Shown here: positions 1 to 64,000 of the stretch, piece by piece
Numbering within the stretch: position 1 is the stretch's first letter
Layout of the letters: each line of letters begins with the position of its first letter
From: Minisyncoccota bacterium
GTDB taxonomy: Bacteria > Verrucomicrobiota > Verrucomicrobiia > Limisphaerales > UBA8199
Direction of reading: 5' to 3'
DNA length: 64,000 bases
Assembly (NCBI GenBank): GCA_035452965.1
Contig: DAOTCE010000015.1
Location: 33,818-97,817, forward strand
Program-made: the position numbers and the translations under genes
The notes under the pieces: model-generated
What the model saw: only the letters and a program-made list of their open reading frames with translations
Told to the model about the DNA's origin: nothing
Databases searched by the model: none

Positions 1-313
1 GCGCCGGGCTGCCTGAGGTTCCTATCTGCCCCGTCAGGTTAAGGAAGGTGCCCAGCATCAGGAGGACCCCTCCCAGGATGCCCCAGCCTTTGAAGCAAAC
101 CAGCCCGCGCTTGGCTGCCAGCCCGTAGAATTCCGCGAGCCCAAACGTTGACAGCAACAGCATCACCAGCAGAAACACGCAGTCCGCCACCAATTGGTTG
201 CTCGAGAACAGCGCCGTCAGCACCAAGGTCCACAGGACGACAAAACTGCCCAGGCGCCGCATGAATACCTGCCGCTTAGAGGGCGCAACAGGGGCGGGCG
301 CGAACGTGGTCAT
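1..313 (-). CDS. N-terminal part of a polytopic membrane protein continuing past the left edge; possibly phosphatidate cytidylyltransferase (CdsA-like)
   Basis: Absent from the ORF track because its stop lies outside the window. The reverse complement of 313..1 starts with ATG and reads MTTFAPAPVAPSKRQVFMRRLGSFVVLWTLVLTALFSSNQLVADCVFLLVMLLLSTFGLAEFYGLAAKRGLVCFKGWGILGGVLLMLGTFLNLTGQ... with no stop, giving consecutive hydrophobic helices. The CdsA guess rests only on the LAEFY-type segment and on uppS, the usual cdsA neighbour, lying on the same strand 3 kb away. Confidence 0.4.
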   Translation of the reverse strand, partial: MTTFAPAPVAPSKRQVFMRRLGSFVVLWTLVLTALFSSNQLVADCVFLLVMLLLSTFGLAEFYGLAAKRGLVCFKGWGILGGVLLMLGTFLNLTGQIGTSGSPA

Positions 314-408
314 CTCAGGCATGCCGCTAAAGGCTATGTTCCCCGCGGCGGCTGTCGAGCCATTTCCTCCGGGCCTGGCGCAGCGAACTGCGCGAGGAGC
401 GAATCAGC

Positions 409-436
409 TTGATCTTCAAAGTCTTCCGGCTATGAT
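409..436 (+). promoter_or_regulatory. Sigma70-like promoter candidate for the M28 peptidase gene (would give a leaderless or near-leaderless mRNA)
   Basis: TTGATC (409-414), 16-nt spacer, TATGAT (431-436). The ATG at 445 lies only 8 nt after the -10 hexamer. This is a pattern match only. Confidence 0.35.
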
Positions 437-444
437 CAGACACC

Positions 445-3195
445 ATGATGTGCCATGTGAATTGGCTCCCGCGCTCGCGGGGATGCAAAAGAGGGGTAGT
501 TGTTTCCATTGTGCTGTCAGCTTTGGCCTGCTTGCCGGACCAGGTCGCCTTGGCAGCTCCACCCACGGTGCAGGAACTGGTCAACCAGTTCAGCATGGCC
601 AACTACTTCAACGTCGTTAGCAACAAGCTCTACACCCGCCAGGGCATGAACCGCGCCCCCGTGCAGGTGGGGGGAGCGGAACACGACTTATGTCGCGACG
701 CCATTTACGATGAGTTCCAACGGGTTGGGCTGGCTCCTTACAAGGATCCTTTCTCCTACGTGGATACGGCCGGCCCCACTACGGTTCACGTCTGCAACGT
801 CATCGCCGTCAAGGAAGGCGTCCAAAACCCGAACAACGAAATCTATGTCCTCGGCGCTCACTATGACTCTCGCGAGAACCCGGGCGCGGATGACAATGCC
901 ACCGGCGTCGGTTGCGCGCTGGAAATGGCCCGCATCTTTGCCCCCTATCATTTCGCCAAGACCATCGTCTTTGGCATCTTCGACAGCGAGGAGCGTTACG
1001 AATACGGCACCGGCCGGCACCGACTGGGCAGTCTCCGCTACGTGGACCAACACGGCACCGAAAATATCAAGGGCATGATCTCCGTGGACATGATCGGCTG
1101 GCAGGCGCCACCGCCGAACAACAACCGCGCCGGTATCCGCGGGCGGGCCAGCTTCAACGGCATCTGCAACGACCTGCTAGCGGCTCTCGCAACCTATGGT
1201 GACGGGCTTATCGGCATGATCTCCACCTCCGAAAACATGAGCGACCACTACTCCTTTGCGCAGGCGGGCATCCCGGCTTGTTGTTTGATCGAATACAATT
1301 ACAACGGCAACAACAACTACCATGAGGCCAGCGATTACGTCGAGAATCCCGGCTACCTGGACTGGTCATATCTTCAGAAGATGTGCAAAGGTGCCATCGG
1401 CTACTTCGCCACCCAGCTTCAGCCGGTGGATGTAACTCCGCAGTTCCTTTCCTTCCAGCCCACCAATAGCGCCCTGCTGATTAACGCCTTAGGCCTGCAG
1501 CGTTGCCAATACGCGATTGACCTATGCACCAATCTGGCAGCGCCATTTTGGCTGCCCCTCGGAACCAATACGGCCTCCCTTACAGATGGGACATTTGCGA
1601 TCCTCGACACGGAGGCTGGCAATCGTCCCTGTGGGTTCTATCGGGCACGATTTGTCGCCGGCTATGTTGGTGGCGGGGGCGTCGCTCCCAACATCACCAC
1701 GCAACCGCTTCACCGCGTCGTGGACACCGGCGCGGCCACCAGCTTCGCCGTCTTGGCAACTGGCGACGCTCCTCTTACCTACCAGTGGTGGCGGAACGGC
1801 AGCGCCTTTCCGGGCGCTACCGACAGCTCTTTTACGATTCCTGAGGCCCAATCCACGCATGCCGGGGATTACTACGTCGTGGTTGCCAACTACTCAGGCA
1901 GTGTGACCAGCCGGGTTGTCTCCCTCACCGTGTATCCTGAGCAGACCGTGGCCTTTGCGGATAATCTCGACGCCGACACCTCGGCCAACTGGACCGTCAG
2001 CAGGAGTTCGACCGACACGCGATGCACCTTCAACTACGATTACGCCGCCGACGGCATTCCCTCCGCCCCCAATTCGACCGGCGGCACGACGCGCGGGGTG
2101 AAGTTCGAGGCGAACATGGCCAATGGCGCCGCGGCCGCGCTCTCCATGTCGCCCATCGGGCAGAGCTTCGAGGGAGACTACCGTCTGCGCTTCGACATGT
2201 GGATCAACGCCAACGGGCCGTTCCCCTTGGGTGGCACGGGATCCACGGAGTACATCACGGGCGGCCTTGGCACCAGCGGCGGGCACGTGCAATGGACAAA
2301 GTCCGACAGTGAGACCGATGGTTACTGGTTTGCGGTGGCTGGCGAGGGACAGGCAGTTGACACCTCAACCACTTCCGACTACGGCGCGTACGCTGGCATT
2401 GACGTGCAGGCGGCCACCAGCGGCGTTTACTTCGCCGGCACCGATTCCAACTCACGCGGCAACCTGAATGTGTATTACACCACCGCTTTTCCCGCCGGCC
2501 AGGCTCCACCGCTGCTGCAGCAATCCACCTATCCCCAGCAAACCGGCGCGTTGCAGGGAGGCGCGGTCGGCTTCGCGTGGCGTGAGGTTATCATCGCCAA
2601 ACGCGGCAACATCGTGGAGTGGTCTATTGACGGAGTGAAGCTTGCCGCTTTTACTAGCGCCTCCGTGACCGCCGATAACATCTTTGTGGGGTACTGGGAT
2701 CCTTTCGCGTCCATATCCGACAACTCGGCGCTGAGCTTCGGCCTCGTGGACAATGTTTGCGTGGAAGTGTCCACCAACAGCACGCCGCCGGCGGATATCA
2801 TCATAGATAACCCGGCTGCCACCGTAGTTGGCGCTTGGATCACTGGCATCTCCGCGGCAGGCAGATATGGCGACGACTACTACTTCGACGACGACAAGGG
2901 GGCTGGCGCCGAGTATGTGGAATTCCGGCCGACTCTCCAGGCGAGCGGCAATTACGATGTCTACGAGTGGCACTCGGTTGGGACGAACCGCGCAACGGAT
3001 GCACCGGTCGAGATTGGTTACAATGGCGGAACTCAGACCGTGAGGATCAACCAGCAGGAGAATGGCGGCACCTGGGTGCCGCTTGGCACCTACAACTTCC
3101 TGGCTGGCAGCAGCGGCTACGTGCGGATCAAGGATAACTTCACGACGTACAATGTCGTGATTGCCGACGCCGTGAAGTTCGTCTACGTGCCGTAG
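445..3195 (+). CDS. Secreted multidomain M28-family zinc aminopeptidase (M28 catalytic domain, FYR-ending beta module, Ig-like domain, lectin-like beta-sandwich region, golvesin-C-like C-terminal domain)
   Basis: 916-aa ORF with a signal-like N-terminus (KRGVVVSIVLSALACLPDQVALAAPP). M28 blocks are GAHYDSRENPGADDNATGVGCALEMARIF, FGIFDSEE and ISVDMIGW. The Ig-like segment is YQWWRNGSAFPGATDSSFTIPEAQSTHAGDYYVVVANYSGSVTSRVVSLTV. The last ~130 aa (IIDNPAATVVGAW..YGDDYYFD..GNYDVYEWH..VIADAVKFVYVP) resemble golvesin C-terminal-like domains. Domain names other than M28 are recalled family patterns. Confidence 0.88.
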   Translation: MMCHVNWLPRSRGCKRGVVVSIVLSALACLPDQVALAAPPTVQELVNQFSMANYFNVVSNKLYTRQGMNRAPVQVGGAEHDLCRDAIYDEFQRVGLAPYKDPFSYVDTAGPTTVHVCNVIAVKEGVQNPNNEIYVLGAHYDSRENPGADDNATGVGCALEMARIFAPYHFAKTIVFGIFDSEERYEYGTGRHRLGSLRYVDQHGTENIKGMISVDMIGWQAPPPNNNRAGIRGRASFNGICNDLLAALATYGDGLIGMISTSENMSDHYSFAQAGIPACCLIEYNYNGNNNYHEASDYVENPGYLDWSYLQKMCKGAIGYFATQLQPVDVTPQFLSFQPTNSALLINALGLQRCQYAIDLCTNLAAPFWLPLGTNTASLTDGTFAILDTEAGNRPCGFYRARFVAGYVGGGGVAPNITTQPLHRVVDTGAATSFAVLATGDAPLTYQWWRNGSAFPGATDSSFTIPEAQSTHAGDYYVVVANYSGSVTSRVVSLTVYPEQTVAFADNLDADTSANWTVSRSSTDTRCTFNYDYAADGIPSAPNSTGGTTRGVKFEANMANGAAAALSMSPIGQSFEGDYRLRFDMWINANGPFPLGGTGSTEYITGGLGTSGGHVQWTKSDSETDGYWFAVAGEGQAVDTSTTSDYGAYAGIDVQAATSGVYFAGTDSNSRGNLNVYYTTAFPAGQAPPLLQQSTYPQQTGALQGGAVGFAWREVIIAKRGNIVEWSIDGVKLAAFTSASVTADNIFVGYWDPFASISDNSALSFGLVDNVCVEVSTNSTPPADIIIDNPAATVVGAWITGISAAGRYGDDYYFDDDKGAGAEYVEFRPTLQASGNYDVYEWHSVGTNRATDAPVEIGYNGGTQTVRINQQENGGTWVPLGTYNFLAGSSGYVRIKDNFTTYNVVIADAVKFVYVP

Positions 3196-3219
3196 GGCTT
3201 CCCCGGCGCACTGCGGCGG

Positions 3220-3957
3220 TTACAGCCCTCCAAACCGCCGGTGTCGCCGGTGGTATTCCTCCAGGGCCGCGTAGAACTGCGGCTTGCGGAAGTCAGGCCA
3301 CAGGGTCGGCGTTACCACCAATTCAGTGTAGGAAATCTGCCACAGCAGAAAGTTGCTGATCCGCATCTCCCCGCTGGTTCGGATGAGAACGTCCGGGTCG
3401 GGCACGTTACGCGTGTAAAGGTGCTGGGCGAAGATCTGTTCCGTGATGTCCGGCGGGTCCAACTCCCCGGCCTTGACCTTCTTGGCGATGCTGCGCACCG
3501 CGTCCACGATCTCCGTGCGTCCTCCGTAACTTAGCGCCATGATTAACGTCAACCCGTTGTTCTTCGCGAGGGTGGTGATGGACTTCTGCAGGTGTTCCTG
3601 CACCACCTCGGGCAGGCGGTACACCTGCCCAATGATTTCGAGCCGCACGTTATTCTTGTTCAACTCGGGCGTCTCGCTTTTGAGGTAATGCACCAGATAT
3701 TTCATCAGCGCGTCCACCTCTTCCTTGGGCCGGTTCCAATTCTCCACCGAGAAGGCGTAGAGGGTCAGGTACTTGATGCCCAGCTCGCCCGAAGTCCGGA
3801 TAATGACGCGCGCGGATTCAGCGCCTGCGCGGTGGCCTTCGATGCGCGGCAGGTGCCGTTGTCGCGCCCAGCGTCCATTGCCATCCATGATGATCGCCAC
3901 ATGGCGGGGCAGGGCCGCCTTGGCCTCGGTACTCAGATGGGCAGCCTGAGGGTTCAT
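3220..3957 (-). CDS. uppS: Undecaprenyl-diphosphate synthase (cis-prenyltransferase)
   Basis: 245 aa with the signature blocks HVAIIMDGNGRWA, LTLYAFSVENWNRP and IRTSGEMRISNFLLWQISYTELV. The start ATG (3957-3955) directly abuts the purA stop. Confidence 0.95.
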   Translation of the reverse strand: MNPQAAHLSTEAKAALPRHVAIIMDGNGRWARQRHLPRIEGHRAGAESARVIIRTSGELGIKYLTLYAFSVENWNRPKEEVDALMKYLVHYLKSETPELNKNNVRLEIIGQVYRLPEVVQEHLQKSITTLAKNNGLTLIMALSYGGRTEIVDAVRSIAKKVKAGELDPPDITEQIFAQHLYTRNVPDPDVLIRTSGEMRISNFLLWQISYTELVVTPTLWPDFRKPQFYAALEEYHRRHRRFGGL

Positions 3958-5226
3958 TCAGACCATAATCGTCTGCTCTCGCCCGGGGCCGACCGAGACG
4001 ATGGCCAGTTCCGCCCCGCTCAACTCCGCCAGCGCCTTGAGATAGGCGCGAGCCTTGGCCGGGAGGGTGCTCCATTTGCGGGCGCCGTGCGTGGGGGTGC
4101 GCCACCCGGGGAACTCCGCATAGACGGGTTTGCAGCGGGAGAGCACTTCAATGTCGTTCGGCACGTAGTCGTAGCGCCGGGCGCCGTCGCGGTACCCGAT
4201 ACAGACCTTGATGGTCTCCACGGTATCCAAACCGTCAATGTTCGTGACGGCCAGTTCATCAATGCCGTTGACCATGCAAGCGTGGCGCGTGGCGACCGCA
4301 TCGAACCAGCCGCAGCGCCGCGGCCGGCCGGTCGTCGCGCCAAACTCGCGGCCCATCGCGTGGAGCATGTCGGCAATCTCGGCATTCTCGGTCGGGAGCG
4401 GGCCTTCGCCGACCCGCGTAGTGTAGGCCTTCATCACGCCCACGACCCGGTCCATGCGATGCGGCGGGATGCCCGACCCGGTGCACGCGCCGCCCGCGGT
4501 GGTATTGGATGAAGTCACAAACGGATACGTGCCGTGATCAATATCCAGGAACGTTCCTTGCGCGCCTTCAAAGAGTATATCATCGCCCCGGCGCACGGCC
4601 TCGTGCAGCAGAATGACAGTGTTGGCCACGAACGGTTTGAGATAATCGCCCGCCTGACGGTACTCCCGGTGGATCTTCTCGAACGAGAGCGCTCTGGCGC
4701 CGAAGGCCTTCAGGATTTCATTGTTTTCCTTGATCTTCAGCGCGAGTTGCTGCTTGAACCGCTCCGGACTGATCAAGTCAATCACCCGCAGGCCCGTGCG
4801 GGCCGCCTTGTCGCCGTAAGCCGGGCCGATCCCGCGCTTGGTGGTGCCGATCTTGTTTTCGCCCTTAAGAAGCTCGCGCTGGGCGTCCAATTCGCGGTGA
4901 TAGGGGAACACCACATGTGCCGTCTCGCTGAGGTAGAGATTGCCGTCAATGTGGACCCCGAGCTTGCGCAGCCCCTCGACTTCCTGGACCAGCCCTACGG
5001 GATCCACGACTACGCCGTTGCCGATCACGCAGACCTTGTTCTTGCGCAGAATGCCCGAGGGCACCAGGTGCAGAATGTACTTCTGCCCTTTGATGCGCAC
5101 GGTGTGGCCGGCGTTGTTGCCGCCCTGTGTGCGGACTACCACATCCGCCTGCTCGGTCAGCACGTCAATTATCTTGCCTTTGCCCTCATCGCCCCATTGG
5201 ACGCCCACCAGAATCGTATTCGCCAT
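3958..5226 (-). CDS. purA: Adenylosuccinate synthetase
   Basis: 422 aa with QWGDEGKGKIID, GGNNAGHTV, GTTKRGIGPAY and GATTGRPRRCGWFD blocks typical of PurA. The stop TGA is at 3960-3958. Confidence 0.97.
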   Translation of the reverse strand: MANTILVGVQWGDEGKGKIIDVLTEQADVVVRTQGGNNAGHTVRIKGQKYILHLVPSGILRKNKVCVIGNGVVVDPVGLVQEVEGLRKLGVHIDGNLYLSETAHVVFPYHRELDAQRELLKGENKIGTTKRGIGPAYGDKAARTGLRVIDLISPERFKQQLALKIKENNEILKAFGARALSFEKIHREYRQAGDYLKPFVANTVILLHEAVRRGDDILFEGAQGTFLDIDHGTYPFVTSSNTTAGGACTGSGIPPHRMDRVVGVMKAYTTRVGEGPLPTENAEIADMLHAMGREFGATTGRPRRCGWFDAVATRHACMVNGIDELAVTNIDGLDTVETIKVCIGYRDGARRYDYVPNDIEVLSRCKPVYAEFPGWRTPTHGARKWSTLPAKARAYLKALAELSGAELAIVSVGPGREQTIMV

Positions 5227-5286
5227 AGTGTAAAAACGTTATTCACTGGCCGGGCGCGAACAGGCTCGCGGCGCAGGACCGGCACG

Positions 5287-5315
5287 CAACAAAAACCCCA
5301 AACGCTAGTTTGGGG
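5287..5315 (-). terminator. Intrinsic-terminator-shaped hairpin in the purA upstream region (minus-strand sense)
   Basis: The minus strand reads CCCCAAAC-TAGC-GTTTGGGG followed by TTTTTGTTG: a perfect 8-bp stem, a 4-nt loop and a T5 run. It sits about 70 nt upstream of the purA ATG with no minus-strand gene immediately upstream. Confidence 0.4.
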
Positions 5316-5370
5316 ACAAGGCCATTGAGCTCTTGCGTTAGGACACTAGATAAGCGCGCCGCTCCTGTCA

Positions 5371-6030
5371 ATGGCCGATAATGCCGCGTTGCTTTCACGG
5401 CAGTCTTTTGAAACAATCACCCCGGTGAAACAATCAATTGTAACCCTGGATATGGAGGGAGTGCTGACTCCCGAAATCTGGATTGCGGTGGCTGAAAAGA
5501 CGGGCATCCAAGAGCTGCGCCGCACGACCCGCGACGAGCCGGACTACGACAAGCTCATGCGCGGCCGTCTCCAGATTCTCGACCAGCACGGCCTCAGACT
5601 TTCCGACATCCAGCAGGTTATCGGCACGCTGCGCCCGCTCGAGGGGGCGAAGGGGTTCCTCGATGAGCTTCGCTCCCTGGTGCAGGTCATCATCCTCTCC
5701 GACACCTTCGAACAGTTTGCAGCCCCGCTGCTTCGCCAGCTTGGCTGGCCCACGTTGCTCTGCCATCGGCTGGTGGTTGAGGGCGACCGCATCGTTGACT
5801 ACAAGCTCCGCGTCGCCGAGCAGAAGCAAAAGGCCGTGGCCGCCTTAAAGCTGCTGAACTACTACGTCATCTCGGGGGGTGATTCCTTCAACGACACCGC
5901 CATGCTTAGCGAAGCCCACGTCGGCTTCCTGTTCCGGGCGCCGGAGAACGTAAGGAAGCAGTTCCCGCAGTTCAAGGCGGTCGAGGCCTATGCCGACCTG
6001 ATGAGGCTGATCCGGGGCGCAATGGGCTGA
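5371..6030 (+). CDS. thrH: HAD-family phosphoserine phosphatase / homoserine phosphotransferase (ThrH-like)
   Basis: 219 aa. It is collinear with my recollection of Pseudomonas ThrH: LDMEGVLTPEIWIAVAEKTGI..TTRD.PDYD.LM..RL.ILD.HGL.L.DIQ.VI.TL.PLEGA, VIILSDTF, GDSFNDTAMLSEAH.G.LF.APENV...FPQF.AV. Confidence 0.8.
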   Translation: MADNAALLSRQSFETITPVKQSIVTLDMEGVLTPEIWIAVAEKTGIQELRRTTRDEPDYDKLMRGRLQILDQHGLRLSDIQQVIGTLRPLEGAKGFLDELRSLVQVIILSDTFEQFAAPLLRQLGWPTLLCHRLVVEGDRIVDYKLRVAEQKQKAVAALKLLNYYVISGGDSFNDTAMLSEAHVGFLFRAPENVRKQFPQFKAVEAYADLMRLIRGAMG

Positions 6031-6053
6031 TCCGGCCTCTCCAGCCATCAGTG

Positions 6054-7451
6054 CTAAAACTGCAACTTGCCGCGCGTCACAGTGGCGCGGTGCTCTTCGG
6101 CGATCCTGGTGAGTTCGGCAACAACTTCCGGGTGCTCGCTGGCCACATCAAACTGTTCGGATGGATCTTCTGTGATGTTGTGGAGCAGCGGCGGATTGTG
6201 CTTGATGGGATCCGCCTTGCTGTAACCGTCGTGAGTGGTGAAGTGCGCTTTGAATGGTCCTTTGCGCACAGCGTAAAGCATATCGCCATAGTAATAATAC
6301 TCGACCAGGCGCTTGCTCTTGCCGTTGTCGAATAGTATCGGCGTCATATCCATGCTATCCATCGGACGATCATCCGGCATCTTGCCACCCGCCAGCCGCA
6401 CGCAGGTGCTGAACAGGTCCAGGCTGCTGGCAATCTCGCGGGTCACTCCCGCCGGGACTTTCCCCGGCCACCGGGCAATCGCGGGAACGCGGTAACCGCC
6501 TTCCCATGTCCCGGCCTTTCCATCGCGCAACAAACCGGCGGAACCGCCGTTCCATTTCTTCTGCAACCAGGGGCCGTTGTCGCTGGTGAAGAACACCAAT
6601 GTGTTCTTCTCCAACTTGGCTTGGCGCAGCCATTTCAGCACCTCGCCCACGCTCCAATCAACCTCCTCCACCGTATCCCCGTAGCGTCCACGCGGGCTCT
6701 TGCCCTTAAACTCCGGCGAGGCGAACAACGGCACGTGCGGGAAGGTATGCGCGAAATAGAGGAAAAACGGCTTCTGCTTGTTTTGCTCCATGAACCGAAT
6801 CGCTTCCTCAGTGTAACGTTTCGTCAAGGTTGTCTGGTCAACCGGGCGCTCGATAACTTTCGTATTCTGCATCAGCGGCACGTTGAAGCTGTGGAAATCC
6901 GGGTTCTGGGTCATGCTCTCCGTCCTGCGAAGCTCTGTGCTGACCCAATCGCTGTCATTTGAATAGGGCAGGCCGAAGAATGAATCAAATCCGCGCATCG
7001 TGGGCAGGTAGTCCGGCAGGTCGCCCAGGTGCCACTTGCCGATTGCGCACGTTGTATAGCCCTTGGTCTTCAAAGCGCGGGCAATCGTGATCTCCTCCGC
7101 GGGCAATCCGCCGGAATGCTTCGGATAGAGCACATGCCGGCCCGGCCCGCCAGCCATGCCGCTGCGAATGGGGAGCCGCCCGGTCATTAGCGCTGCCCGG
7201 CTGGGTGTGCAAAGCGGGGCCCCTGAGTAGAAATCGGTGAACCGCAACCCTTCAGCGGCCATCTGGTCGAGGTTCGGCGTGCGAATGCTCGGATGGCCGT
7301 AGCACCCCAGATCGCCGTAACCCAGATCGTCCGCCAGAATGATGATGATGTTGGGAGCCTGAGCCGCGTGCGCGGCATACATGATCGCACCGGCCAATAG
7401 GGTCAACCCGGCTGCAAGGATCATGGTAGTGCATTTCGTCTTGCTCATCAT
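6054..7451 (-). CDS. Secreted arylsulfatase-family sulfatase (formylglycine-dependent)
   Basis: 465 aa with a signal peptide (MILAAGLTLLAGAIMYAAHAAQA). It has the N-terminal block IIIILADDLGYGDLGCYG, the sulfatase signature CTPSRAALMTGR and GKWHLG. Confidence 0.93.
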   Translation of the reverse strand: MMSKTKCTTMILAAGLTLLAGAIMYAAHAAQAPNIIIILADDLGYGDLGCYGHPSIRTPNLDQMAAEGLRFTDFYSGAPLCTPSRAALMTGRLPIRSGMAGGPGRHVLYPKHSGGLPAEEITIARALKTKGYTTCAIGKWHLGDLPDYLPTMRGFDSFFGLPYSNDSDWVSTELRRTESMTQNPDFHSFNVPLMQNTKVIERPVDQTTLTKRYTEEAIRFMEQNKQKPFFLYFAHTFPHVPLFASPEFKGKSPRGRYGDTVEEVDWSVGEVLKWLRQAKLEKNTLVFFTSDNGPWLQKKWNGGSAGLLRDGKAGTWEGGYRVPAIARWPGKVPAGVTREIASSLDLFSTCVRLAGGKMPDDRPMDSMDMTPILFDNGKSKRLVEYYYYGDMLYAVRKGPFKAHFTTHDGYSKADPIKHNPPLLHNITEDPSEQFDVASEHPEVVAELTRIAEEHRATVTRGKLQF

Positions 7452-7534
7452 GACCTCGGTTCATGGCAGAATGAAATAGGACTGGCAAGCGAGTAGTTTA
7501 GTCCACGCCGTGCCTGAAAAGGTCCGCCACGCAG

Positions 7535-7841
7535 CCCACTTGGCCAGTATGGGTTAGAATGGTCAAACGGGGCAGGTGGGCTCAAGTCCTGCATCGCAAG
7601 CCGGATGTCCCCGTCCACGCCCGCCGACTGCCGCTCGCCCCTGGATCTTGAAGCACCCTGCCCCCAAGCCAGATAGGGCGATGTGACGGTCCCAATCCGG
7701 GGGGACTACGGTGTGTATCCCATGGGGGTCGGCCCCCATGGGATACACACTGGGGCATAACGCGTGTCACACCGTTGTCGCACCGGCAATTATGGCTGTG
7801 GGGGCTGCGGGAGGACGCACTACTGTCCTAAAAATGGACAC
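7535..7841 (-). repeat. Copy A of a four-copy interspersed hairpin-centred element (full length, inverted relative to copies B-D)
   Basis: The central palindrome GTGTGTATCCCATGGGGG-TCGG-CCCCCATGGGATACACAC lies at 7711-7750. The reverse complement aligns block by block with 38819..39143: GTGTCCATTTTT..GACAG, GCCGGTGCGACAACGGTGTGAC, CCGTAGTCCC.CCGGATTG, CATCGCC, GGCAGTCGGCGGGCG, CCGGCTTGCG, TTGAGCCCACCTGCC and TTCTAA..ACTGGCCA. It is intergenic, between the divergent sulfatase and GH43 genes. Confidence 0.75.
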
Positions 7842-8005
7842 AACGCAAATTCCCACCAGCGCGGCTATTCAGTCCAGGAATATGGGACTGTGCACATTGC
7901 CTCCACGAGCGCGTTTTCGCCCATTCAGGCCAGGTCTCTGCTTGCTTGACAGCACGGGTCCGAGGTTACAGGCTTCCGTCGCCGGGCAGAGGCCCGGAGA
8001 GATCT

Positions 8006-9166
8006 ATGGCAATTAACCAACTTACCGACCAACTGCCAGTTTACGACAAGCGAACAGGCGCCATTCCAAGCAGCCTGCCCGCTGGCGACTTCGCATCCTG
8101 CCGCTGGTGGGTAATGCTGGGAGCCGTCTGTCACATAGTCATATTTGGGGTAGGATGTTCAGCTCCCTCGGACGTTTCCAAGTCCACAGTGGGCGATTCC
8201 AGCGTTTACACAAATCCCGTGTACGCCGGGTCTATGCCTGACCCGTCGGTAATACGGTACAAAGGGGTCTATTACGCCTTCGGAACGACCGGCAACGGGC
8301 GCACCCCGGATGACCGCATTTTCACGGCGCTGCGCTCACGAAATCTGGTGGATTGGGAGAAGCTGGGCGGCGCCTTGATTCCGCCATCACCTAATCGCCG
8401 CGCGCAGTACTGGGCGCCAGAGGTCACCTTCGACCGGGGCACCTTCTACATGTATTACTCGATGGGGGGCATTGAGACCGAGAAGTTCGAAATCCGTGTC
8501 GCCTCCAGCCGCCAGCCGGAAGGGCCCTACGTGGACACCGGTCACAAACTGGTGGATTGCCAAACCAATCGCTTCACCATTGATGCCTTCCCCTTCAAGG
8601 ATGACGACGGCCAATGGTATATGTTTTACGCGCGCAACTTTCCCACCAATGAACCAGGTCTGCACCCGGGCACAGCCATAGTCGTGGATCGCCTGCTGGA
8701 CATGACCCGCCTGGCGGGGGATTGCCGCGTAGTCGTGCGCGCCCGCTACGACTGGACACTTTACGAAGCCAATCGCCGCATGGACGTGTATGACGCGACC
8801 TTTAACTGGCACACCATTGAAGGGCCATGTGTGGTAAAGCACAATGGCCGCTACTACTGCTTTTACAGCGGGGCCAACTACCAGACTGCCCGCTACGGGG
8901 TGGATTACGTCGTGGCCGACCACCCGCTAGGACCTTACACCGGTCAGGGCGACCATGCCCGGGTGCTGCACAGCGTCGAAGGCCTCGTTCGCGGGCCGGG
9001 CCACCATTCCATCGTGCCGAACCCACACGGGAAGGGGCAGTCTATCCTCTATCACGCCTGGGACCCGGCCATGCGGGTGCGCTGGATGTGCCTGGACAAG
9101 CTGCTCTGGACGCCCGATGGCCCCCGGTGCGAAGGCCCCACCTGGACGGCCCAGCCAGCGCCGTGA
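8006..9166 (+). CDS. Glycoside hydrolase family 43 (beta-xylosidase/alpha-L-arabinofuranosidase-type five-bladed propeller)
   Basis: GH43 blocks NPVYAGSMPDPSVIRYKGVYYAFGT, YWAPEVTFDRGTFYMYYS, IDAFPFKDDDGQWYMFYA and EGPCVVKHNGRYYCFYSG. The ORF opens at 7946. I prefer the ATG at 8006 (GGAGAG lies upstream); the ATG at 8114 (MLGAVCHIVIFGVGCS, lipobox-like) is an alternative. Confidence 0.88.
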   Translation: MAINQLTDQLPVYDKRTGAIPSSLPAGDFASCRWWVMLGAVCHIVIFGVGCSAPSDVSKSTVGDSSVYTNPVYAGSMPDPSVIRYKGVYYAFGTTGNGRTPDDRIFTALRSRNLVDWEKLGGALIPPSPNRRAQYWAPEVTFDRGTFYMYYSMGGIETEKFEIRVASSRQPEGPYVDTGHKLVDCQTNRFTIDAFPFKDDDGQWYMFYARNFPTNEPGLHPGTAIVVDRLLDMTRLAGDCRVVVRARYDWTLYEANRRMDVYDATFNWHTIEGPCVVKHNGRYYCFYSGANYQTARYGVDYVVADHPLGPYTGQGDHARVLHSVEGLVRGPGHHSIVPNPHGKGQSILYHAWDPAMRVRWMCLDKLLWTPDGPRCEGPTWTAQPAP

Positions 9167-9460
9167 CCAGCTTGACAGCCGCCTCGACCGCAGCCGGCGC
9201 ATAGCGCTTAAGGCCTGCAGCCAACACTACGTCATCCTGTTTTCGTTGTTGCCCTTCGACCTGCAGCCCGGGAAGGTATTAGTCGAAAAGTCTGCACAGG
9301 CATGCGAGCGCAACCTGAGCGGTTTCGAACGCAGACGTCCGCCATCAGCTTCAGTTTGGCGAGCTGATTGGATGCCCAATTGCAGTCATAACGCTGCGTC
9401 TGAAGCGCTTCGGCCTTGACCCATTTCGTTGGTCCGCCCACGATTTGCCCTGCAACGATC

Positions 9461-12400
9461 ATGCCATCCTGGATCAACTTCACGTCTGGCGCCCCCAATC
9501 ACTGCCCTTCACGCCCACCAATCTTCCTGCTGCTGCTGCTGGTGGCGCTTGGTTGGGCAAGCCCTTCTGCCGCCCCGGGGGCCGACCTGGACCAAGGCTT
9601 CCAGCGACCACCGGAGTCGGCCCGGGCCTGGGTGTATTGGTTCGTGATGGATGGGAACTTCAGCCGCGAGGGAATCACGGCTGACTTCGAAGCGCTCAAG
9701 CGTGCGGGCATCGGCGGAGTGAGCATGATGGAGGTAGACGTGGGCATCCCGCGGGGCACGGTCAAGTTCATGGGGCCCGAGTGGCGGGCGCTGTTCAAAC
9801 ACGCGGTGGCGGAGGCGGAGCGGTTGGGCTTGCAGATCACCCTGAACGCGGGGCCGGGCTGGACCGGAAGCGGTGGCCCATGGGTCAAGCCGGAGGAATC
9901 CATGCAGCACCTGGTAGCCAGCGCTGTCGAGGTCGCGGGGCCGAAGCGCTTCGACGAAATGCTGCCGCGCCCGCAGCGCCGACCGGCGTTCTTTGGCGAT
10001 GGCCAGTTGCCGGCGGAACTGGAGAAGGCGAAGAACGACTTCTATCGGGACGAGATCGTGCTGGCCTTCCCAACGCCGGCGGGCAATGAGCGCATCAGCG
10101 ACATAGATGAGAAAGCGCTCTACGTGCGCGCGCCCTATTCATCACAGCCCAAGGTGAAGCCATTTCTGCCAACGTCAGCGAGCTATCCGGCGCTGCCGTC
10201 GGAGGCGGTGATCGCGGCCGACCGCGTTCTCGATATCAGTGAACGCATGGGACCGGATGGCCGTCTCGCCTGGGACGTACCGGCGGGCCGTTGGACCATC
10301 ATGCGCTTCGGGCGCACAAGCACGGGCGCCTGCACCCGGCCGGCACCGCTGCCCGGACTGGGCCTGGAGAGTGATAAGATGGACCCCGCTGCGCTCGAGG
10401 CGCATTTCAACGCGTTCGTTGGCGTGTTGCTGCGAGAGATCGGCCCGCGCAAGCAGAGTGCCGAGTCGGGGTGGACGATGCTGCACATTGACAGTTGGGA
10501 AATGGGCGCGCAGAACTGGACCGCCGCTTTCCGCGATGAGTTCCGCCGCCGCCGGGGCTACGATCCGGCGCGCTATTTGCCCGCCGTTACGGGTCGGGTG
10601 GTGGACAGCCTGGAGGTGACGGAACGCTTCCTATGGGACGTGCGGCAGACGGCGCAGGAACTGGTCATTCAGAATCACGCGGAACGACTGAAGGAACTGG
10701 GACGCCGGCACGGCTTCGGCCTTTCCATCGAGCCTTACGACATGATGCCGTGCTCCGACATGAGCTTCGGCGCGGTGGCCGATGTGCCCATGTGCGAGTT
10801 CTGGCTGCATGGGTTCGACACCACCTACAGCGTTATCGAAGCAGCGTCCGTTGCGCACACCTGCGGAAAGCAGATCGTAGCGGCAGAGGCGTTCACCTCT
10901 GACGACACCGAGCGGTGGCAGGCCTATCCAGGAGCGATGAAAATCCTGGGCGATTGGGCATTCAGCTCGGGAGTCAACCGCATCGTCTTCCACCGCTACC
11001 AGCACCAGCCGCAGCTCGACGCGCGCCCGGGCATGACGATGGGGCCGTATGGCGTGCATTGGGAACGCACACAGACCTGGTGGGACATGGCAGGCGCGTA
11101 TCACGAATACCTCGCGCGCTGCCAGTTCATGTTGCGCCAGGGGCTGCCGGTGGCCGATGTCTGCTTCCTCGTGCCGGAGGGTTCGCCCCACGTATTCCGT
11201 CCGCCTTCATCCGCTCGCATCGGCCAGCCGCCTGACCGGCCCGGCTACAACTACGACGGCTGTGCGCCGGAGACACTTATGTCGCGCATGTCGGTCGCAG
11301 CCGATGGCCGGCTCGTATTGCCCGACGGCATGAGCTACCGCGTGCTGGTCTTGCCGGAGATGCCGACCATGACTCCGGCGCTTTTGCGGAAAGTTCGGGA
11401 CTTGGTTAAGGCCGGCGCGACGGTGGTCGGTTCGCCGCCGCTGAAATCGCCCAGCTTGAGCGGCTATCCGCAGTGCGACGATGAAGTGCAGAAGCTCGCG
11501 GCAGAATTGTGGGGAGATGGATCCGGTGCTCCCCGCCTCCAGGGCCGGGTTATTCGAGAAGCCGGGAAGAATGCAGCCCGCTCTGGGAAATCCCCCGAGC
11601 CGATCAAGCTAAGTAAATGGATCTGGCACCATGAAGGCAACCCTGCCGACAGTGCCCCTGTGGGATCACGGTATTTCCGCCGCAGCTTCAATCTAGACGG
11701 TAAAGGGGACGTTGAATCCGGCCGTGTTTACATGACCGCGGACAACAGCTTCGCGCTGTGGGTTAATGGCCGGCCCGCGGGCAAGGGGAACAACTTCCAC
11801 GCCGTGTCCGTGCTCGATGTCACGCAAATGCTCCGGCCTGGCGAGAACATCTTGGCGGTGGCTGCGGAAAATGGCGGCACCGCGCCAAACCCAGCCGGAC
11901 TCACCGGTGCGCTGGTCGTGAAGTTCCGTGACGGTCATGTCTTCACGGTACTTACCGACAAGACCTGGCATGCGGCCCAAGACACCCAAGGCAAGTGGGC
12001 CACTGCCCGAGTGGCGGCGGGGCACTGGACCGGGGCCATGGAATTGGGCCCGGCAGGCATGGCTCCGTGGGGAGAGGTGGGACTACCGGCCGTTGAGCCG
12101 GAGCAATTCTGCGACTTCACGGTCGTGTCAGCGGTACTTAGTGAGCTTGGTGTGCGGCCAGACTTCGAGTCCGACGCCCCGCTGCGCTATACCCACCGGC
12201 AGACCAGGGATGCGGATATCTACTTCGTCGCCAACCGCGAGGAACGCCCGGTTGAGACAAGCTGCATTTTCCGGGTGGCGGGCAAAGCGCCCGAATTGTG
12301 GGATCCGTTGACCGGCCAAACGCGCACCCTGCCTGAGTTCACTGTTCGGGATGGGCGCACGACGGTCCCAATGCGCTTCGAGCCGGCGCAGTCGTTCTTC

Positions 12401-15400
12401 GTTGTGTTCCGAAAGACCGAGGGCAGTGCGGGGGGGCGGAATTTCCCCAGGGAATCCAAAGTGGCCGATCTACCTGGCTCCTGGAATGTCGCGTTCGACC
12501 CCAAGTGGGGCGGGCCGCAGAACGTGGTATTCGACCGCCTGCAGGACTGGAGCAAGCGCAAGGAAGACGGTATCCGTTACTATTCCGGGACCGCGATCTA
12601 CCGCAAGAGCTTCGATGCGCCCAAGAGCGTGCGCGGGCAGCGGATGCACCTGGATTTGGGCGCGGTGAAGAACCTGGCGGCGGTCCGGTTGAATGGTCGG
12701 GACCTGGGCGTAGTATGGTGCGCGCCCTGGCGAGTGGACATCACCGACTCCGCCAAGGTGAAGGGAAACCAGTTGGAAATCACCGTGGCTAACCTGTGGC
12801 CGAATCGGTTGATCGGCGACCAGTCGCTTCCCCCCGAACAGCGGCTGACCTCAACAACCTGGAACCCTTTCAAGAAGGATTCGCCCTTGCTGGAGTCGGG
12901 CCTGCTGGGCCCGGTATCGTTGGTTGCAGTCGAGGGTGCTTCGGCTGCCGAGCCAAAACGAAAACGGGCCGACGCTCAGACTGGCCATACACAAACCGCC
13001 GACTGCGCTATCGTCGAGCACCCGGGCAGCCGTCTGGTAACACTCGCGGATGCGAGGAGCAACCTGGTGCTGCGCTTGAACTACAATGGCCGTTGCCTGC
13101 TGGACCGGGTCATAGTCCGCAGCCGCGAAGTGATCGCTCCGGAAACCGGCGTGTGCAGCGCCATCCAGGTCTCGAACCACTGGTTCACCACGCGCAGCGG
13201 CATACCTGCGCCCAAAGTAGCTGTCAGCCGGAACAAGGTGACGGTGCGCGAGATTGTCTTCGGAGGCATGGGTATTCAGGTAACGGAGAACTGGGAATTC
13301 ACCGTGCACCCGGATCGGATTCTCTGGCAGATCAGCCGCAACTACGGGATGGCCGGCCGGCTCGAAGATTCGTACTGCCCGGGGTGGGACTTCCGCGACA
13401 TGAACACCTGGACCGGCGGGCTGCTGGACACTGGCGGCGTGGTCTGGAACAAGTACCTGGAGACCTCCAATGCTACTTACGGCGCCCACGCCAGCGCCGT
13501 CACATTTTGGAATCGAGACGACGGTGCTTGTCTTCGCATCAAAAGTGAAGCAGGCGCATCCCGCCCGCCGCCGCACCTGGCGATGAGGTTCTCACACCAG
13601 CCCTCAGGGATCCAAACTGCAAGTTTTTCGGTCACCGACAGTGAACTCAAGCCGAGGCATGACCTGCGCCGTTTCCATCCCTCCCGGCAAGACCTGTGGG
13701 CGCCATACGAGGTCAAACCAGACCAGCTAACGGTGACCTACAGCCTCCAATCGCTGGATTACGGCAAGGCGTTCGATCGAGGTTCATTCCAGGGCCTCAA
13801 CGGCAAGAGCATTCGCGACTTGCTGAATACCATTGGCCGCTATGGGGTCATTGACCGTCGTATTCTCGGCGCCAACGGCTGGCGCACCGGGTTTACCTGC
13901 CTGCACGAGCAATGGTTCTCGCAGATGGGCATCGCTATTGACGATCCGGATTACCTGGCGAACTGCGCCGCCACTTTCGACTTCGAGCGGGACCACGCCA
14001 TTGAGCCGAGCGGACGCGTCAAGTCACGCTGGTGTTGCCTCGCTCACGACGCCATGCCCGGCACCTACGACGCCAACGGCTACTATGAGGCGCAGTGGGG
14101 CTACCTGCTGGATTCGCAGCCCTGCTACGTCATTTGCGTGGCGGAATTGTTCGACCTCACCGGCGACCAGGAATGGCTGCGTGGGCAGAAATCCGCCTGC
14201 GAGCGCGCGCTGGATTACCTGTTGCGCCGCGACGCCGATGGCGACGGGCTGGTCGAGATGATGACCGACAGTCACAAGCAGGAGCGCGGGAGCGACTGGA
14301 TTGATGTGATTTGGGCCGCGCACGAAAACGCGCTGGTCAACGCGGAGCTGTACTACGCCTTGCTCCTCTGGGCCGATGCTGAGGAGGTGCTGGGCGACGA
14401 CGCGCGCGCGGCGGACTATCGCCGATGCGCCGCGAAGCTGAAGGTCAACTTTAACAGAACCGCCGCGGAGGGCGGCTTTTGGGATCCGCAAAACCAGTGG
14501 TATGCATATTGGCGGGAAAAGGACGGCTCCATCCACGGCAACAACCTCGTAACCCCCGTACAGTTCACCGCCATCGGCTATGGCTTGTGCGACGATGCGG
14601 AGCGGCGCGAGGCAATTCTGCGCCGCATCGAGAAGGAAATGCGGAATGAAAACCTGTTCTTCTGGCCGCTGAACTTCTTTCCCTACCAGCCCGGGGAAGG
14701 CCACGCCACGGTCAACTTCCCGTTCCCCAACTACGAGAATGGCGACATCTTCCTTTCCTGGGGAGAACTGGCGGTGCGCGCCTACGCCAAGTCCGATCCG
14801 GCCATTGCGGTCAAGTACATCAGGAACGTGCTCGACCGGTATGAAGCCGACGGACTGTCATTCCAGCGCTACGAGCGCAAGTCCCAACGCGGTGCGGGCG
14901 AGGACATTCTGGCGGGCAACTGCATGCCGGTGGTAGGGCTGTATCGCAACATCTACGGCCTCCAGCCTAAACACGACCGCATCTACCTCGAACCACACTT
15001 GACTCCGGAACTCAGCGGCACGCGGCTTCGCTATCAACTGCGGAACCAATCCTATCTGATAGACCTTACCACGGCTGCGACTCGCGTGGAAGTGGAGGAC
15101 TTTGCGGTACGCTCGGCGCAGCCTTTTGCGCTGAGTGCGAAAGGGGATACGGCCCAGCTTTTCCCCGGCAAGTCGGGCGGACCCGCAATGACGCTGAGCC
15201 GTTCCCGTCGTGCGCCGGTGGAGATCGAACTGGACACCCGGCTTGCGGACATGGCGTCGGAGAGGAAATGGATCGTATCCTCCGGAAGCGCGGGGGTGGT
15301 TATCTGGCATGTCGTTTCTCACCTGACGCCACACGCGAAGTACGAGCTGCGTCGGGAGAACCACAAGGTCGGTTCCTTCAAGGCTGACGGTGGGGGACAA

Positions 15401-15463
15401 GTGGAATTCAAGTGCGAATTCGACGCCACGGAGCCGCAGCACTTCGAACTGCTTCAACAATGA
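9461..15463 (+). CDS. Giant secreted glycosidase: GH106-like (PF17132-type, alpha-L-rhamnosidase-like) module fused to an ~840-aa C-terminal extension containing a six-hairpin (alpha/alpha)6 glycosidase-like domain
   Basis: The ORF opens at 9416; the ATG at 9461 gives the signal peptide MPSWINF..PPIFLLLLLVALGWASPSAA. The N-terminal block FQRPPESARAWVYWFVMDGNFSREGITADFEALKRAGIGGVSMMEVD and the C-terminal block YYSGTAIYRKSF..LDLGAVKNLAAVRLNGRDLGVVW..LWPNRLIGD are shared with the two paralogs in the window. An inserted WIWHHEGNP..YFRRSF..ALWVNGRPAG..GENILAVAA segment resembles rhamnosidase N-terminal/galactose-binding-like domains. The extension contains DADGDGLVEMM..SDWIDVIWAAHENALVNAELYYALLLWADAEEVLGD. 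Family names are tentative. Confidence 0.82.
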   Translation: MPSWINFTSGAPNHCPSRPPIFLLLLLVALGWASPSAAPGADLDQGFQRPPESARAWVYWFVMDGNFSREGITADFEALKRAGIGGVSMMEVDVGIPRGTVKFMGPEWRALFKHAVAEAERLGLQITLNAGPGWTGSGGPWVKPEESMQHLVASAVEVAGPKRFDEMLPRPQRRPAFFGDGQLPAELEKAKNDFYRDEIVLAFPTPAGNERISDIDEKALYVRAPYSSQPKVKPFLPTSASYPALPSEAVIAADRVLDISERMGPDGRLAWDVPAGRWTIMRFGRTSTGACTRPAPLPGLGLESDKMDPAALEAHFNAFVGVLLREIGPRKQSAESGWTMLHIDSWEMGAQNWTAAFRDEFRRRRGYDPARYLPAVTGRVVDSLEVTERFLWDVRQTAQELVIQNHAERLKELGRRHGFGLSIEPYDMMPCSDMSFGAVADVPMCEFWLHGFDTTYSVIEAASVAHTCGKQIVAAEAFTSDDTERWQAYPGAMKILGDWAFSSGVNRIVFHRYQHQPQLDARPGMTMGPYGVHWERTQTWWDMAGAYHEYLARCQFMLRQGLPVADVCFLVPEGSPHVFRPPSSARIGQPPDRPGYNYDGCAPETLMSRMSVAADGRLVLPDGMSYRVLVLPEMPTMTPALLRKVRDLVKAGATVVGSPPLKSPSLSGYPQCDDEVQKLAAELWGDGSGAPRLQGRVIREAGKNAARSGKSPEPIKLSKWIWHHEGNPADSAPVGSRYFRRSFNLDGKGDVESGRVYMTADNSFALWVNGRPAGKGNNFHAVSVLDVTQMLRPGENILAVAAENGGTAPNPAGLTGALVVKFRDGHVFTVLTDKTWHAAQDTQGKWATARVAAGHWTGAMELGPAGMAPWGEVGLPAVEPEQFCDFTVVSAVLSELGVRPDFESDAPLRYTHRQTRDADIYFVANREERPVETSCIFRVAGKAPELWDPLTGQTRTLPEFTVRDGRTTVPMRFEPAQSFFVVFRKTEGSAGGRNFPRESKVADLPGSWNVAFDPKWGGPQNVVFDRLQDWSKRKEDGIRYYSGTAIYRKSFDAPKSVRGQRMHLDLGAVKNLAAVRLNGRDLGVVWCAPWRVDITDSAKVKGNQLEITVANLWPNRLIGDQSLPPEQRLTSTTWNPFKKDSPLLESGLLGPVSLVAVEGASAAEPKRKRADAQTGHTQTADCAIVEHPGSRLVTLADARSNLVLRLNYNGRCLLDRVIVRSREVIAPETGVCSAIQVSNHWFTTRSGIPAPKVAVSRNKVTVREIVFGGMGIQVTENWEFTVHPDRILWQISRNYGMAGRLEDSYCPGWDFRDMNTWTGGLLDTGGVVWNKYLETSNATYGAHASAVTFWNRDDGACLRIKSEAGASRPPPHLAMRFSHQPSGIQTASFSVTDSELKPRHDLRRFHPSRQDLWAPYEVKPDQLTVTYSLQSLDYGKAFDRGSFQGLNGKSIRDLLNTIGRYGVIDRRILGANGWRTGFTCLHEQWFSQMGIAIDDPDYLANCAATFDFERDHAIEPSGRVKSRWCCLAHDAMPGTYDANGYYEAQWGYLLDSQPCYVICVAELFDLTGDQEWLRGQKSACERALDYLLRRDADGDGLVEMMTDSHKQERGSDWIDVIWAAHENALVNAELYYALLLWADAEEVLGDDARAADYRRCAAKLKVNFNRTAAEGGFWDPQNQWYAYWREKDGSIHGNNLVTPVQFTAIGYGLCDDAERREAILRRIEKEMRNENLFFWPLNFFPYQPGEGHATVNFPFPNYENGDIFLSWGELAVRAYAKSDPAIAVKYIRNVLDRYEADGLSFQRYERKSQRGAGEDILAGNCMPVVGLYRNIYGLQPKHDRIYLEPHLTPELSGTRLRYQLRNQSYLIDLTTAATRVEVEDFAVRSAQPFALSAKGDTAQLFPGKSGGPAMTLSRSRRAPVEIELDTRLADMASERKWIVSSGSAGVVIWHVVSHLTPHAKYELRRENHKVGSFKADGGGQVEFKCEFDATEPQHFELLQQ

Positions 15464-18400
15464 GAACAGTCATTCATGTCGCATTCATGTTGCGCAGCGC
15501 GGTGCTCGTGCTGCTATTCTGCATAGCAACACCAGTTTGGGGGGGGGCCGGCCAAACTGCGGGAGGGGAGCATGATGAGCTTGCCAACGGCTTCGCCGAT
15601 CCGCCCAACAGCGCCCGCCTGCGCGCGTATTGGTGGTGGCTCAATGGAAATGTCACCAAAGCCGCTATTACCCGCGACCTGGAAGAAATGAAGGCCAAGG
15701 GCTTCGGCGGCGCATTGATTTGCGATGCGGGCGGCGCGCAACAGGACGGTAACGACCCGGTGCCGCACGGCCCCACTTTCTTTACGCCCGAGTGGCGCGA
15801 ACTCTACATACACGCGCTGCGCGAGGCCGAGCGCCTGGGCTTGGAGATGAGCTTGAACATACAGAGCGGATGGAACCTGGGCGGACCTATGGTCAAAGCC
15901 GAAGACGCGGCGAAGAAGCTGACCTGGTCGGAGGCCCTCATTAGCGGACCGGCCAAATACGCTGCGGCGCTGCCGGTGCCAAAAGCCCGGGAAGGATTTT
16001 ATCGTGACGTCGCCACAGTGGCGTATCGGCGGACAGCCAGGGCGCGACAGCCGGCCCCGCCAAGCATCACGAGCAGTTCCTCACAGCCGGACCACCTGGC
16101 CGAACTGGCGTGCGACGGCAACTCAGACACGTATTGGGTCTCCTCGGGCACGAAGCCCGGCGAGGGCCCAACTGCGGCTCGCCCTGAGTGGATCCAACTG
16201 AGCTTTCCGCAGACAGTCCGGGGCCTGAAGCTCCATGTCATGGGAAGGCCCGGTTACGGCCCGAAGGAGTGTGAGCTGCAGGTTTCCAACGACGGCAAGA
16301 CCTTCCGGTCCGAGCGTCGGTTTGGCATGGCGGACGGCGAGTCAGCAGAACTAAGCATGGTTGACGCGGACGCCTCGAACATCCGAATCGTTGTGCTGGC
16401 GGCATACGACCGGGGATCGCCTGGTGCGCCACGGAATGTGCAAATTGGCGAGATAAGCTGCTTTTGGAAGGACCATTCCCTGGGGCAGCCCGCGCGCCCG
16501 CCGCTTCAAAATTGGGAGCAAAAAGCGATCTACAAGCCTCTGCACTTTTCTGCGCCTGACACCGCGCCCCTGTTTGAGGAACTGCCGGCCACTCCTGGCG
16601 AGGAGGACACCCGGGCTGCAGATGTCCTGGACCTTACCGCGATGCTCTCCAAAGAAGGCATCTTGCACTGGGATGTCCCGGAGGGCACGTGGCAGGTTAT
16701 TCGGCTCGGCTGCACGATTGGGAACCATTCGCACGTGTCAACTTGCAGCGATGGCTGGCAAGGCTACTCCCTGGACGTGTTGGATGCGGGCGCGTTCCGG
16801 CGTTACTGGGATGCGGTGGTCGAGCCGCTGATCGCCGACGCCGGTCCGTTGGCGGGGCGCACTCTCAAGTATCTGCACACGGACAGTTGGGAAGTCGAGC
16901 CGCTGAATTGGACTCCCAACCTGCGCGCCGAGTTCCGCAAGCGCCGGGGCTACGACCCGCTGCCGTTCTTCCCCGTGCTGGCGGGCCGGATCGTAGATTC
17001 ACGCCCGGCCAGCAACCGCTTTCTGTATGACTTCCGCAAAACACTTGGCGACCTGGCTGTTGACAACCACTACCGCATCTTCCGCGACCTCGCACACAAA
17101 CACGGCCTCCAAATCCATCCCGAGTCCGGCGGACCCCATGCGGTGCCGATTGACGCCCAGCGCTGCCTCGGCATGGATGACGCGCCTATGTCCGAATTCT
17201 GGGCCTGGTCGTGGCGGCACCGGGTCGGGGAAAGCAACCGGTTCTTCGTGAAGCAGCCTGCCTCGGCGGCCCACACCTATGGGCACCGGCTGGTGTTAGC
17301 GGAAGGATTTACCACCATCGGCCCGCATTGGCAGGAGACGCTCTGGGATAATCTGAAACCCTCTTTCGACCAGGCCGCCTGCGAGGGCCTGAACCTGTTG
17401 GTCTGGCATGCGTTCGTGTGCTCCCCGGAGGAGATGGGTCTGCCGGGGCAACAGTATTTTGCCGGAACTCACTTCAATCCAAACACGACGTGGTGGTCGA
17501 GGTCCGCCCCCTTCCTGGCCTATCTCAATCGCTGCCAGTTCATGCTGCAGCAGGGCCTGTTCGTCGCGGATGCCTGCTACTACTATGGCGACCACGTGCC
17601 GAACTTCGCTCAGCTCAAACGCAGCGATCCGGCGCATGTGCTGCCCGGCTACGATTACGATGTCGTGACCGAGGATGTTATCCTCAAGCGCATGTCCGTG
17701 CGGGACGGCCGAATCGTGCTGCCGGACGGGATGAGTTACCGTGTGCTTGCGTTGCCGGATCGGCCCGGCATCTCGCTCGCGGTGCTCAAGAAACTGGAGA
17801 AGATGGTCAAAGCCGGCGCGACCATCGTCGGCCCCAGGCCTGCGCAAACCTATTCATTGAGCGGGTATCCCAAATGCGATGCCGAGGTGGTCCGGCTCGC
17901 GGATCGGTTGTGGGGGAACGATCGGCAGGTGAGCGGCATAAGGCGCTATGGCTGTGGGCGCGTGATCTCCGGGCAGACTCCCCGCCAAGTGCTCGGTGGT
18001 GATGGGCTCAAACCGGACTTCGGCTTCCGGCTGCAGCCGCAACCCACAACCTTGGACCCACAAGCCCCACCGGTGCTGGATTACATTCACCGAGCCAGCC
18101 GCGAAGCGGACATCTACTTTGTGGCAAACCGCTCCAACTGCTGGCTGAAGCCGGATTGCACCTTTCGCGTGGCCGGCAAAGTCCCCGAGCTTTGGGACCC
18201 ACTGACCGGAAGCAGCCGCCTCGCCGCGGTTTACACGCGTAGCGAAGAAACCACCACGCTGCCCCTTCAGTTTGCGCCGTATGGCTCCATGTTCGTGGTG
18301 TTCCGTCAGCCAGCCTCACCCAAGTCCGTCGCCACTGGTCAAACAGGTTCGAATTTCCCGGCCTACTCGGAGCCGCACGAACTCTCCGGAGCGTGGACTG

Positions 18401-18858
18401 TCCAGTTCGATCCCAGGTGGGGCGGGCCGGAATCGGCGGTTTTCGACCAATTAGTCAGTTGGCCCCAGCGATCTGAGGAAGGCATCAAGTATTATTCAGG
18501 CAAGGCGACTTATCACAAAACGTTTGACCTGCCGGAATCGCTGCGTCGTGATCGCCACCGCTTGTCGTTGGACCTGGGCGATGTCAAAAATCTGGCCACG
18601 GTGCGTCTTAATGGAAGGAACTTTGGCACGTTGTGGGCAGTCCCCTTCCGCGTGGACGCGACCGAGGCCATCAAACCGACCGGAAACAAACTCGAGGTGG
18701 AGGTCGTTAACTTCTGGCCCAACCGTATTATTGGAGACCAATTCCTCCAGCCGGAGAAGCGCTTTACGCGCACCAATATCCGGAAACTGACCAAGGACAC
18801 GCCGCTGATGGAGTCCGGTTTGCTCGGCCCGGTGCGTATTCTGGTTGAGGAACGTTAA
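15460..18858 (+). CDS. GH106-like secreted glycosidase paralog with an inserted F5/8-type-C (discoidin)-like domain
   Basis: The ORF opens at 15412. The ATG at 15460 overlaps the upstream stop (ATGA) and gives the signal peptide MRTVIHVAFMLRSAVLVLLFCIATPVWG. Shared blocks are FADPPNSARLRAYWWWLNGNVTKAAITRDLEEMKAKGFGG and YYSGKATYHKTF..LGDVKNLATVRLNGRNFGTLW..FWPNRIIGD. The discoidin-like insert is ELACDGNSDTYWVSS..WIQLSFPQTVRGLKLHV..CELQVSNDGKTF. Confidence 0.82.
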   Translation: MRTVIHVAFMLRSAVLVLLFCIATPVWGGAGQTAGGEHDELANGFADPPNSARLRAYWWWLNGNVTKAAITRDLEEMKAKGFGGALICDAGGAQQDGNDPVPHGPTFFTPEWRELYIHALREAERLGLEMSLNIQSGWNLGGPMVKAEDAAKKLTWSEALISGPAKYAAALPVPKAREGFYRDVATVAYRRTARARQPAPPSITSSSSQPDHLAELACDGNSDTYWVSSGTKPGEGPTAARPEWIQLSFPQTVRGLKLHVMGRPGYGPKECELQVSNDGKTFRSERRFGMADGESAELSMVDADASNIRIVVLAAYDRGSPGAPRNVQIGEISCFWKDHSLGQPARPPLQNWEQKAIYKPLHFSAPDTAPLFEELPATPGEEDTRAADVLDLTAMLSKEGILHWDVPEGTWQVIRLGCTIGNHSHVSTCSDGWQGYSLDVLDAGAFRRYWDAVVEPLIADAGPLAGRTLKYLHTDSWEVEPLNWTPNLRAEFRKRRGYDPLPFFPVLAGRIVDSRPASNRFLYDFRKTLGDLAVDNHYRIFRDLAHKHGLQIHPESGGPHAVPIDAQRCLGMDDAPMSEFWAWSWRHRVGESNRFFVKQPASAAHTYGHRLVLAEGFTTIGPHWQETLWDNLKPSFDQAACEGLNLLVWHAFVCSPEEMGLPGQQYFAGTHFNPNTTWWSRSAPFLAYLNRCQFMLQQGLFVADACYYYGDHVPNFAQLKRSDPAHVLPGYDYDVVTEDVILKRMSVRDGRIVLPDGMSYRVLALPDRPGISLAVLKKLEKMVKAGATIVGPRPAQTYSLSGYPKCDAEVVRLADRLWGNDRQVSGIRRYGCGRVISGQTPRQVLGGDGLKPDFGFRLQPQPTTLDPQAPPVLDYIHRASREADIYFVANRSNCWLKPDCTFRVAGKVPELWDPLTGSSRLAAVYTRSEETTTLPLQFAPYGSMFVVFRQPASPKSVATGQTGSNFPAYSEPHELSGAWTVQFDPRWGGPESAVFDQLVSWPQRSEEGIKYYSGKATYHKTFDLPESLRRDRHRLSLDLGDVKNLATVRLNGRNFGTLWAVPFRVDATEAIKPTGNKLEVEVVNFWPNRIIGDQFLQPEKRFTRTNIRKLTKDTPLMESGLLGPVRILVEER

Positions 18859-18880
18859 GCCTCAGGCGGTGTTTGATGGC

Positions 18881-19921
18881 CTACCCGGAGCCTTCGGCCA
18901 GCAACTGATTCAGCTTGCCCATGACGGCGAAGGCGTCGGCGACATAAAGCACGTCAGCCTTGCCTCGCGCCCAGCCGCAGTTCGGATCGAGATTGATGGC
19001 GCGGCGCTCAGCAATGAAGCGCCAGCCAACCGTGTGTGGCTCTTCCCCATGACAGCACGTGGCCAGCCCTTTCGGGTGCCGGGGCGTGGAGCCGGTTTGG
19101 CCTATTTGATTAAGATGCGTCAGGAAGGACAGCACCGCCTGCCCCTCGCCGCCCAAGTCTACCAGCGACTTGCTGCTGCCAAGCGAGGCTCGGGAGAGCT
19201 TGAGGCAGTCGAGAATTAACTGCTCGGCTTCCTTGACGTGCGCCTGACTGTCGGCCTGTTTCTTTGTCCAGCCGGCGCCAGCCACCAGTAGCAAATTGGC
19301 GTCGGGCCGTATCGTTTGAGCATCAGCCGCCGGTTCGCGCACCCCAAGCACAGTGGTACGTTTGCAGGTTTCAGACAGGCTGACCGGAATAGCCTGCACG
19401 GCTGCGGTCCCGGCGGCGCCTTCCCAGGCCGGTTGACTGCCGGGATCAATGAGGATAAACCACGGCCTAAGAGTCCGCCGCAGGACGGCTTCCATGCGCT
19501 GGCGATAGTACCAGCGACTGATTGACGGCGCGCCGTTGTCAGCGGCGAGCCCGGTTACGTGCGTGTCCGCTCGGCCGCCCAGCCGTTGGGCAACGCCCGG
19601 CAGGGCCCTGTTCCAACGCGAGGTCGCTGGTGCCAGGACCAGGGTAGCCTGAGCGGCTTTGGCGAGCGCTTCAACCGCAGCGGCGTCCGTGGCGTAGCGC
19701 GATTGCGAAAAGTCAGGGCCCGCCACACCCAGAAAAGCGGCAGCCCCGCAAGCAGCTATGCGGTCGGCGGCGGCCTGCACATCCCGGCCAACCAGGGCCA
19801 CGATCAGTTTCGAGTCGGCCATGCCGGCACACAGGGTCTTAGCCGCCCCCAGGGCTTCGAGCGCGGGCTTGGCCAGCGAACCATCGGTTTCGATGTGGGC
19901 GAGGAGAAGAATTGTTTCCAT
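18881..19921 (-). CDS. Electron-transfer-flavoprotein alpha-subunit-like protein (divergent EtfA/FixB)
   Basis: 346 aa. The C-terminal half follows the ETF-alpha pattern (LGSSKSLVD, QIGQTG, AINLDPN, ADVLYVADAFAVMGKL), but the canonical G-I-S-G-A-x-Q-H block reads CCHGEEPH. It sits downstream of an ETF-beta-like gene on the same strand. Confidence 0.7.
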   Translation of the reverse strand: METILLLAHIETDGSLAKPALEALGAAKTLCAGMADSKLIVALVGRDVQAAADRIAACGAAAFLGVAGPDFSQSRYATDAAAVEALAKAAQATLVLAPATSRWNRALPGVAQRLGGRADTHVTGLAADNGAPSISRWYYRQRMEAVLRRTLRPWFILIDPGSQPAWEGAAGTAAVQAIPVSLSETCKRTTVLGVREPAADAQTIRPDANLLLVAGAGWTKKQADSQAHVKEAEQLILDCLKLSRASLGSSKSLVDLGGEGQAVLSFLTHLNQIGQTGSTPRHPKGLATCCHGEEPHTVGWRFIAERRAINLDPNCGWARGKADVLYVADAFAVMGKLNQLLAEGSG

Positions 19922-19995
19922 AACGGGAAAATGCTAAAGGGGGTGATAGAATGTTGGAGTGATGGAGCCTCGGCGCGCGCGCCAATTCGCAGACA

Positions 19996-20805
19996 TTACC
20001 TTCTTATCCATTGGACAAGCTCCTGCGCGATCTCATCTGGAGACTTATCTTTCACGATCCTGGTCGTGCGCAGTTGCTTCGGCAACGACACGCTGGCGAA
20101 GGCCAGGCCTTCGGCGGCGAGTTTAACAGGCTTCGCCCTTTGCAGGGCGGGCATTACGGCGCGCATATTAGCCATGCCGATCTGCGGATTATTTCTAGGT
20201 TCCGGAAGATTGCCGGTCGCCCAGCCGAGCAGGGCAGGAGGCCCTGCGCAGCGTGAAACCTGGTGCTTTCCACCTTCAACGCGTTCGAGAATTTCCAGCG
20301 ATCCGTCGGCGCTCACCTTCAACTCGTCCACGCCTTGGAACTGGTCCAGGATGCCTAAACGTTCGCCTACCATCTGCATCGTCGCACCGGCGCCGCGCGA
20401 GGCGGACTCCCAGCCGCCAAACACGAGCAGTTTCGTGCGGTCGAGCCCGGCGATCCCCTGGATGGCCTCGGCCAGCACTGCGGCGACTTCCGCCGCCTCG
20501 GCAAATCCGCTCGCCGGGCCGTCGATGGCAATGAGTTCAAAAGGCACCTTTTGCGCGACAGTCATCATCACCTGCTGCAGCTTGGCTTTAGGGCCGAGGC
20601 TCACGAGCCAGACTTTGCTGCCGGGGGTGTTCTTCGCCAGGTTGGCTGCCTCATACAGTGCGTGGCTTGCCCACGGGTCGAGGACGGCGGGAAGCATCAT
20701 CTCATTCTTCAACGCGGGACCAGTGGAACCGGTCACCGGCTCCAGGGTTTGGAGCGGGTCCGGCACAATAGTGCCACAAACAACTATTTGATATGCGGTG
20801 GTCAT
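19996..20805 (-). CDS. Electron-transfer-flavoprotein beta-subunit-like protein (EtfB/FixA-like)
   Basis: The ORF opens at 20865; the ATG at 20805 gives MTTAYQIVVCGTIVPDP, the ETF-beta-type start. Other blocks are LDPWASHALYEAANLAK, VWLVSLGPKAKLQQV and LLVFGGWESASRGAGATMQMVGERLGI. Confidence 0.72.
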   Translation of the reverse strand: MTTAYQIVVCGTIVPDPLQTLEPVTGSTGPALKNEMMLPAVLDPWASHALYEAANLAKNTPGSKVWLVSLGPKAKLQQVMMTVAQKVPFELIAIDGPASGFAEAAEVAAVLAEAIQGIAGLDRTKLLVFGGWESASRGAGATMQMVGERLGILDQFQGVDELKVSADGSLEILERVEGGKHQVSRCAGPPALLGWATGNLPEPRNNPQIGMANMRAVMPALQRAKPVKLAAEGLAFASVSLPKQLRTTRIVKDKSPDEIAQELVQWIRR

Positions 20806-21132
20806 GCGCCACGGATCATCTTGAGTTTTGAGCCCCTTGGGAAGCCTGAAACGCGTAGGATGCAATCGGCGGAGCAGCTGCAGCCGTCACTTGCCAGTAA
20901 GGTGACCCAAACTGAATTGGCGTCCAACGGTCCTGGGAAAGCGTCTTTCCAACTACCAGCGATTCCATTGAACGCAAACCCGGCGTGCCTGTCTATTATG
21001 GTGTTAGGTTTGTTGGTTTTGTTAGTGGTTTCATAGGTGCAACCTGGCTTCGGCTGGGTGCACCTTCTTTATGTCCAACCGCCACTTTGGTCTTGCGGAG
21101 TTTTCGAGTGCCGGTAGCGTCTGCAGGCGTCT

Positions 21133-22047
21133 TTGAAATTGGCCCCTACATTGGTCATCCTGGCCGCCGGCATTGGTGCCCGCTACGGCGGATTGAAACA
21201 GATAGAACCCGTTGGCCCGGCCGGGGAGGCCGTCTTGGATTACTCGGTCTTTGATGCGAGGCGCGCGGGTTTTGGCAAGTTCATCTTCGTCATCCGCCGC
21301 GACGTCGAGCAGGATTTTCGGGACAGCTTTGGCCGGCGCTTCGCCAGGCACGTGAATATCGATTATGCCATCCAGTCCCTGGACATGGTGCCGCCTAACT
21401 GCTACGTCCCGCCCGATCGTCAGAAGCCGTGGGGAACCGGCCATGCCGTGTTGTGCGCCGCTCTGTTGCTGGACCGCCCTTTCGCGGTCATCAACGCGGA
21501 CGACTTCTACGGGGCGGAGTCCTTCGGCGTGCTCGCCCGGTTCTTGACGCAGACCGCGCCCTCCAATCCCGACCTGTTCGCGATGGTGGGTTTCCAACTG
21601 GACCGCACACTTTCGGAGCACGGCACCGTGGCGCGGGGCCTCTGCCAGACGGATGAGGAGGGATACTTGACATCCGTTGAGGAGTTGACCGCCATCGAAA
21701 GACAGCCCATTGGCGCCCGCAACCGGGAGGCTGATGGCAGTTACCGTGACCTGACCGGGCTGGAGACTGTTTCGATGAATTGCTGGGGATTTACACCGAA
21801 ATTGCTGCCCGGCCTGCGCTGCTTATTCAGCGAGTTTCTGGCCCGCAACCAGGCCAACCTCAATGCCGAGTTCTACCTGCCCACGGCCGTCAATGCGCTG
21901 ATGCGGGAGGGGCTTGTACGAGTTACTGTGTTGCCAACATGGTGCCATTGGTTCGGCGTGACCTATCGTGAGGACCGCGCGGTGGTAGTGGACAGCATCC
22001 GGGCGCTCATTCGTGCCGGCAAGTATCCAGCACGGTTGTGGGGTTGA
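21133..22047 (+). CDS. Sugar-1-phosphate nucleotidyltransferase (NTP_transferase fold)
   Basis: 304 aa with a TTG start per the ORF track. It has the N-terminal nucleotide-binding loop LVILAAGIGARYGGLKQIEPVG, then WGTGHAVLCA and VINADDFYG. The sugar specificity is unknown. Confidence 0.78.
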   Translation: MKLAPTLVILAAGIGARYGGLKQIEPVGPAGEAVLDYSVFDARRAGFGKFIFVIRRDVEQDFRDSFGRRFARHVNIDYAIQSLDMVPPNCYVPPDRQKPWGTGHAVLCAALLLDRPFAVINADDFYGAESFGVLARFLTQTAPSNPDLFAMVGFQLDRTLSEHGTVARGLCQTDEEGYLTSVEELTAIERQPIGARNREADGSYRDLTGLETVSMNCWGFTPKLLPGLRCLFSEFLARNQANLNAEFYLPTAVNALMREGLVRVTVLPTWCHWFGVTYREDRAVVVDSIRALIRAGKYPARLWG

Positions 22048-22055
22048 ACCCCCCT

Positions 22056-23189
22056 ATGTCTGAGAGCCAGCCGAGACACGATCTTCGCTCTGTCGCCGCG
22101 CACTTCCAGATCTACGGCGATTTCCGGGAAGCCGCGCCTTACGGCAGCGGCCACATCAACGACACCTACGCCGCCGTCTTCAATCAATCCGGCAGCTCGA
22201 TGCGCTACATCTTCCAACGCATAAACCACAACGTCTTTAAGAACCCCGCCGGTCTGATGGTCAATGTCGAGCGTGTCACGACGCACATCCGCCGCAAGTT
22301 GGAGGCGCTTGGTGCGGATCAGATCTCCCGGCGCGTCCTGACGCTGGTGCGCGCGAACGACGGCAAGTGCTGCTATGCGGATGCCGCAGGCAACCACTGG
22401 CGCTGTTACCTGTTCATTGAGCACGCAACGAGCTACGACCGGATTGAGACTCCCCGGCAGGCATTCGAGGCAGCCCGGGCGTTCGGCCAGTTCCAGAAAC
22501 ACCTTGCCGACCTGCCGGCACCTCGACTGGAGGACACCATACCCGACTTCCACCACTCACGCAGGCGCTTTGACGCGCTGCGCCAGGCGATCGAACGGGA
22601 CGCCTGCAATCGGGCCGCCGGGGTAAAAGCGGAGATCGGGTTCGCGCTGCGGCACGAGCCGCTCGTGGATGTGCTGCTGGGCCTGCAAGCGCGCGGCCAA
22701 CTCCCGGAACGAGTAACGCACAACGACTGCAAGCTCAACAACGTCATGCTCGATGACGCCACCGGCGAGGGCATGTGTGTGATTGACCTTGATACGGTTA
22801 TGCCTGGCCTGGCCCTCTATGATTTCGGCGATATGTGCCGCACAGCCGCATGCCCAACGCTGGAGGACGAGTCCGACCTCTCCAGGGTCGAAATGCGCAT
22901 GGACATGTTCGAGGCGCTGGTCGGTGGGTACTTGGCGTCCGCAGGCCAGTTCCTGACTCCTGTCGAGAAGGACCATCTCGTGTTCTGCGCCAAGCTTATT
23001 ACCTTCGAGATTGGCTTCCGATTTCTGGAGGACCATCTGCGGGGCGACCTCTATTTCAAGGTCCATCGTCCGGGCCAAAGCGCGGACCGTGCACGGGTCC
23101 AGTTCAAGATGGTGGACTCATTCGAACGCAACGAGGTGGCGATGCGCAAAGTGGTGGAGGTGGCCGAGCGCCAAGTCGGGCGACAATAG
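22056..23189 (+). CDS. Anomeric sugar kinase of the APH/NahK family (N-acetylhexosamine 1-kinase-like)
   Basis: The ORF opens at 22038 (GTG, overlapping the upstream stop); ATG at 22056 is preferred. Blocks PYGSGHINDTY, FQRINHNVFKNPAGLMVNVERVT and the catalytic loop THNDCKLNNVMLD..VIDLDTVMPGLALYDFGD match my recollection of NahK/LnpB-type kinases. Confidence 0.75.
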   Translation: MSESQPRHDLRSVAAHFQIYGDFREAAPYGSGHINDTYAAVFNQSGSSMRYIFQRINHNVFKNPAGLMVNVERVTTHIRRKLEALGADQISRRVLTLVRANDGKCCYADAAGNHWRCYLFIEHATSYDRIETPRQAFEAARAFGQFQKHLADLPAPRLEDTIPDFHHSRRRFDALRQAIERDACNRAAGVKAEIGFALRHEPLVDVLLGLQARGQLPERVTHNDCKLNNVMLDDATGEGMCVIDLDTVMPGLALYDFGDMCRTAACPTLEDESDLSRVEMRMDMFEALVGGYLASAGQFLTPVEKDHLVFCAKLITFEIGFRFLEDHLRGDLYFKVHRPGQSADRARVQFKMVDSFERNEVAMRKVVEVAERQVGRQ

Positions 23190-23317
23190 TTAATCTCGGA
23201 TTTACGGGAAGTTCCAACGGTCGTTTTCACCCCTATATACCGGATGACCAATGCACAGTGAATAGAAGGTCAGCAATGGTCCCGGTCCAAAACAATCCTG
23301 GCCCCCCAACTCGTGCA

Positions 23318-23495
23318 CTGTCCACATTTTGGACAGTTGTGCCGCCTGTCTGCTTTCTCCAGTCCCAGAAAACGCCGGTCTCCTTGGCTTGCGGATGCGG
23401 TAACAACATGGTGGCGCTACGGTGTGTATCCCATGGGGATCGCTCCCCATGGGATACACACCGTAGGCTAACCGCACTAACAAGCCATCCTCCAG
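23318..23495 (+). repeat. Copy B of the interspersed hairpin element (divergent; 3' half not conserved)
   Basis: CTGTCCACATTTTGGACAG lies at the 5' end. The perfect hairpin GGTGTGTATCCCATGGGGA-TCGC-TCCCCATGGGATACACACC is at 23421-23462 and is followed by CCGTAG. It is intergenic, between the kinase and the ceramidase-like gene. Confidence 0.6.
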
Positions 23496-23855
23496 CCCAC
23501 CACAAGCCAATGCGAGGGTATGGCCACCCTGACGACGGTGTCGCCCGTCCAGCGAGGGTACCGGCGGTTAGAGGGGCCGCCCGAGAAGACAAATCGCCAT
23601 CGGTATTCTCCGGGAGTCCGCAAAGAACCAATGAGTAGTTTCAAGTTGGAAGTGCCTTAGCGTGACGCATGTCCTGCTTGCGGGAATTCGAGGAGGTCGC
23701 CAAGCCATTTGCGCATTGCACAGTCGCCAGTTTGCTCTATAACTAGGCAATGAAGCTGCGCCATTCAGTTCCCGCCTATTGCAGCCTGCCTCCGGGTTAA
23801 TGACATTATGAAAGCCTGGAAGGACTTAGCGTGCAGCAACCGCCGGTTGGGGAAA

Positions 23856-26006
23856 ATGCGGCTTTCCCGGATGATTGTCGTGGTGACAAGCTGGGGCATG
23901 CTGGCGGCGAACATGGCGCCGAAGGCTGGCGCCGCGCAGGGTTGGTGCAAGATCCCTTCACTCGCGGCAGGGAAGGTCTTTCGCGCCGGAGCCAGCGCCA
24001 CGGACGTCACGCCGACGAATTTGCCTGTCATTGTCAATGGCGGCTTCCTGACCCAAACCGCCGGCACGATTCACGACCGCTTGCATGTGCGTTGGCTGGT
24101 GCTGGATGATGGGCGAATGCGCGTGGCATTGGGTGTGTTGGACACGTGCCTGATTCCCGCGGAATTCGCAGACGCGGTAAAGGAGCGTGCGGAAAAGCTC
24201 ACCGGAATCCCGGCAGACCGCATCATGCTCTCTGCTACGCACACTCACAGCGCTCCGTCGCTGATGCGATGCCTGGGCACCGAAGCTGACCCACACTACC
24301 CGGCGTTCCTGCTGCCCCGGATTGTGGCGGGCTTGCAACACGCGGCGGCCAATGTCGGCCCAGCCCGCGTCGGTTGGGCGGTCGCGTCGGCGCCGGACCA
24401 CACGCACACGCGCATCTGGATTCGACGGCCTGACAAGATGCTGCCTGACCCATTTGGCGACCTGACCGTCCGCGCCAACATGCATCCCGGTTACCAGAAT
24501 CCGGACACTGTTGGAGTGTCGGGGCCTTCGGACCCGGCGTTGACCCTGCTGGCAGTGCAATCACCCGAGGGCCGGCCTATTGCCGTTCTCGCGAACTATT
24601 CGATGCACTACTTCGGCGCGCCCGCCATCTCGCCGGATTACTACGGTGTGTTCGCGCGCAAGATTGGACCGCATATCGGCGCGGTGGACGCGGAGCGCGC
24701 CTTCGTCGGCATCATGTCGCAGGGCACCAGCGGCGACCAGCATTGGATGGATTACAGCCAGCCCAAGCGCGCGGTTGAGATAGACGCTTACGGCGGTGAA
24801 TTGGCGCAGATTGCCGCCGACGCATACAGAACGATTACGTTCCACGATTGGGTTCCGCTAGCTATGCGCGAGAAGAAGCTGCGGCTCGGAACGCGACAGC
24901 CGGATGCGAAGCGACTGGCGTGGGCGAGCGACCTCGTCGAGAAGCTGAATGGGCGTCCGCCGCATTCGCTGCCGGAGGTGTATGCGGGAGAGCAACTCTG
25001 GCTGAAACAGAACCCCAGCCGCCCTGTGAGGCTCCAGGCCCTGCGGGTTGGCGAACTGGGCATTGCCATCTGGCCGTGTGAGGTCTTCGCCATCACCGGG
25101 CTGAAGATCAAGGCCCAAAGCCCGCTCCAGCCGACGATGAACATCGAGTTGGCCAATGCTGAGGAGGGTTATGTGCCCCCGCCCGAACTGTATCCCTTGG
25201 GCGGCTACAACACCTGGCCCTGCCGCACCGCTGGGCTGGAAACGAACGCCGAACCCAGGATGGTCGAAGCGTTGCTCAGTCTGCTCGAGAAAGTCAGCGG
25301 TCAGCCGCGCCGCAAGGTCGCCGCCTCGAATGGCGCTTACGCCCAGGCGGTGCTGGCAGACAAACCCCTGGCGTATTGGCGATTCGAGGAATGGAGCGGC
25401 CCTATCGCGCTGAACTCCGCGGGAACGCGTCGGCACGCAACGTATGAGCCGGGCGTGGCGCGATGGTTGGAGGGACCGCAGTCACCGGCATTTTCCGGAC
25501 CAGGCACCATGAACCGATGCCCGCATTTTGCCGGCGGCCGGCTGGTGGCAAACCTTAAGAAGCTTAGGGAAAGCTACACGTGCGAATTATGGTTTTGGAA
25601 TGGCCTGCCTAACGACTTGCGCCCGGTCACTGGGCACTTATTCGGGCGCGGCGGGCAATCCCTCGCGCTCGGCGGCACGAACAGCACGCCCGGCACGCTG
25701 GTGTTCGGCCCACTGTCGGGCCGAACTGTGATCAAATCCAAGACGTGGAATCACGTGGCGCTGGTGCGGGATGGCTCACGCGTGGCGGTTTACCTGAACG
25801 GGAACCCTGCGCCGGAAATCACCGGAGCGGCCGCGCCCGAGAAATCGCCGGACATCTTCCTTGGCGGACGCGGCGACAAGGAGGCAACATTCGAGGGCCG
25901 CCTTGATGAGGTCGCCATCTACAATCGAGCGCTGTCGCCCCTGGAAATCCAACGTCACTATCAAGTGGCCAACGCCCCCGCTGGCACAGTCGCGCTGAAC
26001 CCGTAA
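23856..26006 (+). CDS. Secreted neutral/alkaline-ceramidase-like hydrolase domain fused to a C-terminal LamG (concanavalin-A-like) domain
   Basis: The ORF opens at 23808; the ATG at 23856 gives the signal peptide MRLSRMIVVVTSWGMLAANMAPKAGA. The N-terminal pattern GASATDVTP..IHDRLHVRWLVLDDG..VLDTCLIP..MLSATHTHSAPS resembles the ceramidase_alk N-domain. The C-terminus TCELWFW..WNHVALVRDGSRVAVYLNG..FEGRLDEVAIYNRALSPLEIQRHY is LamG-type. Confidence 0.75.
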   Translation: MRLSRMIVVVTSWGMLAANMAPKAGAAQGWCKIPSLAAGKVFRAGASATDVTPTNLPVIVNGGFLTQTAGTIHDRLHVRWLVLDDGRMRVALGVLDTCLIPAEFADAVKERAEKLTGIPADRIMLSATHTHSAPSLMRCLGTEADPHYPAFLLPRIVAGLQHAAANVGPARVGWAVASAPDHTHTRIWIRRPDKMLPDPFGDLTVRANMHPGYQNPDTVGVSGPSDPALTLLAVQSPEGRPIAVLANYSMHYFGAPAISPDYYGVFARKIGPHIGAVDAERAFVGIMSQGTSGDQHWMDYSQPKRAVEIDAYGGELAQIAADAYRTITFHDWVPLAMREKKLRLGTRQPDAKRLAWASDLVEKLNGRPPHSLPEVYAGEQLWLKQNPSRPVRLQALRVGELGIAIWPCEVFAITGLKIKAQSPLQPTMNIELANAEEGYVPPPELYPLGGYNTWPCRTAGLETNAEPRMVEALLSLLEKVSGQPRRKVAASNGAYAQAVLADKPLAYWRFEEWSGPIALNSAGTRRHATYEPGVARWLEGPQSPAFSGPGTMNRCPHFAGGRLVANLKKLRESYTCELWFWNGLPNDLRPVTGHLFGRGGQSLALGGTNSTPGTLVFGPLSGRTVIKSKTWNHVALVRDGSRVAVYLNGNPAPEITGAAAPEKSPDIFLGGRGDKEATFEGRLDEVAIYNRALSPLEIQRHYQVANAPAGTVALNP

Positions 26007-26063
26007 GTCATTTACTGCATGAATCCCCACTGCAGTCTCCAAACCAAACAAGAAGCCTCACCA

Positions 26064-27431
26064 ATGAATGCACCTATGAAGACCCAAATGAATCGTCGTG
26101 ATTTCCTGAGAAGCTCCACCGCCGCCCTGGCGGCCATCAGCTTGCCAGCAATCATCCCCGCGTCGGCCTTCGGCGCCGGCAACAAGATCGCTCTGGGCTG
26201 CATCGGCGTCGGCGGGATGGGCACGGGGAACATGAAGAGCTTCCTGGCGCTCGAGGACTGTCGGGTCGTGGCCGTTTGCGACACCTACGAGGACCGCCGC
26301 CAGAAGGCCAAGAATCTGGCGGACACGCAGTATGGGGACAAAGGCTGCGCAATGCACGACGACTACCGCGAGGTGATCGCGCGGAAGGACATTGACGCGG
26401 TGATGATCGCCGCGCAGGACCATTGGCACGCCCTGATCGCCACCGCCGCAGCCGCCGCGGGCAAGGACATGTATCTGGAGAAACCGATGGGCACATCAGT
26501 CGAGCAGAGCCAGAAGATTCTCCGGGCCGTTCGCAAGCATAAGCGCGTGTTCCAGGCCGGCACGTGGCAGCGGTCGCAGGGCAAGTTCCGCCAGGCCTGC
26601 GCCCTGGTCCGCAACGGCTACATCGGCAGTCTGCGCGAAATGCAGGTTGGCGCGCCCGGCCCGCAATACCAGCCCAAGTATGCCGGCTCCCTTGAGCCGC
26701 AGCCGGTGCCCGCGGGTTTCAACTGGGAAATGTGGCGCGGGCCGGCGCCGGCCAATCCCTACAATCCGGGCCGCGTCGCGTGGCCGGATTGGTATCTCAT
26801 CTGGGACTATTGCGCCGGTTTCATCTGCAACTGGGGCGTGCATTACCTCGACATCGCCTACTGGGGCTGCCCGGCGTTGGCGACGGAGCCGTGCGAACTC
26901 GAATGCCAGGGCGTCTATCGCAAGAAAGGCTTGACCGACAATATTGAGAGCTGGAATGCCACCTTCACCCTCGCCAGCGGGGTGAAAATGGTCTTCACCG
27001 ACGTTTCCACCGAGCAGGAGGAGAAGACCGGCACGCGGTTCATTGGCGACAAGGGCTGGGTGCATGTGAGTCGCGCCGGCATCCGGGCCGAACCGGAATC
27101 ATTGCTGCAGGTCAGACCGAAGGCCGGCGAGACGCACCTCTATGAGGTGCCGGGAGAGGATGTGACGATCGTCAGGAAGGAAGGTGGCGATCGGGCCGCC
27201 TTCAAGGAGCTTAACCACGGCCAGAACTTCCTGGATTGCGTCCGCAGCCGCAAGGACCCGATCTCGAATGTTGAGGCGACGCATGTGGCATCCTATCTGG
27301 GCCTTATCGCGGAAATCGCGGCGCGGCTCCAGACGCGGTTGAAATGGGACCCTAAAAAGGAAAAGTTCATCGGCAATCGCGAGGCCAATCAGCGGCTAAG
27401 CCGGGCGCTGCACAACGGTTGGAAACTGTAA
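26064..27431 (+). CDS. TAT-exported Gfo/Idh/MocA-family NAD(P)-dependent oxidoreductase
   Basis: The ORF opens at 26019; the ATG at 26064 gives MNAPMKTQMNRRDFLRSSTAALAAISLPAIIPASAFG, a twin-arginine signal. It has the Rossmann block IALGCIGVGGMGTGN and DAVMIAAQDHWHA..GKDMYLEKP. Confidence 0.9.
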   Translation: MNAPMKTQMNRRDFLRSSTAALAAISLPAIIPASAFGAGNKIALGCIGVGGMGTGNMKSFLALEDCRVVAVCDTYEDRRQKAKNLADTQYGDKGCAMHDDYREVIARKDIDAVMIAAQDHWHALIATAAAAAGKDMYLEKPMGTSVEQSQKILRAVRKHKRVFQAGTWQRSQGKFRQACALVRNGYIGSLREMQVGAPGPQYQPKYAGSLEPQPVPAGFNWEMWRGPAPANPYNPGRVAWPDWYLIWDYCAGFICNWGVHYLDIAYWGCPALATEPCELECQGVYRKKGLTDNIESWNATFTLASGVKMVFTDVSTEQEEKTGTRFIGDKGWVHVSRAGIRAEPESLLQVRPKAGETHLYEVPGEDVTIVRKEGGDRAAFKELNHGQNFLDCVRSRKDPISNVEATHVASYLGLIAEIAARLQTRLKWDPKKEKFIGNREANQRLSRALHNGWKL

Positions 27432-27522
27432 AGAATGAAGTGGCGCCAGCCAGACAAACCACAGCGCGCCTCGGCGGGCTATGGCTGAGTGACCGGAAAA
27501 CCAAAACAAAGGAATCAACAGC

Positions 27523-28350
27523 ATGAGCAAGATCTACATTGGACTGAATGCGGAATTCTCGCGCAGCTCGGACAAGCCATTCGAGTGGGCGGTCCAGAAG
27601 GCGGCGGAGATGGGATACAAGTATTTTGAGCCGATGGTACACCTGGGCCGGGAATTGATGAGCGAAGCGGGCTATTTTCACACCGTTTCCATGTTCGACG
27701 ATCCCTGGCGCATCAGGGAGGCTTGCGACAAGGCGGGGCTGAAGATATCGGGCCTTCAATCGCACGGCCCGCTGGGCCGGCCCGACGTGCACGGCGAATA
27801 CATCAAGCTCGCCATTCGGGTCGCGGCCGAAATCGGCGTGCCGGTCATCAACACCGACGAAGGGATCAAGGCCAAGTGGACCACCGAGGAAGAAGACTTC
27901 GTGCTGATCAAATACACGCTGCAAGAGGCGGCATTCATTGCCGAGCGGCGGGGCATCAAGATCGGCATCGAGCCGCACGCGCAATACTCGCGCCATCCCG
28001 ATGGCCTCGACCGCATCTACAACCTGGTCAAGTCGCCTGCCATCGGCATCAACTTCGACACCGGGAATGTCTACCTGTGCGGGCACGATGTCTATGCGTG
28101 GCTGGAGCGCGTCGCTTCCCGGCTCGTTCATCTCCACGCCAAAGACATCTCCGTGGCGCACTCGGACGCCGAGCGCGGCAAGGTGACGGGAACGCCCGTC
28201 GGCTGCGCCTGCGGGGAGGGAGTGCTCGACTGGGCACGGATCATCCGGATCGTTAAAGAGAAGTGTCCACGCGACATTGTGTTCTCGGTTGAGTGCGGCA
28301 CGCCCGCGCAGGCGGCCAAGAGTCTCGATCACCTCTCGAAATTGGTGTAA
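27523..28350 (+). CDS. Xylose-isomerase-like TIM-barrel protein (sugar phosphate isomerase/epimerase family)
   Basis: 275 aa with no signal peptide. Family-typical blocks are GYKYFEP, VINTDEG, GIKIGIEPH, INFDTGNVYLCG and VHLHAKD. Confidence 0.88.
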   Translation: MSKIYIGLNAEFSRSSDKPFEWAVQKAAEMGYKYFEPMVHLGRELMSEAGYFHTVSMFDDPWRIREACDKAGLKISGLQSHGPLGRPDVHGEYIKLAIRVAAEIGVPVINTDEGIKAKWTTEEEDFVLIKYTLQEAAFIAERRGIKIGIEPHAQYSRHPDGLDRIYNLVKSPAIGINFDTGNVYLCGHDVYAWLERVASRLVHLHAKDISVAHSDAERGKVTGTPVGCACGEGVLDWARIIRIVKEKCPRDIVFSVECGTPAQAAKSLDHLSKLV

Positions 28351-28386
28351 GCCGGCGGGCGCAGGGAGTGGCGCTTGTGTCACTAC

Positions 28387-28538
28387 CGGTTTGACCTGTG
28401 TGTTTAGCGTAGCGCAGGCGTCCTCGCCTGCGGGCTCCGGCCGCATCTCGCCCTCGGTTTGCATCCGCGCACCGACATGGCGCGCCAAACCGCAGGCGGG
28501 GACGCCTGCGCTACGCTAAACACATACGGTTTGACCTG
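28387..28538. mobile_element. MITE-like insertion: 126-bp element with 35-bp terminal inverted repeats, flanked by a 12-bp direct duplication
   Basis: The left arm TGTGTTTAGCGTAGCGCAGGCGTCCTCGCCTGCGG (28399-28433) matches the reverse complement of 28490-28524 at 34 of 35 positions. The direct repeat CGGTTTGACCTG occurs at 28387-28398 and 28527-28538. Each arm contains the sub-hairpin GCAGGCG-N4-CGCCTGC. It is intergenic, between the TIM-barrel gene and the ARH-like gene. Confidence 0.55.
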
Positions 28539-28630
28539 CTGGTGCTGCCAGGCGCCAGAGTGACTGGTGGCACGTAATACGGCGGCTCTTTCTCGTTTAC
28601 AGCGCCGCCGGTTTTCTGCACGGTGGCGGC

Positions 28631-30322
28631 ATGAAACGACTCGTTCTGCTCCTGCTTGCGTTCGTTTGCACCCCAACTTTCGCCTGGCGCCTGGCGGCAG
28701 CGCCGCCCAAAGCCACCGAGTTTCACCGCCTGTCGCTGGCGGAGTTCCGCGACAAGATGATGGGCGGCTGGGCAGGCCAGATCGCCGGGGTTTGCTGGGG
28801 CGCGCCGACGGAGTTTAAATACAAGGACCAGATCATTCCTTTGGACCACGTGCCGGTTTGGAAGCCGTCGCTCATCAACAACGCGTTTGGACAGGACGAC
28901 CTGTATGTCGAGATGACCTTCCTGCGCACGCTCGAGCAGTATGGCCTGAAGGTCTCCATCCGCCAGGCTGGCCTCGATTTCGCCAATAGCGGCTATCCGC
29001 TCTGGTGCGCAAACAAGGCCGGACGGGACAATCTTCGCGCCGGCATTGCTCCGCCCGATTCCGGCCACCCAAAGTTCAACAAGTGCCCGAACGACATTGA
29101 TTACCAGATCGAGGCCGATTATTCGGGCCTGATCGCGCCGGGCTTGCCGCAGTTTGCCATCGAGATGGGCGAGAAGTTCGGGCGGCTGATGAATTACGGG
29201 GATGGCATGTATGCGGGGCAATTTGTCGGCGCGCTCTATGCCGCGGCCTTCTTCGAGAGCGACCCGGTGAAGATCGTCGAGACGGCGCTGCAGGCCATTC
29301 CGGCGGAGAGTCAGTATGCCGAAATGGTCCGGGACCTCGTTGCGTGGTATCGTGCCGACCCGAACGATTGGGAGAAAGCCTGGCGGCTTTGCCAGAAGAA
29401 ATACCGCGAGAACCCGGACTACCAGAAGGCGTCAAACGGGGGTATTGACTGCAAAATCAACGGCGCCTACGTGTTGCTCGGCCTGCTTTGGGGCCAGCGC
29501 GACCCGGACCGCACGATCATCATCTCCATGCGGGGCGGCCAGGATTCCGACTGCAATCCGTCCAGTTCGGCTGGGGTGCTGTTCACCACGATGGGCTTTG
29601 CGAACCTGCCGGAACGATTCACGAAGGAGCTGAACCAGACCAACATCTTCAGCCACACGGTTTACAGTTTCCCGAAGCTCATTGCCGTTTGCGAGAGCCT
29701 CGCCCGGCAGGTCGTCAAGAGCGCCGGCGGCAAGGTCGCTCGCGAAAGAGGCGAGGAAGTCTTCTATATCCCCGCGCGGGCGCCGCAGCCGAGCAGACTG
29801 GAGCTGAGCTGGGCGCCCGGCCCGATTGCGAACAGCCGCTACACACCCGCCGAGATGTCAAAGATCAAGGTAGGCAACTCGCCCGCGCAGATGCACGCGG
29901 CGCTGGAGAAGTTCGCGCCTGGCTGGCAAATCACCAACTGCGGCCCCGACATGGACCCCGGTCTGCGCGCGGATTGGGGCGGCAAGAAGAATGTGCTGGT
30001 CACACATCCACTCGACGACCATACCGGCTGTGTCCTGAGCAAGAAGACCAAAGTGCCGGCGGGCAAGAAGGCCACGCTGCGACTGGTTGTCGGCCATGAC
30101 CCTCAGGGCGACTTCGACCTCATTGTGCGGGCGGATGGCAGGGAACTTCTGCGCAAACCCGTATCCAAGGCCACTGCTACCAGCGACCCTTGGTTGGAGC
30201 AGGTGGTGGACATCTCCGGATTCGCCGGCCAGAAGGCGCCAAAGATCGAGCTGATCAATCAGCCCTCTGGATGGTCTTTTGAGGCGGCCTATTGGGCGGA
30301 GATTTCGGTTGTGACGGAGTAA
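28631..30322 (+). CDS. Secreted ADP-ribosylglycohydrolase-fold protein with an extra C-terminal beta-rich domain
   Basis: 563 aa with the signal peptide MKRLVLLLLAFVCTPTFAWRLAAA. ARH-family-like blocks are MMGGWAGQIAGVCWGAPTEFKY, NDIDYQIEADY and ISMRGGQDSDCNPSSSAGVLFTTMG. About 150 additional C-terminal residues follow. Confidence 0.8.
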   Translation: MKRLVLLLLAFVCTPTFAWRLAAAPPKATEFHRLSLAEFRDKMMGGWAGQIAGVCWGAPTEFKYKDQIIPLDHVPVWKPSLINNAFGQDDLYVEMTFLRTLEQYGLKVSIRQAGLDFANSGYPLWCANKAGRDNLRAGIAPPDSGHPKFNKCPNDIDYQIEADYSGLIAPGLPQFAIEMGEKFGRLMNYGDGMYAGQFVGALYAAAFFESDPVKIVETALQAIPAESQYAEMVRDLVAWYRADPNDWEKAWRLCQKKYRENPDYQKASNGGIDCKINGAYVLLGLLWGQRDPDRTIIISMRGGQDSDCNPSSSAGVLFTTMGFANLPERFTKELNQTNIFSHTVYSFPKLIAVCESLARQVVKSAGGKVARERGEEVFYIPARAPQPSRLELSWAPGPIANSRYTPAEMSKIKVGNSPAQMHAALEKFAPGWQITNCGPDMDPGLRADWGGKKNVLVTHPLDDHTGCVLSKKTKVPAGKKATLRLVVGHDPQGDFDLIVRADGRELLRKPVSKATATSDPWLEQVVDISGFAGQKAPKIELINQPSGWSFEAAYWAEISVVTE

Positions 30323-30340
30323 GGCGTCCGGCGGAAGGGA

Positions 30341-31873
30341 CTACTGCCTCGGGTTAAGGCGGAAGACGCGATTGATGGATGGCGGAATCTCGTCCGGGCG
30401 GTGCGTGACGTAAATAACCGTGGTGGCGCGGCTGCGAATAAGGCCGTCCACAGTGTTGACGAAGAAGCGCCGGTGCGCCGAATCAAGGCCCTGGCAGGGC
30501 TCATCCAGGATAAGCAGGCGGGGGCATTTCACCAGGGCGCGTGCGAGCAACACCATTCGCTGGAGGCCCGCCGACAGAGCGAAGAGCGGCTCCGAAGCGC
30601 ATTCGAGCAGGTGAAACCGCACCAGCCAACGCCGGACAGCGGCGCGCTGACGCGAGGAGGGGCGCTCGAACAAGCCAATCGCGTCGTAGAGACCGGAGGC
30701 CACCACCTCGAAGCAGGTCACCGAATCGGTAAAGTGAAGGTGCAGCTCGGGCGAAACCCAGCCTATCGGCCTCCTGATCTCCCAGACAGACTCTCCCCGG
30801 CCACGCGGCTGGCCAAAGACGGTGATATCGTTGGCATAGACCTGCGGATTATCTCCGATAATGAGACTGAGCAGAGTGGTCTTGCCCGATCCGTTGGGGC
30901 CAAGCAGCGCCCAACTTTCTCCGGCGCGGACGATCCAGTTGACGTCGTGTAAAACAGTGATGTCTCCGTAGCGCACCGTGGCATTGCGGAGCCGGACCAC
31001 CTCGGCGCCTGCGCGGGCAGGGGTAGATCTGGCGGGCCTATCCATTCCCTTGCGCAGCCCAGCTGTTTTAGACAGGCAAACAGGCCGCCTGCAATGGGGC
31101 AGCGATAGGATGTCCGCTCGCGAGCCGGCGGCGACAATCCGGCATTCGGCCACGCAAAGCACGTGGGTCACCTGGCGCGGGAGGTCTTCGGGCCGCGTCG
31201 CAATGAGCAGTATCCGCAGAGGAGTCTCCATGAGCCTTTCCAGAACAACGTGGAAGCGGGCGCGGGTACCGGCGTCCAATCTGGCGAAGGCCTCATCCAG
31301 AATGAGCAGCCGCATGGGACGCGACAACCCTCGCGCCAATTGGACTCGCTGCCGTTCGCCGTTGGAGAGAGAAATGAGGCGGCGGTCCAGAAAGGGTCCG
31401 ACCCGGAGCAGAGCGACGGCGCGACGCATCCGGCTTTCGAAGCGGGGGCGTGCGTGTAGATGCTGTGCGGAGACCTCGAACGGATTGACCTCCATGACTC
31501 GCTCGTAAGACAGGAAATCGCGCACGCGCAAGGCGTTCTCGTCGTCGAGGCTGTTCCAGCGAGACTGGACAACGGCGTCGAGGTTTTCGGCCTTGCGGTG
31601 CTCGAAGGAGACGTGGCTGATGGCTTCCTCGGGCGCGAGTCCCGGCAGCGGCCTGAATTGGTAAAGCAGTTCCCCGCCCACCAGTGGCAAGCGGCCGCGC
31701 AAGGCTTCCGCCAGGAGAGATTTGCCCGACCCGTTGGCGCCCAGGATGGCCCAGTGCTCCGACCGCCGGAAAATCCAGGTACTGTGCTCGAACACCAGCC
31801 GGTCCCCCAGGCGGAACGAAGCGTCCAACAAGGAGAGAAATGGCGGAGGGTGATGCGGCTTTGGTAAGGTCAT
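30341..31873 (-). CDS. Tandem-domain ABC ATPase without an adjacent permease (ModF-like)
   Basis: The ORF opens at 31939; ATG at 31873 (MTLPKPHH) is preferred. It has two ABC cassettes. The first is GANGSGKS / LSNGERQRVQLARGL / LLILDEAF. The second is GPNGSGKTTL / LSAGLQRMVLLARAL / LLILDEPCQGLD. Confidence 0.88.
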   Translation of the reverse strand: MTLPKPHHPPPFLSLLDASFRLGDRLVFEHSTWIFRRSEHWAILGANGSGKSLLAEALRGRLPLVGGELLYQFRPLPGLAPEEAISHVSFEHRKAENLDAVVQSRWNSLDDENALRVRDFLSYERVMEVNPFEVSAQHLHARPRFESRMRRAVALLRVGPFLDRRLISLSNGERQRVQLARGLSRPMRLLILDEAFARLDAGTRARFHVVLERLMETPLRILLIATRPEDLPRQVTHVLCVAECRIVAAGSRADILSLPHCRRPVCLSKTAGLRKGMDRPARSTPARAGAEVVRLRNATVRYGDITVLHDVNWIVRAGESWALLGPNGSGKTTLLSLIIGDNPQVYANDITVFGQPRGRGESVWEIRRPIGWVSPELHLHFTDSVTCFEVVASGLYDAIGLFERPSSRQRAAVRRWLVRFHLLECASEPLFALSAGLQRMVLLARALVKCPRLLILDEPCQGLDSAHRRFFVNTVDGLIRSRATTVIYVTHRPDEIPPSINRVFRLNPRQ

Positions 31874-31899
31874 GCAGAAACTCGTCCGGGGCATGCTGT

Positions 31900-31936
31900 C
31901 CGAAGCGGCAGCCGTCTCCAAATAGAAAAGACTCCT
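31900..31936 (+). promoter_or_regulatory. Copy 1 of a conserved 37-nt intergenic motif
   Basis: CCGAAGCGGCAGCCGTCTCCAAATAGAAAAGACTCCT matches 34771-34807 at 34 of 37 positions, and the flanks are unrelated. It lies in the divergent region between the ABC ATPase and the GloVer-repeat gene. Confidence 0.5.
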
Positions 31937-32333
31937 CATCCATCGGTGTGCACGGTGTTAGGAGTTCTTTGAGCGACGCGGCGGCGAAACCGCATTGGGC
32001 TGCCTGTGGGGTGAACACCCCATAGCGGAAATTCCGGTCTGGTCTAGAATTCACGCTTATGAGAGCCTTCCTAAGGAGAAAGAGGATAGGAGTGTATTAC
32101 CGTGGCTCGGGTAGGGCTTACGGCGGTCTTGGGCAGGCGCTGCATTTCCCGAGCGTTTCGGCGGCCGCCCGGCTCGCCCTCATTGAGGGTCTGGCCGACG
32201 TGGAGATAGTCTTGCGTTGCGATTACCTCACCCGCACAGCGGGCTGAGTGTGCGCGGCGCGCAAGAGTAGATCATTAACGTTCCAGGAGGATTCGCCCCC
32301 GAAATCCGCATGAATGACTGAAAGGCATTATTT

Positions 32334-34529
32334 GTGAGTGAATTTAACCTCGTCCGGAAATCGAGTCTCGCGGGTTGTCTCCTGCTGTACCTGGGGGCGC
32401 TGTGTTTTCAGATGCGCGGCGCCACAAACGACGACTTCTCAAATGCACAGAACCTCACCGGCGCCAGCGGCACGACAACCGGGGACAACATCGGAGCCAC
32501 CAAAGCACCGGGCGAACCGGATCACGCTGACAACAGTGGCGGCAGTTCTGTGTGGTACAACTGGACCGCGCCGAGCGACGGCTCGTTCTTCTTCAGCACC
32601 TTCGGGAGCGAGATCGACACCGTGCTGGCCGTTTATACGGGCAACACGGTGAACAATCTGACGCCGGTTGCCAGCAATGGTGATGCAAACTTCGACCTCA
32701 CCAGCATCGTGAGTTTCCTGGCAACGAGCGGCACTACCTATCGGGTGGCCATTGACGGATATGACGGGGAGAGCGGGGCGCTGGTCCTGGACTGGGGACC
32801 AGAAGTTCCCCCTGCCAACGACAACTTCGCCGACGCGCTGCTCATCAGCGGGACCGCCGGCAGTGTGGCCGCGACCAATGCTGGCGCGAGCATGGAAACC
32901 GGCGAACCCGACCATGCGGGGGCCCCCGGGGGGCGATCCGTGTGGTTTCAGTGGACGGCGACCACCACGAATGAGATGTCCATGACCACCGCGGGCAGCG
33001 ATTTCGACACCACGCTGGCCGTATATACAGGCACAAGCGTGGATGCGCTGGCGGAGGTGGCAAGCAATGATGCCTTTGAGGAGGATGGCACGAGCGTCGT
33101 CATCTTTCTTCCCTCGGCGGGAACGACGTATCGCATCGCGGTGGATGGCTTCCCGGGCGCGATGGGAACGGTGATGTTGAATTGGGGGCCGTACGATAAT
33201 GGCGCTGAGCCCGCGCTCAAGGTTAGTTTCTCGCCGCTGCGGCATTTCACGAATGACACGGACGGCTTTTGGCCGCAGGCCCCATTAATTGGATTCGGAG
33301 ACCGGCTTTACGGTACGACACCCACCGATGTTACGGGCGACGGAACTGTTTTCGCGCTCAACACGGATGGCACCGGATTCACGGTGCTGAAGGCATTTGC
33401 CAGCGGCGCGGACGGAGGCGCGCCACACGCCGGATTGATTGCGTCCGGAGAGACGTTGTACGGAACGGTCTCCGCCGGCGGTGCTGGTCTCCGGGGCGCG
33501 GTGTTTGCCATCAATACGAATGGCACAGGGTTTGACCTTCTGCACAGCTTTCCACCCACTTCCGGTCCGCTGTCCACCAATGCCGATGGGGCGCGTCCGG
33601 AAGCCGAACTGGTTCTATCGGGAGACACTCTCTACGGCGTGGCGCGATACGGCGGCAACTCTGGCGCAGGAACCGTCTTCTCCCTGAAGACCAATGGAAC
33701 AGCCTTCACAACGCTGCATCACTTTCCTGAAGTCCTTGGCGAGTCCGAATCCAACAGCGAGGGCGCGAATCCGGTGGGCAGCCTCGTGATCAGGGGAGAC
33801 ACTTTGTACGGGGCGGCCGTCACTGGCGGCAATCTGGGCTATGGAACAGTGTTTGCGCTCAAGACCAACGGCACGGGCTTTGGAACGCTGCGCCATTTCG
33901 ACGGGACGGATGGACTGTTTCCCCGGGCCTTGATCCTGGCGGGAGACATTTTGTATGGAACCGCCACTGACACCTTGTTTGCGATGAATACCAACGGCAC
34001 TGGCTTTAGCAACCTGGCGAGCTTTGCCGCACCGAGCCGAGGTTCTCCTGACGGTCCCATCGTATTGTCCGGTGACCGGATTTATGGGTCCACTTACCAT
34101 GGTGGCATGGCGGGTATAGGCGCGATTTACTCCGTTCGCACCAATGGCGCCGGCTTTGTCTTGCTGCATCAGTTTCCGCCGACGGCTGGTCCGTCCTCAA
34201 CCAATAGTCAGGGTGCGTTTCCGCGTGGGCTGAGCCTGTTCGGGAACGCGCTCTATGGGGCCGTGGAAGGCGGCGGAATATGGGGTTATGGCACCGTGTT
34301 TCGCCTGGCGTTCCCTCCGCCCATGCTCGACATGGTCGCGGATGGCGCCAATGCCCTGCTTAGATGGCCAGCCTCTCCCGGCGGGTTCAACCTCCAAACC
34401 GCCACAAGTCTCGAGGCTCCAGTAAGCTGGAGCACCAATGGTGGGGTGACGGCTGTCGTCAATGGGCAGAATCTCGTGACCAATCCCGCCACTGGCACAC
34501 AGAGGTTTTACCGCCTCAAATTGCAGTGA
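32334..34529 (+). CDS. Secreted repeat protein: two N-terminal NDxF..GEPDH..DTxLAVYTG modules, GloVer (Gloeo_Verruco-type) tandem repeats, C-terminal FYR-ending module
   Basis: 731 aa with a GTG start and the signal peptide LAGCLLLYLGALCF. The duplicated ~130-aa modules are NDDFSNAQNL..GEPDHADNSGGSSVWYNWTAP..DTVLAVYTG and NDNFADALLI..GEPDHAGAPGGRSVWFQWTAT..DTTLAVYTG. About 8 repeats of the type LYGTx..GG..GxGTVFxLxTNGTGFxxLHxF follow. The protein ends ..QRFYRLKLQ. Confidence 0.85.
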   Translation: MSEFNLVRKSSLAGCLLLYLGALCFQMRGATNDDFSNAQNLTGASGTTTGDNIGATKAPGEPDHADNSGGSSVWYNWTAPSDGSFFFSTFGSEIDTVLAVYTGNTVNNLTPVASNGDANFDLTSIVSFLATSGTTYRVAIDGYDGESGALVLDWGPEVPPANDNFADALLISGTAGSVAATNAGASMETGEPDHAGAPGGRSVWFQWTATTTNEMSMTTAGSDFDTTLAVYTGTSVDALAEVASNDAFEEDGTSVVIFLPSAGTTYRIAVDGFPGAMGTVMLNWGPYDNGAEPALKVSFSPLRHFTNDTDGFWPQAPLIGFGDRLYGTTPTDVTGDGTVFALNTDGTGFTVLKAFASGADGGAPHAGLIASGETLYGTVSAGGAGLRGAVFAINTNGTGFDLLHSFPPTSGPLSTNADGARPEAELVLSGDTLYGVARYGGNSGAGTVFSLKTNGTAFTTLHHFPEVLGESESNSEGANPVGSLVIRGDTLYGAAVTGGNLGYGTVFALKTNGTGFGTLRHFDGTDGLFPRALILAGDILYGTATDTLFAMNTNGTGFSNLASFAAPSRGSPDGPIVLSGDRIYGSTYHGGMAGIGAIYSVRTNGAGFVLLHQFPPTAGPSSTNSQGAFPRGLSLFGNALYGAVEGGGIWGYGTVFRLAFPPPMLDMVADGANALLRWPASPGGFNLQTATSLEAPVSWSTNGGVTAVVNGQNLVTNPATGTQRFYRLKLQ

Positions 34530-34770
34530 CTCCACAGACTGGCCGGAGGTGCGGTGTCCTGCTGCTGCGTCTGGGTTGCCTCTTCTTCACTATAATTGGT
34601 AGTGCGGGGATGTGCGAAGAGTGATCTAACTGTGATTCTGACTTGCGCCGAGCCAGCCGGATACAACACCGCCGAGGCATTGCCTAAGTTCAAAAAGGTG
34701 GGTAAACCAGAATGGTGCTCAGTTAAGGCGTAGATTACTCGACAATAGGCGCCTGTAAGAGGCGAGCGAA

Positions 34771-34807
34771 CCGAAGCGGCAGCTGCCTCCAAATAGAAAA
34801 AACTCCT
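34771..34807 (+). promoter_or_regulatory. Copy 2 of the conserved 37-nt intergenic motif
   Basis: CCGAAGCGGCAGCTGCCTCCAAATAGAAAAAACTCCT lies 109 nt upstream of the ATG (34916) of the third GH106-like gene, in the same orientation as copy 1. Confidence 0.5.
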
Positions 34808-34915
34808 TGCGCAGATTCGGGCGCAATAGGGGTTGTGGTACTGGGGGTTTTCGGGTTTGCTGGTGGGGGCGTGCACCGGAAGGTGCCACCCAGGCGAGAG
34901 TCGAAAGAGAGCACT

Positions 34916-37900
34916 ATGCGAAACAGGATCACCCCCGTAAATCTGTGGCTGACCATATCCACCATGGCCAGCCTTTTTTTGACCGCGAACCTTGACGCTG
35001 CGGCAAGCGACCTTGCCCGGGGCTTCGCTTCGCCGCCTCAGTCCGCCAAGCCGTGGGTCTATTGGTTCTGGTTGGATGGAAATATCACACGCGAGGGAAT
35101 CACCGCCGACCTGGAGGCCATGCGGCGGGTGGGGATTGGCGGGGTGCTGATCATGGAAGTGGACCAGGGAGCGCCCCCAGGGCCCGCGCGGTTTGCCAGC
35201 CCACAGTGGCGCGAGCTCTTCAAGTTCATGCTCACCGAGGCCAAACGACTGGGCCTGGAAGTCAACATGAACAACGACGCCGGCTGGTGCGGGAGCGGCG
35301 GGCCGTGGATTCCGCCCGCGCTGGCCATGCAGAAAGTGGTGTGGACGACCACCAACCTGGATGGGCCGCGCCGGTTCGAGGGGGTGCTCCCGGAACCGCA
35401 AAGAGTGGCGAATTACTATGAGGACATCGCCGTGCTGGCCTTCCCAACTCCAGCGGAGTATCAGATCGAGAACATCCAGGCCAAGGCGGCGTTCATCCGT
35501 CAGGAAGTGCCGTTCAGGAAGTTGTCGGAGCCACTCCCGGTGGAGAAGACCATTGCTCGCGGCGGCAGCCGCGAGTTGACGGCGCAGATGGGCAAAGATG
35601 GCCGGCTGGCGTGGGATGTGCCGCCTGGCAAGTGGACGGTGCTACGCTTAGGCCATACCCCGACCGGCAAAGATAATCATCCCGCGCCGCTTGATGGCCG
35701 GGGACTGGAGTGTGACAAGCTGAGCCGCAAAGCGGCGGACGCCATGTTCGAGGGACTGATGGGCAAGCTTATCGCGGATTCCAAGGCGCTGGCGGGCAAG
35801 ACGCTGGTGGCGACGCACATTGATAGCTGGGAGGTGGGATCGCAGAACTGGACCCTGGCCTTCCGCGAGGAGTTCAAGCGGTTGCGCGGCTACGACCCAT
35901 TGCCCTTCCTGCCGGTGATGACGGGGCGCGTAGTGGAGAGCCTGGAAGTATCCGAGCGGTTCCTGTGGGACCTGCGCCAGACCATTTCAGAGTTGGTGGT
36001 GGCGAACTACGCGGGGCGGTTTCGCGAGCTGGCGCACGAACACGGGTTGCGGCTCTCCATCGAGGCATACGATGGCTGCTGCGACGACATGACCTACGCC
36101 GGCCAGGCCGATGAACCGATGGGCGAATTTTGGTCATGGACTTTTGGCAGCGGCGCGGATTGGTGCACCGAGATGGCCTCTGCAGCACACATTTACGGAA
36201 AGCCCATTCTGGGCGCCGAAGCGTTCACGGCAACGGACAAAGAGAAGTGGCTCGGGCATCCAGGCGGCATCAAGGCGCTGGGCGACTGGGCATTCTGCGA
36301 AGGAATCAACCGGTTTGTGTTCCACCGCTATGCGTTACAGCCGTGGCGGGATGTGAAGCCCGGCATGTCTATGGGGCCGTGGGGGCTGCATTACGAGCGC
36401 ACGACGACCTGGTGGGAACAGTCCACAGCCTGGCACGAGTATTTGTCCCGCTGTCAGTACTTGCTCCAGCAGGGGCAATTCATTGCGGATGTCTGCTACC
36501 TGTCGCCGGAAGCGTCGCCCTATCGCTTCCGCGCTCCGCCGACGCCCGGGAACCCGTCGCATCGGCCTGCCTACAACTTCGACGGCTGCACCCCTGAGGC
36601 AGTGCTGACACGTATGAAAGTGAAGGGCGGACGGCTCGTTTTGCCCAGTGGCATGAGCTACCGCGTGCTTGTCCTGCCCGAGGTGGAAACGATGACTCCC
36701 AAACTGCTGCGCAAAGTCAGGGATCTAGTCGAAGCAGGCGCGACAGTCGTTGGGCCAGCCCCGTTGAGGTCGCCCAGCCTCTCGAACTTTCCGCAGTGCG
36801 ACGAGGAAATCGCGACGCTCACGCGCGAGCTTTGGGGCGGCGGGGCAGGGGAGGGGACCAGCTTGTTCGGGCGGGGCCGAGTGATTTGGCCCATTGAGCA
36901 AAGGGAACAAGAGCCGCAGGACATGCCAGCCCGACTTGGGTCGGCCAAGTGGATCTGGTTTAAGGAAGGCAATCCGGCCGCAGCGGTGCCCGCCGGCCGA
37001 CGCTACTTCCGTCGAGTGCTAAACCTGGAAGCGGCGGCAGAGGTTGAATCCGCACCAATGGTGATGACCGCCGACAATGAATTCGAGCTTTGGGTCAACG
37101 GTCGTCGTGCCGGAGGAGGAGCAGACTTCAATCATACCTTTGCAATGGACTGCGCGCGCCTACTTGTGCCGGGTTCGAACTTGCTGGCGGTGGCGGCCGT
37201 AAACGGCGCGGATGCACCCAATCCCGCGGCATTGATTGGCAACCTGATTATCAAGTATCGCAGTGGCCGCACCATCCAGGTGCCCACCGACGGCAAATGG
37301 GAGTCGGCCAGGACGGTCCAGGGCGACTGGCGCGGCGACGTGCAGGCCCCCGGAGCCTGGGAACCGGCGCTGGAAGTCGGGGCGCTGGGGATGGCGCCTT
37401 GGGGAGACGTCACGGCACAGGCGCAGGCGCCGTACCCGAGCGCGGAGGCAACTGCGGTCCTGCTGCGCAAACTGGGCGTGCCGCCGGACTTTGATTACGC
37501 GACCCAGAGCACGGAGCGGAGCCTGCGCTACATCCACAAGCGGCTTGGCAAGACAGACCTCTATTTCGTGGCCAACGAGAAGCCGCACCCCGAGGCAGCG
37601 GTGTGCAGCTTCCGCGTTCAAGGCAAACGGCCAGAGCTATGGTGGCCGGACAGCGGGAAGATCGAACAGTCGGCGGTGTATGACGAGACAGGCGGCTGCG
37701 TGCGGATGCCGATTCATTTTGACGCAAGCGGCTCGGTCTTCGTGATGTTCCGCCCGGGCGGCGACCTGGAGCGGGACCGGATCATAGCCGTGGAGCGAAA
37801 CGGTGAAGCACTGGTTGACTTACGTAAGCAAGAACTGTCGGCGCCTGTGTTGGAAGAGGCCGTAATTGGGTTGGTTCGCGGCAAGGCGGGCACCGTGCAG

Positions 37901-38560
37901 GCGGACGTTCGTAAGCCGGGCAAATATGCATTGGTTTCCGCAGATGGATCCCGGCGGGAGTTCGAAGCCGACACCTTACCCGAGCCGTTAGAGATCACCG
38001 GCCCTTGGCAGGTGCGGTTCGCGCCCGGAGGCGGAGCGCCAGCGCAAGTCACGCTTGACCGGCTGATCTCCTGGAGCCAACACGGGGATTCGGGCGTGAG
38101 ATACTTTTCGGGCACGGCGACTTACCATAGGACTTTTGACCTGCCAACGGGGTTCGCAGCACGGCACCGGCGGTTATGCTTGGATCTTGGCCGAGTTGAA
38201 GTGATGGCGGAGGTGAAGCTCAATGGCAAGAATCTCGGCATCCTCTGGAAGCAGCCGTATTGTGTGGACGTGACCGACACGGTGAAGCCGGGGCAGAACA
38301 AGTTGGAGCTGGCGGTCGTCAATCTCTGGCCCAACCGGCAAATCGGCGACGAGCGACTGCCCGAGGACAGCGAGCGCAATCCAAACGGCACCCTCAAGCA
38401 ATGGCCGCAATGGCTGCTCGACGGCAAGCCGAGCCCGACCGGGCGCCACACGTTCACAAGCTGGCGCCTGTGGCAGCGAGATTCCCCGCTGGTCGAGTCT
38501 GGCCTGCTCGGGCCCGTGACGTTGCGGCCAGCAGAGCGGGTGATGCTTTCACCCAAGTGA
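34916..38560 (+). CDS. GH106-like secreted glycosidase paralog (with rhamnosidase-N/galactose-binding-like insert)
   Basis: The ORF opens at 34835; the ATG at 34916 gives MRNRITPVNLWLTISTMASLFLTANLDAAA. Shared blocks are FASPPQSAKPWVYWFWLDGNITREGITADLEAMRRVGIGGVLIMEVD and YFSGTATYHRTF..LGRVEVMAEVKLNGKNLGILW..LWPNRQIGDE. The insert AKWIWFKEGNP..YFRRVL..ELWVNGRRAG..GSNLLAVAA matches that of the 2015-aa ORF-track paralog. Confidence 0.82.
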   Translation: MRNRITPVNLWLTISTMASLFLTANLDAAASDLARGFASPPQSAKPWVYWFWLDGNITREGITADLEAMRRVGIGGVLIMEVDQGAPPGPARFASPQWRELFKFMLTEAKRLGLEVNMNNDAGWCGSGGPWIPPALAMQKVVWTTTNLDGPRRFEGVLPEPQRVANYYEDIAVLAFPTPAEYQIENIQAKAAFIRQEVPFRKLSEPLPVEKTIARGGSRELTAQMGKDGRLAWDVPPGKWTVLRLGHTPTGKDNHPAPLDGRGLECDKLSRKAADAMFEGLMGKLIADSKALAGKTLVATHIDSWEVGSQNWTLAFREEFKRLRGYDPLPFLPVMTGRVVESLEVSERFLWDLRQTISELVVANYAGRFRELAHEHGLRLSIEAYDGCCDDMTYAGQADEPMGEFWSWTFGSGADWCTEMASAAHIYGKPILGAEAFTATDKEKWLGHPGGIKALGDWAFCEGINRFVFHRYALQPWRDVKPGMSMGPWGLHYERTTTWWEQSTAWHEYLSRCQYLLQQGQFIADVCYLSPEASPYRFRAPPTPGNPSHRPAYNFDGCTPEAVLTRMKVKGGRLVLPSGMSYRVLVLPEVETMTPKLLRKVRDLVEAGATVVGPAPLRSPSLSNFPQCDEEIATLTRELWGGGAGEGTSLFGRGRVIWPIEQREQEPQDMPARLGSAKWIWFKEGNPAAAVPAGRRYFRRVLNLEAAAEVESAPMVMTADNEFELWVNGRRAGGGADFNHTFAMDCARLLVPGSNLLAVAAVNGADAPNPAALIGNLIIKYRSGRTIQVPTDGKWESARTVQGDWRGDVQAPGAWEPALEVGALGMAPWGDVTAQAQAPYPSAEATAVLLRKLGVPPDFDYATQSTERSLRYIHKRLGKTDLYFVANEKPHPEAAVCSFRVQGKRPELWWPDSGKIEQSAVYDETGGCVRMPIHFDASGSVFVMFRPGGDLERDRIIAVERNGEALVDLRKQELSAPVLEEAVIGLVRGKAGTVQADVRKPGKYALVSADGSRREFEADTLPEPLEITGPWQVRFAPGGGAPAQVTLDRLISWSQHGDSGVRYFSGTATYHRTFDLPTGFAARHRRLCLDLGRVEVMAEVKLNGKNLGILWKQPYCVDVTDTVKPGQNKLELAVVNLWPNRQIGDERLPEDSERNPNGTLKQWPQWLLDGKPSPTGRHTFTSWRLWQRDSPLVESGLLGPVTLRPAERVMLSPK

Positions 38561-38818
38561 CAGGCAATTCCAATAGTGCCAGGTAGGCGCATTTGGCCCG
38601 AGAAACCGCCGACTGGCCACACTTGGCGACGCGACGCCAGGATTCTGGGCGCTAAGCACAATTGAGGATGTCACGCCTCTGTAGGGTCGTAGGCTTCGTC
38701 CTGGAGGCTGCGAATGCAGCGTTTTTGAGCCATTAAGGCCCCGCCCCATCCTCCCGCGCTCCAGTGCTCCAGCCCCCTGTTCCTCGGCGAAATTGCCGTC
38801 CATGCGGAAAGTGGTGCC

Positions 38819-39143
38819 GTGTCCATTTTTGAGACAGTTGCGATTGTCAGCCCCGCCGCAGGAGATCGAAGTGCCGGGGCGACAACGGTGTGACCCCCGT
38901 GATACCCCGGTGTGTATCCCATGGGGATCGCTCCCCATGGGATACACACCGTAGTCCCACCGGATTGCCGCCGTTCCATCGCCATAGTTGGACTTGGCCT
39001 GCGGGGCCTCCGGCCTGGGGCACTTGTGGTGCCTGTGGTTAGGGCGGCAGTTGGTGGGCGCGGCCGGATGGACCCGGCTTGCGGCGCGTTTTTTGAGCCC
39101 ACCTGCCTGGTTGAACCGTTCTAATCGAAACTGGCCAGGTTGG
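38819..39143 (+). repeat. Copy C of the interspersed hairpin element (full length)
   Basis: The hairpin GGTGTGTATCCCATGGGGA-TCGC-TCCCCATGGGATACACACC is at 38909-38950. It is flanked by GCGACAACGGTG (38879-38890) and CCGTT..CATCGCC (38971-38983), which can pair as an outer helix. It is collinear with the reverse complement of copy A over ~300 bp. It lies between the convergent GH106-like and OmpA-like genes. Confidence 0.75.
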
Positions 39144-39283
39144 ATTCGGCGCTACCGACAGGGAATGCTGTAGTGGATTGCCGAAATCACGCAGTTGGAT
39201 ACCAGAGTGGTAAGTAAATTGTAGGCTCGCAATGACCCAGAGCTGCGAGGTGCGCAGGAAACAGCTCCCGGGGCGCAAGCACG

Positions 39284-40084
39284 TCAGTTAGCCTGCCGGT
39301 CCACAGACGCCTCGGCCTCGGGTGCGGGCGGCTTGGGTTGCGAGGAGGGCGGGGGAGTGGTTCCGGTGGCGTTCGGCGCGGTGGTGTCGGCGCCTGCCAT
39401 TTCTTCGGATAAAATGGTGATGGCAATACGGCGGTTGCGGGCGCGGCCTTCGGGGGTGCTGTTGTCAGCCACGGGCCGGAACTCGCCGTAACCGACCGCG
39501 CCAAGGCGGCGAGGGTCCACGCCCGCGTTTTCCGTCAGAGCACGGACGGCGGCAGTGGCGCGAGCGGTGGAGAGTTCCCAGTTGCTCGGGTAACGGCTGC
39601 GGGCGGTCGCTTTGATGGGGACGTTGTCGGTGTGGCCGATGACATGGACCTTGAGGTTGGGATGCGCGGCGAGGATGGCGGCGACCTTGCGCAGGACCAC
39701 GGCGCCGTCGGGTTTCAAATCGGCCTCGCCGGAGTCGAAGAGGATGCGGTCCAGGATGTTCACGGTGAGCTTGCCCTGCAATTGGGAGATGGTGACATCC
39801 CTGGATTCGAGGGCGGCGCGCATTTCGTTTTCGAGGCTCTCGTGGGTGTGCAGGACGGCTTGCTTTTCCGCCTGGAGCTCCTCGATGCGAGCCTGGCTCT
39901 CGGCGAGTTGGCCCTTTAGGCCGGCCGCATCGGCCTCAGCCTTGGCGGTCGAGGTGCGGAGGGCCTCCAATTCGGCGCGAACACGTTCTACCTCGTGTTT
40001 CTTTTCCCAGGAGACCATGGCGAGCAAACCCAGCAGCAGGGCCACTGTGAGTCCACTTGCGATCATCCAGGTCTCTTTGGGCAT
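39284..40084 (-). CDS. OmpA/MotB-family peptidoglycan-binding protein with N-terminal TM helix and coiled-coil
   Basis: 266 aa with the TM segment MIASGLTVALLLGLLAMV and a coiled-coil-like ELEALRTSTAKAEADAAGLKGQLAESQARIEELQAEKQ. The OmpA_C block is VIGHTDNVPI..SNWELSTARATAAVRAL..VGYGEFRPVADNSTPEGRARNRRIAITIL. Confidence 0.85.
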   Translation of the reverse strand: MPKETWMIASGLTVALLLGLLAMVSWEKKHEVERVRAELEALRTSTAKAEADAAGLKGQLAESQARIEELQAEKQAVLHTHESLENEMRAALESRDVTISQLQGKLTVNILDRILFDSGEADLKPDGAVVLRKVAAILAAHPNLKVHVIGHTDNVPIKATARSRYPSNWELSTARATAAVRALTENAGVDPRRLGAVGYGEFRPVADNSTPEGRARNRRIAITILSEEMAGADTTAPNATGTTPPPSSQPKPPAPEAEASVDRQAN

Positions 40085-40151
40085 ACGCGGTCAGTTCGGC
40101 GCCGAGTGTAGTCCGGCGCATGGGGCCCGAAAAGCCCATTCGAGAGGCGGA

Positions 40152-42029
40152 TTAGTTCTCGGCGGAGTGCAGCCCGCCGGTGCCGGCGCGGAAGGCGATA
40201 TTCATGCGCTCCGGGTTGGCAGGGAGGGGTTGGGCACAGTTCCAGTAGCAGGCGCCGCAGTGGACGCACTTCTCGCGGTCGAAGGCGGGGACGCCGGCGG
40301 AGCCGGGGGAAATGGCCTGGCCGGAGCATAGCTCGATGCAGATCTTGGTGCCGCAGCGCTCACAGAGCTCGGGGTAGAGGAAGACAACATGGTCGGCGTA
40401 ACCGCTCGGGGCTTGGACCTTGCCCCCGAGCAGCAGGGCGTCCTGGTGCGACACGAGCAACTGGCCGTCATATGGAATCGCCGGCCAGCCGCAACGTTGC
40501 ATGAGCACGCCGTGCAAAGAGACTCCTTTGATAGCGCATTCTTTGCGGAGCTGCTGGATCTCGGCGGCTGAAACCCGCCCGCGAAAATACTCTTCCAGCG
40601 TGGGGATGCGCTTGTAAGGGGGGAGCGGCTCCCCGCGAAGGCTAAGACGGCCTTTGGTCAAGCCCGCCAGGGCCATGCCAATCATGCCGCGCACGACACC
40701 TTTCTGGAAGCCATCGCGGGAATGTTCGGCCACGCGAGCCTCGGCCTCAACCCAGCTTGCGCGGCGGCGTCGGACATAAGTCTCTTCGAGGTTTTGGCGG
40801 GTAAAGGGCTTCTTGCCTTTAAGCAGCTCAAGGACGCTTTCGGCCAGTTGCACGCCGGTGGTCCAGGCTTCGTCCACGCCGGAGCCGGTCAGGACATTGG
40901 TTGTGCCGGAGCCTTCCCCTACGCGGGCGTAGCCGTCGCCGACGAGTTGCGGCTCACCGCGTCGTCCGGATTCACCCAGGGTCTTGGCGCCCCACGAACG
41001 GAGCTTGCTGCCCTTGAGGTGTCGCCACAGATACGGATGGAGCATCCAGTGTTGCAGGTAGCGGTAGGCGGTGCGCATGGGGCTGTCGAACCAGGATGGC
41101 ACGAAGATACCCAGGGAAGCGACGCGATCCGGATGGACGTAGAGGAAACCGAAAATCTCCGGCTCCGGGAATCCGAACGTGTGCAGGACGGTGCCGGGTT
41201 TGAGGGCGCAATCCGCCGGCAGGTCCACGACAAATTTCATGCCCACCGCCCAATCGCGCGCGTGGTGGTCTTCGGGCAGGCCCAATTGAGCGTCGAGCTG
41301 CTGGCCGATAGAGCCGGTGGGGCCGTCGCCGATCACGGTGAGCGCGGCGTGGATGTCCATGCCTGGCATGAAGCCGTCGCCCGGTTTGCCTTGCTTATCC
41401 ACGCCCTGGTCGAGCAGGCGGACACCGGTGACCTTGTGATCCTCGACCAGCGCCTCGGATATGGGTGTTCCGGGCCAGATTTGGACCGTGCCGGTGCTCT
41501 GGACCTGGGCGCCGACCCATTGCAGGAACTGGCCCATCGAGAGCACCAGCCCGCCGGTCTTGTGCAGGAAGGCGGGCGACCACGGAAGCTCGACGGCCTC
41601 GTGCTTCAGTGGCAGCAATCCGCTGAATGCCCGGAGGCAGGCATCGGCCCCGCGCAACGCCCAAGAGCGCCGGCTGGCACCGATGGGATCGAGCAGATAG
41701 ACCACCTTCTCCTCCGCGACCGGGGCGGCCATGGGAATGTCCTTCGGGTCGAGATTGGGAAACGAGGCCCGCAGCCCGCGTGCCCGCGTCACAATGCCGG
41801 AGACGCCAAAGCCGATGTCATCGGCGCGCTCGTAGCAGAGGATCTGAGGCGGCGCGCCAGGCATAACCGCGCTTTCAACCGCGGGCGTGCCATCCGGGTT
41901 GAGGAGTTGCTTCGAGAGCGTGGTGAGGAATCCGGCGGTGGCCGGGCCGAAACCAACGCAGATGATATCCGCCTCCATGCGCTGGCGTTGGACCGCCTCA
42001 GCCCCAACTTCAGGAGTATCCGAGGTCAC
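40152..42029 (-). CDS. ETF:quinone oxidoreductase-like flavoprotein with fused C-terminal ferredoxin-like (FixC+FixX-type) domain
   Basis: The ORF opens at 42173. The GTG at 42029 overlaps the upstream ACAD stop (GTGA); ATG at 41978 (MEADIICVGFGPATAG) is the alternative. It has the dinucleotide-binding motif ICVGFGPATAGF. The C-terminal Cys clusters are CERCGTKICIELCSGQAI and CVHCGACYWNC. Confidence 0.82.
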   Translation of the reverse strand: MTSDTPEVGAEAVQRQRMEADIICVGFGPATAGFLTTLSKQLLNPDGTPAVESAVMPGAPPQILCYERADDIGFGVSGIVTRARGLRASFPNLDPKDIPMAAPVAEEKVVYLLDPIGASRRSWALRGADACLRAFSGLLPLKHEAVELPWSPAFLHKTGGLVLSMGQFLQWVGAQVQSTGTVQIWPGTPISEALVEDHKVTGVRLLDQGVDKQGKPGDGFMPGMDIHAALTVIGDGPTGSIGQQLDAQLGLPEDHHARDWAVGMKFVVDLPADCALKPGTVLHTFGFPEPEIFGFLYVHPDRVASLGIFVPSWFDSPMRTAYRYLQHWMLHPYLWRHLKGSKLRSWGAKTLGESGRRGEPQLVGDGYARVGEGSGTTNVLTGSGVDEAWTTGVQLAESVLELLKGKKPFTRQNLEETYVRRRRASWVEAEARVAEHSRDGFQKGVVRGMIGMALAGLTKGRLSLRGEPLPPYKRIPTLEEYFRGRVSAAEIQQLRKECAIKGVSLHGVLMQRCGWPAIPYDGQLLVSHQDALLLGGKVQAPSGYADHVVFLYPELCERCGTKICIELCSGQAISPGSAGVPAFDREKCVHCGACYWNCAQPLPANPERMNIAFRAGTGGLHSAEN

Positions 42030-44263
42030 GCGGGATAGTCCAGCGCCTCCGGGATCATGACCTTGGTCAGCGCGTCGGCCGCGCGGTCTTTGGCCAGGCG
42101 CGCGCCAGTAAGGCAACCGTCGAGCTTGGCGCGGAGGCGGACGAAGGCTTCGAGGCCGGTGAGCTTGACGCATGGGCCGGCCTTGGGCGGGTGGGATTCA
42201 TTCGCCTCGGTCACGTCGGCGAAGGCGCGGGCGGAACCGTCAATCCCGGGGATGAGGCCTTCGAGTGATTCGAGTTCTTCCGCGGAGTAACACGCCCCGC
42301 AACTGGCCTCGTCCCAGCCGGGGTGCCGGTTGTAGCCGTACACCAGTTCAGCGCAGATGCGGCCGGCTTCGCCTGCGGCGCGGGCGCTCTGCACGTGACA
42401 GAGGTCGGAAAGGAAGTTCACGAAGCCCGGCAGGCCATCTGCCAGCGCGGGATTGGCCGCGCCCTTCTCCTCAAGCTCTCGGAGGTCGAGAATAAACTGC
42501 CGCGCGGCCAGCAGCCAGCACAGCGCGTCGGCCAGCGGGAAGGTGACACTCTGGCGGCTCTTGTGGTAGAGCTTGGCGCCGTCGGCGTCGGCGGCGGCCT
42601 GCAGGTGGTTGAGCGTCCACAGCCAAAGCTTCATGGCGGTGGCGAGTGTGCAGGCGCCGGTGCCGGGGCGGAGAGAGGCGATTTGGGCCATCTCGGCGAC
42701 CCAATCCTGGAACTGGGCGAGGAACAGCTCATTGGTCATGGTGAGCGACAGCTGGAGGCGCTGGACGGCCTCCGGGCCCTCGTAGGTGGCTTCGAGCTGG
42801 GCGTCCATCCACTTCTGACCCAGGAAGCCCGGGCAATCCTCAGTGACGCCGTAGCCGCCCATGAGGCTGACGGCTTCGCGCATCATGTTGGCGCCGTGGC
42901 CGGTGTTCCAGAGCTTGCAGGCGGGGCATAGCACATTGGCTTGCGAATCGAGCAGCGCAAATTGCACGAGCGGCTCGCCTTTCAATGCCTCAAGCCGTTT
43001 CTCGTCGCGCGCGCCCGCGGGTTTCGCAGCCAGCTGCAACATCTCCAGGGCATCCTGCTGAAACTTCCCCAGAGCTTTAAAAGCAGCGCGCCCTGTGAGC
43101 TGTTTCGCCGCGAGCATCTCGTCCTTGTGCCGCTCCAGTGGATCAAGCGCATCAAACAGCCTGGCCGCGGCAAAGCCAAGCGACGCGCTCGCCTCGCCCG
43201 TGGCCCAAACATCCACCAAACGGTGCAGCACGTCTTCCTTTTGCTGCAGGCCCAGTTCATAGCGCGGCGTGCCCGGCGCACCCTGTCCGCCCCGGAATCG
43301 GCGGCGGGCATACATCACCACTGGCTCAATGGCCGAAAGCAGCTTTGCGGAGGTCATCAGCCCGACCGTGACGCGCGTGCGGCGGAAGACGGCCTCGATG
43401 ATTTCGCCGTGGGAATAACGCGGAATGATCACGCCGTCCTTGACGGTGTAGCCACCGATGATCCGGTTGGCGGGCACGCGGACGTTCAGCACCGGATCGC
43501 GCGTGGAGGAGAGTTGGTGCACCAGCTTTTTGGTAGGCGTCCCACGATCCCAGGAGCCGGGGTCGGTGTCTTCGAGGATGATCATGCAGGAGCCCTTGAG
43601 ACGCTTGTCATCCGAGTCAACGGCAGCGGTAACCACGTTGGCGAAACCCATGTTGGTGATAAAGCGGCCACGCTTCTCGACCTGGAGAAGCGGCTCCTGG
43701 CCGTCTTTCCATTCCGCGATGCGCACTTTGCCCGCCAGCATGCCGGTTTCCACCCCCACGAACGGAATCGGCTCGGTCAGTGCGAAGGCGGCGCGGATTT
43801 GCTGCCGGTTCTCGCCGGGTTTGGGGGGCGCGGCGGAGGCCAGGTAGCGCGCACGTTGCTCCGGTGTGCCGCGCTCATGGATCGGCGCCAGGCCGAGGTT
43901 GCCCGCCAGGCTCGACGTGGCCGCGCCGGCATCAACCCAGGAAAGCTCGAACGCAATCAGGGCCAGTGCCAGGTTCTTCGGCCCTTCGATGAACCCGCCG
44001 TATTGGGGGTCAAGAAAGGCGGCGGTGATGCCGCTCTCGTCAAACGCCGCCAGCAGGCTGGCTTTCTCAGGTGTCCATTCATGGGAGTTGCGCGCGCCTT
44101 GGGCGACCAGCCGGGCCACGGGGCCGCGCGCCACCGTCCGGCTCGACTGGACGAGCATGGCAAGGTCATAGCGGTCGGCAAAGCGCCACATAACCTGGCG
44201 CAGGTCGTCTCCGGGCAAGGTTTGGAGTGTCGGGATCGCTTTGGTGTCGGCGGCAGCAGGCAT
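42026..44263 (-). CDS. Long-form acyl-CoA dehydrogenase family protein
   Basis: 745 aa with ACAD-like blocks FALTEPIPFVGVETGMLAGKV and GGYGVTEDCPGFLGQKWMDAQLEATYEGPEAVQ, plus an ~200-aa C-terminal extension. It lies immediately upstream of the ETF-QO-like gene. Confidence 0.8.
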   Translation of the reverse strand: MPAAADTKAIPTLQTLPGDDLRQVMWRFADRYDLAMLVQSSRTVARGPVARLVAQGARNSHEWTPEKASLLAAFDESGITAAFLDPQYGGFIEGPKNLALALIAFELSWVDAGAATSSLAGNLGLAPIHERGTPEQRARYLASAAPPKPGENRQQIRAAFALTEPIPFVGVETGMLAGKVRIAEWKDGQEPLLQVEKRGRFITNMGFANVVTAAVDSDDKRLKGSCMIILEDTDPGSWDRGTPTKKLVHQLSSTRDPVLNVRVPANRIIGGYTVKDGVIIPRYSHGEIIEAVFRRTRVTVGLMTSAKLLSAIEPVVMYARRRFRGGQGAPGTPRYELGLQQKEDVLHRLVDVWATGEASASLGFAAARLFDALDPLERHKDEMLAAKQLTGRAAFKALGKFQQDALEMLQLAAKPAGARDEKRLEALKGEPLVQFALLDSQANVLCPACKLWNTGHGANMMREAVSLMGGYGVTEDCPGFLGQKWMDAQLEATYEGPEAVQRLQLSLTMTNELFLAQFQDWVAEMAQIASLRPGTGACTLATAMKLWLWTLNHLQAAADADGAKLYHKSRQSVTFPLADALCWLLAARQFILDLRELEEKGAANPALADGLPGFVNFLSDLCHVQSARAAGEAGRICAELVYGYNRHPGWDEASCGACYSAEELESLEGLIPGIDGSARAFADVTEANESHPPKAGPCVKLTGLEAFVRLRAKLDGCLTGARLAKDRAADALTKVMIPEALDYPA

Positions 44264-44640
44264 AAATGGTCGTTGTGATTGAACAGACTTAAGTATTCAG
44301 CATCACGCGCTCTTGCCGGGCTTACTCAGTGCGCGGTGCGCGAGGCGGGTTATCTTTTAGGCAATCCGAAGCCGGGACGCAAGTCAAAGCCCGATGTGTA
44401 TTGTCGCCTATCCCCTCTCTTGGCCGGGTCGTCCGTGCCAAATCGCGACGGCTGGCGGCCCACGTTTAGTGCCCCATTGTCCCCACCCCGACGGAAGAAA
44501 CTTCCGCCATCTCCCAGCGAGCCAGCCAGCCGTACGCGAAACAAGCCCCCGTCTTCTCCGTGCTCCTAATACCCATAGACCCACAACCAGCCTTAGCACG
44601 AACAAGACACCTGGCGACCATTCGCCAATGGTGAGTGGGT

Positions 44641-44683
44641 AAATAACAAATCCGGAGCGGCCTGTCTGTCAGGGCAGGGCCGC
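44641..44683 (-). terminator. Weak intrinsic-terminator candidate downstream of the response-regulator gene
   Basis: The minus strand reads GCGGCCCTG-N10-CAGGCCGC (8 bp with one bulge) followed by TCCGGATTTGTTATTT. The T-run is interrupted, hence the low confidence. Confidence 0.3.
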
Positions 44684-44743
44684 GACTTTTTGTAGGGTTT
44701 AACCCTACAGGCCTGATCGGCGACCGGACGGCTTGAAAACAGA

Positions 44744-45424
44744 TCACCTCCTGTGGACCCATTCTATCGCTCGCTGCAGCAGCTCGTTGCCATCCTTGAG
44801 ATTTAGTTTTTCCTTGATGCGCGCGCGGTAGGTTTCGACGGTCTTCGGCGCGATGTGCAGACAGGCGGCGATCTCATTTGTACTTATCCCATGCCCGATG
44901 TGCTCGAACACCTTGAATTCGCGGTCTGTCAGGACTTCGGCGGGGGTGGCAGGGCCGGGACTGGGATGTTTGCCCAGCCCGAGGATAATACGGGAAGACA
45001 CCTTGTCAGTGAGGTAAATCTCACCAGCCAGGACGCGCCGGATGGCAACGAGTATATTGCGCGTGGCCTCCTGCTTGGTGATATAACCCAAAGCACCGGC
45101 GCGGATAACCCGCTCGGCGTATAACGATTCGTCTTGCATGGAGACGACCAACATCCGCACGTTGGGCCAGCGGCTCTTGATATCCTTGATTAACTCCAAG
45201 CCATCGGAGTTCTTGAGGGTAAGATCAATGATTGCCAGGTCGGGCTTCCGGGCGCTGATCGCGGCGATCGCATCGTTCCGATCTTCGGCTTCGCCGGAAA
45301 CAGCCAGATCAGCCTCGTGATTAATGAGCTCGGTCAGGCGCTCCCGCACGATGGGGTGATCATCCACGAGCAAGATCTGTGTGCGTTTTTTGGCGCGAGG
45401 CATGGGGGGTGGTTTGCTGCGCAT
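44744..45424 (-). CDS. NarL/FixJ-family response regulator (REC + LuxR-type HTH)
   Basis: REC blocks ILLVDDHPIVRERL and PDLAIIDLTLKNSDGLELIKDIK. The HTH block is LTDREFKVFEHIGHGISTNEIAACLHIAPKTVETYRARIKEKL. The ORF opens at 45463 and overlaps the kinase. ATG at 45424 or 45403 is more likely. Confidence 0.9.
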   Translation of the reverse strand: MRSKPPPMPRAKKRTQILLVDDHPIVRERLTELINHEADLAVSGEAEDRNDAIAAISARKPDLAIIDLTLKNSDGLELIKDIKSRWPNVRMLVVSMQDESLYAERVIRAGALGYITKQEATRNILVAIRRVLAGEIYLTDKVSSRIILGLGKHPSPGPATPAEVLTDREFKVFEHIGHGISTNEIAACLHIAPKTVETYRARIKEKLNLKDGNELLQRAIEWVHRR

Positions 45425-45435
45425 AAGGCGATTGT

Positions 45436-48400
45436 CTAGCTGCGGTGGCGGGGCACGCAACAAGAAACTAACGTCCCCCCCCGCCGGCCACGGCTGAGCC
45501 GAAGAGTGCCGCCGATGCTGCGGGCGCGGTAGGCCATCATGTGCAATCCCATGCCCATGGCCTTGGCCCGCGCGGCGGAAGCAAGGCCCGATCCGTTATC
45601 CTCGATGGCCAACTCTATCCTATCGGCACAGGTGCGGAGGCGAATGAATATGCTGCGAGCATGGCTGTGCTTAATGGCGTTGGCGACGGCCTCCTGCGCA
45701 ATCCGGTAGAGGTGCGTGGCCATAACGGTATCACCCACGGCACCGTCGCCTTGGCAGGAAAAACGGCACCGCACTTTGAAGCGGCGACAGGTAGCTTTGG
45801 CCAGCTCTCTCAAAGCCGGCGGCAAGCCCTCGGATTCCAACCTCACCGGGAACAAGCCGCGGGACAGTTGTCGGGACTCAGTAATTGCCTGGTCCAGGTA
45901 ATTGATGATGCGCCGCGCCGTTTTGGCCTGGGGGTGGCGATAGCGGGACAGTTCACGATGCAGCAAGGTCGCGTCAAACGCCACGCCCACCAACTGCTGG
46001 CATAGGCCGTCGTGAATGTCCTGCCCGATGTGCGCCTGTTGGCGGTCGCTGATATCGAGAACCTGCCGTTCCAGCCGGGAACGCTCGTTCTCAGCTTGAA
46101 TGCGCGCGATGGCGCCGGCGGCCTGTGCCGCTATAGCTTCGATGACAATCCGGGTCTGGAGTGGGATATTGTCGTTCACGTTTGAGGATACCGCGAGCGC
46201 GCCGAGAGCCGTCTTCTCGTGGCAAAGTGGAACGAGGGCTATGGCTTGCAGCCCCTCGCGGGTGCGGGCAGTGTCGTGGTCAATGGGCAAGTCACGATAA
46301 AGGGTGAAGATTGGCTTGCCGCGGCGTATCAGCCGCATCTGTGGGCTGTCGGACGCCCAATGCGAAACGGCCTTGACGAAGTCCGGCGATCTGCCGCGAT
46401 GGACTGCTACGTCCATCCCGCCCGTGGCAGAATTGAGCAGGTAAACGGCGCCGGAATCCAGTCCGCCAATTTGTATGGCAAGCTCGATCAGCTTTTCTAG
46501 AGCCACGGTTAGATCGGTGGTCAGGCTGAAGCTGACACCGAGATCGCGTTGCGCCCGGAGTAAAATCTCTGTCCGTTTGCGTTCTGTAATGTCTCGCGCG
46601 ATGCCCACTGTGCCGATGATCTTGTCATGTTGGTTGAAGATTGGAGCCTTGATGCTCTCAAACCACTGAACCTGGCCTTCGGCGCCAATGAACGACATCT
46701 CGGACCTTAGGGTCTTGCGCGTGCGCCTTACTTTTGCGTCTTCACGCGCCGCGCGGTCGGCCTCCTGCGGGGCAAACTCACCGATCGTTTTGCCTGTCAC
46801 CGTTTCGATCCGCTGCCCATAGAATCGGGCGAAGGCCTCATTACATGCCAGATAAAGGCCCTTTGAGTCCTTCAGCCAGGCTGGGTCCGGAATGTTGTCG
46901 AGAATGGCCTCCTGCCGGCTTTCGGCCAACCGCAGCGCCTCCTCGGTCCGCCTGCGCTCAGTGATGTCCTGGACCATAACCAGGAGGTGGGGTTGGCCGC
47001 CGCTCACAAAACGCGTCAGGTGGCAATCCAGCCAGGCGCACTTGCCGTAGTGAGTGAGACCGTGGACCTCGCGTGACTGGGGTTGTGGGTGGTTTAGTGC
47101 GGCCTCGGCCAGGGATAATAGCCCTGTCTTCTTCCAACCTTCCATGCCTCGGAAATTGTCCTGAAGCAATTCGCGGACGGTGCCTCCCACGGCTTTGGCC
47201 AGAGCCTCATTGACAAAAATGCACTCGCCGGAGGCCTTGTAAGCCCCGATCCCCATGGTAGCCGCGGCGAGCATCCTCTCATTCAGGTCCAGAGCATCAA
47301 TCAGTTGCTGTTCTGCGTTCTTCCTGTCGGTAACGTCGCGACAGACCCCCATGACTGAACCGACTATCTGGTCGTCGCCAAACAACGGCACCAAGTGTAT
47401 GGCAATCCATCGTTTCCCAGCCGGATAGCTATCGAGGACTTCCCGGTGAGCGGGCTGACCCGTTGTAAACACGCCTTCCACAGCCTGAGCGTGGCCAAGC
47501 CCCACCTTGGAGGGGTGCAGTTCGCGCAACGGCTGTCCGATCAGATTCGCCGGTTGGCAATTCCACAAACCCGCCGCGGCAGCGTTGGCATACCTCACCC
47601 TATGGTCCCGGTCCAAAATGAAGATGACGTCCGGGGATGATTCGGCCAGGGCCCGGTAGCGCTCTTCGCTGGCCTGCAGCGCCTCCCGGGCAAGCTTGCG
47701 GTCCGTAATGTCCTCCAGCACCCCGTCAATCCAGTCTACTGCCCCGTCGGCACCTCGGTGGACAGTGGCACTTACCGAGGCATGCATATGCGTGCCGTCC
47801 TTTTTCTTGAGCCGAACCTCATAATCCGCAACCGCGCCCTCGCGCATCAGACGCGCCACGAGCTTTAGTCGCTCTCCAGGGTCCTGATAGGTGTCGGCCA
47901 CGTTGAGTTTCTGGAACTCCTCCACCGAGTCATAACCCTGCATTTTGGCCAGCGCCGGATTGACTTGAAGAAACTTGCCCCGGGAACCTGGGGTGTTGCG
48001 GTACACTCCCACGTTGAGGTTGTTGACCAGCGAGCGGTAACGTTCCTCGCTTTCGGCCAGCGCCTTGTTGGCAGCCTGCAGTTCTGCTGTCCGCTCATTT
48101 ACGCGTTGTTCGAGTTGGTCGTGCGCCTGCCGGAGCGCCGCGTTGGCCGTCTGCAATTCGGCGGTGCGTTCCTGGATGCGGCGTTCCAGCGTGTCATTCG
48201 CGTCGCGCAGCAGCGCCGTGGCGCGAAGGCGTTCCAAAGCGCCGCCGCAATAATCGGTCAGCGCCTGGAGTGTCTGCAGGTCATCCGGGGTGTAGGCATT
48301 GTGCGCGTAGCTCTGGATCGAGAGCACACCGACGGTTCGCCCCTCGCGGCGCAGGGGAACGTACATCAGGGAAGCGGACAGGCGCTCCATGTCGCCGAAG

Positions 48401-51129
48401 GCCACGAACTCGTTTCCTTGCATGTCGGCGGCAGTGCGCAGAATCAACTCCGGACCGTTTTGCATGATCCGGCGCATGATGGGCGGTGGCGGGCTGTCGG
48501 GGTAGGGCGGGGGTACCTCGCGTCGCTCGCCGTCCACCAGATCAACGAGCAGCACGGAGTCGAGGCAGTCACGCTCTGGGGAGTACACTTGGAGCACGGC
48601 GGCGTCCCACTTCCAGAGTTGGTCGGCGGCGGCAAGGACAGCCCTGGCTGCCGCCCGAGGGTCTTCCGTCTCGTTGAGCCTGGCCCCCAGCGAGAGCAGC
48701 GCCTCTTTGGCCCGATCGGCGCGCTTGCGTTCGGTGATGTCCCGGACAAAGCCGAATACCCGCGGATCGTCGACAGCCAAGGAGGAAGCGCTGATCTCCA
48801 CCTGTATTTCGCGGCCGTCTTTGCGGCGGAGACGAGTCTCAAAGCTGTCGCCGCGCATACTGACGATTCGTGCCAGGTGCCGCGCCGTTTCCTCCGGGCT
48901 TTCCTTGGCTTCGAGGTCGAAAATGCGCAGCTGGAGCAATTCCTCGCGACTGTAGCCGGTCATGCGAGAATATGCTTCGTTGACGTCGGAGATCACCCCG
49001 AGGCGATCAGGAGAGACCTCGACGGCATGAAAGCCGTCCATTGTCGTGTCCAGTATGGTGCGGTTCAGCTCCTCGCTCTTTTGGCGCGCCTTCTCGGCGC
49101 GGATGCGCTCCAGCGCGCCGCCGCAGTAGTCAGCCAGGGCCTGAAGCGTGAGCAGGTCGTCCGGCGTATAGGCATTGGCCGCGTAGCTCTGGATGGAGAG
49201 CATTCCGACAGGCTGATCGTCACGGTGCAGGGGGACGCACATGACCGAAGCGGAAACACGTGAGAGGTCTCCGAATCGGAATACATCCACAGGTGGCGGG
49301 TCGCCTGCCTGGTGGAGCATCAACTCCCCCCCCTGGCTCATGATGCGGCGCATTCTGGCAGTGGGGGCGCCGGCCGGGAGCGAGGGAACGACTTCGCAAC
49401 GCTTTCCCTCCACGACGTCGCAGAACAGCACGGGCTCCGCCCGGTCCGAATCCGGGGAATAGAGGCTGAGCGTGGCGCTATCCCATTGCCAGAGCTGGTC
49501 GGCCGCGGCATAAACAGCACGGGCCACCTCGACGGAGCTTCGCGCAGCGCTTAGCTTGCCGCCCAACGACAGCAGCGCTTCCTTCATCAACTCCGTGCGC
49601 TTGCGCTCAGTGATATCGAAAGCAATGACCGCCACGCGGCTGACATTTCCGGCCCCGTCGAAAACAGGGCTGGTGAGGTTGAAGTAGTGATGGCCTGCAC
49701 GCTCATCCTCGAATTGGATCGGTCTGCGGGTGTGAAGGTTCTCCTCAAACACCGCTTTCCGCTCGGCATTGACGTTGCCCGGCAGCAGGCGGAACATGTC
49801 CTTGCCCGGGAGCTCATCCTCGGGAACGCCCAAGCGGCTGCCCATGGTGCGGTTGGCGACGATGATCTTGCCTGTTTGGTCCAGCAAACAGGCGGGGGTC
49901 GGCAGAGCAGCCATGAACGCCCACAGGTTGTCTTCACTTTGCCGCAGGGCGGCTTCCGCCCTCTGCCGGTCGGTCACATCCTGCTCGACGGCGATGTAGC
50001 TCACTCGGCCCTGCATTTCCACCCGGCTGATGTGCGCCTCGCAAGTGATGATCTTGCCGTCTTTGCGCCGGTTGTTAAATGTTCTCCGCCATGTTCCGGT
50101 GGTCTGCAAAGCCACCAACACCTTCCGCATGTTCGCAGTTGCCTCAGGCGCGGGGAACGTGCTGAGCATGCTGACTGGTCGTCCAACCATTTCGTTGCGC
50201 TGGTAACCCCAGATTCGTTCAGCCGCCGGGTTCATCTGCTGTATTACGCCCATTTCGTCAGTGACCAGCACTCCCTCAGCCATGTTCTCCAGGATGGTTG
50301 CCTGCGTTTGAAGCGTTTCCCGGGTCTTCTTCCGCTCGGTGATGTCGTCGGCGATTCCGGCGACGCGATAGACCTCCCCTTGCTGGTTGCGCACCGGGAA
50401 GCCGCGGTCCCGGATCCAGCGCACACTTCCATCCGGTCGCAGAATGCGGTACTCGACGTCGTAGGTGCCGCTCGCCTGTTCGGTTTGAGCGCGGCGGAGT
50501 ACTTCAGCGCGGTCTGCGGGGTGCACCGCCGCCAGCCAGGCCCTGGGCTCGCGATAGAGATCTGCGCACTTTCTGCCCCAGATCCGCTCGTAGCCCGGGC
50601 TGATGTAGATCATCCGGTCCTTGGGTATGTCTGTCAGCCAGAAGACCTCCGCAATGTTGTTGATGACCTGTTCGAAACGCTCGATTATCTCCGTAAGCCG
50701 GGCCGATGTGGCCCGATGCTTCTCCGCCTCCGTCTTCCACTGCGCCGTCCGTTCCTCCACCACCCTTTCCAGGTGCCTCGTGAGCTGCGTTACCTCCGCC
50801 ACCAGCCACGCGATCGCCAGGTAAAGCACGAGCCGGCTAAACCCATTCCAAAGCAGCATCGAGGTACCCAGGGTTGGGCGGACCACCACCCATTCCACAG
50901 CCGAGCCCAGCCCGCTAGCCACGACTGCGGCTAGTATCCCTGGCCCCCGGCCGGCTCCCCAAGCCATGAAACTAACCCCCAGCAGATAGAACAAGGCAAA
51001 GGTGGTGCCAACAGGTGTGGCATAATCGGCCAGACAAACACCCAGCATATAGCCCAACCCGATGCCGCCAACAGTGAGGGGTGACAGCCGTTGGACCCGG
51101 GCTGTCAGGCTGCCAATCAGGACCTTCAT
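45436..51129 (-). CDS. Giant membrane-anchored sensor histidine kinase (4 TM, about 8 PAS, 3 GAF-like, HisKA_3 + HATPase_c)
   Basis: 1897 aa with hydrophobic N-terminal helices. Eight PAS-type modules are marked by D(I/V)T(E/D)R(K/Q/R) junctions. The HisKA_3 H-box is HIGQDIHDGLCQQLVGV. The ATPase blocks are AVANAIKHSHA, IEDNGSGL and GMGLHMMAYRARSIGGTL. A NarL-type regulator lies immediately downstream. Confidence 0.9.
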   Translation of the reverse strand: MKVLIGSLTARVQRLSPLTVGGIGLGYMLGVCLADYATPVGTTFALFYLLGVSFMAWGAGRGPGILAAVVASGLGSAVEWVVVRPTLGTSMLLWNGFSRLVLYLAIAWLVAEVTQLTRHLERVVEERTAQWKTEAEKHRATSARLTEIIERFEQVINNIAEVFWLTDIPKDRMIYISPGYERIWGRKCADLYREPRAWLAAVHPADRAEVLRRAQTEQASGTYDVEYRILRPDGSVRWIRDRGFPVRNQQGEVYRVAGIADDITERKKTRETLQTQATILENMAEGVLVTDEMGVIQQMNPAAERIWGYQRNEMVGRPVSMLSTFPAPEATANMRKVLVALQTTGTWRRTFNNRRKDGKIITCEAHISRVEMQGRVSYIAVEQDVTDRQRAEAALRQSEDNLWAFMAALPTPACLLDQTGKIIVANRTMGSRLGVPEDELPGKDMFRLLPGNVNAERKAVFEENLHTRRPIQFEDERAGHHYFNLTSPVFDGAGNVSRVAVIAFDITERKRTELMKEALLSLGGKLSAARSSVEVARAVYAAADQLWQWDSATLSLYSPDSDRAEPVLFCDVVEGKRCEVVPSLPAGAPTARMRRIMSQGGELMLHQAGDPPPVDVFRFGDLSRVSASVMCVPLHRDDQPVGMLSIQSYAANAYTPDDLLTLQALADYCGGALERIRAEKARQKSEELNRTILDTTMDGFHAVEVSPDRLGVISDVNEAYSRMTGYSREELLQLRIFDLEAKESPEETARHLARIVSMRGDSFETRLRRKDGREIQVEISASSLAVDDPRVFGFVRDITERKRADRAKEALLSLGARLNETEDPRAAARAVLAAADQLWKWDAAVLQVYSPERDCLDSVLLVDLVDGERREVPPPYPDSPPPPIMRRIMQNGPELILRTAADMQGNEFVAFGDMERLSASLMYVPLRREGRTVGVLSIQSYAHNAYTPDDLQTLQALTDYCGGALERLRATALLRDANDTLERRIQERTAELQTANAALRQAHDQLEQRVNERTAELQAANKALAESEERYRSLVNNLNVGVYRNTPGSRGKFLQVNPALAKMQGYDSVEEFQKLNVADTYQDPGERLKLVARLMREGAVADYEVRLKKKDGTHMHASVSATVHRGADGAVDWIDGVLEDITDRKLAREALQASEERYRALAESSPDVIFILDRDHRVRYANAAAAGLWNCQPANLIGQPLRELHPSKVGLGHAQAVEGVFTTGQPAHREVLDSYPAGKRWIAIHLVPLFGDDQIVGSVMGVCRDVTDRKNAEQQLIDALDLNERMLAAATMGIGAYKASGECIFVNEALAKAVGGTVRELLQDNFRGMEGWKKTGLLSLAEAALNHPQPQSREVHGLTHYGKCAWLDCHLTRFVSGGQPHLLVMVQDITERRRTEEALRLAESRQEAILDNIPDPAWLKDSKGLYLACNEAFARFYGQRIETVTGKTIGEFAPQEADRAAREDAKVRRTRKTLRSEMSFIGAEGQVQWFESIKAPIFNQHDKIIGTVGIARDITERKRTEILLRAQRDLGVSFSLTTDLTVALEKLIELAIQIGGLDSGAVYLLNSATGGMDVAVHRGRSPDFVKAVSHWASDSPQMRLIRRGKPIFTLYRDLPIDHDTARTREGLQAIALVPLCHEKTALGALAVSSNVNDNIPLQTRIVIEAIAAQAAGAIARIQAENERSRLERQVLDISDRQQAHIGQDIHDGLCQQLVGVAFDATLLHRELSRYRHPQAKTARRIINYLDQAITESRQLSRGLFPVRLESEGLPPALRELAKATCRRFKVRCRFSCQGDGAVGDTVMATHLYRIAQEAVANAIKHSHARSIFIRLRTCADRIELAIEDNGSGLASAARAKAMGMGLHMMAYRARSIGGTLRLSRGRRGGTLVSCCVPRHRS

Positions 51130-51259
51130 AGGCGCTCAGACTACCAACTCCGCAGCCCCCCGTTAAGCCAAAAACGAAGCCAGAAGGACCACTTCCGCCT
51201 CCGAGCGCCGCCCATCCCCGTCGCTTGCCTAAGCCATCGCCCCGCACTATTCTCCGCCG

Positions 51260-51880
51260 GTGATTGCTCTGATTGACTACGGCTCCGGCAACCTGCGCAG
51301 TGTCCACAAGGCTCTGCTCAAGGTGGGCGCAGCCGTCCGCATCGCCCGGCGGCCCGAGGAACTGGCTGACGCGCGCGCCGTGGTCTTGCCCGGCGTCGGC
51401 GCCTTCGACGATTGCATCCAGGCCCTCCAAAAGCAGGCACTGCTGGAGGCCTCGCGGCAGTTCATCCGGTCGGGCCGCCCCTTTCTGGGCATCTGCGTGG
51501 GCTACCAGGCCCTGTTCGAACGGAGCGAGGAGTTCAACAGTTGCGCCGCCGGGATGGGCATCTTTCAGGGCAAGGTGGTCCGCTTTGCGGGGAAGAATGG
51601 CCTCAAGGTCCCTCAGATCGGCTGGAACCAACTGGACGTCGTTAGACCCGATTGCCCCCTCTACCGTGGAATCCGCAGCGGCAGTTACGTCTACTTCGTG
51701 CATAGCTTCTTCCCAAAGCCCGCCGACAGCGGCGTCGTCGCCACCCGCACTACCTACGGCGAGACCTTCGCTTCCTCGGTCTGGCGGGACAACCTGTACG
51801 CCACGCAGTTTCACCCCGAGAAGAGCCAGAAAGTGGGCCTTCGGCTGCTCCAGAACTTCGCCGACCTGGCCGCCAAATAG
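51260..51880 (+). CDS. hisH: Imidazole glycerol phosphate synthase, glutamine amidotransferase subunit
   Basis: 206 aa with a GTG start. Blocks are IALIDYGSGNLRSVHKAL, LPGVGAF, FLGICVGYQALF and ATQFHPEKSQKVGLRLLQNF. No other his genes are adjacent in this window. Confidence 0.92.
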   Translation: MIALIDYGSGNLRSVHKALLKVGAAVRIARRPEELADARAVVLPGVGAFDDCIQALQKQALLEASRQFIRSGRPFLGICVGYQALFERSEEFNSCAAGMGIFQGKVVRFAGKNGLKVPQIGWNQLDVVRPDCPLYRGIRSGSYVYFVHSFFPKPADSGVVATRTTYGETFASSVWRDNLYATQFHPEKSQKVGLRLLQNFADLAAK

Positions 51881-51929
51881 GCCGCCTCCGCGCTTCGCAT
51901 CCCGATTCTCGAATTAGCCGTGACGCCGC

Positions 51930-51956
51930 TTGACTCTGGCACAGACGTGCTATGTT
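51930..51956 (+). promoter_or_regulatory. Sigma70-like promoter candidate upstream of sodA
   Basis: TTGACT (51930-51935), 15-nt spacer, then TGC-TATGTT (extended -10-like, 51948-51956), about 70 nt upstream of the sodA ATG. The short spacer lowers confidence. Confidence 0.3.
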
Positions 51957-52028
51957 GTGATGGTTACGTTACCCAAGAAGTTGAAGGGCTTAGGTTAAAC
52001 ACGCAACAACAACGACATCGCATATACT

Positions 52029-52658
52029 ATGGCATACGAACTACCTGCACTTCCATATCCTAAAGACGCGCTCGAACCCTACATTGATGCGCAAACGATG
52101 GAAATTCACCACGGCAAACATCACGCCGCATATGTGGCCAATGTCAACAAGGCCCTGGCCGGAAAACCGGATCTTGAGCGCCTGTCGGTAGAGGACCTCG
52201 TTCGCAACCTTGAAGCGGTGCCCGCGGACATCCGCGGGGCGGTGCGGAATAATGGCGGCGGCCACGCCAACCATTCCATGTTCTGGAAGCTGCTGGCCCC
52301 AAAAGCTGGTGGCGCCCCCGGCGGCAAGCTCGCCGATGACATCCAGGCCGCCTTCGGCAGCTTCGACGCCTTTAAGGAGAAGTTTGAGGCGGCCGGGATG
52401 GGGCGCTTCGGCAGCGGTTGGGCTTGGCTGGTCGTCAACCACGGCAAATTGGAAGTTGTGTCCACCGCCAATCAGGATAACCCCCTCATGGGCAAGGGCA
52501 TTGCCGGTTCGGAAGGCAGACCGGTCCTCGGCTGCGACGTCTGGGAACACGCTTATTACCTTAAATACCAGAACCGACGGGCAGACTACCTGAAAGCGTT
52601 CTGGAACGTCGTCAACTGGACCGAAGTGGCCAAGTACTACGAAGCGGCGAAAAGGTAA
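52029..52658 (+). CDS. sodA: Fe/Mn-family superoxide dismutase (Mn-type signature)
   Basis: 209 aa with [47 protein letters not shown] (Mn-type pattern) and [18 protein letters not shown]. Confidence 0.95.
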
Positions 52659-52807
52659 GGTAGTCTGACACCCGAATCCCTGCCGTCTTCACGCCACCGA
52701 CTTGCCGTTGGCATACTGCGGTGTGAGGGCCCGCTCGCGCGCAAATTCTGATTGGGAATGCGGTCAGGAGCAGTACCGGGTTGGCACGGAAGTCCGGACC
52801 TCACGGC

Positions 52808-53626
52808 CTATTTCTTTGCCAGGGCCTTGGACACAGCCTGCTCCAGCTCTTCGCCTCGCAGGTCTTTGGCGATTATGATTCCCTGGCGGTCAAGCAGGTA
52901 GGTTGCCGGAATGCTCTGCACGCCATACTTGGCAGCCAGCTTATTCTGCCACCCTTTACCGTCGAAATACTGCGGCCAAGTCATCTTCTTGTCTTTGAGG
53001 AAACTGACGAGTTTCTCCCGATCCCGGTCCCGGTCCAGGCTGATGCCGACGATCTCGAAGCCATCCTTGTGGTGCGCCTCGTAGGTCTTGATAACATTCG
53101 GCAACTCCCGAACGCACGGCCCGCACCAAGTGGCCCAGAAGTCTAAGAGCACCACCTTGCCCTTGTAATTCGCGACTGAGAGCGGCTTGCCCTCCAGGTC
53201 CTTTTCGTTGAAGTCGGGGAACTTTGCCCCCTCGATGAGCGCCGCCCGCGCCTTGCCGGCCTCCGCCTCTTGCTTCGCCTGCTTGGCGGGTCCCGTATCG
53301 GGAAAGTCCTTTTGCAGCTGCTCCATCAACGCATTGGCCTTGGCGGGGTTCTTAAGAACCTGCTCATACAGCATGGCTTTCATGAACAGGATCTGCGCCA
53401 CATCGTCGGTCTTCTCGCCTTTGTGCTTCGTCAGCAGCGCGTCGAACTCCTGAAGTTCCGGGGCCAGGGCGGCCTCGGTTTCCTTGCCGTCCCGTAGTTT
53501 GGTTTGGATTTTCGTCACCAGCGCCTTGAGTTCGTCGGCAGCGTCGCTACTTTCTGCGGCCATACTGCTCGGAGCAGGCAGCAGCAAGGACGCAATGGCC
53601 AGGAGGACCGAGAGCTTTATTCTCAT
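52808..53626 (-). CDS. Secreted TlpA-like thiol:disulfide oxidoreductase (thioredoxin fold) with an N-terminal helical domain
   Basis: 272 aa with the signal peptide MRIKLSVLLAIASLLLPAPSSMA. The redox motif is FWATWCGPCVRELP, and the C-terminal block is YGVQSIPATYLLDRQGIIIAKDLRGEEL. Confidence 0.88.
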   Translation of the reverse strand: MRIKLSVLLAIASLLLPAPSSMAAESSDAADELKALVTKIQTKLRDGKETEAALAPELQEFDALLTKHKGEKTDDVAQILFMKAMLYEQVLKNPAKANALMEQLQKDFPDTGPAKQAKQEAEAGKARAALIEGAKFPDFNEKDLEGKPLSVANYKGKVVLLDFWATWCGPCVRELPNVIKTYEAHHKDGFEIVGISLDRDRDREKLVSFLKDKKMTWPQYFDGKGWQNKLAAKYGVQSIPATYLLDRQGIIIAKDLRGEELEQAVSKALAKK

Positions 53627-53771
53627 GCGGAGGACTGTCGTTCATTACCCGCCCTACGGCAAGCGCCATTTCGGCCGCTGTTGACGGGGAAAAGCACGTG
53701 AAACTGCATATACGCGCACTGCTACCACAGTACATTAACAGAATCCCCCATTCATGAACCGAACCTCCCTC

Positions 53772-53900
53772 CCGGTGCGACAACGCTGTGAAGCCCGTTA
53801 GAACCCGGTGTGGTTCCCATGGGGGCCGACCCCCATGGGAACCACACCGTAGTCCCGCCGGATTGGCACCGTTGCATCGCCGTAGCTGGATTCTGCGGCA
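53772..53900 (+). repeat. Copy D of the interspersed hairpin element (core only; variant stem with compensatory changes)
   Basis: CCGGTGCGACAACGCTGTGA is followed by the hairpin GGTGTGGTTCCCATGGGGG-CCGA-CCCCCATGGGAACCACACC (53807-53848), then CCGTAGTCCCGCCGGATTGGCACCGTTGCATCGCC. It lies 60 nt upstream of the exosortase ATG. The 5' GTGTCCATTTTT block is absent. Confidence 0.65.
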
Positions 53901-53958
53901 TGGACAGGAAATAGCTCAGCCAATACAGAGCTGGCAAGCAAGGGCTTGTTTGGCTAGT

Positions 53959-55620
53959 ATGCGAACAAGTAATGCCATGCGGACGGCTGACCAATCCACC
54001 GTGGATAGCGCCAATCAAGAGCGCCAGCTCCCAAGTGTTGTTGCGCCAAGGCTGGCGGGCGGTTACAGCCTCTGGTTCGCACTGGGCTATGCTCCGCTGC
54101 TGGCGCTGTTCTTTATCAACTTGTGGGGCAGACCGCATTATCGGTTCTTCCCGCTAGCATTGATGGCAGCGGCTTTTTTGGCTTGGGATAGGCTGAAAGA
54201 GGTGCCCCGTCCACTCGTTGCAGGAACTCGCCGGGTAACCGGGTTGCTGCTGGGGGCGTCGTTCATCCTCCTGGTGGTTGCCTCGGGGTATTGGTCGCCG
54301 TGGCTGGTTACCTCGGCGGCCTGGACGGGTCTCGTCGGGGTAATCTGGTGGCAGGGCGGGAGGCGGCTTCTGACGGCGATGCTGCCGGCGCTGGTGCTGC
54401 TGTTGACCATCGTCCCTCTGCCCCTCTCCGGAGATGCCCGCTTGATCCAGCAGATTCGCGTGCTGGCGGTCAAATGGAGCAGCACCATGCTGGACATGCT
54501 GGGGGTCACGCATGCTCTGAGCGGCAACGTGATCGAGTTGCCTCGGCAGCAGTTGCTGGTGGACGAGGCCTGCAGCGGCATTAACTCTGTGCTGATAACC
54601 TTGGCCTGTGCGCTGTTCTACGGTATGTGGCGGCGGCGGCCCTGGATCCATATTCTCGTTGGCCTGGCCAATGCGCTTGCGTTCGTGTTGCTGGGGAACC
54701 TGGCCCGCATCACGCTGGGAGCGTGGCTGAAATATCGTTACGGCATCAACATCCTTACCGGGGCAGCCCACGAGGCGATCGGCTTGGTTCTGTTCGCAAG
54801 CTACCTTGTGATGATCCTCAGCATGGACCAGTTGCTGTGGTACTTGTTCAGCCCAGCCAGGCCGCGATCGAAACAGCCCACCACTGGGGTGGCAGTGGGA
54901 GGCCCTCCGCCACAAGCGTTCGTGGCGGGACTTGCTCCCGCCTGGGCGCGCGTGGCGGGGTGCGCGTTTGCATTGGTGGGCGTGGTGGACCTGGCATTGA
55001 TCTGGGTGCATCACCAGCACCCGGGTGCACAACTGGCCCGGTCCAAGCCGGCCCTGATGGCCGGCGCAAGGTTCGCGATGCCCGACCAGATTGGCGCCTG
55101 GAGGCGGCTGACCACGGAAGTGCCGCCACTCCAGAAGGTCGAGACGCTGGGGGTGTATTCGCAGGTCTGGCATTACCGCAAGGGGGATACGCTGGCATCG
55201 CTGGCACTCGACTATCCGTTCCAAGGGTACCACGACGTGACGCTGTGCTACACTCTTCGCGGCTGGGACTTGCTGGAGCGGCGTGCCCTTGACAGGCGGG
55301 GGACGAACGCTTGCCCCGCGCTGGCGGAGGTCCGGATGCGGAACAACGTAGGTCTGCACGCCGCCCTCTGGTACAGTGTCGTGGATGAGCGTGGCCGGTG
55401 GCTGCCCGGGCCGGGGTTCAAGCCGAGTTTCAAGGATAGTCTCCTGCGACGGATAAGACTGGGAGAGCTTAACAGCACGGTCACCTACCAAGTACAGGTG
55501 CTGTCCACGGGCTTCAATCCACTGCTCCCGCCCGAGCGGGAACAAGTGCGGCAGCTTTTTGAGGAGGCGCGTGTCCTGCTCTGGCAGCAGCTGAGTCGGC
55601 AAATGCGGCGCGACACATGA
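53959..55620 (+). CDS. Exosortase (EpsH/Xrt family) fused to a C-terminal EpsI-like domain
   Basis: The ORF opens at 53788 inside repeat D; ATG at 53959 is preferred. It is polytopic, with the catalytic-triad context VDEACSGINSV (Cys), LGNLARITLG (Arg) and AAHEAIGLVLF (His). The C-terminal ~190 aa (MPDQIGAWRRL..YHDVTLCYTLRGWDLL) are EpsI-like. Confidence 0.83.
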   Translation: MRTSNAMRTADQSTVDSANQERQLPSVVAPRLAGGYSLWFALGYAPLLALFFINLWGRPHYRFFPLALMAAAFLAWDRLKEVPRPLVAGTRRVTGLLLGASFILLVVASGYWSPWLVTSAAWTGLVGVIWWQGGRRLLTAMLPALVLLLTIVPLPLSGDARLIQQIRVLAVKWSSTMLDMLGVTHALSGNVIELPRQQLLVDEACSGINSVLITLACALFYGMWRRRPWIHILVGLANALAFVLLGNLARITLGAWLKYRYGINILTGAAHEAIGLVLFASYLVMILSMDQLLWYLFSPARPRSKQPTTGVAVGGPPPQAFVAGLAPAWARVAGCAFALVGVVDLALIWVHHQHPGAQLARSKPALMAGARFAMPDQIGAWRRLTTEVPPLQKVETLGVYSQVWHYRKGDTLASLALDYPFQGYHDVTLCYTLRGWDLLERRALDRRGTNACPALAEVRMRNNVGLHAALWYSVVDERGRWLPGPGFKPSFKDSLLRRIRLGELNSTVTYQVQVLSTGFNPLLPPEREQVRQLFEEARVLLWQQLSRQMRRDT

Positions 55621-57044
55621 CATTTGCTCGTTCTTTTGCACGCTGGCGCCGGACCCGGGATTCCAGACTGCTGGGCTGGGGCATGCCAGCCTTGCTTGGT
55701 TGCGTAACCTGGCTGGTCGTCGGGATCTGCCTGCTCGCCTGGAAACCTTGGGAGACACGAACGCGTTACGCCAACATCGCTGCCGCGGCGCTGGCTCACA
55801 AGGACTTCGAGACCGCCCGAGTCGCTACCCAGAGGCTCCTGGCGCTGGGCGTTGAGCCCCGGCAAAAGCACCTCTTTGACCTGGCTTTGGCCCTGGGCGG
55901 CCTGGGCAAGGATAAAGACGCCGTGTCGCTGCTGAGCAACATCGCCCCCATAGATAAACCAGGCTACCTGCCGGCGCACCTCTTCGTGGCGCAGACGTTG
56001 TTGGCAAAGACCAATGTGACGATGCAGGAAATTGGCGCGGCCGAGCGCCACCTCAAGCACGTCGTGCAGCTCGATCCTCAGTCAATCGCCGCGAACGATC
56101 TATTGGGGCGGGTGTATGTCCGGCGCGGACGGTGGGAACTGGCGGAGAAACACTTGAGCGAGGTTGTGTCCACAAAGCCGGATACGGCATTACTGCTGGC
56201 CGCGGTGTTCAAGGCCCAGGGGGACAACCTGGCCGCGCGCAGTTGGGCCGAACGGGCGGCGAGGTACCACCGGGAGAAGGTTGAGGCGTCGAAACTAGAC
56301 TTGCCGGCAAGCCGCCTTGCGTGGGCGGATGCCTTGGCGATGGCCGAAGACTATTCGGCGGCTCTCTTGGTGCTGGAGGAGGGCTGGCGGCAGTTTCAGA
56401 ACAAGGCGTATCTGTCACCGATGGGAGAAGTGTGTGCCATTTGGGTGGATGTCATGGCCAGGCGCAACCCGCAGGATTTGACCTCGCGCATAACCCTCAT
56501 CCAGCGCGGTCTGGAGTGCGCCCCGCAGAACGAAACCCTGCTCCGCCATCTCATTAGCCTCACGCATTTGCAGGGACCGGAGGCCGCGACCGCACGGGAC
56601 ATGCTCACGAGCATGTTGGCGCAGGGCAAGGCCACGGCAATTCTCCATTTTGCTTTGGGGGTTGATGCATGGCAGCACGGCCGGCTGGCGGAAGCCCGGC
56701 AGCAGCTTGCGCTTGCGTACGATGCCGCTCCGCATCTTCCTTACGTGGCCAACAACCTGGCGATGATTCTCCTGGTCGGAGATAAACCAGACCTGCCGCA
56801 AGCGTTGGCAATTATCGAATCTGTCCTGGAAAAGTATCCTGATAATCCCAGCTTTCGCGACACACGCGGACAGATTCTTGCGCGGTCGGGACGGCCCCAG
56901 GAGGCCATCGCCGACCTGGAGTATGCCCTGCCTTCACTGTCGTCAAAGCGCGCCACGCATGCGGCCCTGGCCCAGGCTTACCGGGCTTTGGGTTTAAGAG
57001 AGATGGCGTCTAACCACGAAGTGTTGGCGAAAGGCTCACCTTGA
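55617..57044 (+). CDS. Membrane-anchored TPR-repeat protein translationally coupled to the exosortase
   Basis: 475 aa. The ATG overlaps the exosortase stop (ATGA at 55617-55620). It has the N-terminal TM segment LLGCVTWLVVGICLLAW, and repeated A/L/Y-rich 34-aa TPR-like units run to the C-terminus (..AIADLEYALPSLSSKRATHAALAQAYRALG). Confidence 0.82.
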   Translation: MTFARSFARWRRTRDSRLLGWGMPALLGCVTWLVVGICLLAWKPWETRTRYANIAAAALAHKDFETARVATQRLLALGVEPRQKHLFDLALALGGLGKDKDAVSLLSNIAPIDKPGYLPAHLFVAQTLLAKTNVTMQEIGAAERHLKHVVQLDPQSIAANDLLGRVYVRRGRWELAEKHLSEVVSTKPDTALLLAAVFKAQGDNLAARSWAERAARYHREKVEASKLDLPASRLAWADALAMAEDYSAALLVLEEGWRQFQNKAYLSPMGEVCAIWVDVMARRNPQDLTSRITLIQRGLECAPQNETLLRHLISLTHLQGPEAATARDMLTSMLAQGKATAILHFALGVDAWQHGRLAEARQQLALAYDAAPHLPYVANNLAMILLVGDKPDLPQALAIIESVLEKYPDNPSFRDTRGQILARSGRPQEAIADLEYALPSLSSKRATHAALAQAYRALGLREMASNHEVLAKGSP

Positions 57045-57085
57045 GTGGGCAATGATTGGGGGGGGGGCTACTGGATGCAAGTTTG

Positions 57086-58696
57086 TCAGATTGTCTCCCG
57101 GTGAGAGGGTGGGTGCTTGCGGGCAATCCCGGGCAGGGTAACGGGAGCCGAAAGACTTGAAGCCTCACTTTGCGTGCGGTTGATTGGTGCGGCCAATTTG
57201 GTGTCGAATCTGAGGGGAGCGTGATCCGCTTCCTTGGGGTGGCCGATTCCTCTGACCCACCCTTCCGCCAACAAGTCGGTGACTATTTCAAACACTTTCC
57301 TGTCAGCAACACAGGGGCAGCATGCTCTTCCGCACTCTTGCTGCCGCTTGCTGGGGTCTGGTCTGACATCGCAATAAGGGGCTTTGAGTTCAAGAATTCC
57401 GAGGCGTCCGCCTTGCAGTTTGTGAACAACTGCAAGGGTGGAGGGGCAGTCATCCGCCTGCTGCCAGACACGCTGTCCATCGGCCAAGGTCAGCCTGACC
57501 GAGCTATAGCCAAGCCTTTGGACAGCAAAGACCAGGTCCGCCCAGAGATCTTCCACGGAGTTGCGCCGGCTTCCTTCCATGGCCAGCCAGCGCATCAAGG
57601 TCAGGGCGTATTGAATCTCCTGCCGCATCTCCAGCGAAGTGCCCACCACATGACCTACGGCAAACCAGTTGCGGCTAAAACGCAGTTTGCCAGCGAGCAG
57701 GAGCAGGATCAGGACTCCCGCACCCAGCAGCACGGGGACCAGGTTTCCGCGAGACCAGTAGGCGGTAAAACCCATCACCAGGAAAATCAGGCTGATCCCG
57801 TACAATGACAGCACCACTCTCCGCCGCGACATTCCCATGCCGAGCAGATGATGGTGCAGATGCTTGCGGTCAGGACGGAAGATCGGCAGCCCGCGCAACC
57901 CGCGCCGCATAATGGCCAGGGCGGTGTCCACAATGGGCAGGGCCAGGACGAACAATGGCGCCGCCAGCGCGGCGAAAACCGTTCCTTTATGCGAACTGAG
58001 GATGGCGAACAAACCGATCTGGAAGCCCAGAAGGTAAGCGCCGCCATCACCCAGGTAAATCCGCGCGGGGGGGAAGTTGAAGTAGAGGAAACCGACCAAA
58101 GCCCCGGCCATGCCCGCCGCCATAAGATCAAAACCTCCGCTCGCGTGAGCGACGTACGCCAGCAAGCCCATCAACATCAGGCATATTCCTCCCGCCAGGC
58201 CGTCCACACCATCAATCAGGTTGATCAGGTTGGTCATTCCCACCAGCCATGCCACCGTGATGAACACCCCCCACCCGCCCAACGGGATGACCCTCTCCGT
58301 AAACGGGATCTTCAGGTGAGTTATCCCGATCCCCAGGGCACAAACGCTCAAGGCGATCAAGATCTGGCCCGCCAGTTTTCGTCGGGCCCCTAAGGGCTTG
58401 AGATCATCCCAGAATCCAATTCCAAACATGGCCAGGGAAGTCGCCAGCACTGTTAGCCAGTCAGCGTGCCCCTTGTGTTCCGGCCAAAACACAACGACGA
58501 CCGTTGTGACGCCGATTAACGCCGCCGCCAACGCCAGACCACCCACACGCGGGATGGGCTTCTGATGGGTATGATGCAGGTCATACCGCCGGCGGAACAG
58601 GTTTCTGGTGTGCGCCGCGCGCAGGATCAACGGGATTACCACGAGCACGATCGCCAATCCGAGCAAACCGCAGGTGGCTATGCCCCAATAGTTCAT
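57086..58696 (-). CDS. Polyprenyl-phosphate HexNAc-1-phosphate transferase (MraY/WecA GT4 family) with ~200-aa C-terminal soluble extension
   Basis: 536 aa with blocks FWDDLKPLGARRKL, NLINLIDGVDGLAGG and FNFPPARIYLGDGGAYLLGF, and about 10-11 TM helices. The extra C-terminal region is RNSVEDLWADLVFAVQRLGYSSVRLTL..LGILELKAP. Confidence 0.88.
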   Translation of the reverse strand: MNYWGIATCGLLGLAIVLVVIPLILRAAHTRNLFRRRYDLHHTHQKPIPRVGGLALAAALIGVTTVVVVFWPEHKGHADWLTVLATSLAMFGIGFWDDLKPLGARRKLAGQILIALSVCALGIGITHLKIPFTERVIPLGGWGVFITVAWLVGMTNLINLIDGVDGLAGGICLMLMGLLAYVAHASGGFDLMAAGMAGALVGFLYFNFPPARIYLGDGGAYLLGFQIGLFAILSSHKGTVFAALAAPLFVLALPIVDTALAIMRRGLRGLPIFRPDRKHLHHHLLGMGMSRRRVVLSLYGISLIFLVMGFTAYWSRGNLVPVLLGAGVLILLLLAGKLRFSRNWFAVGHVVGTSLEMRQEIQYALTLMRWLAMEGSRRNSVEDLWADLVFAVQRLGYSSVRLTLADGQRVWQQADDCPSTLAVVHKLQGGRLGILELKAPYCDVRPDPSKRQQECGRACCPCVADRKVFEIVTDLLAEGWVRGIGHPKEADHAPLRFDTKLAAPINRTQSEASSLSAPVTLPGIARKHPPSHRETI

Positions 58697-58957
58697 AGCG
58701 GTTCGGACTGGGTGGGAGCCTGGCGGCTGAGGTCAACGCCCATGCAACTGCGTTGAAGGCGTGCTGCCGGCCGCAGCTTCATGACCAACCGACACGAAGT
58801 GCTGCCCGGCATTTCCTCAAGCGCTACAGATGTAGTTTGCGGGACCGTAGAGCATAATCTTAGAGATGATCGGCGCAACGGGCAAGCCAAAGTTGGTTTT
58901 CTCATCGCCAAGCGGCGGCCCTGCATGTATGCTTGCGCATAAATTTCAGCGAAGCAT

Positions 58958-60445
58958 ATGGATCGAGCGCGCAACCAAGATCAGAATAGCGACAGGACCA
59001 AGGGGCGCTGCCCTTGGAGTGGTAGTGGTCTTCGGCTGAGTTACTGGCTGCTGGGCGGGCTGCTGCTTATCGCGGGACTGGCCCCCATCTGCCTTGCAGC
59101 CCAAACCAACACCGCCAAAGGCGCAGCCCCCAACCGATGCTTGTTGATTGTGGACACCTCCAACCCCATGCAACGGCGCAGCAAGGCTATGGTTAAGGTC
59201 GTAGAGGAACTGGTGACTTCCGGTCTCAACGGGCAACTCCGGCATGGCGATTCGCTGGGGCTTTGGACGTTCAATGAGGCTCTCCATGCTGGGAGATTCC
59301 CGCTGCAAACGTGGTCACCGGACGACCGCCGGGCCATCGCGGAGCGGATCGTAGCGTTCCTGAAGGCACAGAAATATGAGAAACAACCGAGCTTCGACAA
59401 AGTCCGCACCGCCCTGACTCACGTCGTGGAGAACTCTCCACGCCTGACAGTAATTCTGATCTCGAGCGGCGATGAGACGGTTCGCGGGACGCCGTACGAC
59501 CAGCAAATCGCTCAGCGTTACCGCGAGTGGTATGATCAGCAGCGGAAGGCGCGGATGCCATTTGTCACCGTACTGCGAGCGCAGGACGGCCGGTTTGTGG
59601 ACTGCGTCGTCAACACGCCGCCCTGGCCGCTCCAGATCCCCGCCGCACCGCCGGAGATGCAGACGGCCCAAGTCACTCAGGGCCAACTTCAAGAAGCGCT
59701 GCAGCGGACGGCTCGCGACAGCAACGTTCCACCGCCGCTCGTCATTAAGAAAGAGTCTCCACCCGTAAGCCCTCCGGCGAGCAGGCAAGACCCGCCAAGC
59801 ATCAAGACCAACACACCTGCGGCCGCCACAGCCGCGGGCCCAACCAATCAGCTCCCGACGATTGAGCCGCCTACGCAATCAGCGCCGGCGACCCAAGCGG
59901 TAGGACAAGCCACGGCGCAGGCTGTGCCAAGCCTGGTTTCGACACAGTCGTCGTCAAAGCCCGCGCCGATTCCCGCGCCGCTCGTTGATCCCAACGTGGA
60001 GATCGTAAAGGCCCCCACGCAGAATCAAGCCAAGCCGATGCCGCCAGAGGTGGCTCCTGCGACCACATCTCCCGCTGCGGAAACAAAGCCTGCAGGGGCT
60101 GACGCGCCCCAACCCTCTGCTGTTGCCAAGACCACACCGGCTTTACCTCCTTCCGTGGCTTTGACAGAGCGGTCTGCGACCGGCGCCTCCGCCACCGTAG
60201 CCACCTCAATGCCAGCGCGGTCCGCGTCCGTCGTGGCTCCCACCGTGCGGCATTCGACTTCTCCGGCCCAAACTGCGACCGCCACGCCAGTAATAGGCTT
60301 CATCTCCCGCAACTTGCTTTGGTTCGCAACGCTGGCTGTCGTCATTGCAGTCGGAGGATTCGCGCTGCTGCGGCTGCGCAGATCGAGGGTGGCACCTCAG
60401 GGCAGTCTGATCACTCGCTCTTACGAGCGTGCCAGGAAGCCATGA
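58958..60445 (+). CDS. Hypothetical secreted/anchored protein: VWA-like domain, long Pro/Ala/Thr/Ser-rich linker, C-terminal TM helix plus basic cluster
   Basis: 495 aa with the N-terminal hydrophobic segment YWLLGGLLLIAGLAPICLAA. The VWA-like start is CLLIVDTSNPM ... LTVILISSGDE. Residues ~230-440 are low-complexity P/A/T/S-rich. The C-terminus is LLWFATLAVVIAVGGFALLRLRRSR. The VWA call is tentative. Confidence 0.6.
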   Translation: MDRARNQDQNSDRTKGRCPWSGSGLRLSYWLLGGLLLIAGLAPICLAAQTNTAKGAAPNRCLLIVDTSNPMQRRSKAMVKVVEELVTSGLNGQLRHGDSLGLWTFNEALHAGRFPLQTWSPDDRRAIAERIVAFLKAQKYEKQPSFDKVRTALTHVVENSPRLTVILISSGDETVRGTPYDQQIAQRYREWYDQQRKARMPFVTVLRAQDGRFVDCVVNTPPWPLQIPAAPPEMQTAQVTQGQLQEALQRTARDSNVPPPLVIKKESPPVSPPASRQDPPSIKTNTPAAATAAGPTNQLPTIEPPTQSAPATQAVGQATAQAVPSLVSTQSSSKPAPIPAPLVDPNVEIVKAPTQNQAKPMPPEVAPATTSPAAETKPAGADAPQPSAVAKTTPALPPSVALTERSATGASATVATSMPARSASVVAPTVRHSTSPAQTATATPVIGFISRNLLWFATLAVVIAVGGFALLRLRRSRVAPQGSLITRSYERARKP

Positions 60446-60554
60446 CCCGTCGGCAATTCTGGCACATAGTTCACAGGCGCCAACTCGCCCCCTGGACGCT
60501 GGAGTTGCTGCGAAGCGAGTAGGGTTCCGTTTGGAACCGGCGTTCGGCCTTGCA

Positions 60555-62222
60555 CTACTCCAACCGCAGCCAGACCGTCTTAAGGTAAGCCGGTTCGGCT
60601 TTCGAGATGGGGAAGTCCGGCGGCTGCGGAAAGAAGTGGCGCTGTAGGATTGTCCGGCCTGCGGCGCCGATGGCGTGCTCCACAGTCGCCAGGAACTCTT
60701 CGGGCGGCCAATTCGCGGCGTTCGTGGAGGCAAACAGAATCCCTCCGGCTCTGACCAGTGGCAGCGCCGCTGATAGCAGTCGCCCATAATCTTTCTCTGC
60801 TCGGAAGACCCCGGACGCCTTGGACTGCGAAAACGTGGGCGGATCAAGCAGGACCAGGTCGAAGCGCCGGTTCTTCTTTGCCAGCCGCCGCAGCCAATCC
60901 AGGACATCGCCATGCAAAAACTCGTGCTGTCCGGGAACGAGCTGGTTTAGTTCAAAGTTGCGCTTGCCCCACTCCAGGTAATGATTGGAGAGGTCAATGC
61001 TGGTGGTCCGTGCCCCAGCCTTCGCTGCGCACACAGAAAAGCCGCAAGTGTAGGCGAAGGTGTTGAGGACTTCCCGCTGCCCGTCGCCGAGTGACAAGGG
61101 AGGCATAGCGAAGCCCGGAGTGATAAGGCGCGTGAGGATGCGCCGACGGTTGTCGCGTTGGTCGAGGAACAGGCCCGCGGAATAGCCTTCGTCAAAGCTA
61201 ACCTCGAATTGCAGGCCGTTCTCGCGAATTGTGAATAGTGCTGGAGCCACGTCTCCCAGCACGTGTTGAGGAGAAACTTTGCCGCGAATTGCGCGGCCCA
61301 CCTGGCGCGTAAGAAGTTTGTGGTAAGCACCGCGCGCCGGGAATGCCTTTGCCAGCAGCTGCAGTTGCTCACTCTGTTTCTCGGTTAGTGGCTGCTCACT
61401 TTGAGATAACAGGAAATCCCCCAGCCGCTCCACGTAAAAGCCCGGCTGACCGTCGCTTGCGCCATGAATGACGCGATACGCATTAGTCTCCCCTGGATCA
61501 ATGAGCGCGTGGCGCAGCGCCAGACAGGGCAGGGGATCCGTTCTCCACAACCCGCTCCCGGCAACTACTTGCGGATGATATTGACCAGCAAGCGCAATCT
61601 GCGCGCGAAAAGTCATCTCCTCCCCAGTGGAAGAATGCCGCAGCCTCAATTCTACTGCATGCAGATAGACCCGGGGAGCCGCTGTGCCGTTGTACAAAGT
61701 ATCTCCCAGTACCGGGAACCCGTTTTCCGCTGCATGCACCCGGATCTGGTGTGTCCGGCCTGTCAACGGCACAGCCTCAATCATCTGGCAAGCAGGCGCA
61801 ATCGCGTCTTCGGCCTTCGGCGCGGTGGCTTTCCTAAATTGGGTTTCCGCCGGCGCGCCGGCTCCAGCCAAGGGCCGTCCTACATACCTTTCGCCAGAAC
61901 GAGCCAGGGCGCTCCGGACGACGAGCTCCTTCCAGCCAACCGGCCGATCCGTCAGCAACAGGTATCTCTTGCGCACCCTGCGCGTGCTGAACTGCGCAGT
62001 TAGCGATCGGTTGGCCAAGGGTGTTTTCGAAAAGACGATAACGCCGGAGGTTTCCTTGTCTAGCCGATGGATGATGGCCAGGGTCCCCCAGCGCACTTCT
62101 CGGTTTCGCAGCCAGTCGTAGAGACCTTCTCCCGCGTAGGGACTTGGCGCGTGGGTATTGAGGCCGGCGGGTTTGTTTACCACCAGCAAGTGCTCATCTT
62201 CGAAGATCAGGCACGGCAGCAC
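60555..62222 (-). CDS. Fusion protein: RluA-family pseudouridine synthase (N-terminal) + RlmI/PF10672-type SAM-dependent RNA methyltransferase (C-terminal)
   Basis: 555 aa. The N-terminal half has LLVVNKPAGLNTH, HRLDKETSGVIVFSK and PLTGRTHQIRVHAA. The C-terminal half has YRVIHGASDGQPGFYVERLGDFLL, GLFLDQRDNRR, VLNTFAYTCGFSVCAAKAGA..TSIDLS and DLVLLDPPTFSQSK. Confidence 0.85.
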   Translation of the reverse strand: MLPCLIFEDEHLLVVNKPAGLNTHAPSPYAGEGLYDWLRNREVRWGTLAIIHRLDKETSGVIVFSKTPLANRSLTAQFSTRRVRKRYLLLTDRPVGWKELVVRSALARSGERYVGRPLAGAGAPAETQFRKATAPKAEDAIAPACQMIEAVPLTGRTHQIRVHAAENGFPVLGDTLYNGTAAPRVYLHAVELRLRHSSTGEEMTFRAQIALAGQYHPQVVAGSGLWRTDPLPCLALRHALIDPGETNAYRVIHGASDGQPGFYVERLGDFLLSQSEQPLTEKQSEQLQLLAKAFPARGAYHKLLTRQVGRAIRGKVSPQHVLGDVAPALFTIRENGLQFEVSFDEGYSAGLFLDQRDNRRRILTRLITPGFAMPPLSLGDGQREVLNTFAYTCGFSVCAAKAGARTTSIDLSNHYLEWGKRNFELNQLVPGQHEFLHGDVLDWLRRLAKKNRRFDLVLLDPPTFSQSKASGVFRAEKDYGRLLSAALPLVRAGGILFASTNAANWPPEEFLATVEHAIGAAGRTILQRHFFPQPPDFPISKAEPAYLKTVWLRLE

Positions 62223-62244
62223 TGGCTGATTCGGGTGAATACAG

Positions 62245-62916
62245 TCACCAGAAGTTCCACGCCCCCTTCCAGACTACCCAAAGTCCGAGGAGGAAGTTTG
62301 TCAGCGCATGAGCGGTCATCGCATCGCCCAGCCGATTCTTGCGGATGACCAGCCACTGATACGCCAGGCCGCACAATACCCCTGCGAGCCAACGGTCCGG
62401 GTGCATCACCCCAAAGATGGCCGACGTTACCACGAACGACAGGCCGTGAAACCGGTTGAAGGGCATAGCCCGAAAATCCGTCTTCACCAACATCCGATAC
62501 AAGAAGGAGCGGTAGAAGACCTCCTCGAGCGGTGGCACGACGATGGAGGAGCCCACAATGCGTACCACCACGTAGAGCCATGCTGCGGCGGAGGCTTGTC
62601 CATACTGCTGATGCGGGTTCCAACCGTCCCCCAATTCGCTCATCCGCGGGTATAGACCATCCAGCCCCACCCACACGGCGAAAACCGCCACGCCTACCAC
62701 CACTGCCTCCCAACTGAACTTCCAGCGCATTTCCACCACAAAAGGCCGCATCTCCCAGATGAGCCAGACGCCGACCAGCGTCTTGACTAAGTAAAGCCAG
62801 TAGCGTGAACCCTCGCCGAACTGACCTTGCAAGGCTGTCAGCACTACGAAGATCACGAACGGAGCGACGCGCGCGTATTCCGGCGAGCCTTCGAATTTGC
62901 GGCGAAGGTAGTTCAT
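62245..62916 (-). CDS. CPBP-family (CAAX/Abi) intramembrane glutamic protease
   Basis: The ORF opens at 63441, but its first ~175 aa are Arg/Gly-rich and non-membrane. ATG at 62916 (MNYLRRKFEGSPEYARVAPFVIFVVL) is preferred. The motifs are EEVFYRSFLYR, FGVMH and HALTNF. Confidence 0.78.
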   Translation of the reverse strand: MNYLRRKFEGSPEYARVAPFVIFVVLTALQGQFGEGSRYWLYLVKTLVGVWLIWEMRPFVVEMRWKFSWEAVVVGVAVFAVWVGLDGLYPRMSELGDGWNPHQQYGQASAAAWLYVVVRIVGSSIVVPPLEEVFYRSFLYRMLVKTDFRAMPFNRFHGLSFVVTSAIFGVMHPDRWLAGVLCGLAYQWLVIRKNRLGDAMTAHALTNFLLGLWVVWKGAWNFW

Positions 62917-63015
62917 TGGCGGGCAATCATTCCGGTATTCCCGGCCTGCGCCAAGCGAAAAGTGATTGGGATGGCGTGACGTTAGCAGCGCGTTAAGGTA
63001 TTCTCGCGCAACACA

Positions 63016-63342
63016 ATGAATCGGACCAAGCGCTTGAAAGGCACCTGCACCGAATGCGGCGGCCCCATCGAGTTCCCCGCCGAGATGATCGGCGCGACAG
63101 CCCAATGTCCGCGCTGTCGGAAGCAAACCGAGTTGCGTCTGTCCGCCCCGCCAGAAGAGCCAGTGGTGCCGCGCCGAGTGATCGTCTGGACCGCCGTAAC
63201 CATTGCGATTCTGGTCCTGGCTGCGGTTGCCCTGGTGATTGGGCTCAAGCACTTTGAGGAATTGAATGCCAGCCAGACGCAGCAGGCTGCTGGCGTCGAA
63301 GCCGCCCGTTCGACGAATTCGCCGGCGCCGGCCAGGCAATAG
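63016..63342 (+). CDS. Small zinc-ribbon membrane protein (hypothetical)
   Basis: 108 aa with CTECGGPIEFP..(N10)..CPRCRKQT (CxxC..CxxC) followed by the TM helix VIVWTAVTIAILVLAAVALVIGL. I recognise no family; it may be real given the clean architecture. Confidence 0.5.
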   Translation: MNRTKRLKGTCTECGGPIEFPAEMIGATAQCPRCRKQTELRLSAPPEEPVVPRRVIVWTAVTIAILVLAAVALVIGLKHFEELNASQTQQAAGVEAARSTNSPAPARQ

Positions 63343-63350
63343 GCGATTGA

Positions 63351-64000
63351 CTACAACTCGCGCAGCGCGGCGGCGATAGGCAGGCGGGCGCCACGGATCG
63401 CTGGAAACAGACCACCCACCAGACCGATGACCGCCGCCCACACAATTCCTTGCACCACCAGATCGAACGTTACCGCGAAGGCAAAGGTCACCTGGCTGAA
63501 ACTGTTCCAGTTCATCGTGGATGTGTGCAGGCCATTAAAAACCACATACGCCAGCAGCGCTCCTGTGGCCCCGCCGATCAATGCCAGCGCCAGCGATTCA
63601 ATCATGACTGACACGACCACCGCCCCGCTGCCAAAACCCAGCGCGCGCAAGGTCGCGATTTCCCGCGTTCGCGCTGAAACCGAGCTGTACATTGTGTTAA
63701 GTGCCCCAAATACAGCCCCGATGGCCATCAGGAACGCTATCAGGTAGCCCAACGATCTGATCAGCCGTGTCACAGCGGTGGACTGCTCGGCGTAATATTC
63801 CGCCTGGCGGAGCACCTTCACATTCAGGCGGGGGTCAGTGGTCAGCGCGTCCTTGAATTCCGGGAATGCCTCAGGAGAGTCCAGCTTGACATACACCGAC
63901 TGAAAGGTATCCCCGCGCTTATAGGCAGCTTGCAGCACGCTCGCATCCGTCCAGATTTCGGATTCGGCCGTGCCGCCACCAGCGGAAAAGATGCCCACAA
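63351..64000 (-). CDS. C-terminal part of an FtsX/MacB-type ABC transporter permease (N-terminus beyond the right edge)
   Basis: The frame is open to the window end. A periplasmic-domain-like segment is followed by the FtsX block REIATLRALGFGSGAVVVSVMIESLALALIGGATGALLAY and two further TM helices. Confidence 0.85.
   Translation of the reverse strand, partial: VGIFSAGGGTAESEIWTDASVLQAAYKRGDTFQSVYVKLDSPEAFPEFKDALTTDPRLNVKVLRQAEYYAEQSTAVTRLIRSLGYLIAFLMAIGAVFGALNTMYSSVSARTREIATLRALGFGSGAVVVSVMIESLALALIGGATGALLAYVVFNGLHTSTMNWNSFSQVTFAFAVTFDLVVQGIVWAAVIGLVGGLFPAIRGARLPIAAALREL

Follow-up and report, generated by a model that had tools for sequence, protein, structure and literature searches.

Our analysis of two adjacent genes, one coding for a Tat-exported oxidoreductase of the Gfo/Idh/MocA superfamily (OXR) and the other for a signal-less TIM-barrel enzyme (TIM), indicates that their cluster is probably a real, uncharacterised variant of a known pathway type in which sugars are first oxidised and then broken down. 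The pair lies within the window, meaning the whole 64-kb stretch of DNA that was analysed, and comprises the following features:

26064..27431, plus strand: OXR, a Gfo/Idh/MocA oxidoreductase related to AL3/BT2158, 455 aa (451 aa from the likely start at 26076)
26064..26168, plus strand: twin-arginine signal peptide, with the arginine pair at 26094-26099, a hydrophobic region and an A-S-A cleavage motif
27432..27522, no strand: spacer of 91 nt between OXR and TIM, with an AAGGA site resembling a ribosome-binding site 9 nt before the TIM start
27523..28350, plus strand: TIM, a signal-less xylose-isomerase-like TIM-barrel metal enzyme of 275 aa, hyper-conserved, with the metal tetrad E150, D179, H205 and E257

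OXR and TIM are functionally linked by a co-directional synteny that is conserved across several phyla, and their adjacency is not due to chance. The pairing, whose synteny across PVC genomes the preliminary description had proposed as a check, recurs with both genes in the same direction in Verrucomicrobiota, Kiritimatiellia, Lentisphaerae and Hydrogenedentota. A close TIM orthologue, or a relative of 42-46% identity, lies within 8 kb of the OXR orthologue in 13 of the 36 genome loci with full flanks, and of the 19 metagenome loci that are centred on TIM and extend at least 3 kb to either side, 18 contain an OXR-family gene. Wherever a TIM-centred locus holds an OXR-family gene, it is on the strand of TIM (37/37), and it occurs no more than 300 nt upstream of TIM in 12 of the 54 loci whose upstream sequence spans 1.5 kb or more. 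The gene immediately 5' of TIM varies, being an OXR paralogue (26-84% identity), a gene for a neutral-ceramidase-like Zn-hydrolase (CER-like) or a signal-bearing TIM paralogue.

All of these belong to a wider cluster made up of OXR paralogues, the secreted CER-like hydrolase, ThuA-like proteins and signal-bearing TIM paralogues. The CER-like gene is the most constant neighbour of OXR (23 of the 36 full-flank loci), ThuA-like genes are present in 19 of 79 loci around OXR and in 22 of 80 around TIM, and TIM paralogues with Sec or Tat signals of their own are found in 27 of 79 related loci. We considered naming these paralogues AL1-like and rejected the name: their best solved match is the uncharacterised BDI_1903 (3p6l, 1.5e-49), AL1/BT1 is absent from their matches at E <= 0.01, and they have no BT2156-type family match.

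The surroundings of the pair in the window are as follows:

9416-15463, plus strand: GH106 alpha-L-rhamnosidase-family gene with an added GH78-like part (family match)
15412-18858, plus strand: second upstream GH106 gene (family match)
23808..26006, plus strand: secreted protein with a neutral-ceramidase-like Zn-hydrolase domain (Ceramidase_alk, 1.5e-8) and a C-terminal LamG domain (Laminin_G_3, 1.6e-16)
28387..28538, no strand: palindromic element with 52-nt arms at 28399-28450 and 28473-28524, flanked by the 12-nt direct repeat CGGTTTGACCTG
28515..28574, plus strand: remnant of a deleted ThuA-like gene, comprising its last ~19 codons and stop (tblastn and DNA alignment)
28631..30322, plus strand: secreted ADP-ribosylglycohydrolase-fold (ARH-fold) protein of 563 aa (ADP_ribosyl_GH, 6e-24)
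34835..38560, plus strand: third GH106 gene, downstream of the pair (family match)

Judging from these family matches, the GH106 genes define a glycan-degrading context for the pair, the exo-glycosidase surroundings consisting of the three GH106 genes, a GH43 and a sulfatase. The flanking of the pair by a ceramidase-like/LamG exoenzyme and a secreted ARH-fold protein was found as previously described, from Pfam matches and from N-termini read by eye from the translations, rather than by a predictor, as Sec-type signals. The ARH-fold gene is a conserved downstream neighbour in the closest relatives, with orthologues of 83-86% identity in loci L002, L003 and L017, while a 56% orthologue in the Kiritimatiellia locus L091 adjoins a nucleoside hydrolase, a PfkB kinase and a transporter. 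In those closest relatives a ThuA-like gene directly follows TIM; it has been deleted in the window, where the palindromic element occupies its site (comparison with L002). What is left of it was recognised by a tblastn match of AKHIRFDLLVLPGARVTGG against ANLYRFDALVLQGARVSGG (68%, E 0.07), which is weak alone and falls at the same position in the DNA alignment. Because of this deletion, the local cluster may be decaying.

The CER-like protein reaches PF04734 with 34.2 bits against a cut-off of 32.1, and its family profile matches the neutral ceramidase of P. aeruginosa (2zws) at 6e-14. Its invariant T-H-x-H-x-x-P columns align with the ceramidase THTHSGP, an instance of the THTH(S/T)xP motif, whose histidines we take to be the zinc ligands of neutral ceramidase. 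In L091 of Kiritimatiellia, a CER-like gene comes after each of two consecutive OXR paralogues, while another OXR paralogue comes after a gene in which the CER-like/LamG orthologue is fused to ThuA. This alternation, the catalytic-domain homology including the motif, and the fused LamG carbohydrate-binding domain would suit a core pair of OXR and a ceramidase-fold amidase, the latter N-deacylating an amino-sugar or a glycolipid-like compound, OXR oxidising the product and TIM taking the downstream keto-amino-sugar. We regard this as improbable, since the ceramidase similarity is confined to the N-terminal 250 residues, nothing points to a substrate, and the fold could equally be that of a lyase or hydratase.

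The OXR reading frame has candidate starts at 26019, 26064 and 26076 and ends at 27431 on the plus strand; the likely true start is 26076 (MKTQMNRRDFL), which matches an identical database protein of 451 aa (P0001). Two antisense reading frames, 27367-28488 and 26496-27065, matched no family, and we attribute them to the high GC content. The N-terminus reads N-R-R-D-F-L-R, a hydrophobic stretch and A-S-A|F, passing at once into the Rossmann GVGGMG, so that the twin-arginine signal reported in the preliminary description is indeed present. The Pfam TAT_signal match (7.6e-4, 19.8 bits) is below its cut-off of 22.7; R11, R12 and F14 are invariant in an alignment of 14 OXR orthologues (65-85% identity) and many homologues have a precomputed PF10518 match. 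Membership in the Gfo/Idh/MocA superfamily is evident from the Rossmann GxGxxG, the EKP motif and a C-terminal alpha/beta domain with its histidine, of which GVGGMG (residues 48-53), E139-K140-P141 and H260 are invariant among the orthologues, and from matches that are all above cut-offs (GFO_IDH_MocA PF01408, 3.8e-17; GFO_IDH_MocA_C2 PF19051, 1e-21; PF22725, 1.3e-6).

The closest characterised relative of OXR is the Tat-exported glycoside 3-dehydrogenase AL3 (PDB 8tdf/8tdh, E 5e-26), and its best-scoring family is NCBIfam BT_2158_fam (NF058561, 2.2e-39). These enzymes belong to the oxidise-eliminate-hydrate glycoside pathway encoded by BT2156-BT2160 of Bacteroides thetaiotaomicron and AL1-AL5 of Alistipes (Liu et al. 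2021, PMC8121099; Nasseri et al., 10.1101/2024.03.25.586180), which the preliminary description did not cite. The AL3/BT2158-type enzymes are known to be exported through Tat, to hold NAD tightly and to oxidise C3 ahead of the elimination and hydration steps (10.1101/2024.03.25.586180; PMC8121099). Like that pathway, the window has a Tat-exported Gfo/Idh/MocA dehydrogenase of ~450 aa, with the catalytic histidine and NAD-binding motifs conserved, clustered with a xylose-isomerase-like TIM-barrel gene. However, OXR scores 135.4 bits against NF058561, far from the curated equivalog cut-off of 750, with only residues 10-268 matched, and its good alignment to BT_2158_fam and AL3 is limited to the N-terminal 260 residues. 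In the sugar pocket, AL3 His252 is kept as H260 and AL3 Gln161 aligns adjacent to the invariant Q169, whereas the sugar-binding Arg192 and Trp195 of AL3 align with G199 and Y202, and Asp248 with N256. OXR thereby has the arrangement N256-x3-H260, to which Asn205/His209 correspond in the glucuronide 3-dehydrogenase P2B11-Oxido1. A structure model of OXR from the 14-sequence alignment was poor (pLDDT 63), and a fold search with it did not discriminate (TM 0.5-0.57); the search confirmed that 8tdf/8tdh are Alistipes AL3.

DgpA, IolG, LgdA, GFOR and GH109 all rank behind AL3/BT2158. The grouping of OXR with inositol or glucose-fructose dehydrogenases, which the preliminary description had named as contrary to its proposal, was thus not found. 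GH109 alpha-N-acetylgalactosaminidases resemble OXR in size (~450 aa), Tat signal and NAD-containing Gfo/Idh/MocA fold, and OXR could in principle be such a self-contained GH109/GH4-type NAD-dependent glycosidase, with TIM an unrelated, highly expressed cytoplasmic enzyme sharing only its regulation. The chemistry would then comprise oxidation, elimination, hydration and reduction in one active site. We consider this improbable: the structural matches are weak and cover the Rossmann part only (6t2b, 4e-7; 2ixa, 8e-4), GH109 is far behind AL3 and DgpA, and while GH109 enzymes have no need of partners, the tight co-directional linkage of OXR to the genes for TIM, CER-like and ThuA-like proteins points to a route of several enzymes.

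TIM matches AP_endonuc_2 (Pfam, 1.3e-31), and the spacer that separates it from OXR has no terminator-like site on the plus strand. An in-frame stop (TGA at 27490) precedes its ATG by 33 nt, and in the structure model (pLDDT 94) the first beta-strand begins at residue 4, which together leave no room for a signal peptide; the xylose-isomerase-like gene without signal 91 nt after OXR was therefore correctly described. E150, D179 and H205 are invariant and E257 nearly so across aligned homologues, the first metal ligand being Glu, whereas the AL1-type set is H-D-H. TIM is closest to epimerase/dehydratase-type barrels (UlaE, MJ1311, IolE, Art22), with AL1 and DgpBC lower; profile E values are 2e-23 for MJ1311, 1.4e-4 for AtHYD, 4e-5 over 50 residues for DgpC and 0.06-0.075 for AL1/BT1. 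The structures of AL1/BT1, DgpB-C, AtOGE and AtHYD are all fold matches (TM 0.68-0.75; Foldseek ranks 28 for AtHYD and 39 for DgpC), and since xylose-isomerase-like barrels all score alike, no function can be read from the fold. Neither profile nor structure searches gave a specific similarity of TIM to any known 3-keto-glycoside lyase, and our literature search returned nothing usable on Art22 or on 3-keto-glycoside work in PVC bacteria.

These affinities bear on a reading without any glycosidic cleavage, in which OXR would act in the periplasm on free sugars, polyols or cyclitols, as a dehydrogenase or transhydrogenase (GFOR/ThuB/IolG-like), and TIM would follow in the cytoplasm as an IolE- or epimerase-like enzyme. 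The E-D-H-E site is typical of epimerases and dehydratases, the second-rank matches are IolG for OXR and IolE for TIM, an association with ThuA exists, and among Tat-exported members the classic one is GFOR, which carries bound NADP (PMC8121099). Yet the IolG and IolE matches are far below the family cut-offs (TIGR04380, 78 against 355 bits; TIGR04379, 43 against 290 bits), no further family of inositol catabolism turned up when the long ORFs of the window were matched to Pfam, OXR matches AL3/BT2158 clearly better than anything else, and the cluster, with its secreted LamG, ceramidase-like and ARH-fold hydrolases, is set among exo-glycosidases. We therefore hold this reading to be unlikely, if a serious competitor.

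Unexpectedly, the protein sequence of TIM is 82-95% identical across phyla, with saturated synonymous sites. Four-fold degenerate sites are only 25-54% identical in pairs of 82-93% protein identity, close, by estimate rather than computation, to the chance level at a GC3 of ~80-90%, on which grounds we rejected recent horizontal transfer as the cause of the conservation. The TIM relative in Hydrogenedentota is only 42-46% identical, and adjacency to OXR is still kept; on Pirellulales contigs TIM occurs without any OXR. For Planctomycetota we also considered, and dismissed, a small conserved gene 5' of TIM as a partner, as the two upstream proteins had no evident similarity by inspection. One of the Planctomycetota proteins upstream of TIM starts like a pilin-type N-methyl protein.

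It had been suggested that TIM might be exported by hitch-hiking, binding OXR in the cytoplasm and passing with it through Tat, so that the pair would act as a periplasmic oxidation/beta-elimination deglycosylase. A signal-less protein encoded 91 nt after one with a Tat signal is what a hitch-hiker would look like, an OXR-family gene is immediately at hand in the 12 loci mentioned above, and a binding surface common to many partners could explain why TIM evolves so slowly. On the other hand, none of 27 aligned homologues has a signal, the best 120 matches (274-310 aa) cover TIM from its start, and the exported paralogues in sister clusters come with signals of their own. Nor does TIM co-occur obligately with any single partner, given the varied upstream genes, the divergence of the OXR partners (26-84% identity) and the OXR-less Pirellulales. 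We know of no described complex between a Gfo/Idh/MocA protein and such a TIM barrel. The characterised AL/BT enzymes, moreover, are not obligate complexes (10.1101/2024.03.25.586180). Hitch-hiking is for these reasons very unlikely, and TIM most likely works inside the cell.

The cluster differs from the known systems in several respects. The BT2156-60/AL pathway has a signal-bearing TIM lyase and a DUF1080 lyase/hydratase, while the sole TIM barrel in the 64-kb window is signal-less, with marginal AL1/BT1 similarity (E 0.06), and neither a DUF1080 hydratase nor a sugar transporter was found among the long ORFs scanned there; the window and sister clusters add ceramidase-fold, LamG, ThuA-like and ARH-fold proteins. 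DgpA with DgpB/C and LgdA with LgdB likewise pair a Gfo/Idh/MocA 3-dehydrogenase with TIM-barrel Mn enzymes, and DgpA is the second-best solved relative of OXR (7xr9, 5.5e-16; levoglucosan dehydrogenase family, 5.5e-13), but both systems are cytoplasmic and without Tat signal, DgpB-C is a hetero-oligomer, and the match of TIM to DgpC is weak. The ThuA/ThuB system of Agrobacterium and Sinorhizobium, which makes 3-keto-disaccharides in rhizobia (PMC8121099), resembles the cluster in that a Gfo/Idh/MocA dehydrogenase gene adjoins a ThuA-domain gene; in contrast, signal peptides are present on the ThuA-like proteins of related clusters, the gene is deleted in the window, and OXR was not a close ThuB homologue in any test that was run. 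In A. tumefaciens, the TIM-barrel metal enzymes AtOGE (an eliminase) and AtHYD (a hydratase) act on 3-keto-glycosides or 2-hydroxy-3-keto-glucal after a separate oxidation (PMC10628242; 8ro4), though there a flavoenzyme does the oxidation, and the detectable match of TIM to AtHYD is no better than those to epimerases or dehydratases. TIM-barrel 3-keto-glycoside eliminases are known to have arisen repeatedly without sequence similarity (PMC10628242).

We tentatively propose, giving it somewhat less than an even chance, that the pair is part of a conserved PVC-type cluster for the oxidative processing of sugars or glycosides, with TIM in the cytoplasm. The surrounding exo-glycosidases would release sugars or glycosides. 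OXR would fold in the cytoplasm around tightly bound NAD(P) and be exported through Tat, and in the periplasm it would oxidise a secondary hydroxyl, most likely at C3, of a glycoside or oligosaccharide, acting beside the Sec-exported neutral-ceramidase-fold Zn enzyme/LamG protein and, in relatives, also a ThuA-like protein. The keto-intermediate would be cleaved or otherwise processed and the keto-sugar product imported, for cytoplasmic TIM to act upon as an isomerase, epimerase, dehydratase or lyase. Such a role on a common product would account for one near-invariant TIM serving many divergent OXR paralogues. The Tat motif, the kinship to AL3/BT2158, the conserved H260 and EKP, the synteny, the ThuA association and the intact E-D-H-E site of TIM agree with this proposal, as does the repeated origin of TIM-barrel eliminases; counted against it are the low OXR score and differing AL3 pocket residues, the absence of a DUF1080 hydratase and a sugar transporter from the scanned ORFs and of a signal-bearing TIM from the window, the nearer kinship of TIM to epimerase/dehydratase barrels, its occurrence without OXR in Pirellulales and the lost ThuA-like gene. 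As for the oxidative glycoside cleavage originally ascribed to the pair, the synteny, the proximity to AL3 and the ThuA-like genes favour an oxidative route, while the lack of specific lyase similarity in TIM leaves its part in the cleavage unsupported.

The idea of a periplasmic oxidation followed by elimination is less novel than it first appeared, since BT2156-60 and AL1-4 have already been published (10.1101/2024.03.25.586180, PMC8121099). A more far-reaching version of our proposal, which we find rather improbable, is an undescribed, PVC-wide oxidative glycan catabolism in which many substrate-specific periplasmic modules funnel into one keto-sugar handled by a single cytoplasmic TIM. Each module would consist of a Tat-exported dehydrogenase, a ceramidase-fold Zn enzyme (deacylase or lyase/hydratase) and a ThuA-like protein with a redox or helper function. 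If this were true, the degree of conservation of TIM would identify the enzyme as a metabolic hub, highly expressed in these polysaccharide degraders.

In soils, lakes and oceans, a major part in degrading complex and often sulfated polysaccharides falls to Verrucomicrobiota, Kiritimatiellia and Planctomycetota, whose genomes hold many unassigned genes for Tat-signal Gfo/Idh/MocA proteins and 'sugar phosphate isomerases'. If the clusters described here are environmental counterparts of the gut oxidise-eliminate-hydrate pathway, a large set of unannotated genes could be assigned a role, and estimates of carbohydrate turnover that count only classical glycoside hydrolases would fall short. Being near-invariant, TIM is a marker both simple and abundant, as well as a well-defined biochemical target, and the ceramidase-fold partner would bring a new type of enzyme to oxidative glycoside chemistry.

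The oxidoreductase gene (OXR) and the TIM-barrel gene (TIM) lie within a run of co-directional genes:

23808-26006, forward strand: CER, ceramidase-like/LamG gene, co-directional with OXR, TIM and ARH
26019/26064/26076-27431, forward strand: OXR, Gfo/Idh/MocA oxidoreductase, with alternative starts
27523-28350, forward strand: TIM, 275 aa, AP_endonuc_2
28631-30322, forward strand: ARH, ADP-ribosylglycohydrolase-fold gene (Pfam match)

OXR carries the Gfo/Idh/MocA NAD-binding and C-terminal domains, both well over the Pfam cut-offs. Its N-terminus, MKTQM followed by N-R-R-D-F-L-R, a hydrophobic stretch and A-S-A|F, runs immediately into the Rossmann motif GVGGMG. The Pfam TAT_signal model matches it weakly (7.6e-4, under the model cut-off), and the Tat motif is real: 14 aligned orthologues (65-85% identity) all keep R11, R12 and F14. 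TIM, 91 nt downstream, matches the xylose-isomerase-like TIM-barrel family AP_endonuc_2 (1.3e-31, Pfam); since the ATG is preceded, 33 nt upstream, by an in-frame TGA, and residue 4 of the confident TIM model (pLDDT 94) already begins the first strand of the barrel, a signal peptide is ruled out. The translated N-termini of CER and ARH, read by eye, look like putative Sec-type signals. The preliminary description had proposed the twin-arginine signal, the signal-less TIM barrel downstream and these two flanking genes, and all are borne out. The window is part of a metagenome contig of 113 kb, and the close relatives are all Verrucomicrobiota. A database protein identical to OXR (P0001) is labelled 'Candidatus Paceibacterota' at NCBI; all its close relatives and the gene content point to Verrucomicrobiota, and the bin is probably wrong.

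The best curated family for OXR is BT_2158_fam, "glycoside 3-dehydrogenase" (2.2e-39), at 135 bits against a cut-off of 750 and with a match limited to residues 10-268. Its best solved relatives are 8tdf/8tdh (5e-26), the Alistipes glucoside-3-dehydrogenase AL3, followed by DgpA (5.5e-16) and, below it, inositol dehydrogenases, GH109 (4e-7, 8e-4) and GFOR (~1e-6). OXR is therefore not nearest to the inositol or glucose-fructose dehydrogenases, and the oxidation of free sugars or cyclitols, with no bond cleavage, is conceivable if rather unlikely; that OXR is a self-contained GH109-like glycosidase we consider improbable. When published AL3 pocket residues were transferred by sequence alignment, the invariant H260 and N256 of OXR corresponded to AL3 His252 and Asp248, and the same Asn-x3-His pair occurs in the glucuronide 3-dehydrogenase P2B11-Oxido1. 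In AL3 the glucose ring is held by Arg192 and Trp195 (10.1101/2024.03.25.586180), whose counterparts in the alignment are G199 and Y202. Because H260 is kept but these two positions differ, OXR would represent a separate family that shares its catalytic core with AL3 and differs in its sugar pocket.

It is established, in Bacteroidota, a Gram-positive metagenome clone and Agrobacterium, that a Tat-exported Gfo/Idh/MocA dehydrogenase can act first and TIM-barrel or other enzymes then carry out the elimination. In the Alistipes/Bacteroides (AL/BT) pathway, AL3/BT2158 is exported via Tat, binds NAD tightly and oxidises glycosides at C3, after which the TIM-barrel lyase AL1/BT1 and the DUF1080 lyase/hydratase AL2/BT2 finish the cleavage (10.1101/2024.03.25.586180; PMC8121099). 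Membership tests place the window cluster outside this exact system: no DUF1080 turned up among the long ORFs scanned in the window, a ceramidase-fold partner, an ARH-fold protein and, in relatives, ThuA-like proteins are added, and the TIM is signal-less and ultra-conserved. By comparative genomics, the cluster differs in composition from the known system.

The recurring gene set, taken from Pfam-labelled neighbourhoods, comprises Tat-type OXR paralogues, neutral-ceramidase-like proteins of ~480 aa, TIM-barrel paralogues that have Sec or Tat signals themselves (TAT_signal_seq match), ThuA-domain proteins bearing signal peptides, and the signal-less TIM. Sister clusters include:

L091 10907-13759, Kiritimatiellia: CER-LamG-ThuA fusion, 950 aa
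L090 9067-9960, L080 3521-4849 and L091 16768-17592: further TIM paralogues, signal-bearing (Sec or Tat)

The fusion is the Kiritimatiellia orthologue of the window CER/LamG protein (65% over 684 aa) with an extra C-terminal ThuA domain, and the same locus holds two successive OXR paralogues, each directly followed by a ceramidase-like gene. When a profile of the ceramidase-like proteins was searched, it hit P. aeruginosa neutral ceramidase (2zws, 6e-14) in the catalytic domain, in an alignment spanning the conserved THTH(S/T)xP motif. A deacylase-first route led by the ceramidase-like enzyme is quite unlikely in our estimate. The best solved match of the signal-bearing TIM paralogues is the uncharacterised BDI_1903 (3p6l, 1.5e-49), and not the AL1 lyase. 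The secreted ARH protein has a 56% orthologue in L091 (306-4542), where its neighbours are a nucleoside hydrolase, a PfkB kinase and a permease of sugar type; this hints that the substrate could be ribosyl or furanosyl.

The closest relatives carry these genes in the order CER - OXR - TIM - ThuA-like - ARH, with a secreted ThuA-like gene of ~317 aa (L002, L003, L017, L101, L141) at the site of the 280-nt TIM-ARH spacer of the window (28351-28630), which contains:

28399-28450 and 28473-28524: the two 52-nt arms of a palindrome (inverted repeat); the 12-nt direct repeat CGGTTTGACCTG flanks it
28515-28574: ThuA-like remnant, last ~19 codons, following the palindrome

As only these codons survive, the ThuA-like gene has been deleted in the window. 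The repeat motif has no further copy in the 64-kb window.

A scan for OXR relatives, with one genome per species, yielded 79 loci from Verrucomicrobiota, Kiritimatiellia, Lentisphaerae, Planctomycetota and Hydrogenedentota. Of these, 36 have flanks of 5 kb or more in each direction; a TIM homologue is present in 13 of the 36 (in 12 a close orthologue, at least 80%), a ceramidase-like gene in 23 and at least two OXR paralogues in 15. Metagenome contigs scanned with TIM as the centre yielded 80 loci. Flanks reach 3 kb or more in each direction in 19 of them, of which 18 contain an OXR-family gene; ceramidase-like (13/19), ThuA-like (11/19) and signal-bearing TIM paralogue genes (7/19) also occur there. 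The two genes are co-stranded in all TIM-centred loci containing an OXR-family gene (37/37). Among the 54 loci whose sequence extends 1.5 kb or more upstream of TIM, 12 have an OXR-family gene no more than 300 nt before it. In Hydrogenedentota an OXR orthologue (~60% identical) lies near a TIM of only 42-46% identity, and in two Pirellulales/Planctomycetota contexts TIM sits amid unrelated genes. The pairing is syntenic across several phyla, and the linkage is old and selected, yet not obligate.

The preliminary description had also suggested that TIM might hitch-hike through Tat. The indirect evidence speaks against this, and a hitch-hiking complex is highly improbable: exported TIM barrels of these clusters bear their own signals, the gene before the signal-less TIM varies (OXR paralogues of 26-84% identity, or other genes), TIM is found without OXR, and the characterised AL/BT enzymes are interchangeable and form no obligate complexes (10.1101/2024.03.25.586180). 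For these reasons TIM is quite probably cytoplasmic.

The metal tetrad of TIM is canonical (E150-D179-H205-E257), with the first three residues invariant and E257 nearly so in an alignment reaching relatives of 30% identity. Profile searches rank MJ1311 (2e-23), Art22 (4e-23), UlaE and IolE above DgpC (4e-5), AtHYD (1.4e-4) and AL1/BT1 (just 0.06), and Foldseek gives TM 0.68-0.79 to all of these, so that neither predicted fold nor sequence singles out a function; no source gives the protein a specific name. A lyase/hydratase role is conceivable because 3-keto-glycoside eliminases arose repeatedly on the TIM-barrel scaffold with dissimilar sequences (PMC10628242), and the data agree just as well with an epimerase, isomerase or dehydratase.

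The best 120 database matches of TIM (274-310 aa, covering the query from its start) are 84-92% identical and come from Verrucomicrobiota, Kiritimatiellia, Lentisphaerae and Planctomycetota, with Pirellulaceae and Verrucomicrobiae sequences mixed within single 90% clusters; beyond this group the next relatives fall below 50%. In the same loci TIM is 82-95% identical, versus 55-86% for OXR, 57-79% for the ceramidase-like and 56-86% for the ARH-fold proteins; its evolution is far slower than that of these neighbours. Recent transfer is rejected as the cause, as four-fold degenerate sites are just 25-54% identical where the proteins are 82-93%; with GC3 of ~80-90%, synonymous sites are estimated to be near saturation. 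The pattern is most simply read as very strong purifying selection, which suggests that TIM is either expressed at a high level or subject to many constraints.

More broadly, the window is a region of glycan degradation:

6054-7451: sulfatase
7946-9166: GH43
9416-15463: GH106 rhamnosidase family, 2015 aa, with an extra GH78-like part and a 52-nt overlap with the next
15412-18858: GH106 rhamnosidase family
34835-38560: GH106 rhamnosidase family

Its look is that of a locus directed at glycans that are rhamnose-rich or sulfated. Immediately before the cluster and co-stranded, the overlapping NTP-transferase-like (21133-22047) and APH-family kinase (22038-23189) genes could be a sugar-1-kinase/nucleotidyltransferase salvage pair. 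Elsewhere, the reverse strand at 18881-20865 and 40152-44263 encodes the alpha and beta subunits of ETF, an Fe-S protein resembling ETF-QO and an acyl-CoA-dehydrogenase-like protein of unusual length (745 aa). A sensor histidine kinase of 1897 aa (45436-51129, reverse strand) contains about seven PAS domains and three GAF domains, and at 53788-57044 a TPR protein comes after an exosortase (EpsH) gene. Proteins of 731 aa (32334-34529) and 495 aa (58958-60445) matched no Pfam family.

From the observed genes, motifs, fold, synteny and nearest relatives we infer the cofactor, oxidised position, substrate, TIM location and chemistry of each step in a tentative scheme, held at somewhat less than even confidence. 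OXR would be exported via Tat carrying bound NAD(P), and in the periplasm would oxidise a secondary hydroxyl of a glycoside or oligosaccharide from neighbouring exo-enzymes, partnered by the ceramidase-fold Zn enzyme and, in relatives, also by the ThuA-like protein. The keto-sugar product would then be taken into the cell and converted by the invariant TIM metal enzyme, and the gene context alone suggests rhamnose-rich or sulfated glycans as the substrate.

Follow-up and report, generated by a model that had tools for sequence, protein, structure and literature searches.

A previously undescribed intergenic repeat family with a central palindrome and phased mirrored flanks in some Verrucomicrobiota

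Introduction

Palindromic repeats interspersed in the genome are familiar from Proteobacteria but hardly charted in the mostly uncultured Verrucomicrobiota. The BIMEs of Enterobacteriaceae, which are built from Y and Z REP units, are intergenic, multicopy, non-coding mosaics in which a few types of unit form inverted pairs of unlike members, and they are capable of forming hairpins or cruciforms. REP-like elements stabilize upstream mRNA (reviewed in PMC3733652), and roles in stabilizing mRNA 3' ends, as RNase III sites, or in termination or pausing have been reported for REP and ERIC sequences. ERIC, BOX, and Correia elements are likewise intergenic; they have defined termini, and Correia elements carry 26-bp terminal inverted repeats (TIRs) and a TA duplication. 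The BIME-2 REPs of Escherichia coli are strong gyrase sites that work independently of transcription (PMC6379681). In the 130-bp E. coli gyrase motif, two 47-bp flanks with a period of 10.75 bp enclose a 36-bp centre, and the whole is symmetric around a staggered cut of 4 bp (PMC6379681). GTAG-REPs are abundant palindromes that form abutting inverted dimers, with heterodimers preferred, and families GTAG-17, GTAG-18, and GTAG-19 are abundant in Opitutus terrae, a member of the same phylum as the family described here (PMC3733652).

Here, a repeat present in four copies in one 64-kb window, that is, the whole stretch of DNA that was analyzed, is compared with these systems. The four copies are members of a previously undescribed non-coding intergenic repeat family of some Verrucomicrobiota, no description of which was found in full-text literature searches. 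Rather than an RNA gene, the family is probably a mosaic repeat of the REP/BIME-like kind that operates at the DNA level.

Copies in the window and in other genomes

The initial annotation of the window described four copies of an interspersed, non-coding, intergenic element with a central hairpin. All four were present at the positions claimed: the pattern CCCATGGGG-N6-CCCCATGGG matched at sites centred at 7730, 23441, 38929, and 53827, compared with no match in 100 dinucleotide-preserving shuffles. An independent repeat search of the window recovered the family as well, through both direct and inverted repeats, and a covariance model run with its filters off returned the same four sites and no others in the 64 kb. 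The sequence blocks listed as shared were all seen when the four regions were read. That annotation did not include the phasing at 11 nt, the mosaic nature of the arms, or the actual length of the element, which are described below.

In total, 56 copies were collected from the source metagenome-assembled genome (MAG), several Verrucomicrobiota MAGs, and metagenomes. The first sample was obtained by scanning species-representative genomes with the bare palindrome and comprised at least 120 loci. Approximately 45 of the 120 loci listed were true relatives, almost all of them in Verrucomicrobiota MAGs, and MAG CAZVFC01 alone contained at least 36 loci. The rest of the listed loci, from Microbacterium, Brachybacterium, Chromatiaceae, and others, were unrelated short palindromes. 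A second, independent sample was obtained by scanning metagenome contigs with an asymmetric motif of the 3' arm instead of the hairpin, which yielded 16 additional true copies and 3 chance matches. Two carriers (L027 and L042) were binned outside Verrucomicrobiota, for which mis-binning or transfer is possible.

Constant module and central stem

All of the copies share a dyad-symmetric constant module of ~124 bp. Its centre is a 50-bp palindrome, consisting of a 20- to 23-bp stem around N-C-G-N, and its middle reads CCATGGGG-NNCGNN-CCCCATGG. Each flank contains approximately four 11-nt units, which are CGGYG followed by N6 on the left and, as the mirror image, N6 followed by CRCCG on the right. 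With the register counted from the dyad, 39 copies align over 124 columns without any gap, and 158 of 164 CGGNG occurrences in the arms share one phase of the 11-nt register. Both the GC content and the information content oscillate with a period of 10.25 to 11 nt. Two loci lacking the canonical core carry literal tandem 11-mers (GTACACCGGAG in four copies and GTCTCACCGTA in three to four copies), and three identical 11-mers adjoin the core in L010 and L042, which suggests that the arms probably grew by tandem duplication of the 11-nt unit.

The central stem is conserved as a structure. In the 39-copy ungapped alignment, 96.0% of the cells of the inner 23 stem pairs are paired, and 11 of the 23 pairs have changed on both sides (60 cells). 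None of 500 shuffles reached any of five measures of stem pairing, and slid controls gave 35 to 52%. The covarying columns (46-49/76-79, 60/65, and 38-40/85-87) were not set by the search pattern, and three matched stem alleles were found (TGTAT, TGGTT, and TGGTC). Only 7 of the 43 mismatched cells are G.T or T.G, showing no wobble preference, and the covariance model scores both strands alike. These changes on both sides indicate that pairing matters, without telling DNA from RNA. The centre N-C-G-N occurs in 38 of 39 copies, with its outer bases varying freely. The 9 + 9 core bases are invariant in this alignment (A2) because the first sample was fetched by the core pattern, so that their invariance follows from the sampling itself. 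This ascertainment bias is lifted, for one subtype only, by the arm-motif sample (19 copies); both CCCATGGGG halves were kept in 19 of its 19 copies, and the 20-bp stem was perfect in 12. The stem is flanked by CCCC/GGGG in most CAZVFC01 copies, and GTAG follows the stem on the 3' side only in the subtype of the window, on the side opposite to that of canonical REPs.

The hairpin reported in the initial annotation was real, whereas its length of 18 to 19 bp was an underestimate, the stem being 20 bp in copies A, C, and D and 23 bp in copy B. The same annotation proposed that GCGA/AACGG on the 5' side pairs with CCGTT/TCGC on the 3' side in an extended hairpin of ~105 nt. This pairing reflects the mirrored CGGYG/CRCCG pentamers and no conserved helix, and the variable hexamers of the outer arms are no better paired (43.8%) than those in shuffles (48.0%). 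The apparent long hairpin is thus a by-product of mirrored conserved pentamers.

Mosaic arms

Beyond ~60 nt from the dyad, the module continues into alternative arm families with lengths of 35 to 290 nt. In CAZVFC01, four arm families, Z (16), X (15), W (6), and Y (6), are conserved over 90 to 190 nt or more, and they are paired as X+Z (8), Z+W (6), and X+Y (4), with no like-with-like pairs. Outer arm segments gave 329 matches near a core and 4 marginal ones elsewhere. Since the arms never occur without the core, an arm and its half-core form one physical unit, and each element is therefore an inverted pair of unlike halves. The idea that the arms are independent repeats invaded by a small core was rejected because arms without a core were not found.

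At full length, the subtype in the window measures ~450 to 475 nt, its 5' arm being ~190 nt and its 3' arm ~290 nt long. Copies A, B, and C and six others have a 5' arm containing an ~80-nt module with TGTCC-N7-GGACA, and copy D and nine others have a 5' arm without it. The TGTCC-N7-GGACA 17-mer occurs nowhere else in the window and recurs in two CAZVFC01 arms (L067 and L069).

The four copies and their gene settings

Copy C, the full-length representative, extends over 453 nt on the plus strand (38747..39199), as determined by local alignment to the subtype consensus and by alignment with 18 other copies, and consists of a type-a 5' arm, the constant module, and the long 3' arm. Its TGTCC-N7-GAGACA module lies within the 5' arm at 38820-38836 (plus strand). 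The 124-bp constant module (38868..38991, no strand assigned) comprises four 11-nt CGGYG units and four mirrored CRCCG units in the ungapped alignment, scores 107 to 111 bits with the covariance model on both strands, and has a predicted fold of -70 kcal/mol (z of -6.5). Within it, the 20-bp stem with a TCGC centre occupies 38908-38927 and 38932-38951 (no strand assigned). Copy A, on the minus strand, is of the same subtype with a shorter 3' arm and covers 361 nt (7530..7890) in the consensus alignment. Its constant module, placed by the ungapped alignment and the covariance model, is at 7669..7792, and its stem, with one G.T pair, is at 7709-7728 and 7733-7752, neither of them being assigned a strand. 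The initial annotation had thus placed copies A and C correctly but had made both too short, their extents being ~7530-7890 and ~38747-39199.

Copy B (23297..23503, plus strand; alignment and covariance model) has divergent arms, with TGTCCACATTTTGGACA at 23319-23335 and a perfect 23-bp stem at 23417-23439 and 23444-23466, both read from the sequence on the plus strand. Copy D (53742..53897, plus strand) has a type-b 5' arm, which lacks the TGTCC module, and a 3' arm that ends early after GCCGTAGCTGG; the alignment places its constant module, with the stem allele TGGTT/AACCA, at 53766-53889 (plus strand). Of the earlier division into two full-length and two truncated or divergent copies, the part concerning the 5' end of copy D did not hold, as this end is a second common 5'-arm subtype and not a truncation; copy D is truncated at the 3' end.

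According to Pfam matches of the flanking open reading frames, copy A lies between divergent GH43 and sulfatase genes, and copy B lies between an APH-like kinase gene and a ceramidase/LamG-like gene on the same strand. Copy C is located between convergent GH106 rhamnosidase and OmpA-family genes and copy D between divergent thioredoxin-like and exosortase genes. The window belongs to MAG GCA_035389725.1 and is present in a JGI metagenome as well, and the closest named homologues of its sulfatase are from Verrucomicrobiota. The window copies are ~15.4 kb apart, with a coefficient of variation of 0.022 (P of ~6e-4 versus random placement), a post hoc value based on four points. A classical GTAG-tagged REP doublet, unrelated in sequence to the family and flanked by a 12-bp direct repeat, lies at 28399-28524 of the window as well.

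Conservation and distribution

Whole elements are only 69 to 76% identical between genomes, and no copy is more than 91% identical to its closest match among the others, the median best match being 84%. Almost no decayed copies were found by the covariance model in 335 kb. Together, the divergence of the copies and the near absence of decayed ones indicate that drift affects the rest of the element but spares the core and the phasing.

All of the copies are intergenic, lying between divergent (~18), tandem (~16), or convergent (~9) genes according to crude gene calls. They may be enriched in divergent spacers (~18 of 43), the figure being a raw count from a crude gene caller, uncorrected for a genome-wide baseline. 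The only recurrent neighbours belong to large paralogous families, namely, N_methyl/DUF1559-like proteins, Gfo/Idh/MocA proteins, and response regulators/sigma-54 activators, and their orientations are inconsistent.

Copy A has no counterpart in three syntenic orthologous spacers (L123, L124, and L125), in which the sulfatases are 80 to 85% identical to that of the window and the GH106/GH43-sulfatase synteny is kept. With the same GH43 gene model, the GH43-sulfatase spacer is 782 nt in the window versus 423 nt in L124. In the spacer alignment, the GH43 side matches L124 and the ~60 nt immediately upstream of the sulfatase start match L123 and L125, and the 350 to 390 nt holding copy A are without counterpart in all three. 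Being absent from orthologous loci, the element does not serve its neighbours as a conserved regulator.

Comparison with known repeat families

The family resembles BIMEs in being intergenic, multicopy, non-coding, and hairpin or cruciform capable and in its mosaic build, and it shows a heterotypic inverted mosaic (X+Z, Z+W, and X+Y, with no homotypic pairs). It differs from BIMEs, which have two separate 35-nt REP hairpins, in having one 50-bp palindrome at the junction of the halves. In addition, the strict 11-bp phased pentamer is absent from BIMEs, and the arms, at up to 290 nt, are far longer than those of BIMEs. REP/REPIN units are 20- to 40-nt imperfect palindromes with a conserved GTAG (or CGTC) tetranucleotide at one end, whereas the unit here is the 50-bp palindrome; high-copy intergenic inverted doublets with a long hairpin are present, with at least 36 loci in one MAG. 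The REP-like part of the label MITE/REP-like, which the initial annotation had proposed, probably describes the family, whereas the MITE part is not supported, as there are no TIRs, no target-site duplications (TSDs), and ragged ends.

With GTAG-REPs and REPINs, the family shares abundant palindromic repeats arranged as inverted unlike dimers, but it has no fixed GTAG head. The O. terrae units are ~21 to 24 nt, and the REP-encoded peptides in the supplement are ~7 to 8 residues (PMC3733652). The motif CCATGG is absent from the supplementary files of that study (PMC3733652). The O. terrae GTAG-REPs were thus rejected as representatives of this family, the units being different.

Like ERIC, BOX, and Correia elements, the family has intergenic members of 100 to 450 nt, a modular composition with optional modules (here, the ~80-nt TGTCC module), tandem subunits, and the capacity to fold into a long rod. 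In contrast to the defined termini of those elements, its ends are ragged, no TSD was seen, and conservation peaks at the centre. Taken together, the family fails the defining features of canonical REPs, MITEs, attC sites, intrinsic terminators, and Rfam RNAs.

Several other candidates were tried and rejected. A 5' untranslated region or riboswitch was suggested by the position of copies A, B, and D upstream of same-strand genes; it was rejected because copy C is convergent, every arrangement occurs among the 56 copies, and copy A is missing from the orthologous spacers. A conserved coding frame is ruled out by the 11-nt period and by indels between copies. The sigma-54 promoter suggested by CACG-N4-TTGCA in the Z arms lacks the essential -24 GG in nearly all copies. 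The defining features of intrinsic terminators and CRISPR are absent. Integron attC sites were dismissed because conservation is central and not outer, the flanks are unlike RYYYAAC/GTTRRRY, and the copies lie ~15 kb apart among ordinary genes.

Alternative explanations

The initial annotation had offered a structured RNA family as an alternative to a mobile element. Stand-alone structured small RNAs or cis-regulatory leaders would account for the long conserved arms (up to 290 nt), in which local helices are predicted (for example, GGCAG..GGTGGGC/GCCCACC.TGCC enclosing GCCGG/CCGGC), and for the whole-element fold (z of -4.9). However, this reading is largely refuted and is very improbable. 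In agreement with the failure of that annotation to assign the element to a known family, Rfam searches of the window, the element, and 15 other loci returned nothing at the gathering score, and the E-value mode gave miRNA-hairpin artefacts only. The covariation that the RNA reading called for was found in the central stem and nowhere else, the RNAalifold covariation term outside the stem being -0.1 for 10 full-length copies. The helices drawn by RNAalifold contain 97 G.U versus 6 A.C, which reflects the bias of the predictor. Strand-blind helices have 47 G.U versus 32 A.C in the 3' arm and 99 versus 65 overall, counts in which the cells are not independent, and strand-blind arm helices are 63% Watson-Crick, with other mismatches commoner than either G.U or A.C. 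Neither a sigma-70-like promoter nor an intrinsic terminator was found inside copy A or C, the two strands score alike, and the arms are interchangeable and often truncated. In addition, the orientation of neighbouring genes is random, being 10 versus 6 on the 5'-arm side and 9 versus 7 on the 3'-arm side. Action as RNA upon co-transcription, whether as an mRNA 3'-end stabilizer, an RNase III site, or a termination or pausing signal, is less improbable than an independent RNA but still quite unlikely. The 127- to 131-nt core would form a highly stable hairpin (-65 to -75 kcal/mol, with z of -5 to -9), the stem covaries, REP-like elements are known to stabilize upstream mRNA, and the slight excess of G.U over A.C on the element strand weakly suggests some room for transcription. 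Against this, divergent genes, between which read-through mRNA is not expected, are the commonest setting, and the GH106 gene has a terminator-like site of its own (38707-38730) upstream of copy C. The stem is not followed by a U-tract, its mismatches show no wobble preference (7 of 43), and the mirror-symmetric 11-nt phasing and the conserved central CpG would be left unexplained.

At the DNA level, the family may instead represent a non-autonomous mobile element of the REPIN or MITE type, a reading that is possible but doubtful. The hairpin and the phased CGGYG motifs would then be sites for a trans-acting transposase encoded elsewhere, for example, an HUH/Y1 RAYT acting on single-stranded DNA hairpins, and a half-element would correspond to a transposon end. 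The copies are dispersed, intergenic, and multicopy, and the element is lineage specific at the sulfatase locus, which fits past duplication. Stem pairing is kept with several alleles, as in structure-recognized REP hairpins, and phased subterminal repeats are typical of transposase-binding arrays. The canonical GTAG-REP doublet in the same window shows that such systems exist in this genome, and GTAG-REP families abound in O. terrae (PMC3733652). However, the ends are ragged, with many end points and copy lengths of 128 to 474 nt, and no direct repeats bound the 19 oriented copies. The sole terminal-like inverted match (~10 nt, CGCAATCCAC/GTGGATTTGCG) is subterminal, 25 to 35 nt inside the 3' end, and occurs in full-length copies only, so that true TIRs are lacking. 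Conservation peaks at the centre and not at the termini, and no copy pair is more than 91% identical, which gives no sign of recent activity. As the initial annotation had noted, no transposase was found in the window, where no RAYT (Y1/HUH) gene was seen either, and neither a transposase nor a recombinase recurs among 221 proteins encoded within 3 kb of the 56 copies. Plasmid and viral-contig collections contained no similar sequences, and GTAG is restricted to the window subtype, on the side opposite to that of canonical REPs. Att-like sites of a site-specific recombinase, with the palindromic core as the crossover site, the phased repeats as arm-type sites, and the arm mosaic as the product of recombination between sites, are highly improbable. 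In favour of this reading, a core with arm repeats over 250 to 450 bp is reminiscent of attP, the exchange of arms takes place precisely at the core, and the central dinucleotide is conserved. Yet there are dozens of copies per genome beside unrelated genes, the arm families are themselves repeated and are not unique flanks, no integrase or recombinase recurs nearby, and viral contigs gave no matches.

Proposed mechanism

The phased mirrored pentamers, the ~20-bp complementarity, and the conserved CpG at the dyad make a DNA-level element the simplest reading. Judged from these sequence features, the most likely mode of action of the element is on DNA, through a hairpin or cruciform combined with a phased protein-binding platform. 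The specific mechanism of a symmetric phased platform is put forward tentatively and has a lower probability than the DNA-level reading itself. The phased motifs would offer one face of the duplex to a candidate dimeric or multimeric protein, which would bind symmetrically about the central CpG and bend or wrap ~120 bp. The palindrome may fold back on itself, giving a hairpin when the DNA is single-stranded or a cruciform when it is supercoiled, which would explain the joint change of both stem halves. The family may have spread by old duplications, with the arms reshuffled through recombination at the shared core. We propose that pairs of like arms are lost, since they would create long, unstable perfect palindromes, and that unlike pairs are the sole survivors. 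Bacteria are established not to tolerate perfect palindromes of several hundred base pairs (discussed in PMC3733652).

A more specific proposal, which we regard as unlikely, is that gyrase, or a different dimeric protein that wraps DNA, docks at the ~124-bp module as a sequence-encoded site, with copies at near-regular distances (~15.4 kb) setting or buffering supercoiling domains. In this proposal, the palindrome would position the two-fold centre of the enzyme at the 4-nt N-C-G-N, and on either side the four 11-bp-phased CGGYG units would guide the flanking DNA around the protein. Among known systems, BIME-2 of E. coli comes nearest as a precedent. The E. coli gyrase motif and the module are alike in their size of ~124 to 130 bp, their two-fold symmetry about a 4-nt centre, and their central block with near-helical flanks of ~45 to 55 bp, and the period of 10.75 bp in E. 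coli compares with 10.25 to 11 in the family. The gyrase motif differs in being a degenerate GC-content pattern read indirectly, whereas the family has a specific pentamer and a perfect palindrome. In addition, the cut-site preference of gyrase, which we take to be R-Y, differs from the central CG of the family. This likeness in layout offers a lead and not a test. If true, the module would be a hard-wired chromosome-topology element, much sharper than the BIME-2 of E. coli, which is gyrase docking DNA with no need of transcription (PMC6379681).

Implications

The combination of a hairpin with matched changes, mirrored motifs phased with the helical turn, and mosaic arms in unlike pairs points to a specific, putative DNA-protein complex ~120 bp across. 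For annotation, the family should be masked or modelled, since long arms and stable folds make its members easy to miscall as small RNAs, riboswitches, or MITEs. The copies are old, yet their core and phasing are intact, which suggests that the host or a cognate enzyme appears to maintain them. Should a topoisomerase or a nucleoid protein prove to be the binder, chromosome topology in this phylum could be studied with these elements as natural, sequence-defined handles.

Spacing and taxonomic reach of the repeat family

The four copies of the mosaic palindromic repeat in the window are almost evenly spaced, with centers at 7730, 23441, 38929, and 53827 and gaps of 15,711, 15,488, and 14,898 bp (coefficient of variation, 0.022). 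In a post hoc comparison, equally even spacing occurred in approximately 0.06% of random placements of four points in 64 kb. Two contigs binned outside Verrucomicrobiota, one in a Candidatus Acidoferrum MAG (locus L027) and the other in a "Gammaproteobacteria" MAG (L042), carry true main-family copies with both the phased arms and the core, which could reflect mis-binning or horizontal transfer.

The core palindrome, CCCATGGGG-N6-CCCCATGGG, also recurs in other phyla among the matches listed. It is found in Actinomycetota in the form GCCCATGGGGA-N4-TCCCCATGGGC (Microbacterium/Brachybacterium loci L002, L007, L008, L013, L021, L025, and others) and in Chromatiaceae within the conserved context CACCCCATGGGGACGTCTCCCCATGGGGGCGTC (Thiorhodococcus/Thiocystis loci L058, L064, L078, L090, L098, and L119). 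These palindromes are conserved hairpins separate from the main family, because the phased arms are absent at the listed loci of both groups. Literal tandem 11-mers, each containing the pentamer of the main family, are present as four copies of GTACACCGGAG at L118:1110-1165 and as three to four copies of GTCTCACCGTA at L053:5805-5850. The canonical CCCATGGGG core is absent from both arrays, which suggests that tandem duplication expands the 11-nt unit or that the pentamer array has an independent existence.

At three loci with a window-subtype copy (L127:995-3007, L131:1767-3353, and L136:3862-5184), the 3' end of a sigma-54 activator (bEBP) gene lies 120 to 270 nt from the repeat. The gene is oriented towards the 3' arm in two of the three and towards the 5' arm in the other; therefore, the proximity is probably due to chance in genomes that are rich in such regulators.

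Other features of the window

A REPIN-like doublet unrelated to the main repeat family occupies positions 28399-28524. It consists of a canonical GTAG-tagged REP hairpin, TGTGTTTAGC-GTAG-CGCAGGCG-TCCT-CGCCTGCG, present as two inverted copies, and the arms of the doublet (52 nt each) are 83% complementary. The direct repeat CGGTTTGACCTG on both sides of the doublet (28389-28400 and 28528-28539) may represent a target-site duplication of 12 bp. At L125, a locus lacking copy A, the sulfatase orthologue has a similar REP upstream.

ARAGORN predicted a tRNA-Ala(TGC) on the minus strand (63070-63161). Bacterial tRNAs are seldom as long as this one (92 nt), which may carry an insertion or an intron, or may be a miscall.

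Three giant paralogous GH106 (alpha-L-rhamnosidase) genes, at 9416-15463, 15412-18858, and 34835-38560, have several DNA repeat blocks (D1, D2, D7, and D9) in common. The 37-nt direct repeat CCGAAGCGGCAGCCGTCTCCAAATAGAAAAGACTCCT (92% identity) occurs at the start of the minus-strand gene at 30341-31939 (31900-31936) and just upstream of the third GH106 gene (34771-34807), and it may be a regulatory or leader sequence common to both genes. Together, the GH106, sulfatase, GH43, and exosortase genes constitute a polysaccharide-degradation neighborhood typical of Verrucomicrobiota.

Follow-up and report, generated by a model that had tools for sequence, protein, structure and literature searches.

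A mobile palindromic repeat core in Verrucomicrobiota whose arm symmetry is probably kept by templated DNA copying

Results

Four copies of a palindrome in the window

A 42-nt palindrome occurs four times in the window (the whole 64,000-nt stretch of DNA analysed here), at 7710-7751 (copy A), 23421-23462 (copy B), 38909-38950 (copy C) and 53807-53848 (copy D). All four copies are intergenic, and their neighbours are genes for a sulfatase, GH43 and GH106 proteins, an APH-family kinase, an OmpA-family protein, a TlpA-like thioredoxin and an exosortase. The extended hairpins, the accessory features and the surrounding elements are given in Table 1.

Copy D reads GGTGTGGTTCCCATGGGGGCCGACCCCCATGGGAACCACACC and forms a 19-bp stem closed by the loop CCGA; C53806-G53849 is the 20th pair, and these 20 contiguous pairs are perfect, as RNA or as DNA. 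Copies B and C both read GGTGTGTATCCCATGGGGATCGCTCCCCATGGGATACACACC, and copy A, judged from its flanks, lies on the minus strand. The arms of the TA stem in A, B and C are GTGTGTATCCC and GGGATACACAC, while those of copy D are GTGTGGTTCCC and GGGAACCACAC, i.e., TA is replaced by GT on one arm and by AC on the opposite arm, and the stem of D stays perfect. The centre is GGGGG-CCGA-CCCCC in D and in A (read on the strand given by its flanks), and GGGGA-TCGC-TCCCC in B and C; the pair that closes the loop co-varies accordingly, G-C in A and D versus A-T in B and C. The palindrome with its mirrored change in D and the co-varying loop-closing pair were both part of a preliminary description of this locus, and we read the same letters at these positions. 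That description did not mention that in copy A the outermost stem position is an A·C mismatch (G·T when read on the plus strand) with no compensating change, so that 18 contiguous pairs are left.

The pattern CCCATGGGG-N6-CCCCATGGG has four matches in the window versus 0.07 expected by chance, and with a covariance model, the four copies obtain 67-85 bits and the next best match in the window 10.6 bits. A chance origin of the four-copy pattern is excluded. The distances between the copies (15.7, 15.5 and 14.9 kb) were considered as a signal in their own right and rejected: spacing on long metagenome contigs is irregular, 5.5-107 kb, and the regularity in the window is put down to chance.

Table 1. 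Coordinates of hairpins, arms, small palindromes and whole elements for the four window copies
Feature	Position	Strand	Description
Copy A hairpin	7710..7751	-	TA allele, centre GCCGAC, one A·C mismatch at stem base
Copy A whole element, long C-type form	7535..7891	-	between divergent sulfatase and GH43 genes
Copy A small palindrome	7823..7841	-	TGTCC-ATTTTTA-GGACA
Copy B hairpin	23417..23466	+	TA allele, centre ATCGCT; 23 pairs including CTAC/GTAG extension
Copy B whole element, B-type MITE	23188..23629	+	terminal inverted repeat matches to consensus at both ends
Copy B small palindrome	23318..23336	+	CTGTCCA-CATTT-TGGACAG
Copy C hairpin	38908..38951	+	TA allele, centre ATCGCT, 20-bp stem
Copy C whole element, long C-type form	38779..39197	+	between convergent GH106 and OmpA-family genes
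Copy C small palindrome	38819..38837	+	GTGTCCATTTTTGAGACAG
Copy D hairpin	53806..53849	+	20-bp stem, GT allele GTGTGGTT/AACCACAC, centre GCCGAC
Copy D whole element, short C-type form	53717..53970, approximate	+	from C-type alignment comparison
Copy D left arm	53773..53805	+	11-nt phased units CGGTGCGACAA / CGCTGTGAAGC / CCGTTAGAACC, running into stem
Copy D right arm	53850..53882	+	mirrored 11-nt units, CCG-ended: TAGTCCCGCCG / GATTGGCACCG / TTGCATCGCCG

Copies A (reverse strand) and C are alike over ~400 nt at ~70-75% identity, copy D matches both over the central ~180 nt, and copy B has only the hairpin and the small upstream palindrome in common with the other window copies. Missing from the element around D are the module with the small palindrome and the greater part of the 3′ region, and at its 3′ end the element runs up to the likely start codon of the exosortase gene (ATG, 53974); its approximate boundaries come from blast coverage (~53750-53900), extended outward by eye to 53717 and 53970. 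The element around B has a left terminal inverted repeat at 23188-23210, which matches the consensus at 19/23 positions, and a right one at ~23607-23629 (~16/23). The window matches ERZ761563 NODE_143, and its genes, like their nearest named homologues, indicate Verrucomicrobiota. Short-read Logan contigs of the source organism terminate inside the hairpin of copy D.

A family of dispersed repeats

We gathered further copies with two scans. In species-representative genomes, with the inner stem alone as query, at least 19 (approximately) true relatives were recovered, mostly from MAGs of Verrucomicrobiota; among the matches listed, 14 lie in a single MAG, CAZVFC01. In the metagenome scan, the inner stem and three outer pairs were prescribed and five pairs per arm could vary; it contributed at least 118 further distinct copies, many of them on long contigs of Ga0209507, Ga0209310 and ERZ795054. 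Together with the window, the ~1 Mb of fetched loci comprise a collected set of at least 140 exact hairpins; the 137 with full flanks are the listed copies on which all counts below are based. Since CCCATGGGG...CCCCATGGG was required by both scans, the invariance of the inner stem is built in by ascertainment, and so is that of the three outer pairs among the metagenome copies.

Blast comparison of the window copies with the fetched loci returned bounded repeats and no conserved genes. The hairpin is the centre of non-coding intergenic repeats of ~250-480 bp, dispersed through the genomes; it is not free-standing, but the conserved core of these repeats. Two subfamilies defined by their flanks account for 87 of the 137 listed copies, the B type with 50 (window copy B included) and the C type with 37 (A, C and D included), and the latter has long and short forms that differ by an optional module of ~85 nt. 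In one chimeric copy (L193), a B-type left side meets a C-type right side at the hairpin. A diverged relative (L240) keeps the same layout, with the small palindrome and four CGGTG units per arm, around a different and imperfect inner stem. We are thus dealing with a family of mobile DNA repeats spread through some Verrucomicrobiota genomes. A literature search yielded no description of the family, and viral contigs and plasmids gave no match to the repeat.

Ends, target sites and genomic context

The ends of the B type, GGTTCATCACGGATTTCCGGGAA in inverted orientation, are found in ~15 copies and form 23-bp terminal inverted repeats. Target duplications of 8 bp, AT-rich, are perfect in two of these ~15 two-ended copies, L135 (TGAATTAG) and L180 (CCTTTTTT), 7/8 in L153 and L202, and 6/8 in three more; a single perfect 8-mer match has a chance probability of ~1.5e-5. 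With its 23-bp terminal inverted repeats and 8-bp AT-rich target-site duplications, the B type bears the signature of a DDE-type MITE; a duplication of 8 bp would suit ISL3, IS6, IS66, IS1595 or IS256. The C-type ends show only a short inverted match of 10-11 nt (CCGCAATCCAY / GTGGATTTGCG), and an offset scan of the 10 C-type copies with placeable ends revealed no target duplication. Neither the window nor the fetched loci yielded an autonomous IS or a transposase gene with matching ends; next to orphan terminal repeats and between paired copies there were ordinary genes only and no transposase.

Copies B and D sit where synteny with relatives stops. Beside the orthologues of the TlpA and APH genes (which flank D and B) in eight related contigs, at 72-85% protein identity, the element is absent, and synteny also ends there, which leaves no clean empty site from which a boundary or duplication could be read. 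Nearly all listed copies (128/137) are intergenic; tandem, convergent and divergent contexts account for 54/20/16 copies, in line with the background (335/98/95). In tandem contexts, 18 copies are co-oriented with the genes versus 20 anti-oriented, i.e., there is no orientation bias; likewise, the hairpins show no bias to the 3′ ends of genes and do not avoid divergent promoter regions.

These observations bear on the enzyme that could move the repeat. The preliminary description had pointed to RAYT or IS200/IS605-type proteins, which amounts to a REP-like single-stranded DNA hairpin recognised and moved by a Y1 transposase. There are likenesses to the REP/BIME/REPIN system of RAYTs (PMC3733652): both are high-copy extragenic palindromes with alternative complementary stems, GTAG adjoins the stem (here in many copies), and both occur in Verrucomicrobia. 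Subfamilies with alternative complementary stem residues are described for REP families, and the verrucomicrobium O. terrae is rich in GTAG REPs (PMC3733652). However, REPs have a stem of 5-13 bp and an overall length of 20-40 nt (PMC3733652), whereas the hairpin studied here has a stem of 19-24 bp and is embedded in a larger element of 250-480 bp. It lies centrally and not subterminally as expected of an IS200/IS605 element, it has no preference for 3′ gene ends, and the inverted-repeat ends and 8-bp duplications of the B type are not products of Y1 transposition. The tag is also on the wrong side: REPs carry GTAG (or CGTC) at the 5′ foot of the stem, but here GTAG is 3′ of the stem on both strands (5′-CTAC-stem-GTAG-3′).

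A RAYT-like gene is present in one carrier MAG. A phmmer search with E. coli RayT (one query, of limited sensitivity) detected one such gene, at L015, among 9087 ORFs of the hairpin-centred loci. The gene lies 5 kb away from the hairpin, and the repeats in front of it are classic REPs with a different sequence (GTAGCGCAGGTTTCCAAACCTGC); the same REP type is found in the window at 28399-28526, with the 5′-GTAG-stem order. The terminal inverted repeats, the 8-bp duplications, the 3′ GTAG and the different REP at the L015 gene argue against the proposed link, and we consider transfer by a Y1 enzyme very unlikely.

Architecture of the core

The core is symmetrical about a central CG, and both of its arms are built from successive 11-nt units, each made up of CGGTG and a variable hexamer. 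In the listed copies, CGG starts at 22, 33, 44, 55 and 66 nt from the centre in 92, 62, 53, 36 and 14% of arms, respectively. The perfect stem consists of the innermost unit and CCCATGGGG only; outer units keep the motif and have unpaired spacers. A few copies (L015, L091, L136 and L141) contain 2-4 identical units per arm, which extends the perfect palindrome to ~70 nt. With the single exception of AGTGCT, all listed copies have NNCGNN at the centre, often as a full palindrome (AGCGCT, GTCGAC, GCCGGC and ATCGAT). A second, nearly invariant palindrome, CACTGTCCAAATTTTGGACAGTG, is located ~75 nt upstream in the B type and the long C type; among aligned B-type copies it hardly varies, and its stem pairs 23/23 in a 23-copy fold.

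One way to read this architecture is as a duplex recombination or binding site, made of inverted 10-bp half-sites (TCCCATGGGG) around the 6-bp NNCGNN, with the phased 11-bp arms outside. Such a layout resembles attP-type sites, in which lambda-type integrases, a kind of tyrosine recombinase, use core and arm sites; alternatively, it could serve as a platform on which a multimeric DNA-binding protein, encoded by the element or the host, assembles. It would account for half-sites and a central CG that are invariant around a variable 6-bp centre (although the invariance of the half-sites comes partly from ascertainment), for the strict 11-nt phasing of CGG in up to five units per arm, for the subfamily chimera joined exactly at the core and for the position of B and D at the ends of synteny. 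On the other hand, positions that are not contacted by a protein need no symmetry, yet the variable hexamer co-varies almost perfectly. In the ~1 Mb of loci, a phmmer search with XerD for tyrosine recombinases near the hairpins, itself of limited sensitivity, gave one 12-bit match without Pfam confirmation. We regard a duplex site as improbable as the explanation of the whole pattern.

Other site types were also considered. attC sites are imperfect palindromes with R″/L″-L′/R′ boxes (GTTRRRY), arrayed after short cassettes next to intI; this reading was discarded, as the hairpins show no GTTRRRY box and occupy ordinary gene neighbourhoods at distances of 5-100 kb from each other. CRISPR and retron readings were ruled out by context.

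Stem alleles and covariation

At the dinucleotide that distinguishes copy D, the 137 listed copies carry TA/TA (47), GT/AC (43), TC/GA (22) or GC/GC (16). Hybrids of TA and GT number 4/137, all within the 37 C-type copies, and the left and right alleles are strongly linked (Fisher p = 7e-22); the outer stem comes in at least 14 distinct fully paired variants. Both alleles occur in several genomes, in dozens of copies and in both subfamilies. TA is carried by most B-type copies, and GT with the centre GCCGAC is the commonest form in the C type, the subfamily of D, where TA is a minority. Given that GT/AC is widespread and the majority form in its own subfamily, copy D is an ordinary allele of a mobile repeat core and not a local compensatory event, as it had first been taken to be.

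Covariation was assessed on the listed copies. Over a 24-pair stem, 94.9% of the cells are paired versus 85.2% in shuffles, and double-changed cells number 354 versus 139. The covariation score is 0.252 versus 0.089 in shuffled data, with 0/500 shuffles reaching 0.252 and slid controls at or below 0.064; these figures are to be read with the relatedness of the sample in mind, as many copies come from a few metagenomes, so that cells cannot be counted as independent events, and the shuffles take no account of shared descent.

Uncompensated arm changes, which had been named as possible counter-evidence to a role of the palindrome itself if as frequent as changes in the flanks, do exist. Besides the four hybrids, position 20 at the stem base is mismatched in 10/37 C-type copies, and ~4/14 copies in CAZVFC01 have another mismatch within the stem; an imperfect stem can thus persist for a while. 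Against this stands the lack of degenerated copies: none with 3-5 mismatches to the skeleton was found in ~1 Mb of loci, and the covariance model found no decayed hairpin in the window.

How do the arms change together? Alleles differ from one another by blocks of several nucleotides (TA/GT; TAC/CCC at the base), and these blocks turn up in both diverged subfamilies and in many combinations. Both loop orientations exist in each subfamily, the C type having ~22 copies with GCCGAC, CCCGAC or ACCGAC versus 3 with GTCGGC, and the B type ~10 with GTCGGC or GTCGGG versus 3 with the opposite orientation. Flanks reach only 55-76% identity; hairpins differ in nothing but their alleles. The stem allele is uncoupled from flank relatedness; the nearest neighbour by flank has the same allele in 35/48 B-type and 14/34 C-type copies.

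Pure descent without function, with TA and GT as two recently amplified master lineages and perfect stems as a sign of youth, would be the simplest account of discrete alleles dominated by few types, and close copies such as L180, L225 and L233 do have the same alleles. However, the copies are old, judging by flanks of only 55-76% identity and by duplications that have mostly decayed, and their hairpins are nonetheless intact. Moreover, alleles do not follow flank relatedness, both are present in both diverged subfamilies, and loop inversions and hybrids need exchange. We find descent as the sole cause scarcely credible.

A reading with more in its favour is that the hairpin acts as RNA within mRNA, as a processing, stability or termination signal (e.g., a substrate of RNase III), and that selection keeps the arms complementary. 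ERIC and Correia repeats are reported to undergo RNA processing when transcribed within neighbouring mRNA. The whole core has predicted folds of -70 to -74 kcal/mol with z-scores of -4 to -9.5, covariation is strong, and most copies are intergenic, many necessarily in transcribed UTRs; in many species, REP-type repeats are believed to work at the RNA level (PMC3733652). The perfect palindrome also gives the same hairpin from either strand, and the missing strand bias is compatible with an RNA role because it folds alike in both orientations.

The nature of the changes argues against RNA selection. The pair swaps are UA<->GC and AU<->UA<->CG, which are of the transversion type, so that no wobble intermediate is available as a route between them; the variable pairs contain 0-2 G·U cells, and among single mismatches G·U is not in excess over A·C. 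The lack of orientation bias and the presence in divergent promoter regions are not expected of an mRNA signal, and the central CG, the palindromic centres and the 11-nt phased arrays with unpaired spacers would be left unexplained. Taking both sides together, we judge selection on an RNA hairpin unlikely. The earlier notion that paired changes reflect selection or templated copying on the palindrome itself therefore holds in that pairing is kept well above the shuffled level, but of its two options the pattern fits templated DNA copying better than RNA selection.

An intrinsic terminator was rejected, since the 3′ flank (GTAGTCCC or GTAGCC) has no T-run and a terminator scan made no call at the hairpins. 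No Rfam 15 family reached its gathering score in the whole window; at E<=1, only miRNA-precursor models appeared, with 17-30 bits versus cut-offs of 52-98. RNAalifold on the whole B-type element added only weakly supported long-range pairs to the structure.

Discussion

The 42-bp palindrome is the core of non-autonomous MITE- or foldback-like repeats that multiplied in a clade of Verrucomicrobiota, and we propose that variation enters and spreads in it as multi-nucleotide blocks copied from arm to arm. Two routes appear likely: template switching during replication within the palindrome, which would also invert the loop, and exchange between copies at the hairpin. Arm copying would act on a palindrome whose integrity is itself constrained. 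Taken as a whole, this explanation, i.e., templated DNA-level homogenisation of a constrained palindrome in a MITE-like family, is the one that we favour, at a probability of roughly 0.55.

DNA templating is preferred over stepwise RNA compensation because of the transversion-type swaps, the near lack of G·U, the loop inversions and the absence of strand bias. The templating mechanism itself is inferred from such footprints in the sequences. Template switching has been proposed to create and maintain perfect hairpins (PMC8794818), its signature comprises arm homogenisation and spacer inversion (PMC8604942), and the E. coli system is described in PMC7202029. RecA-dependent conversion between copies, in turn, would have only 40-50 bp of homology to use. 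Copying by itself does not make constraint superfluous: hairpins have stayed intact in old copies whose flanks have diverged and whose duplications have decayed, which calls for a constraint, and the element presumably needs an intact DNA hairpin, cruciform or symmetric site.

Quasipalindrome correction is close to what we propose for the arms, as it too yields multi-nucleotide arm identity in one step together with spacer inversion (PMC7202029, PMC8604942, PMC8794818). Unlike the family studied here, it is a general mutational process and involves no element; here, judging by sequence patterns, it would act repeatedly on hundreds of dispersed copies.

As for the element, the closest known kind is the bacterial MITE that folds into a long hairpin, such as ERIC/IRU of enterobacteria, Correia/NEMIS of Neisseria and RUP of pneumococcus. 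Like these, the repeats are small, non-coding, high-copy and intergenic, have terminal inverted repeats and target-site duplications (here shown for the B type), form a long imperfect palindrome overall, vary in length by optional modules and are inserted in any gene context. In contrast to them, the best conserved part is a perfect central palindrome and not the termini, this core is common to subfamilies with different ends, and the arms are phased by 11 nt. We know of no parent IS for the Verrucomicrobiota family. The Drosophila FB foldback elements have long inverted arms built from short tandem repeats, and they share with our repeats the short mirrored tandem units, a within-copy likeness of the arms beyond chance and the varying number of units. 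FB elements are, however, eukaryotic and much larger, and this is an analogy only, with no evidence of common ancestry.

A more speculative reading concerns what the core might be for. The CG palindrome, with up to five 11-nt CGG(TG) units per side and the 17-23 bp TGTCCA-N5-TGGACA palindrome ~75 nt away, could be an assembly site for a candidate multimeric protein, which may be a recombinase or a transposase that works from the middle of the element, or else a chromosome-organising protein of the host. The core would then be kept by, or exchanged between, mobile repeats that are otherwise unrelated. We hold this to be doubtful. If true, it would define a new class of bacterial foldback-type element, with its active site central and not terminal.

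Our observations imply that a double substitution that looks like textbook compensation can arise from allelic, block-wise copying between the arms of a mobile palindrome, which calls for caution in covariation-based RNA discovery in repeat-rich genomes. For the Verrucomicrobiota themselves, they bring to light a repeat family that breaks short-read assemblies at its hairpin and is located at synteny breakpoints.

Position of the hairpins and assembly breaks

The centres of the four hairpin copies, A to D, lie at window 7731, 23442, 38930 and 53828, that is, at intervals of 15.7, 15.5 and 14.9 kb. This near-equal spacing is probably due to chance, since hairpins in long metagenome contigs are irregularly spaced, at 5.5-107 kb. 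The gene order shared with relatives, at 72-85% protein identity, ends exactly at copies B and D (window 23190-23810 and 53630-53975); either the repeats mark points of rearrangement or they were inserted at operon borders. In one relative, the intergenic space upstream of the TlpA orthologue (L241, 2800-2960) is taken up by another kind of long palindromic repeat, ATTCTCATTATGGAC...GTCCATAATGAGAAT.

Two Logan short-read contigs from the same organism as the window (L238 and L239) have their position 1 at window ~53833, inside the hairpin of copy D, and it follows that the palindrome breaks assemblies. A protein 100% identical to the APH-family product of window 22038-23189 carries the NCBI label Candidatus Paceibacterota, which probably reflects a mis-binned source contig; homologues at 72-73% are labelled Verrucomicrobia.

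Other repeats in the window

In elements of the B type and of the long C type, the hairpin is preceded, at a distance of about 75 nt, by a small and almost invariant palindrome, which looks like a candidate binding site for a dimeric protein. The window also holds a classic REP dimer, with a 12-bp direct repeat, CGGTTTGACCTG, on both sides (window 28387-28398 and 28527-28538) that resembles a target duplication. In another fetched locus (L015), REPs of this type stand ahead of a RAYT-like gene.

The longest direct repeats of the window (D1, D2 and D6) do not belong to the hairpin element: they reflect coding similarity among three large GH106 paralogues. A shorter direct repeat near two gene starts may represent a common leader or promoter region.

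Coordinates of the repeats and genes discussed
Feature	Window position	Strand	Detail
TGTCCA-N5-TGGACA palindrome	7823-7841	-	
TGTCCA-N5-TGGACA palindrome	23318-23336	+	
TGTCCA-N5-TGGACA palindrome	38819-38837	+	
REP dimer, GTAG-tagged	28399-28526		head-to-head; GTAGCGCAGGCG-TCCT-CGCCTGCG plus mirror
GH106 genes (alpha-L-rhamnosidase family)	9416-15463, 15412-18858, 34835-38560		
Direct repeat CCGAAGCGGCAGCCGTCTCCAAATAGAAAAGACTCCT	31900-31936, 34771-34807		37 nt, 92% identical
tRNA-Ala(TGC)	63070-63161	-	ARAGORN; 92 nt, unusually long for a bacterial tRNA

A diverged relative and the 11-nt unit

A diverged version of the element was found in a relative (L240, 3890-4070). Each of its arms has four CGGTG units of 11 nt, and the small palindrome is present as TGTCTAAAACATAGACA, but the inner stem differs from that of the window family and is imperfect (TCCCCCGCGGG-TCCA-CCCCCCCGGGA). 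The superfamily extends beyond the reach of the pattern searches. Tandem runs of the 11-nt unit were also observed without the CCCATGGGG hairpin, or extending past it, in three fetched loci (L005 ~960-1060, L119 ~5830-5870 and L141 950-1050), where examples include four to five copies of CACCGGATGCA facing three of TGCATCCGGTG, as well as four copies of AGAAGAACCGT. These genomes appear to use the 11-nt unit as a building block in general.
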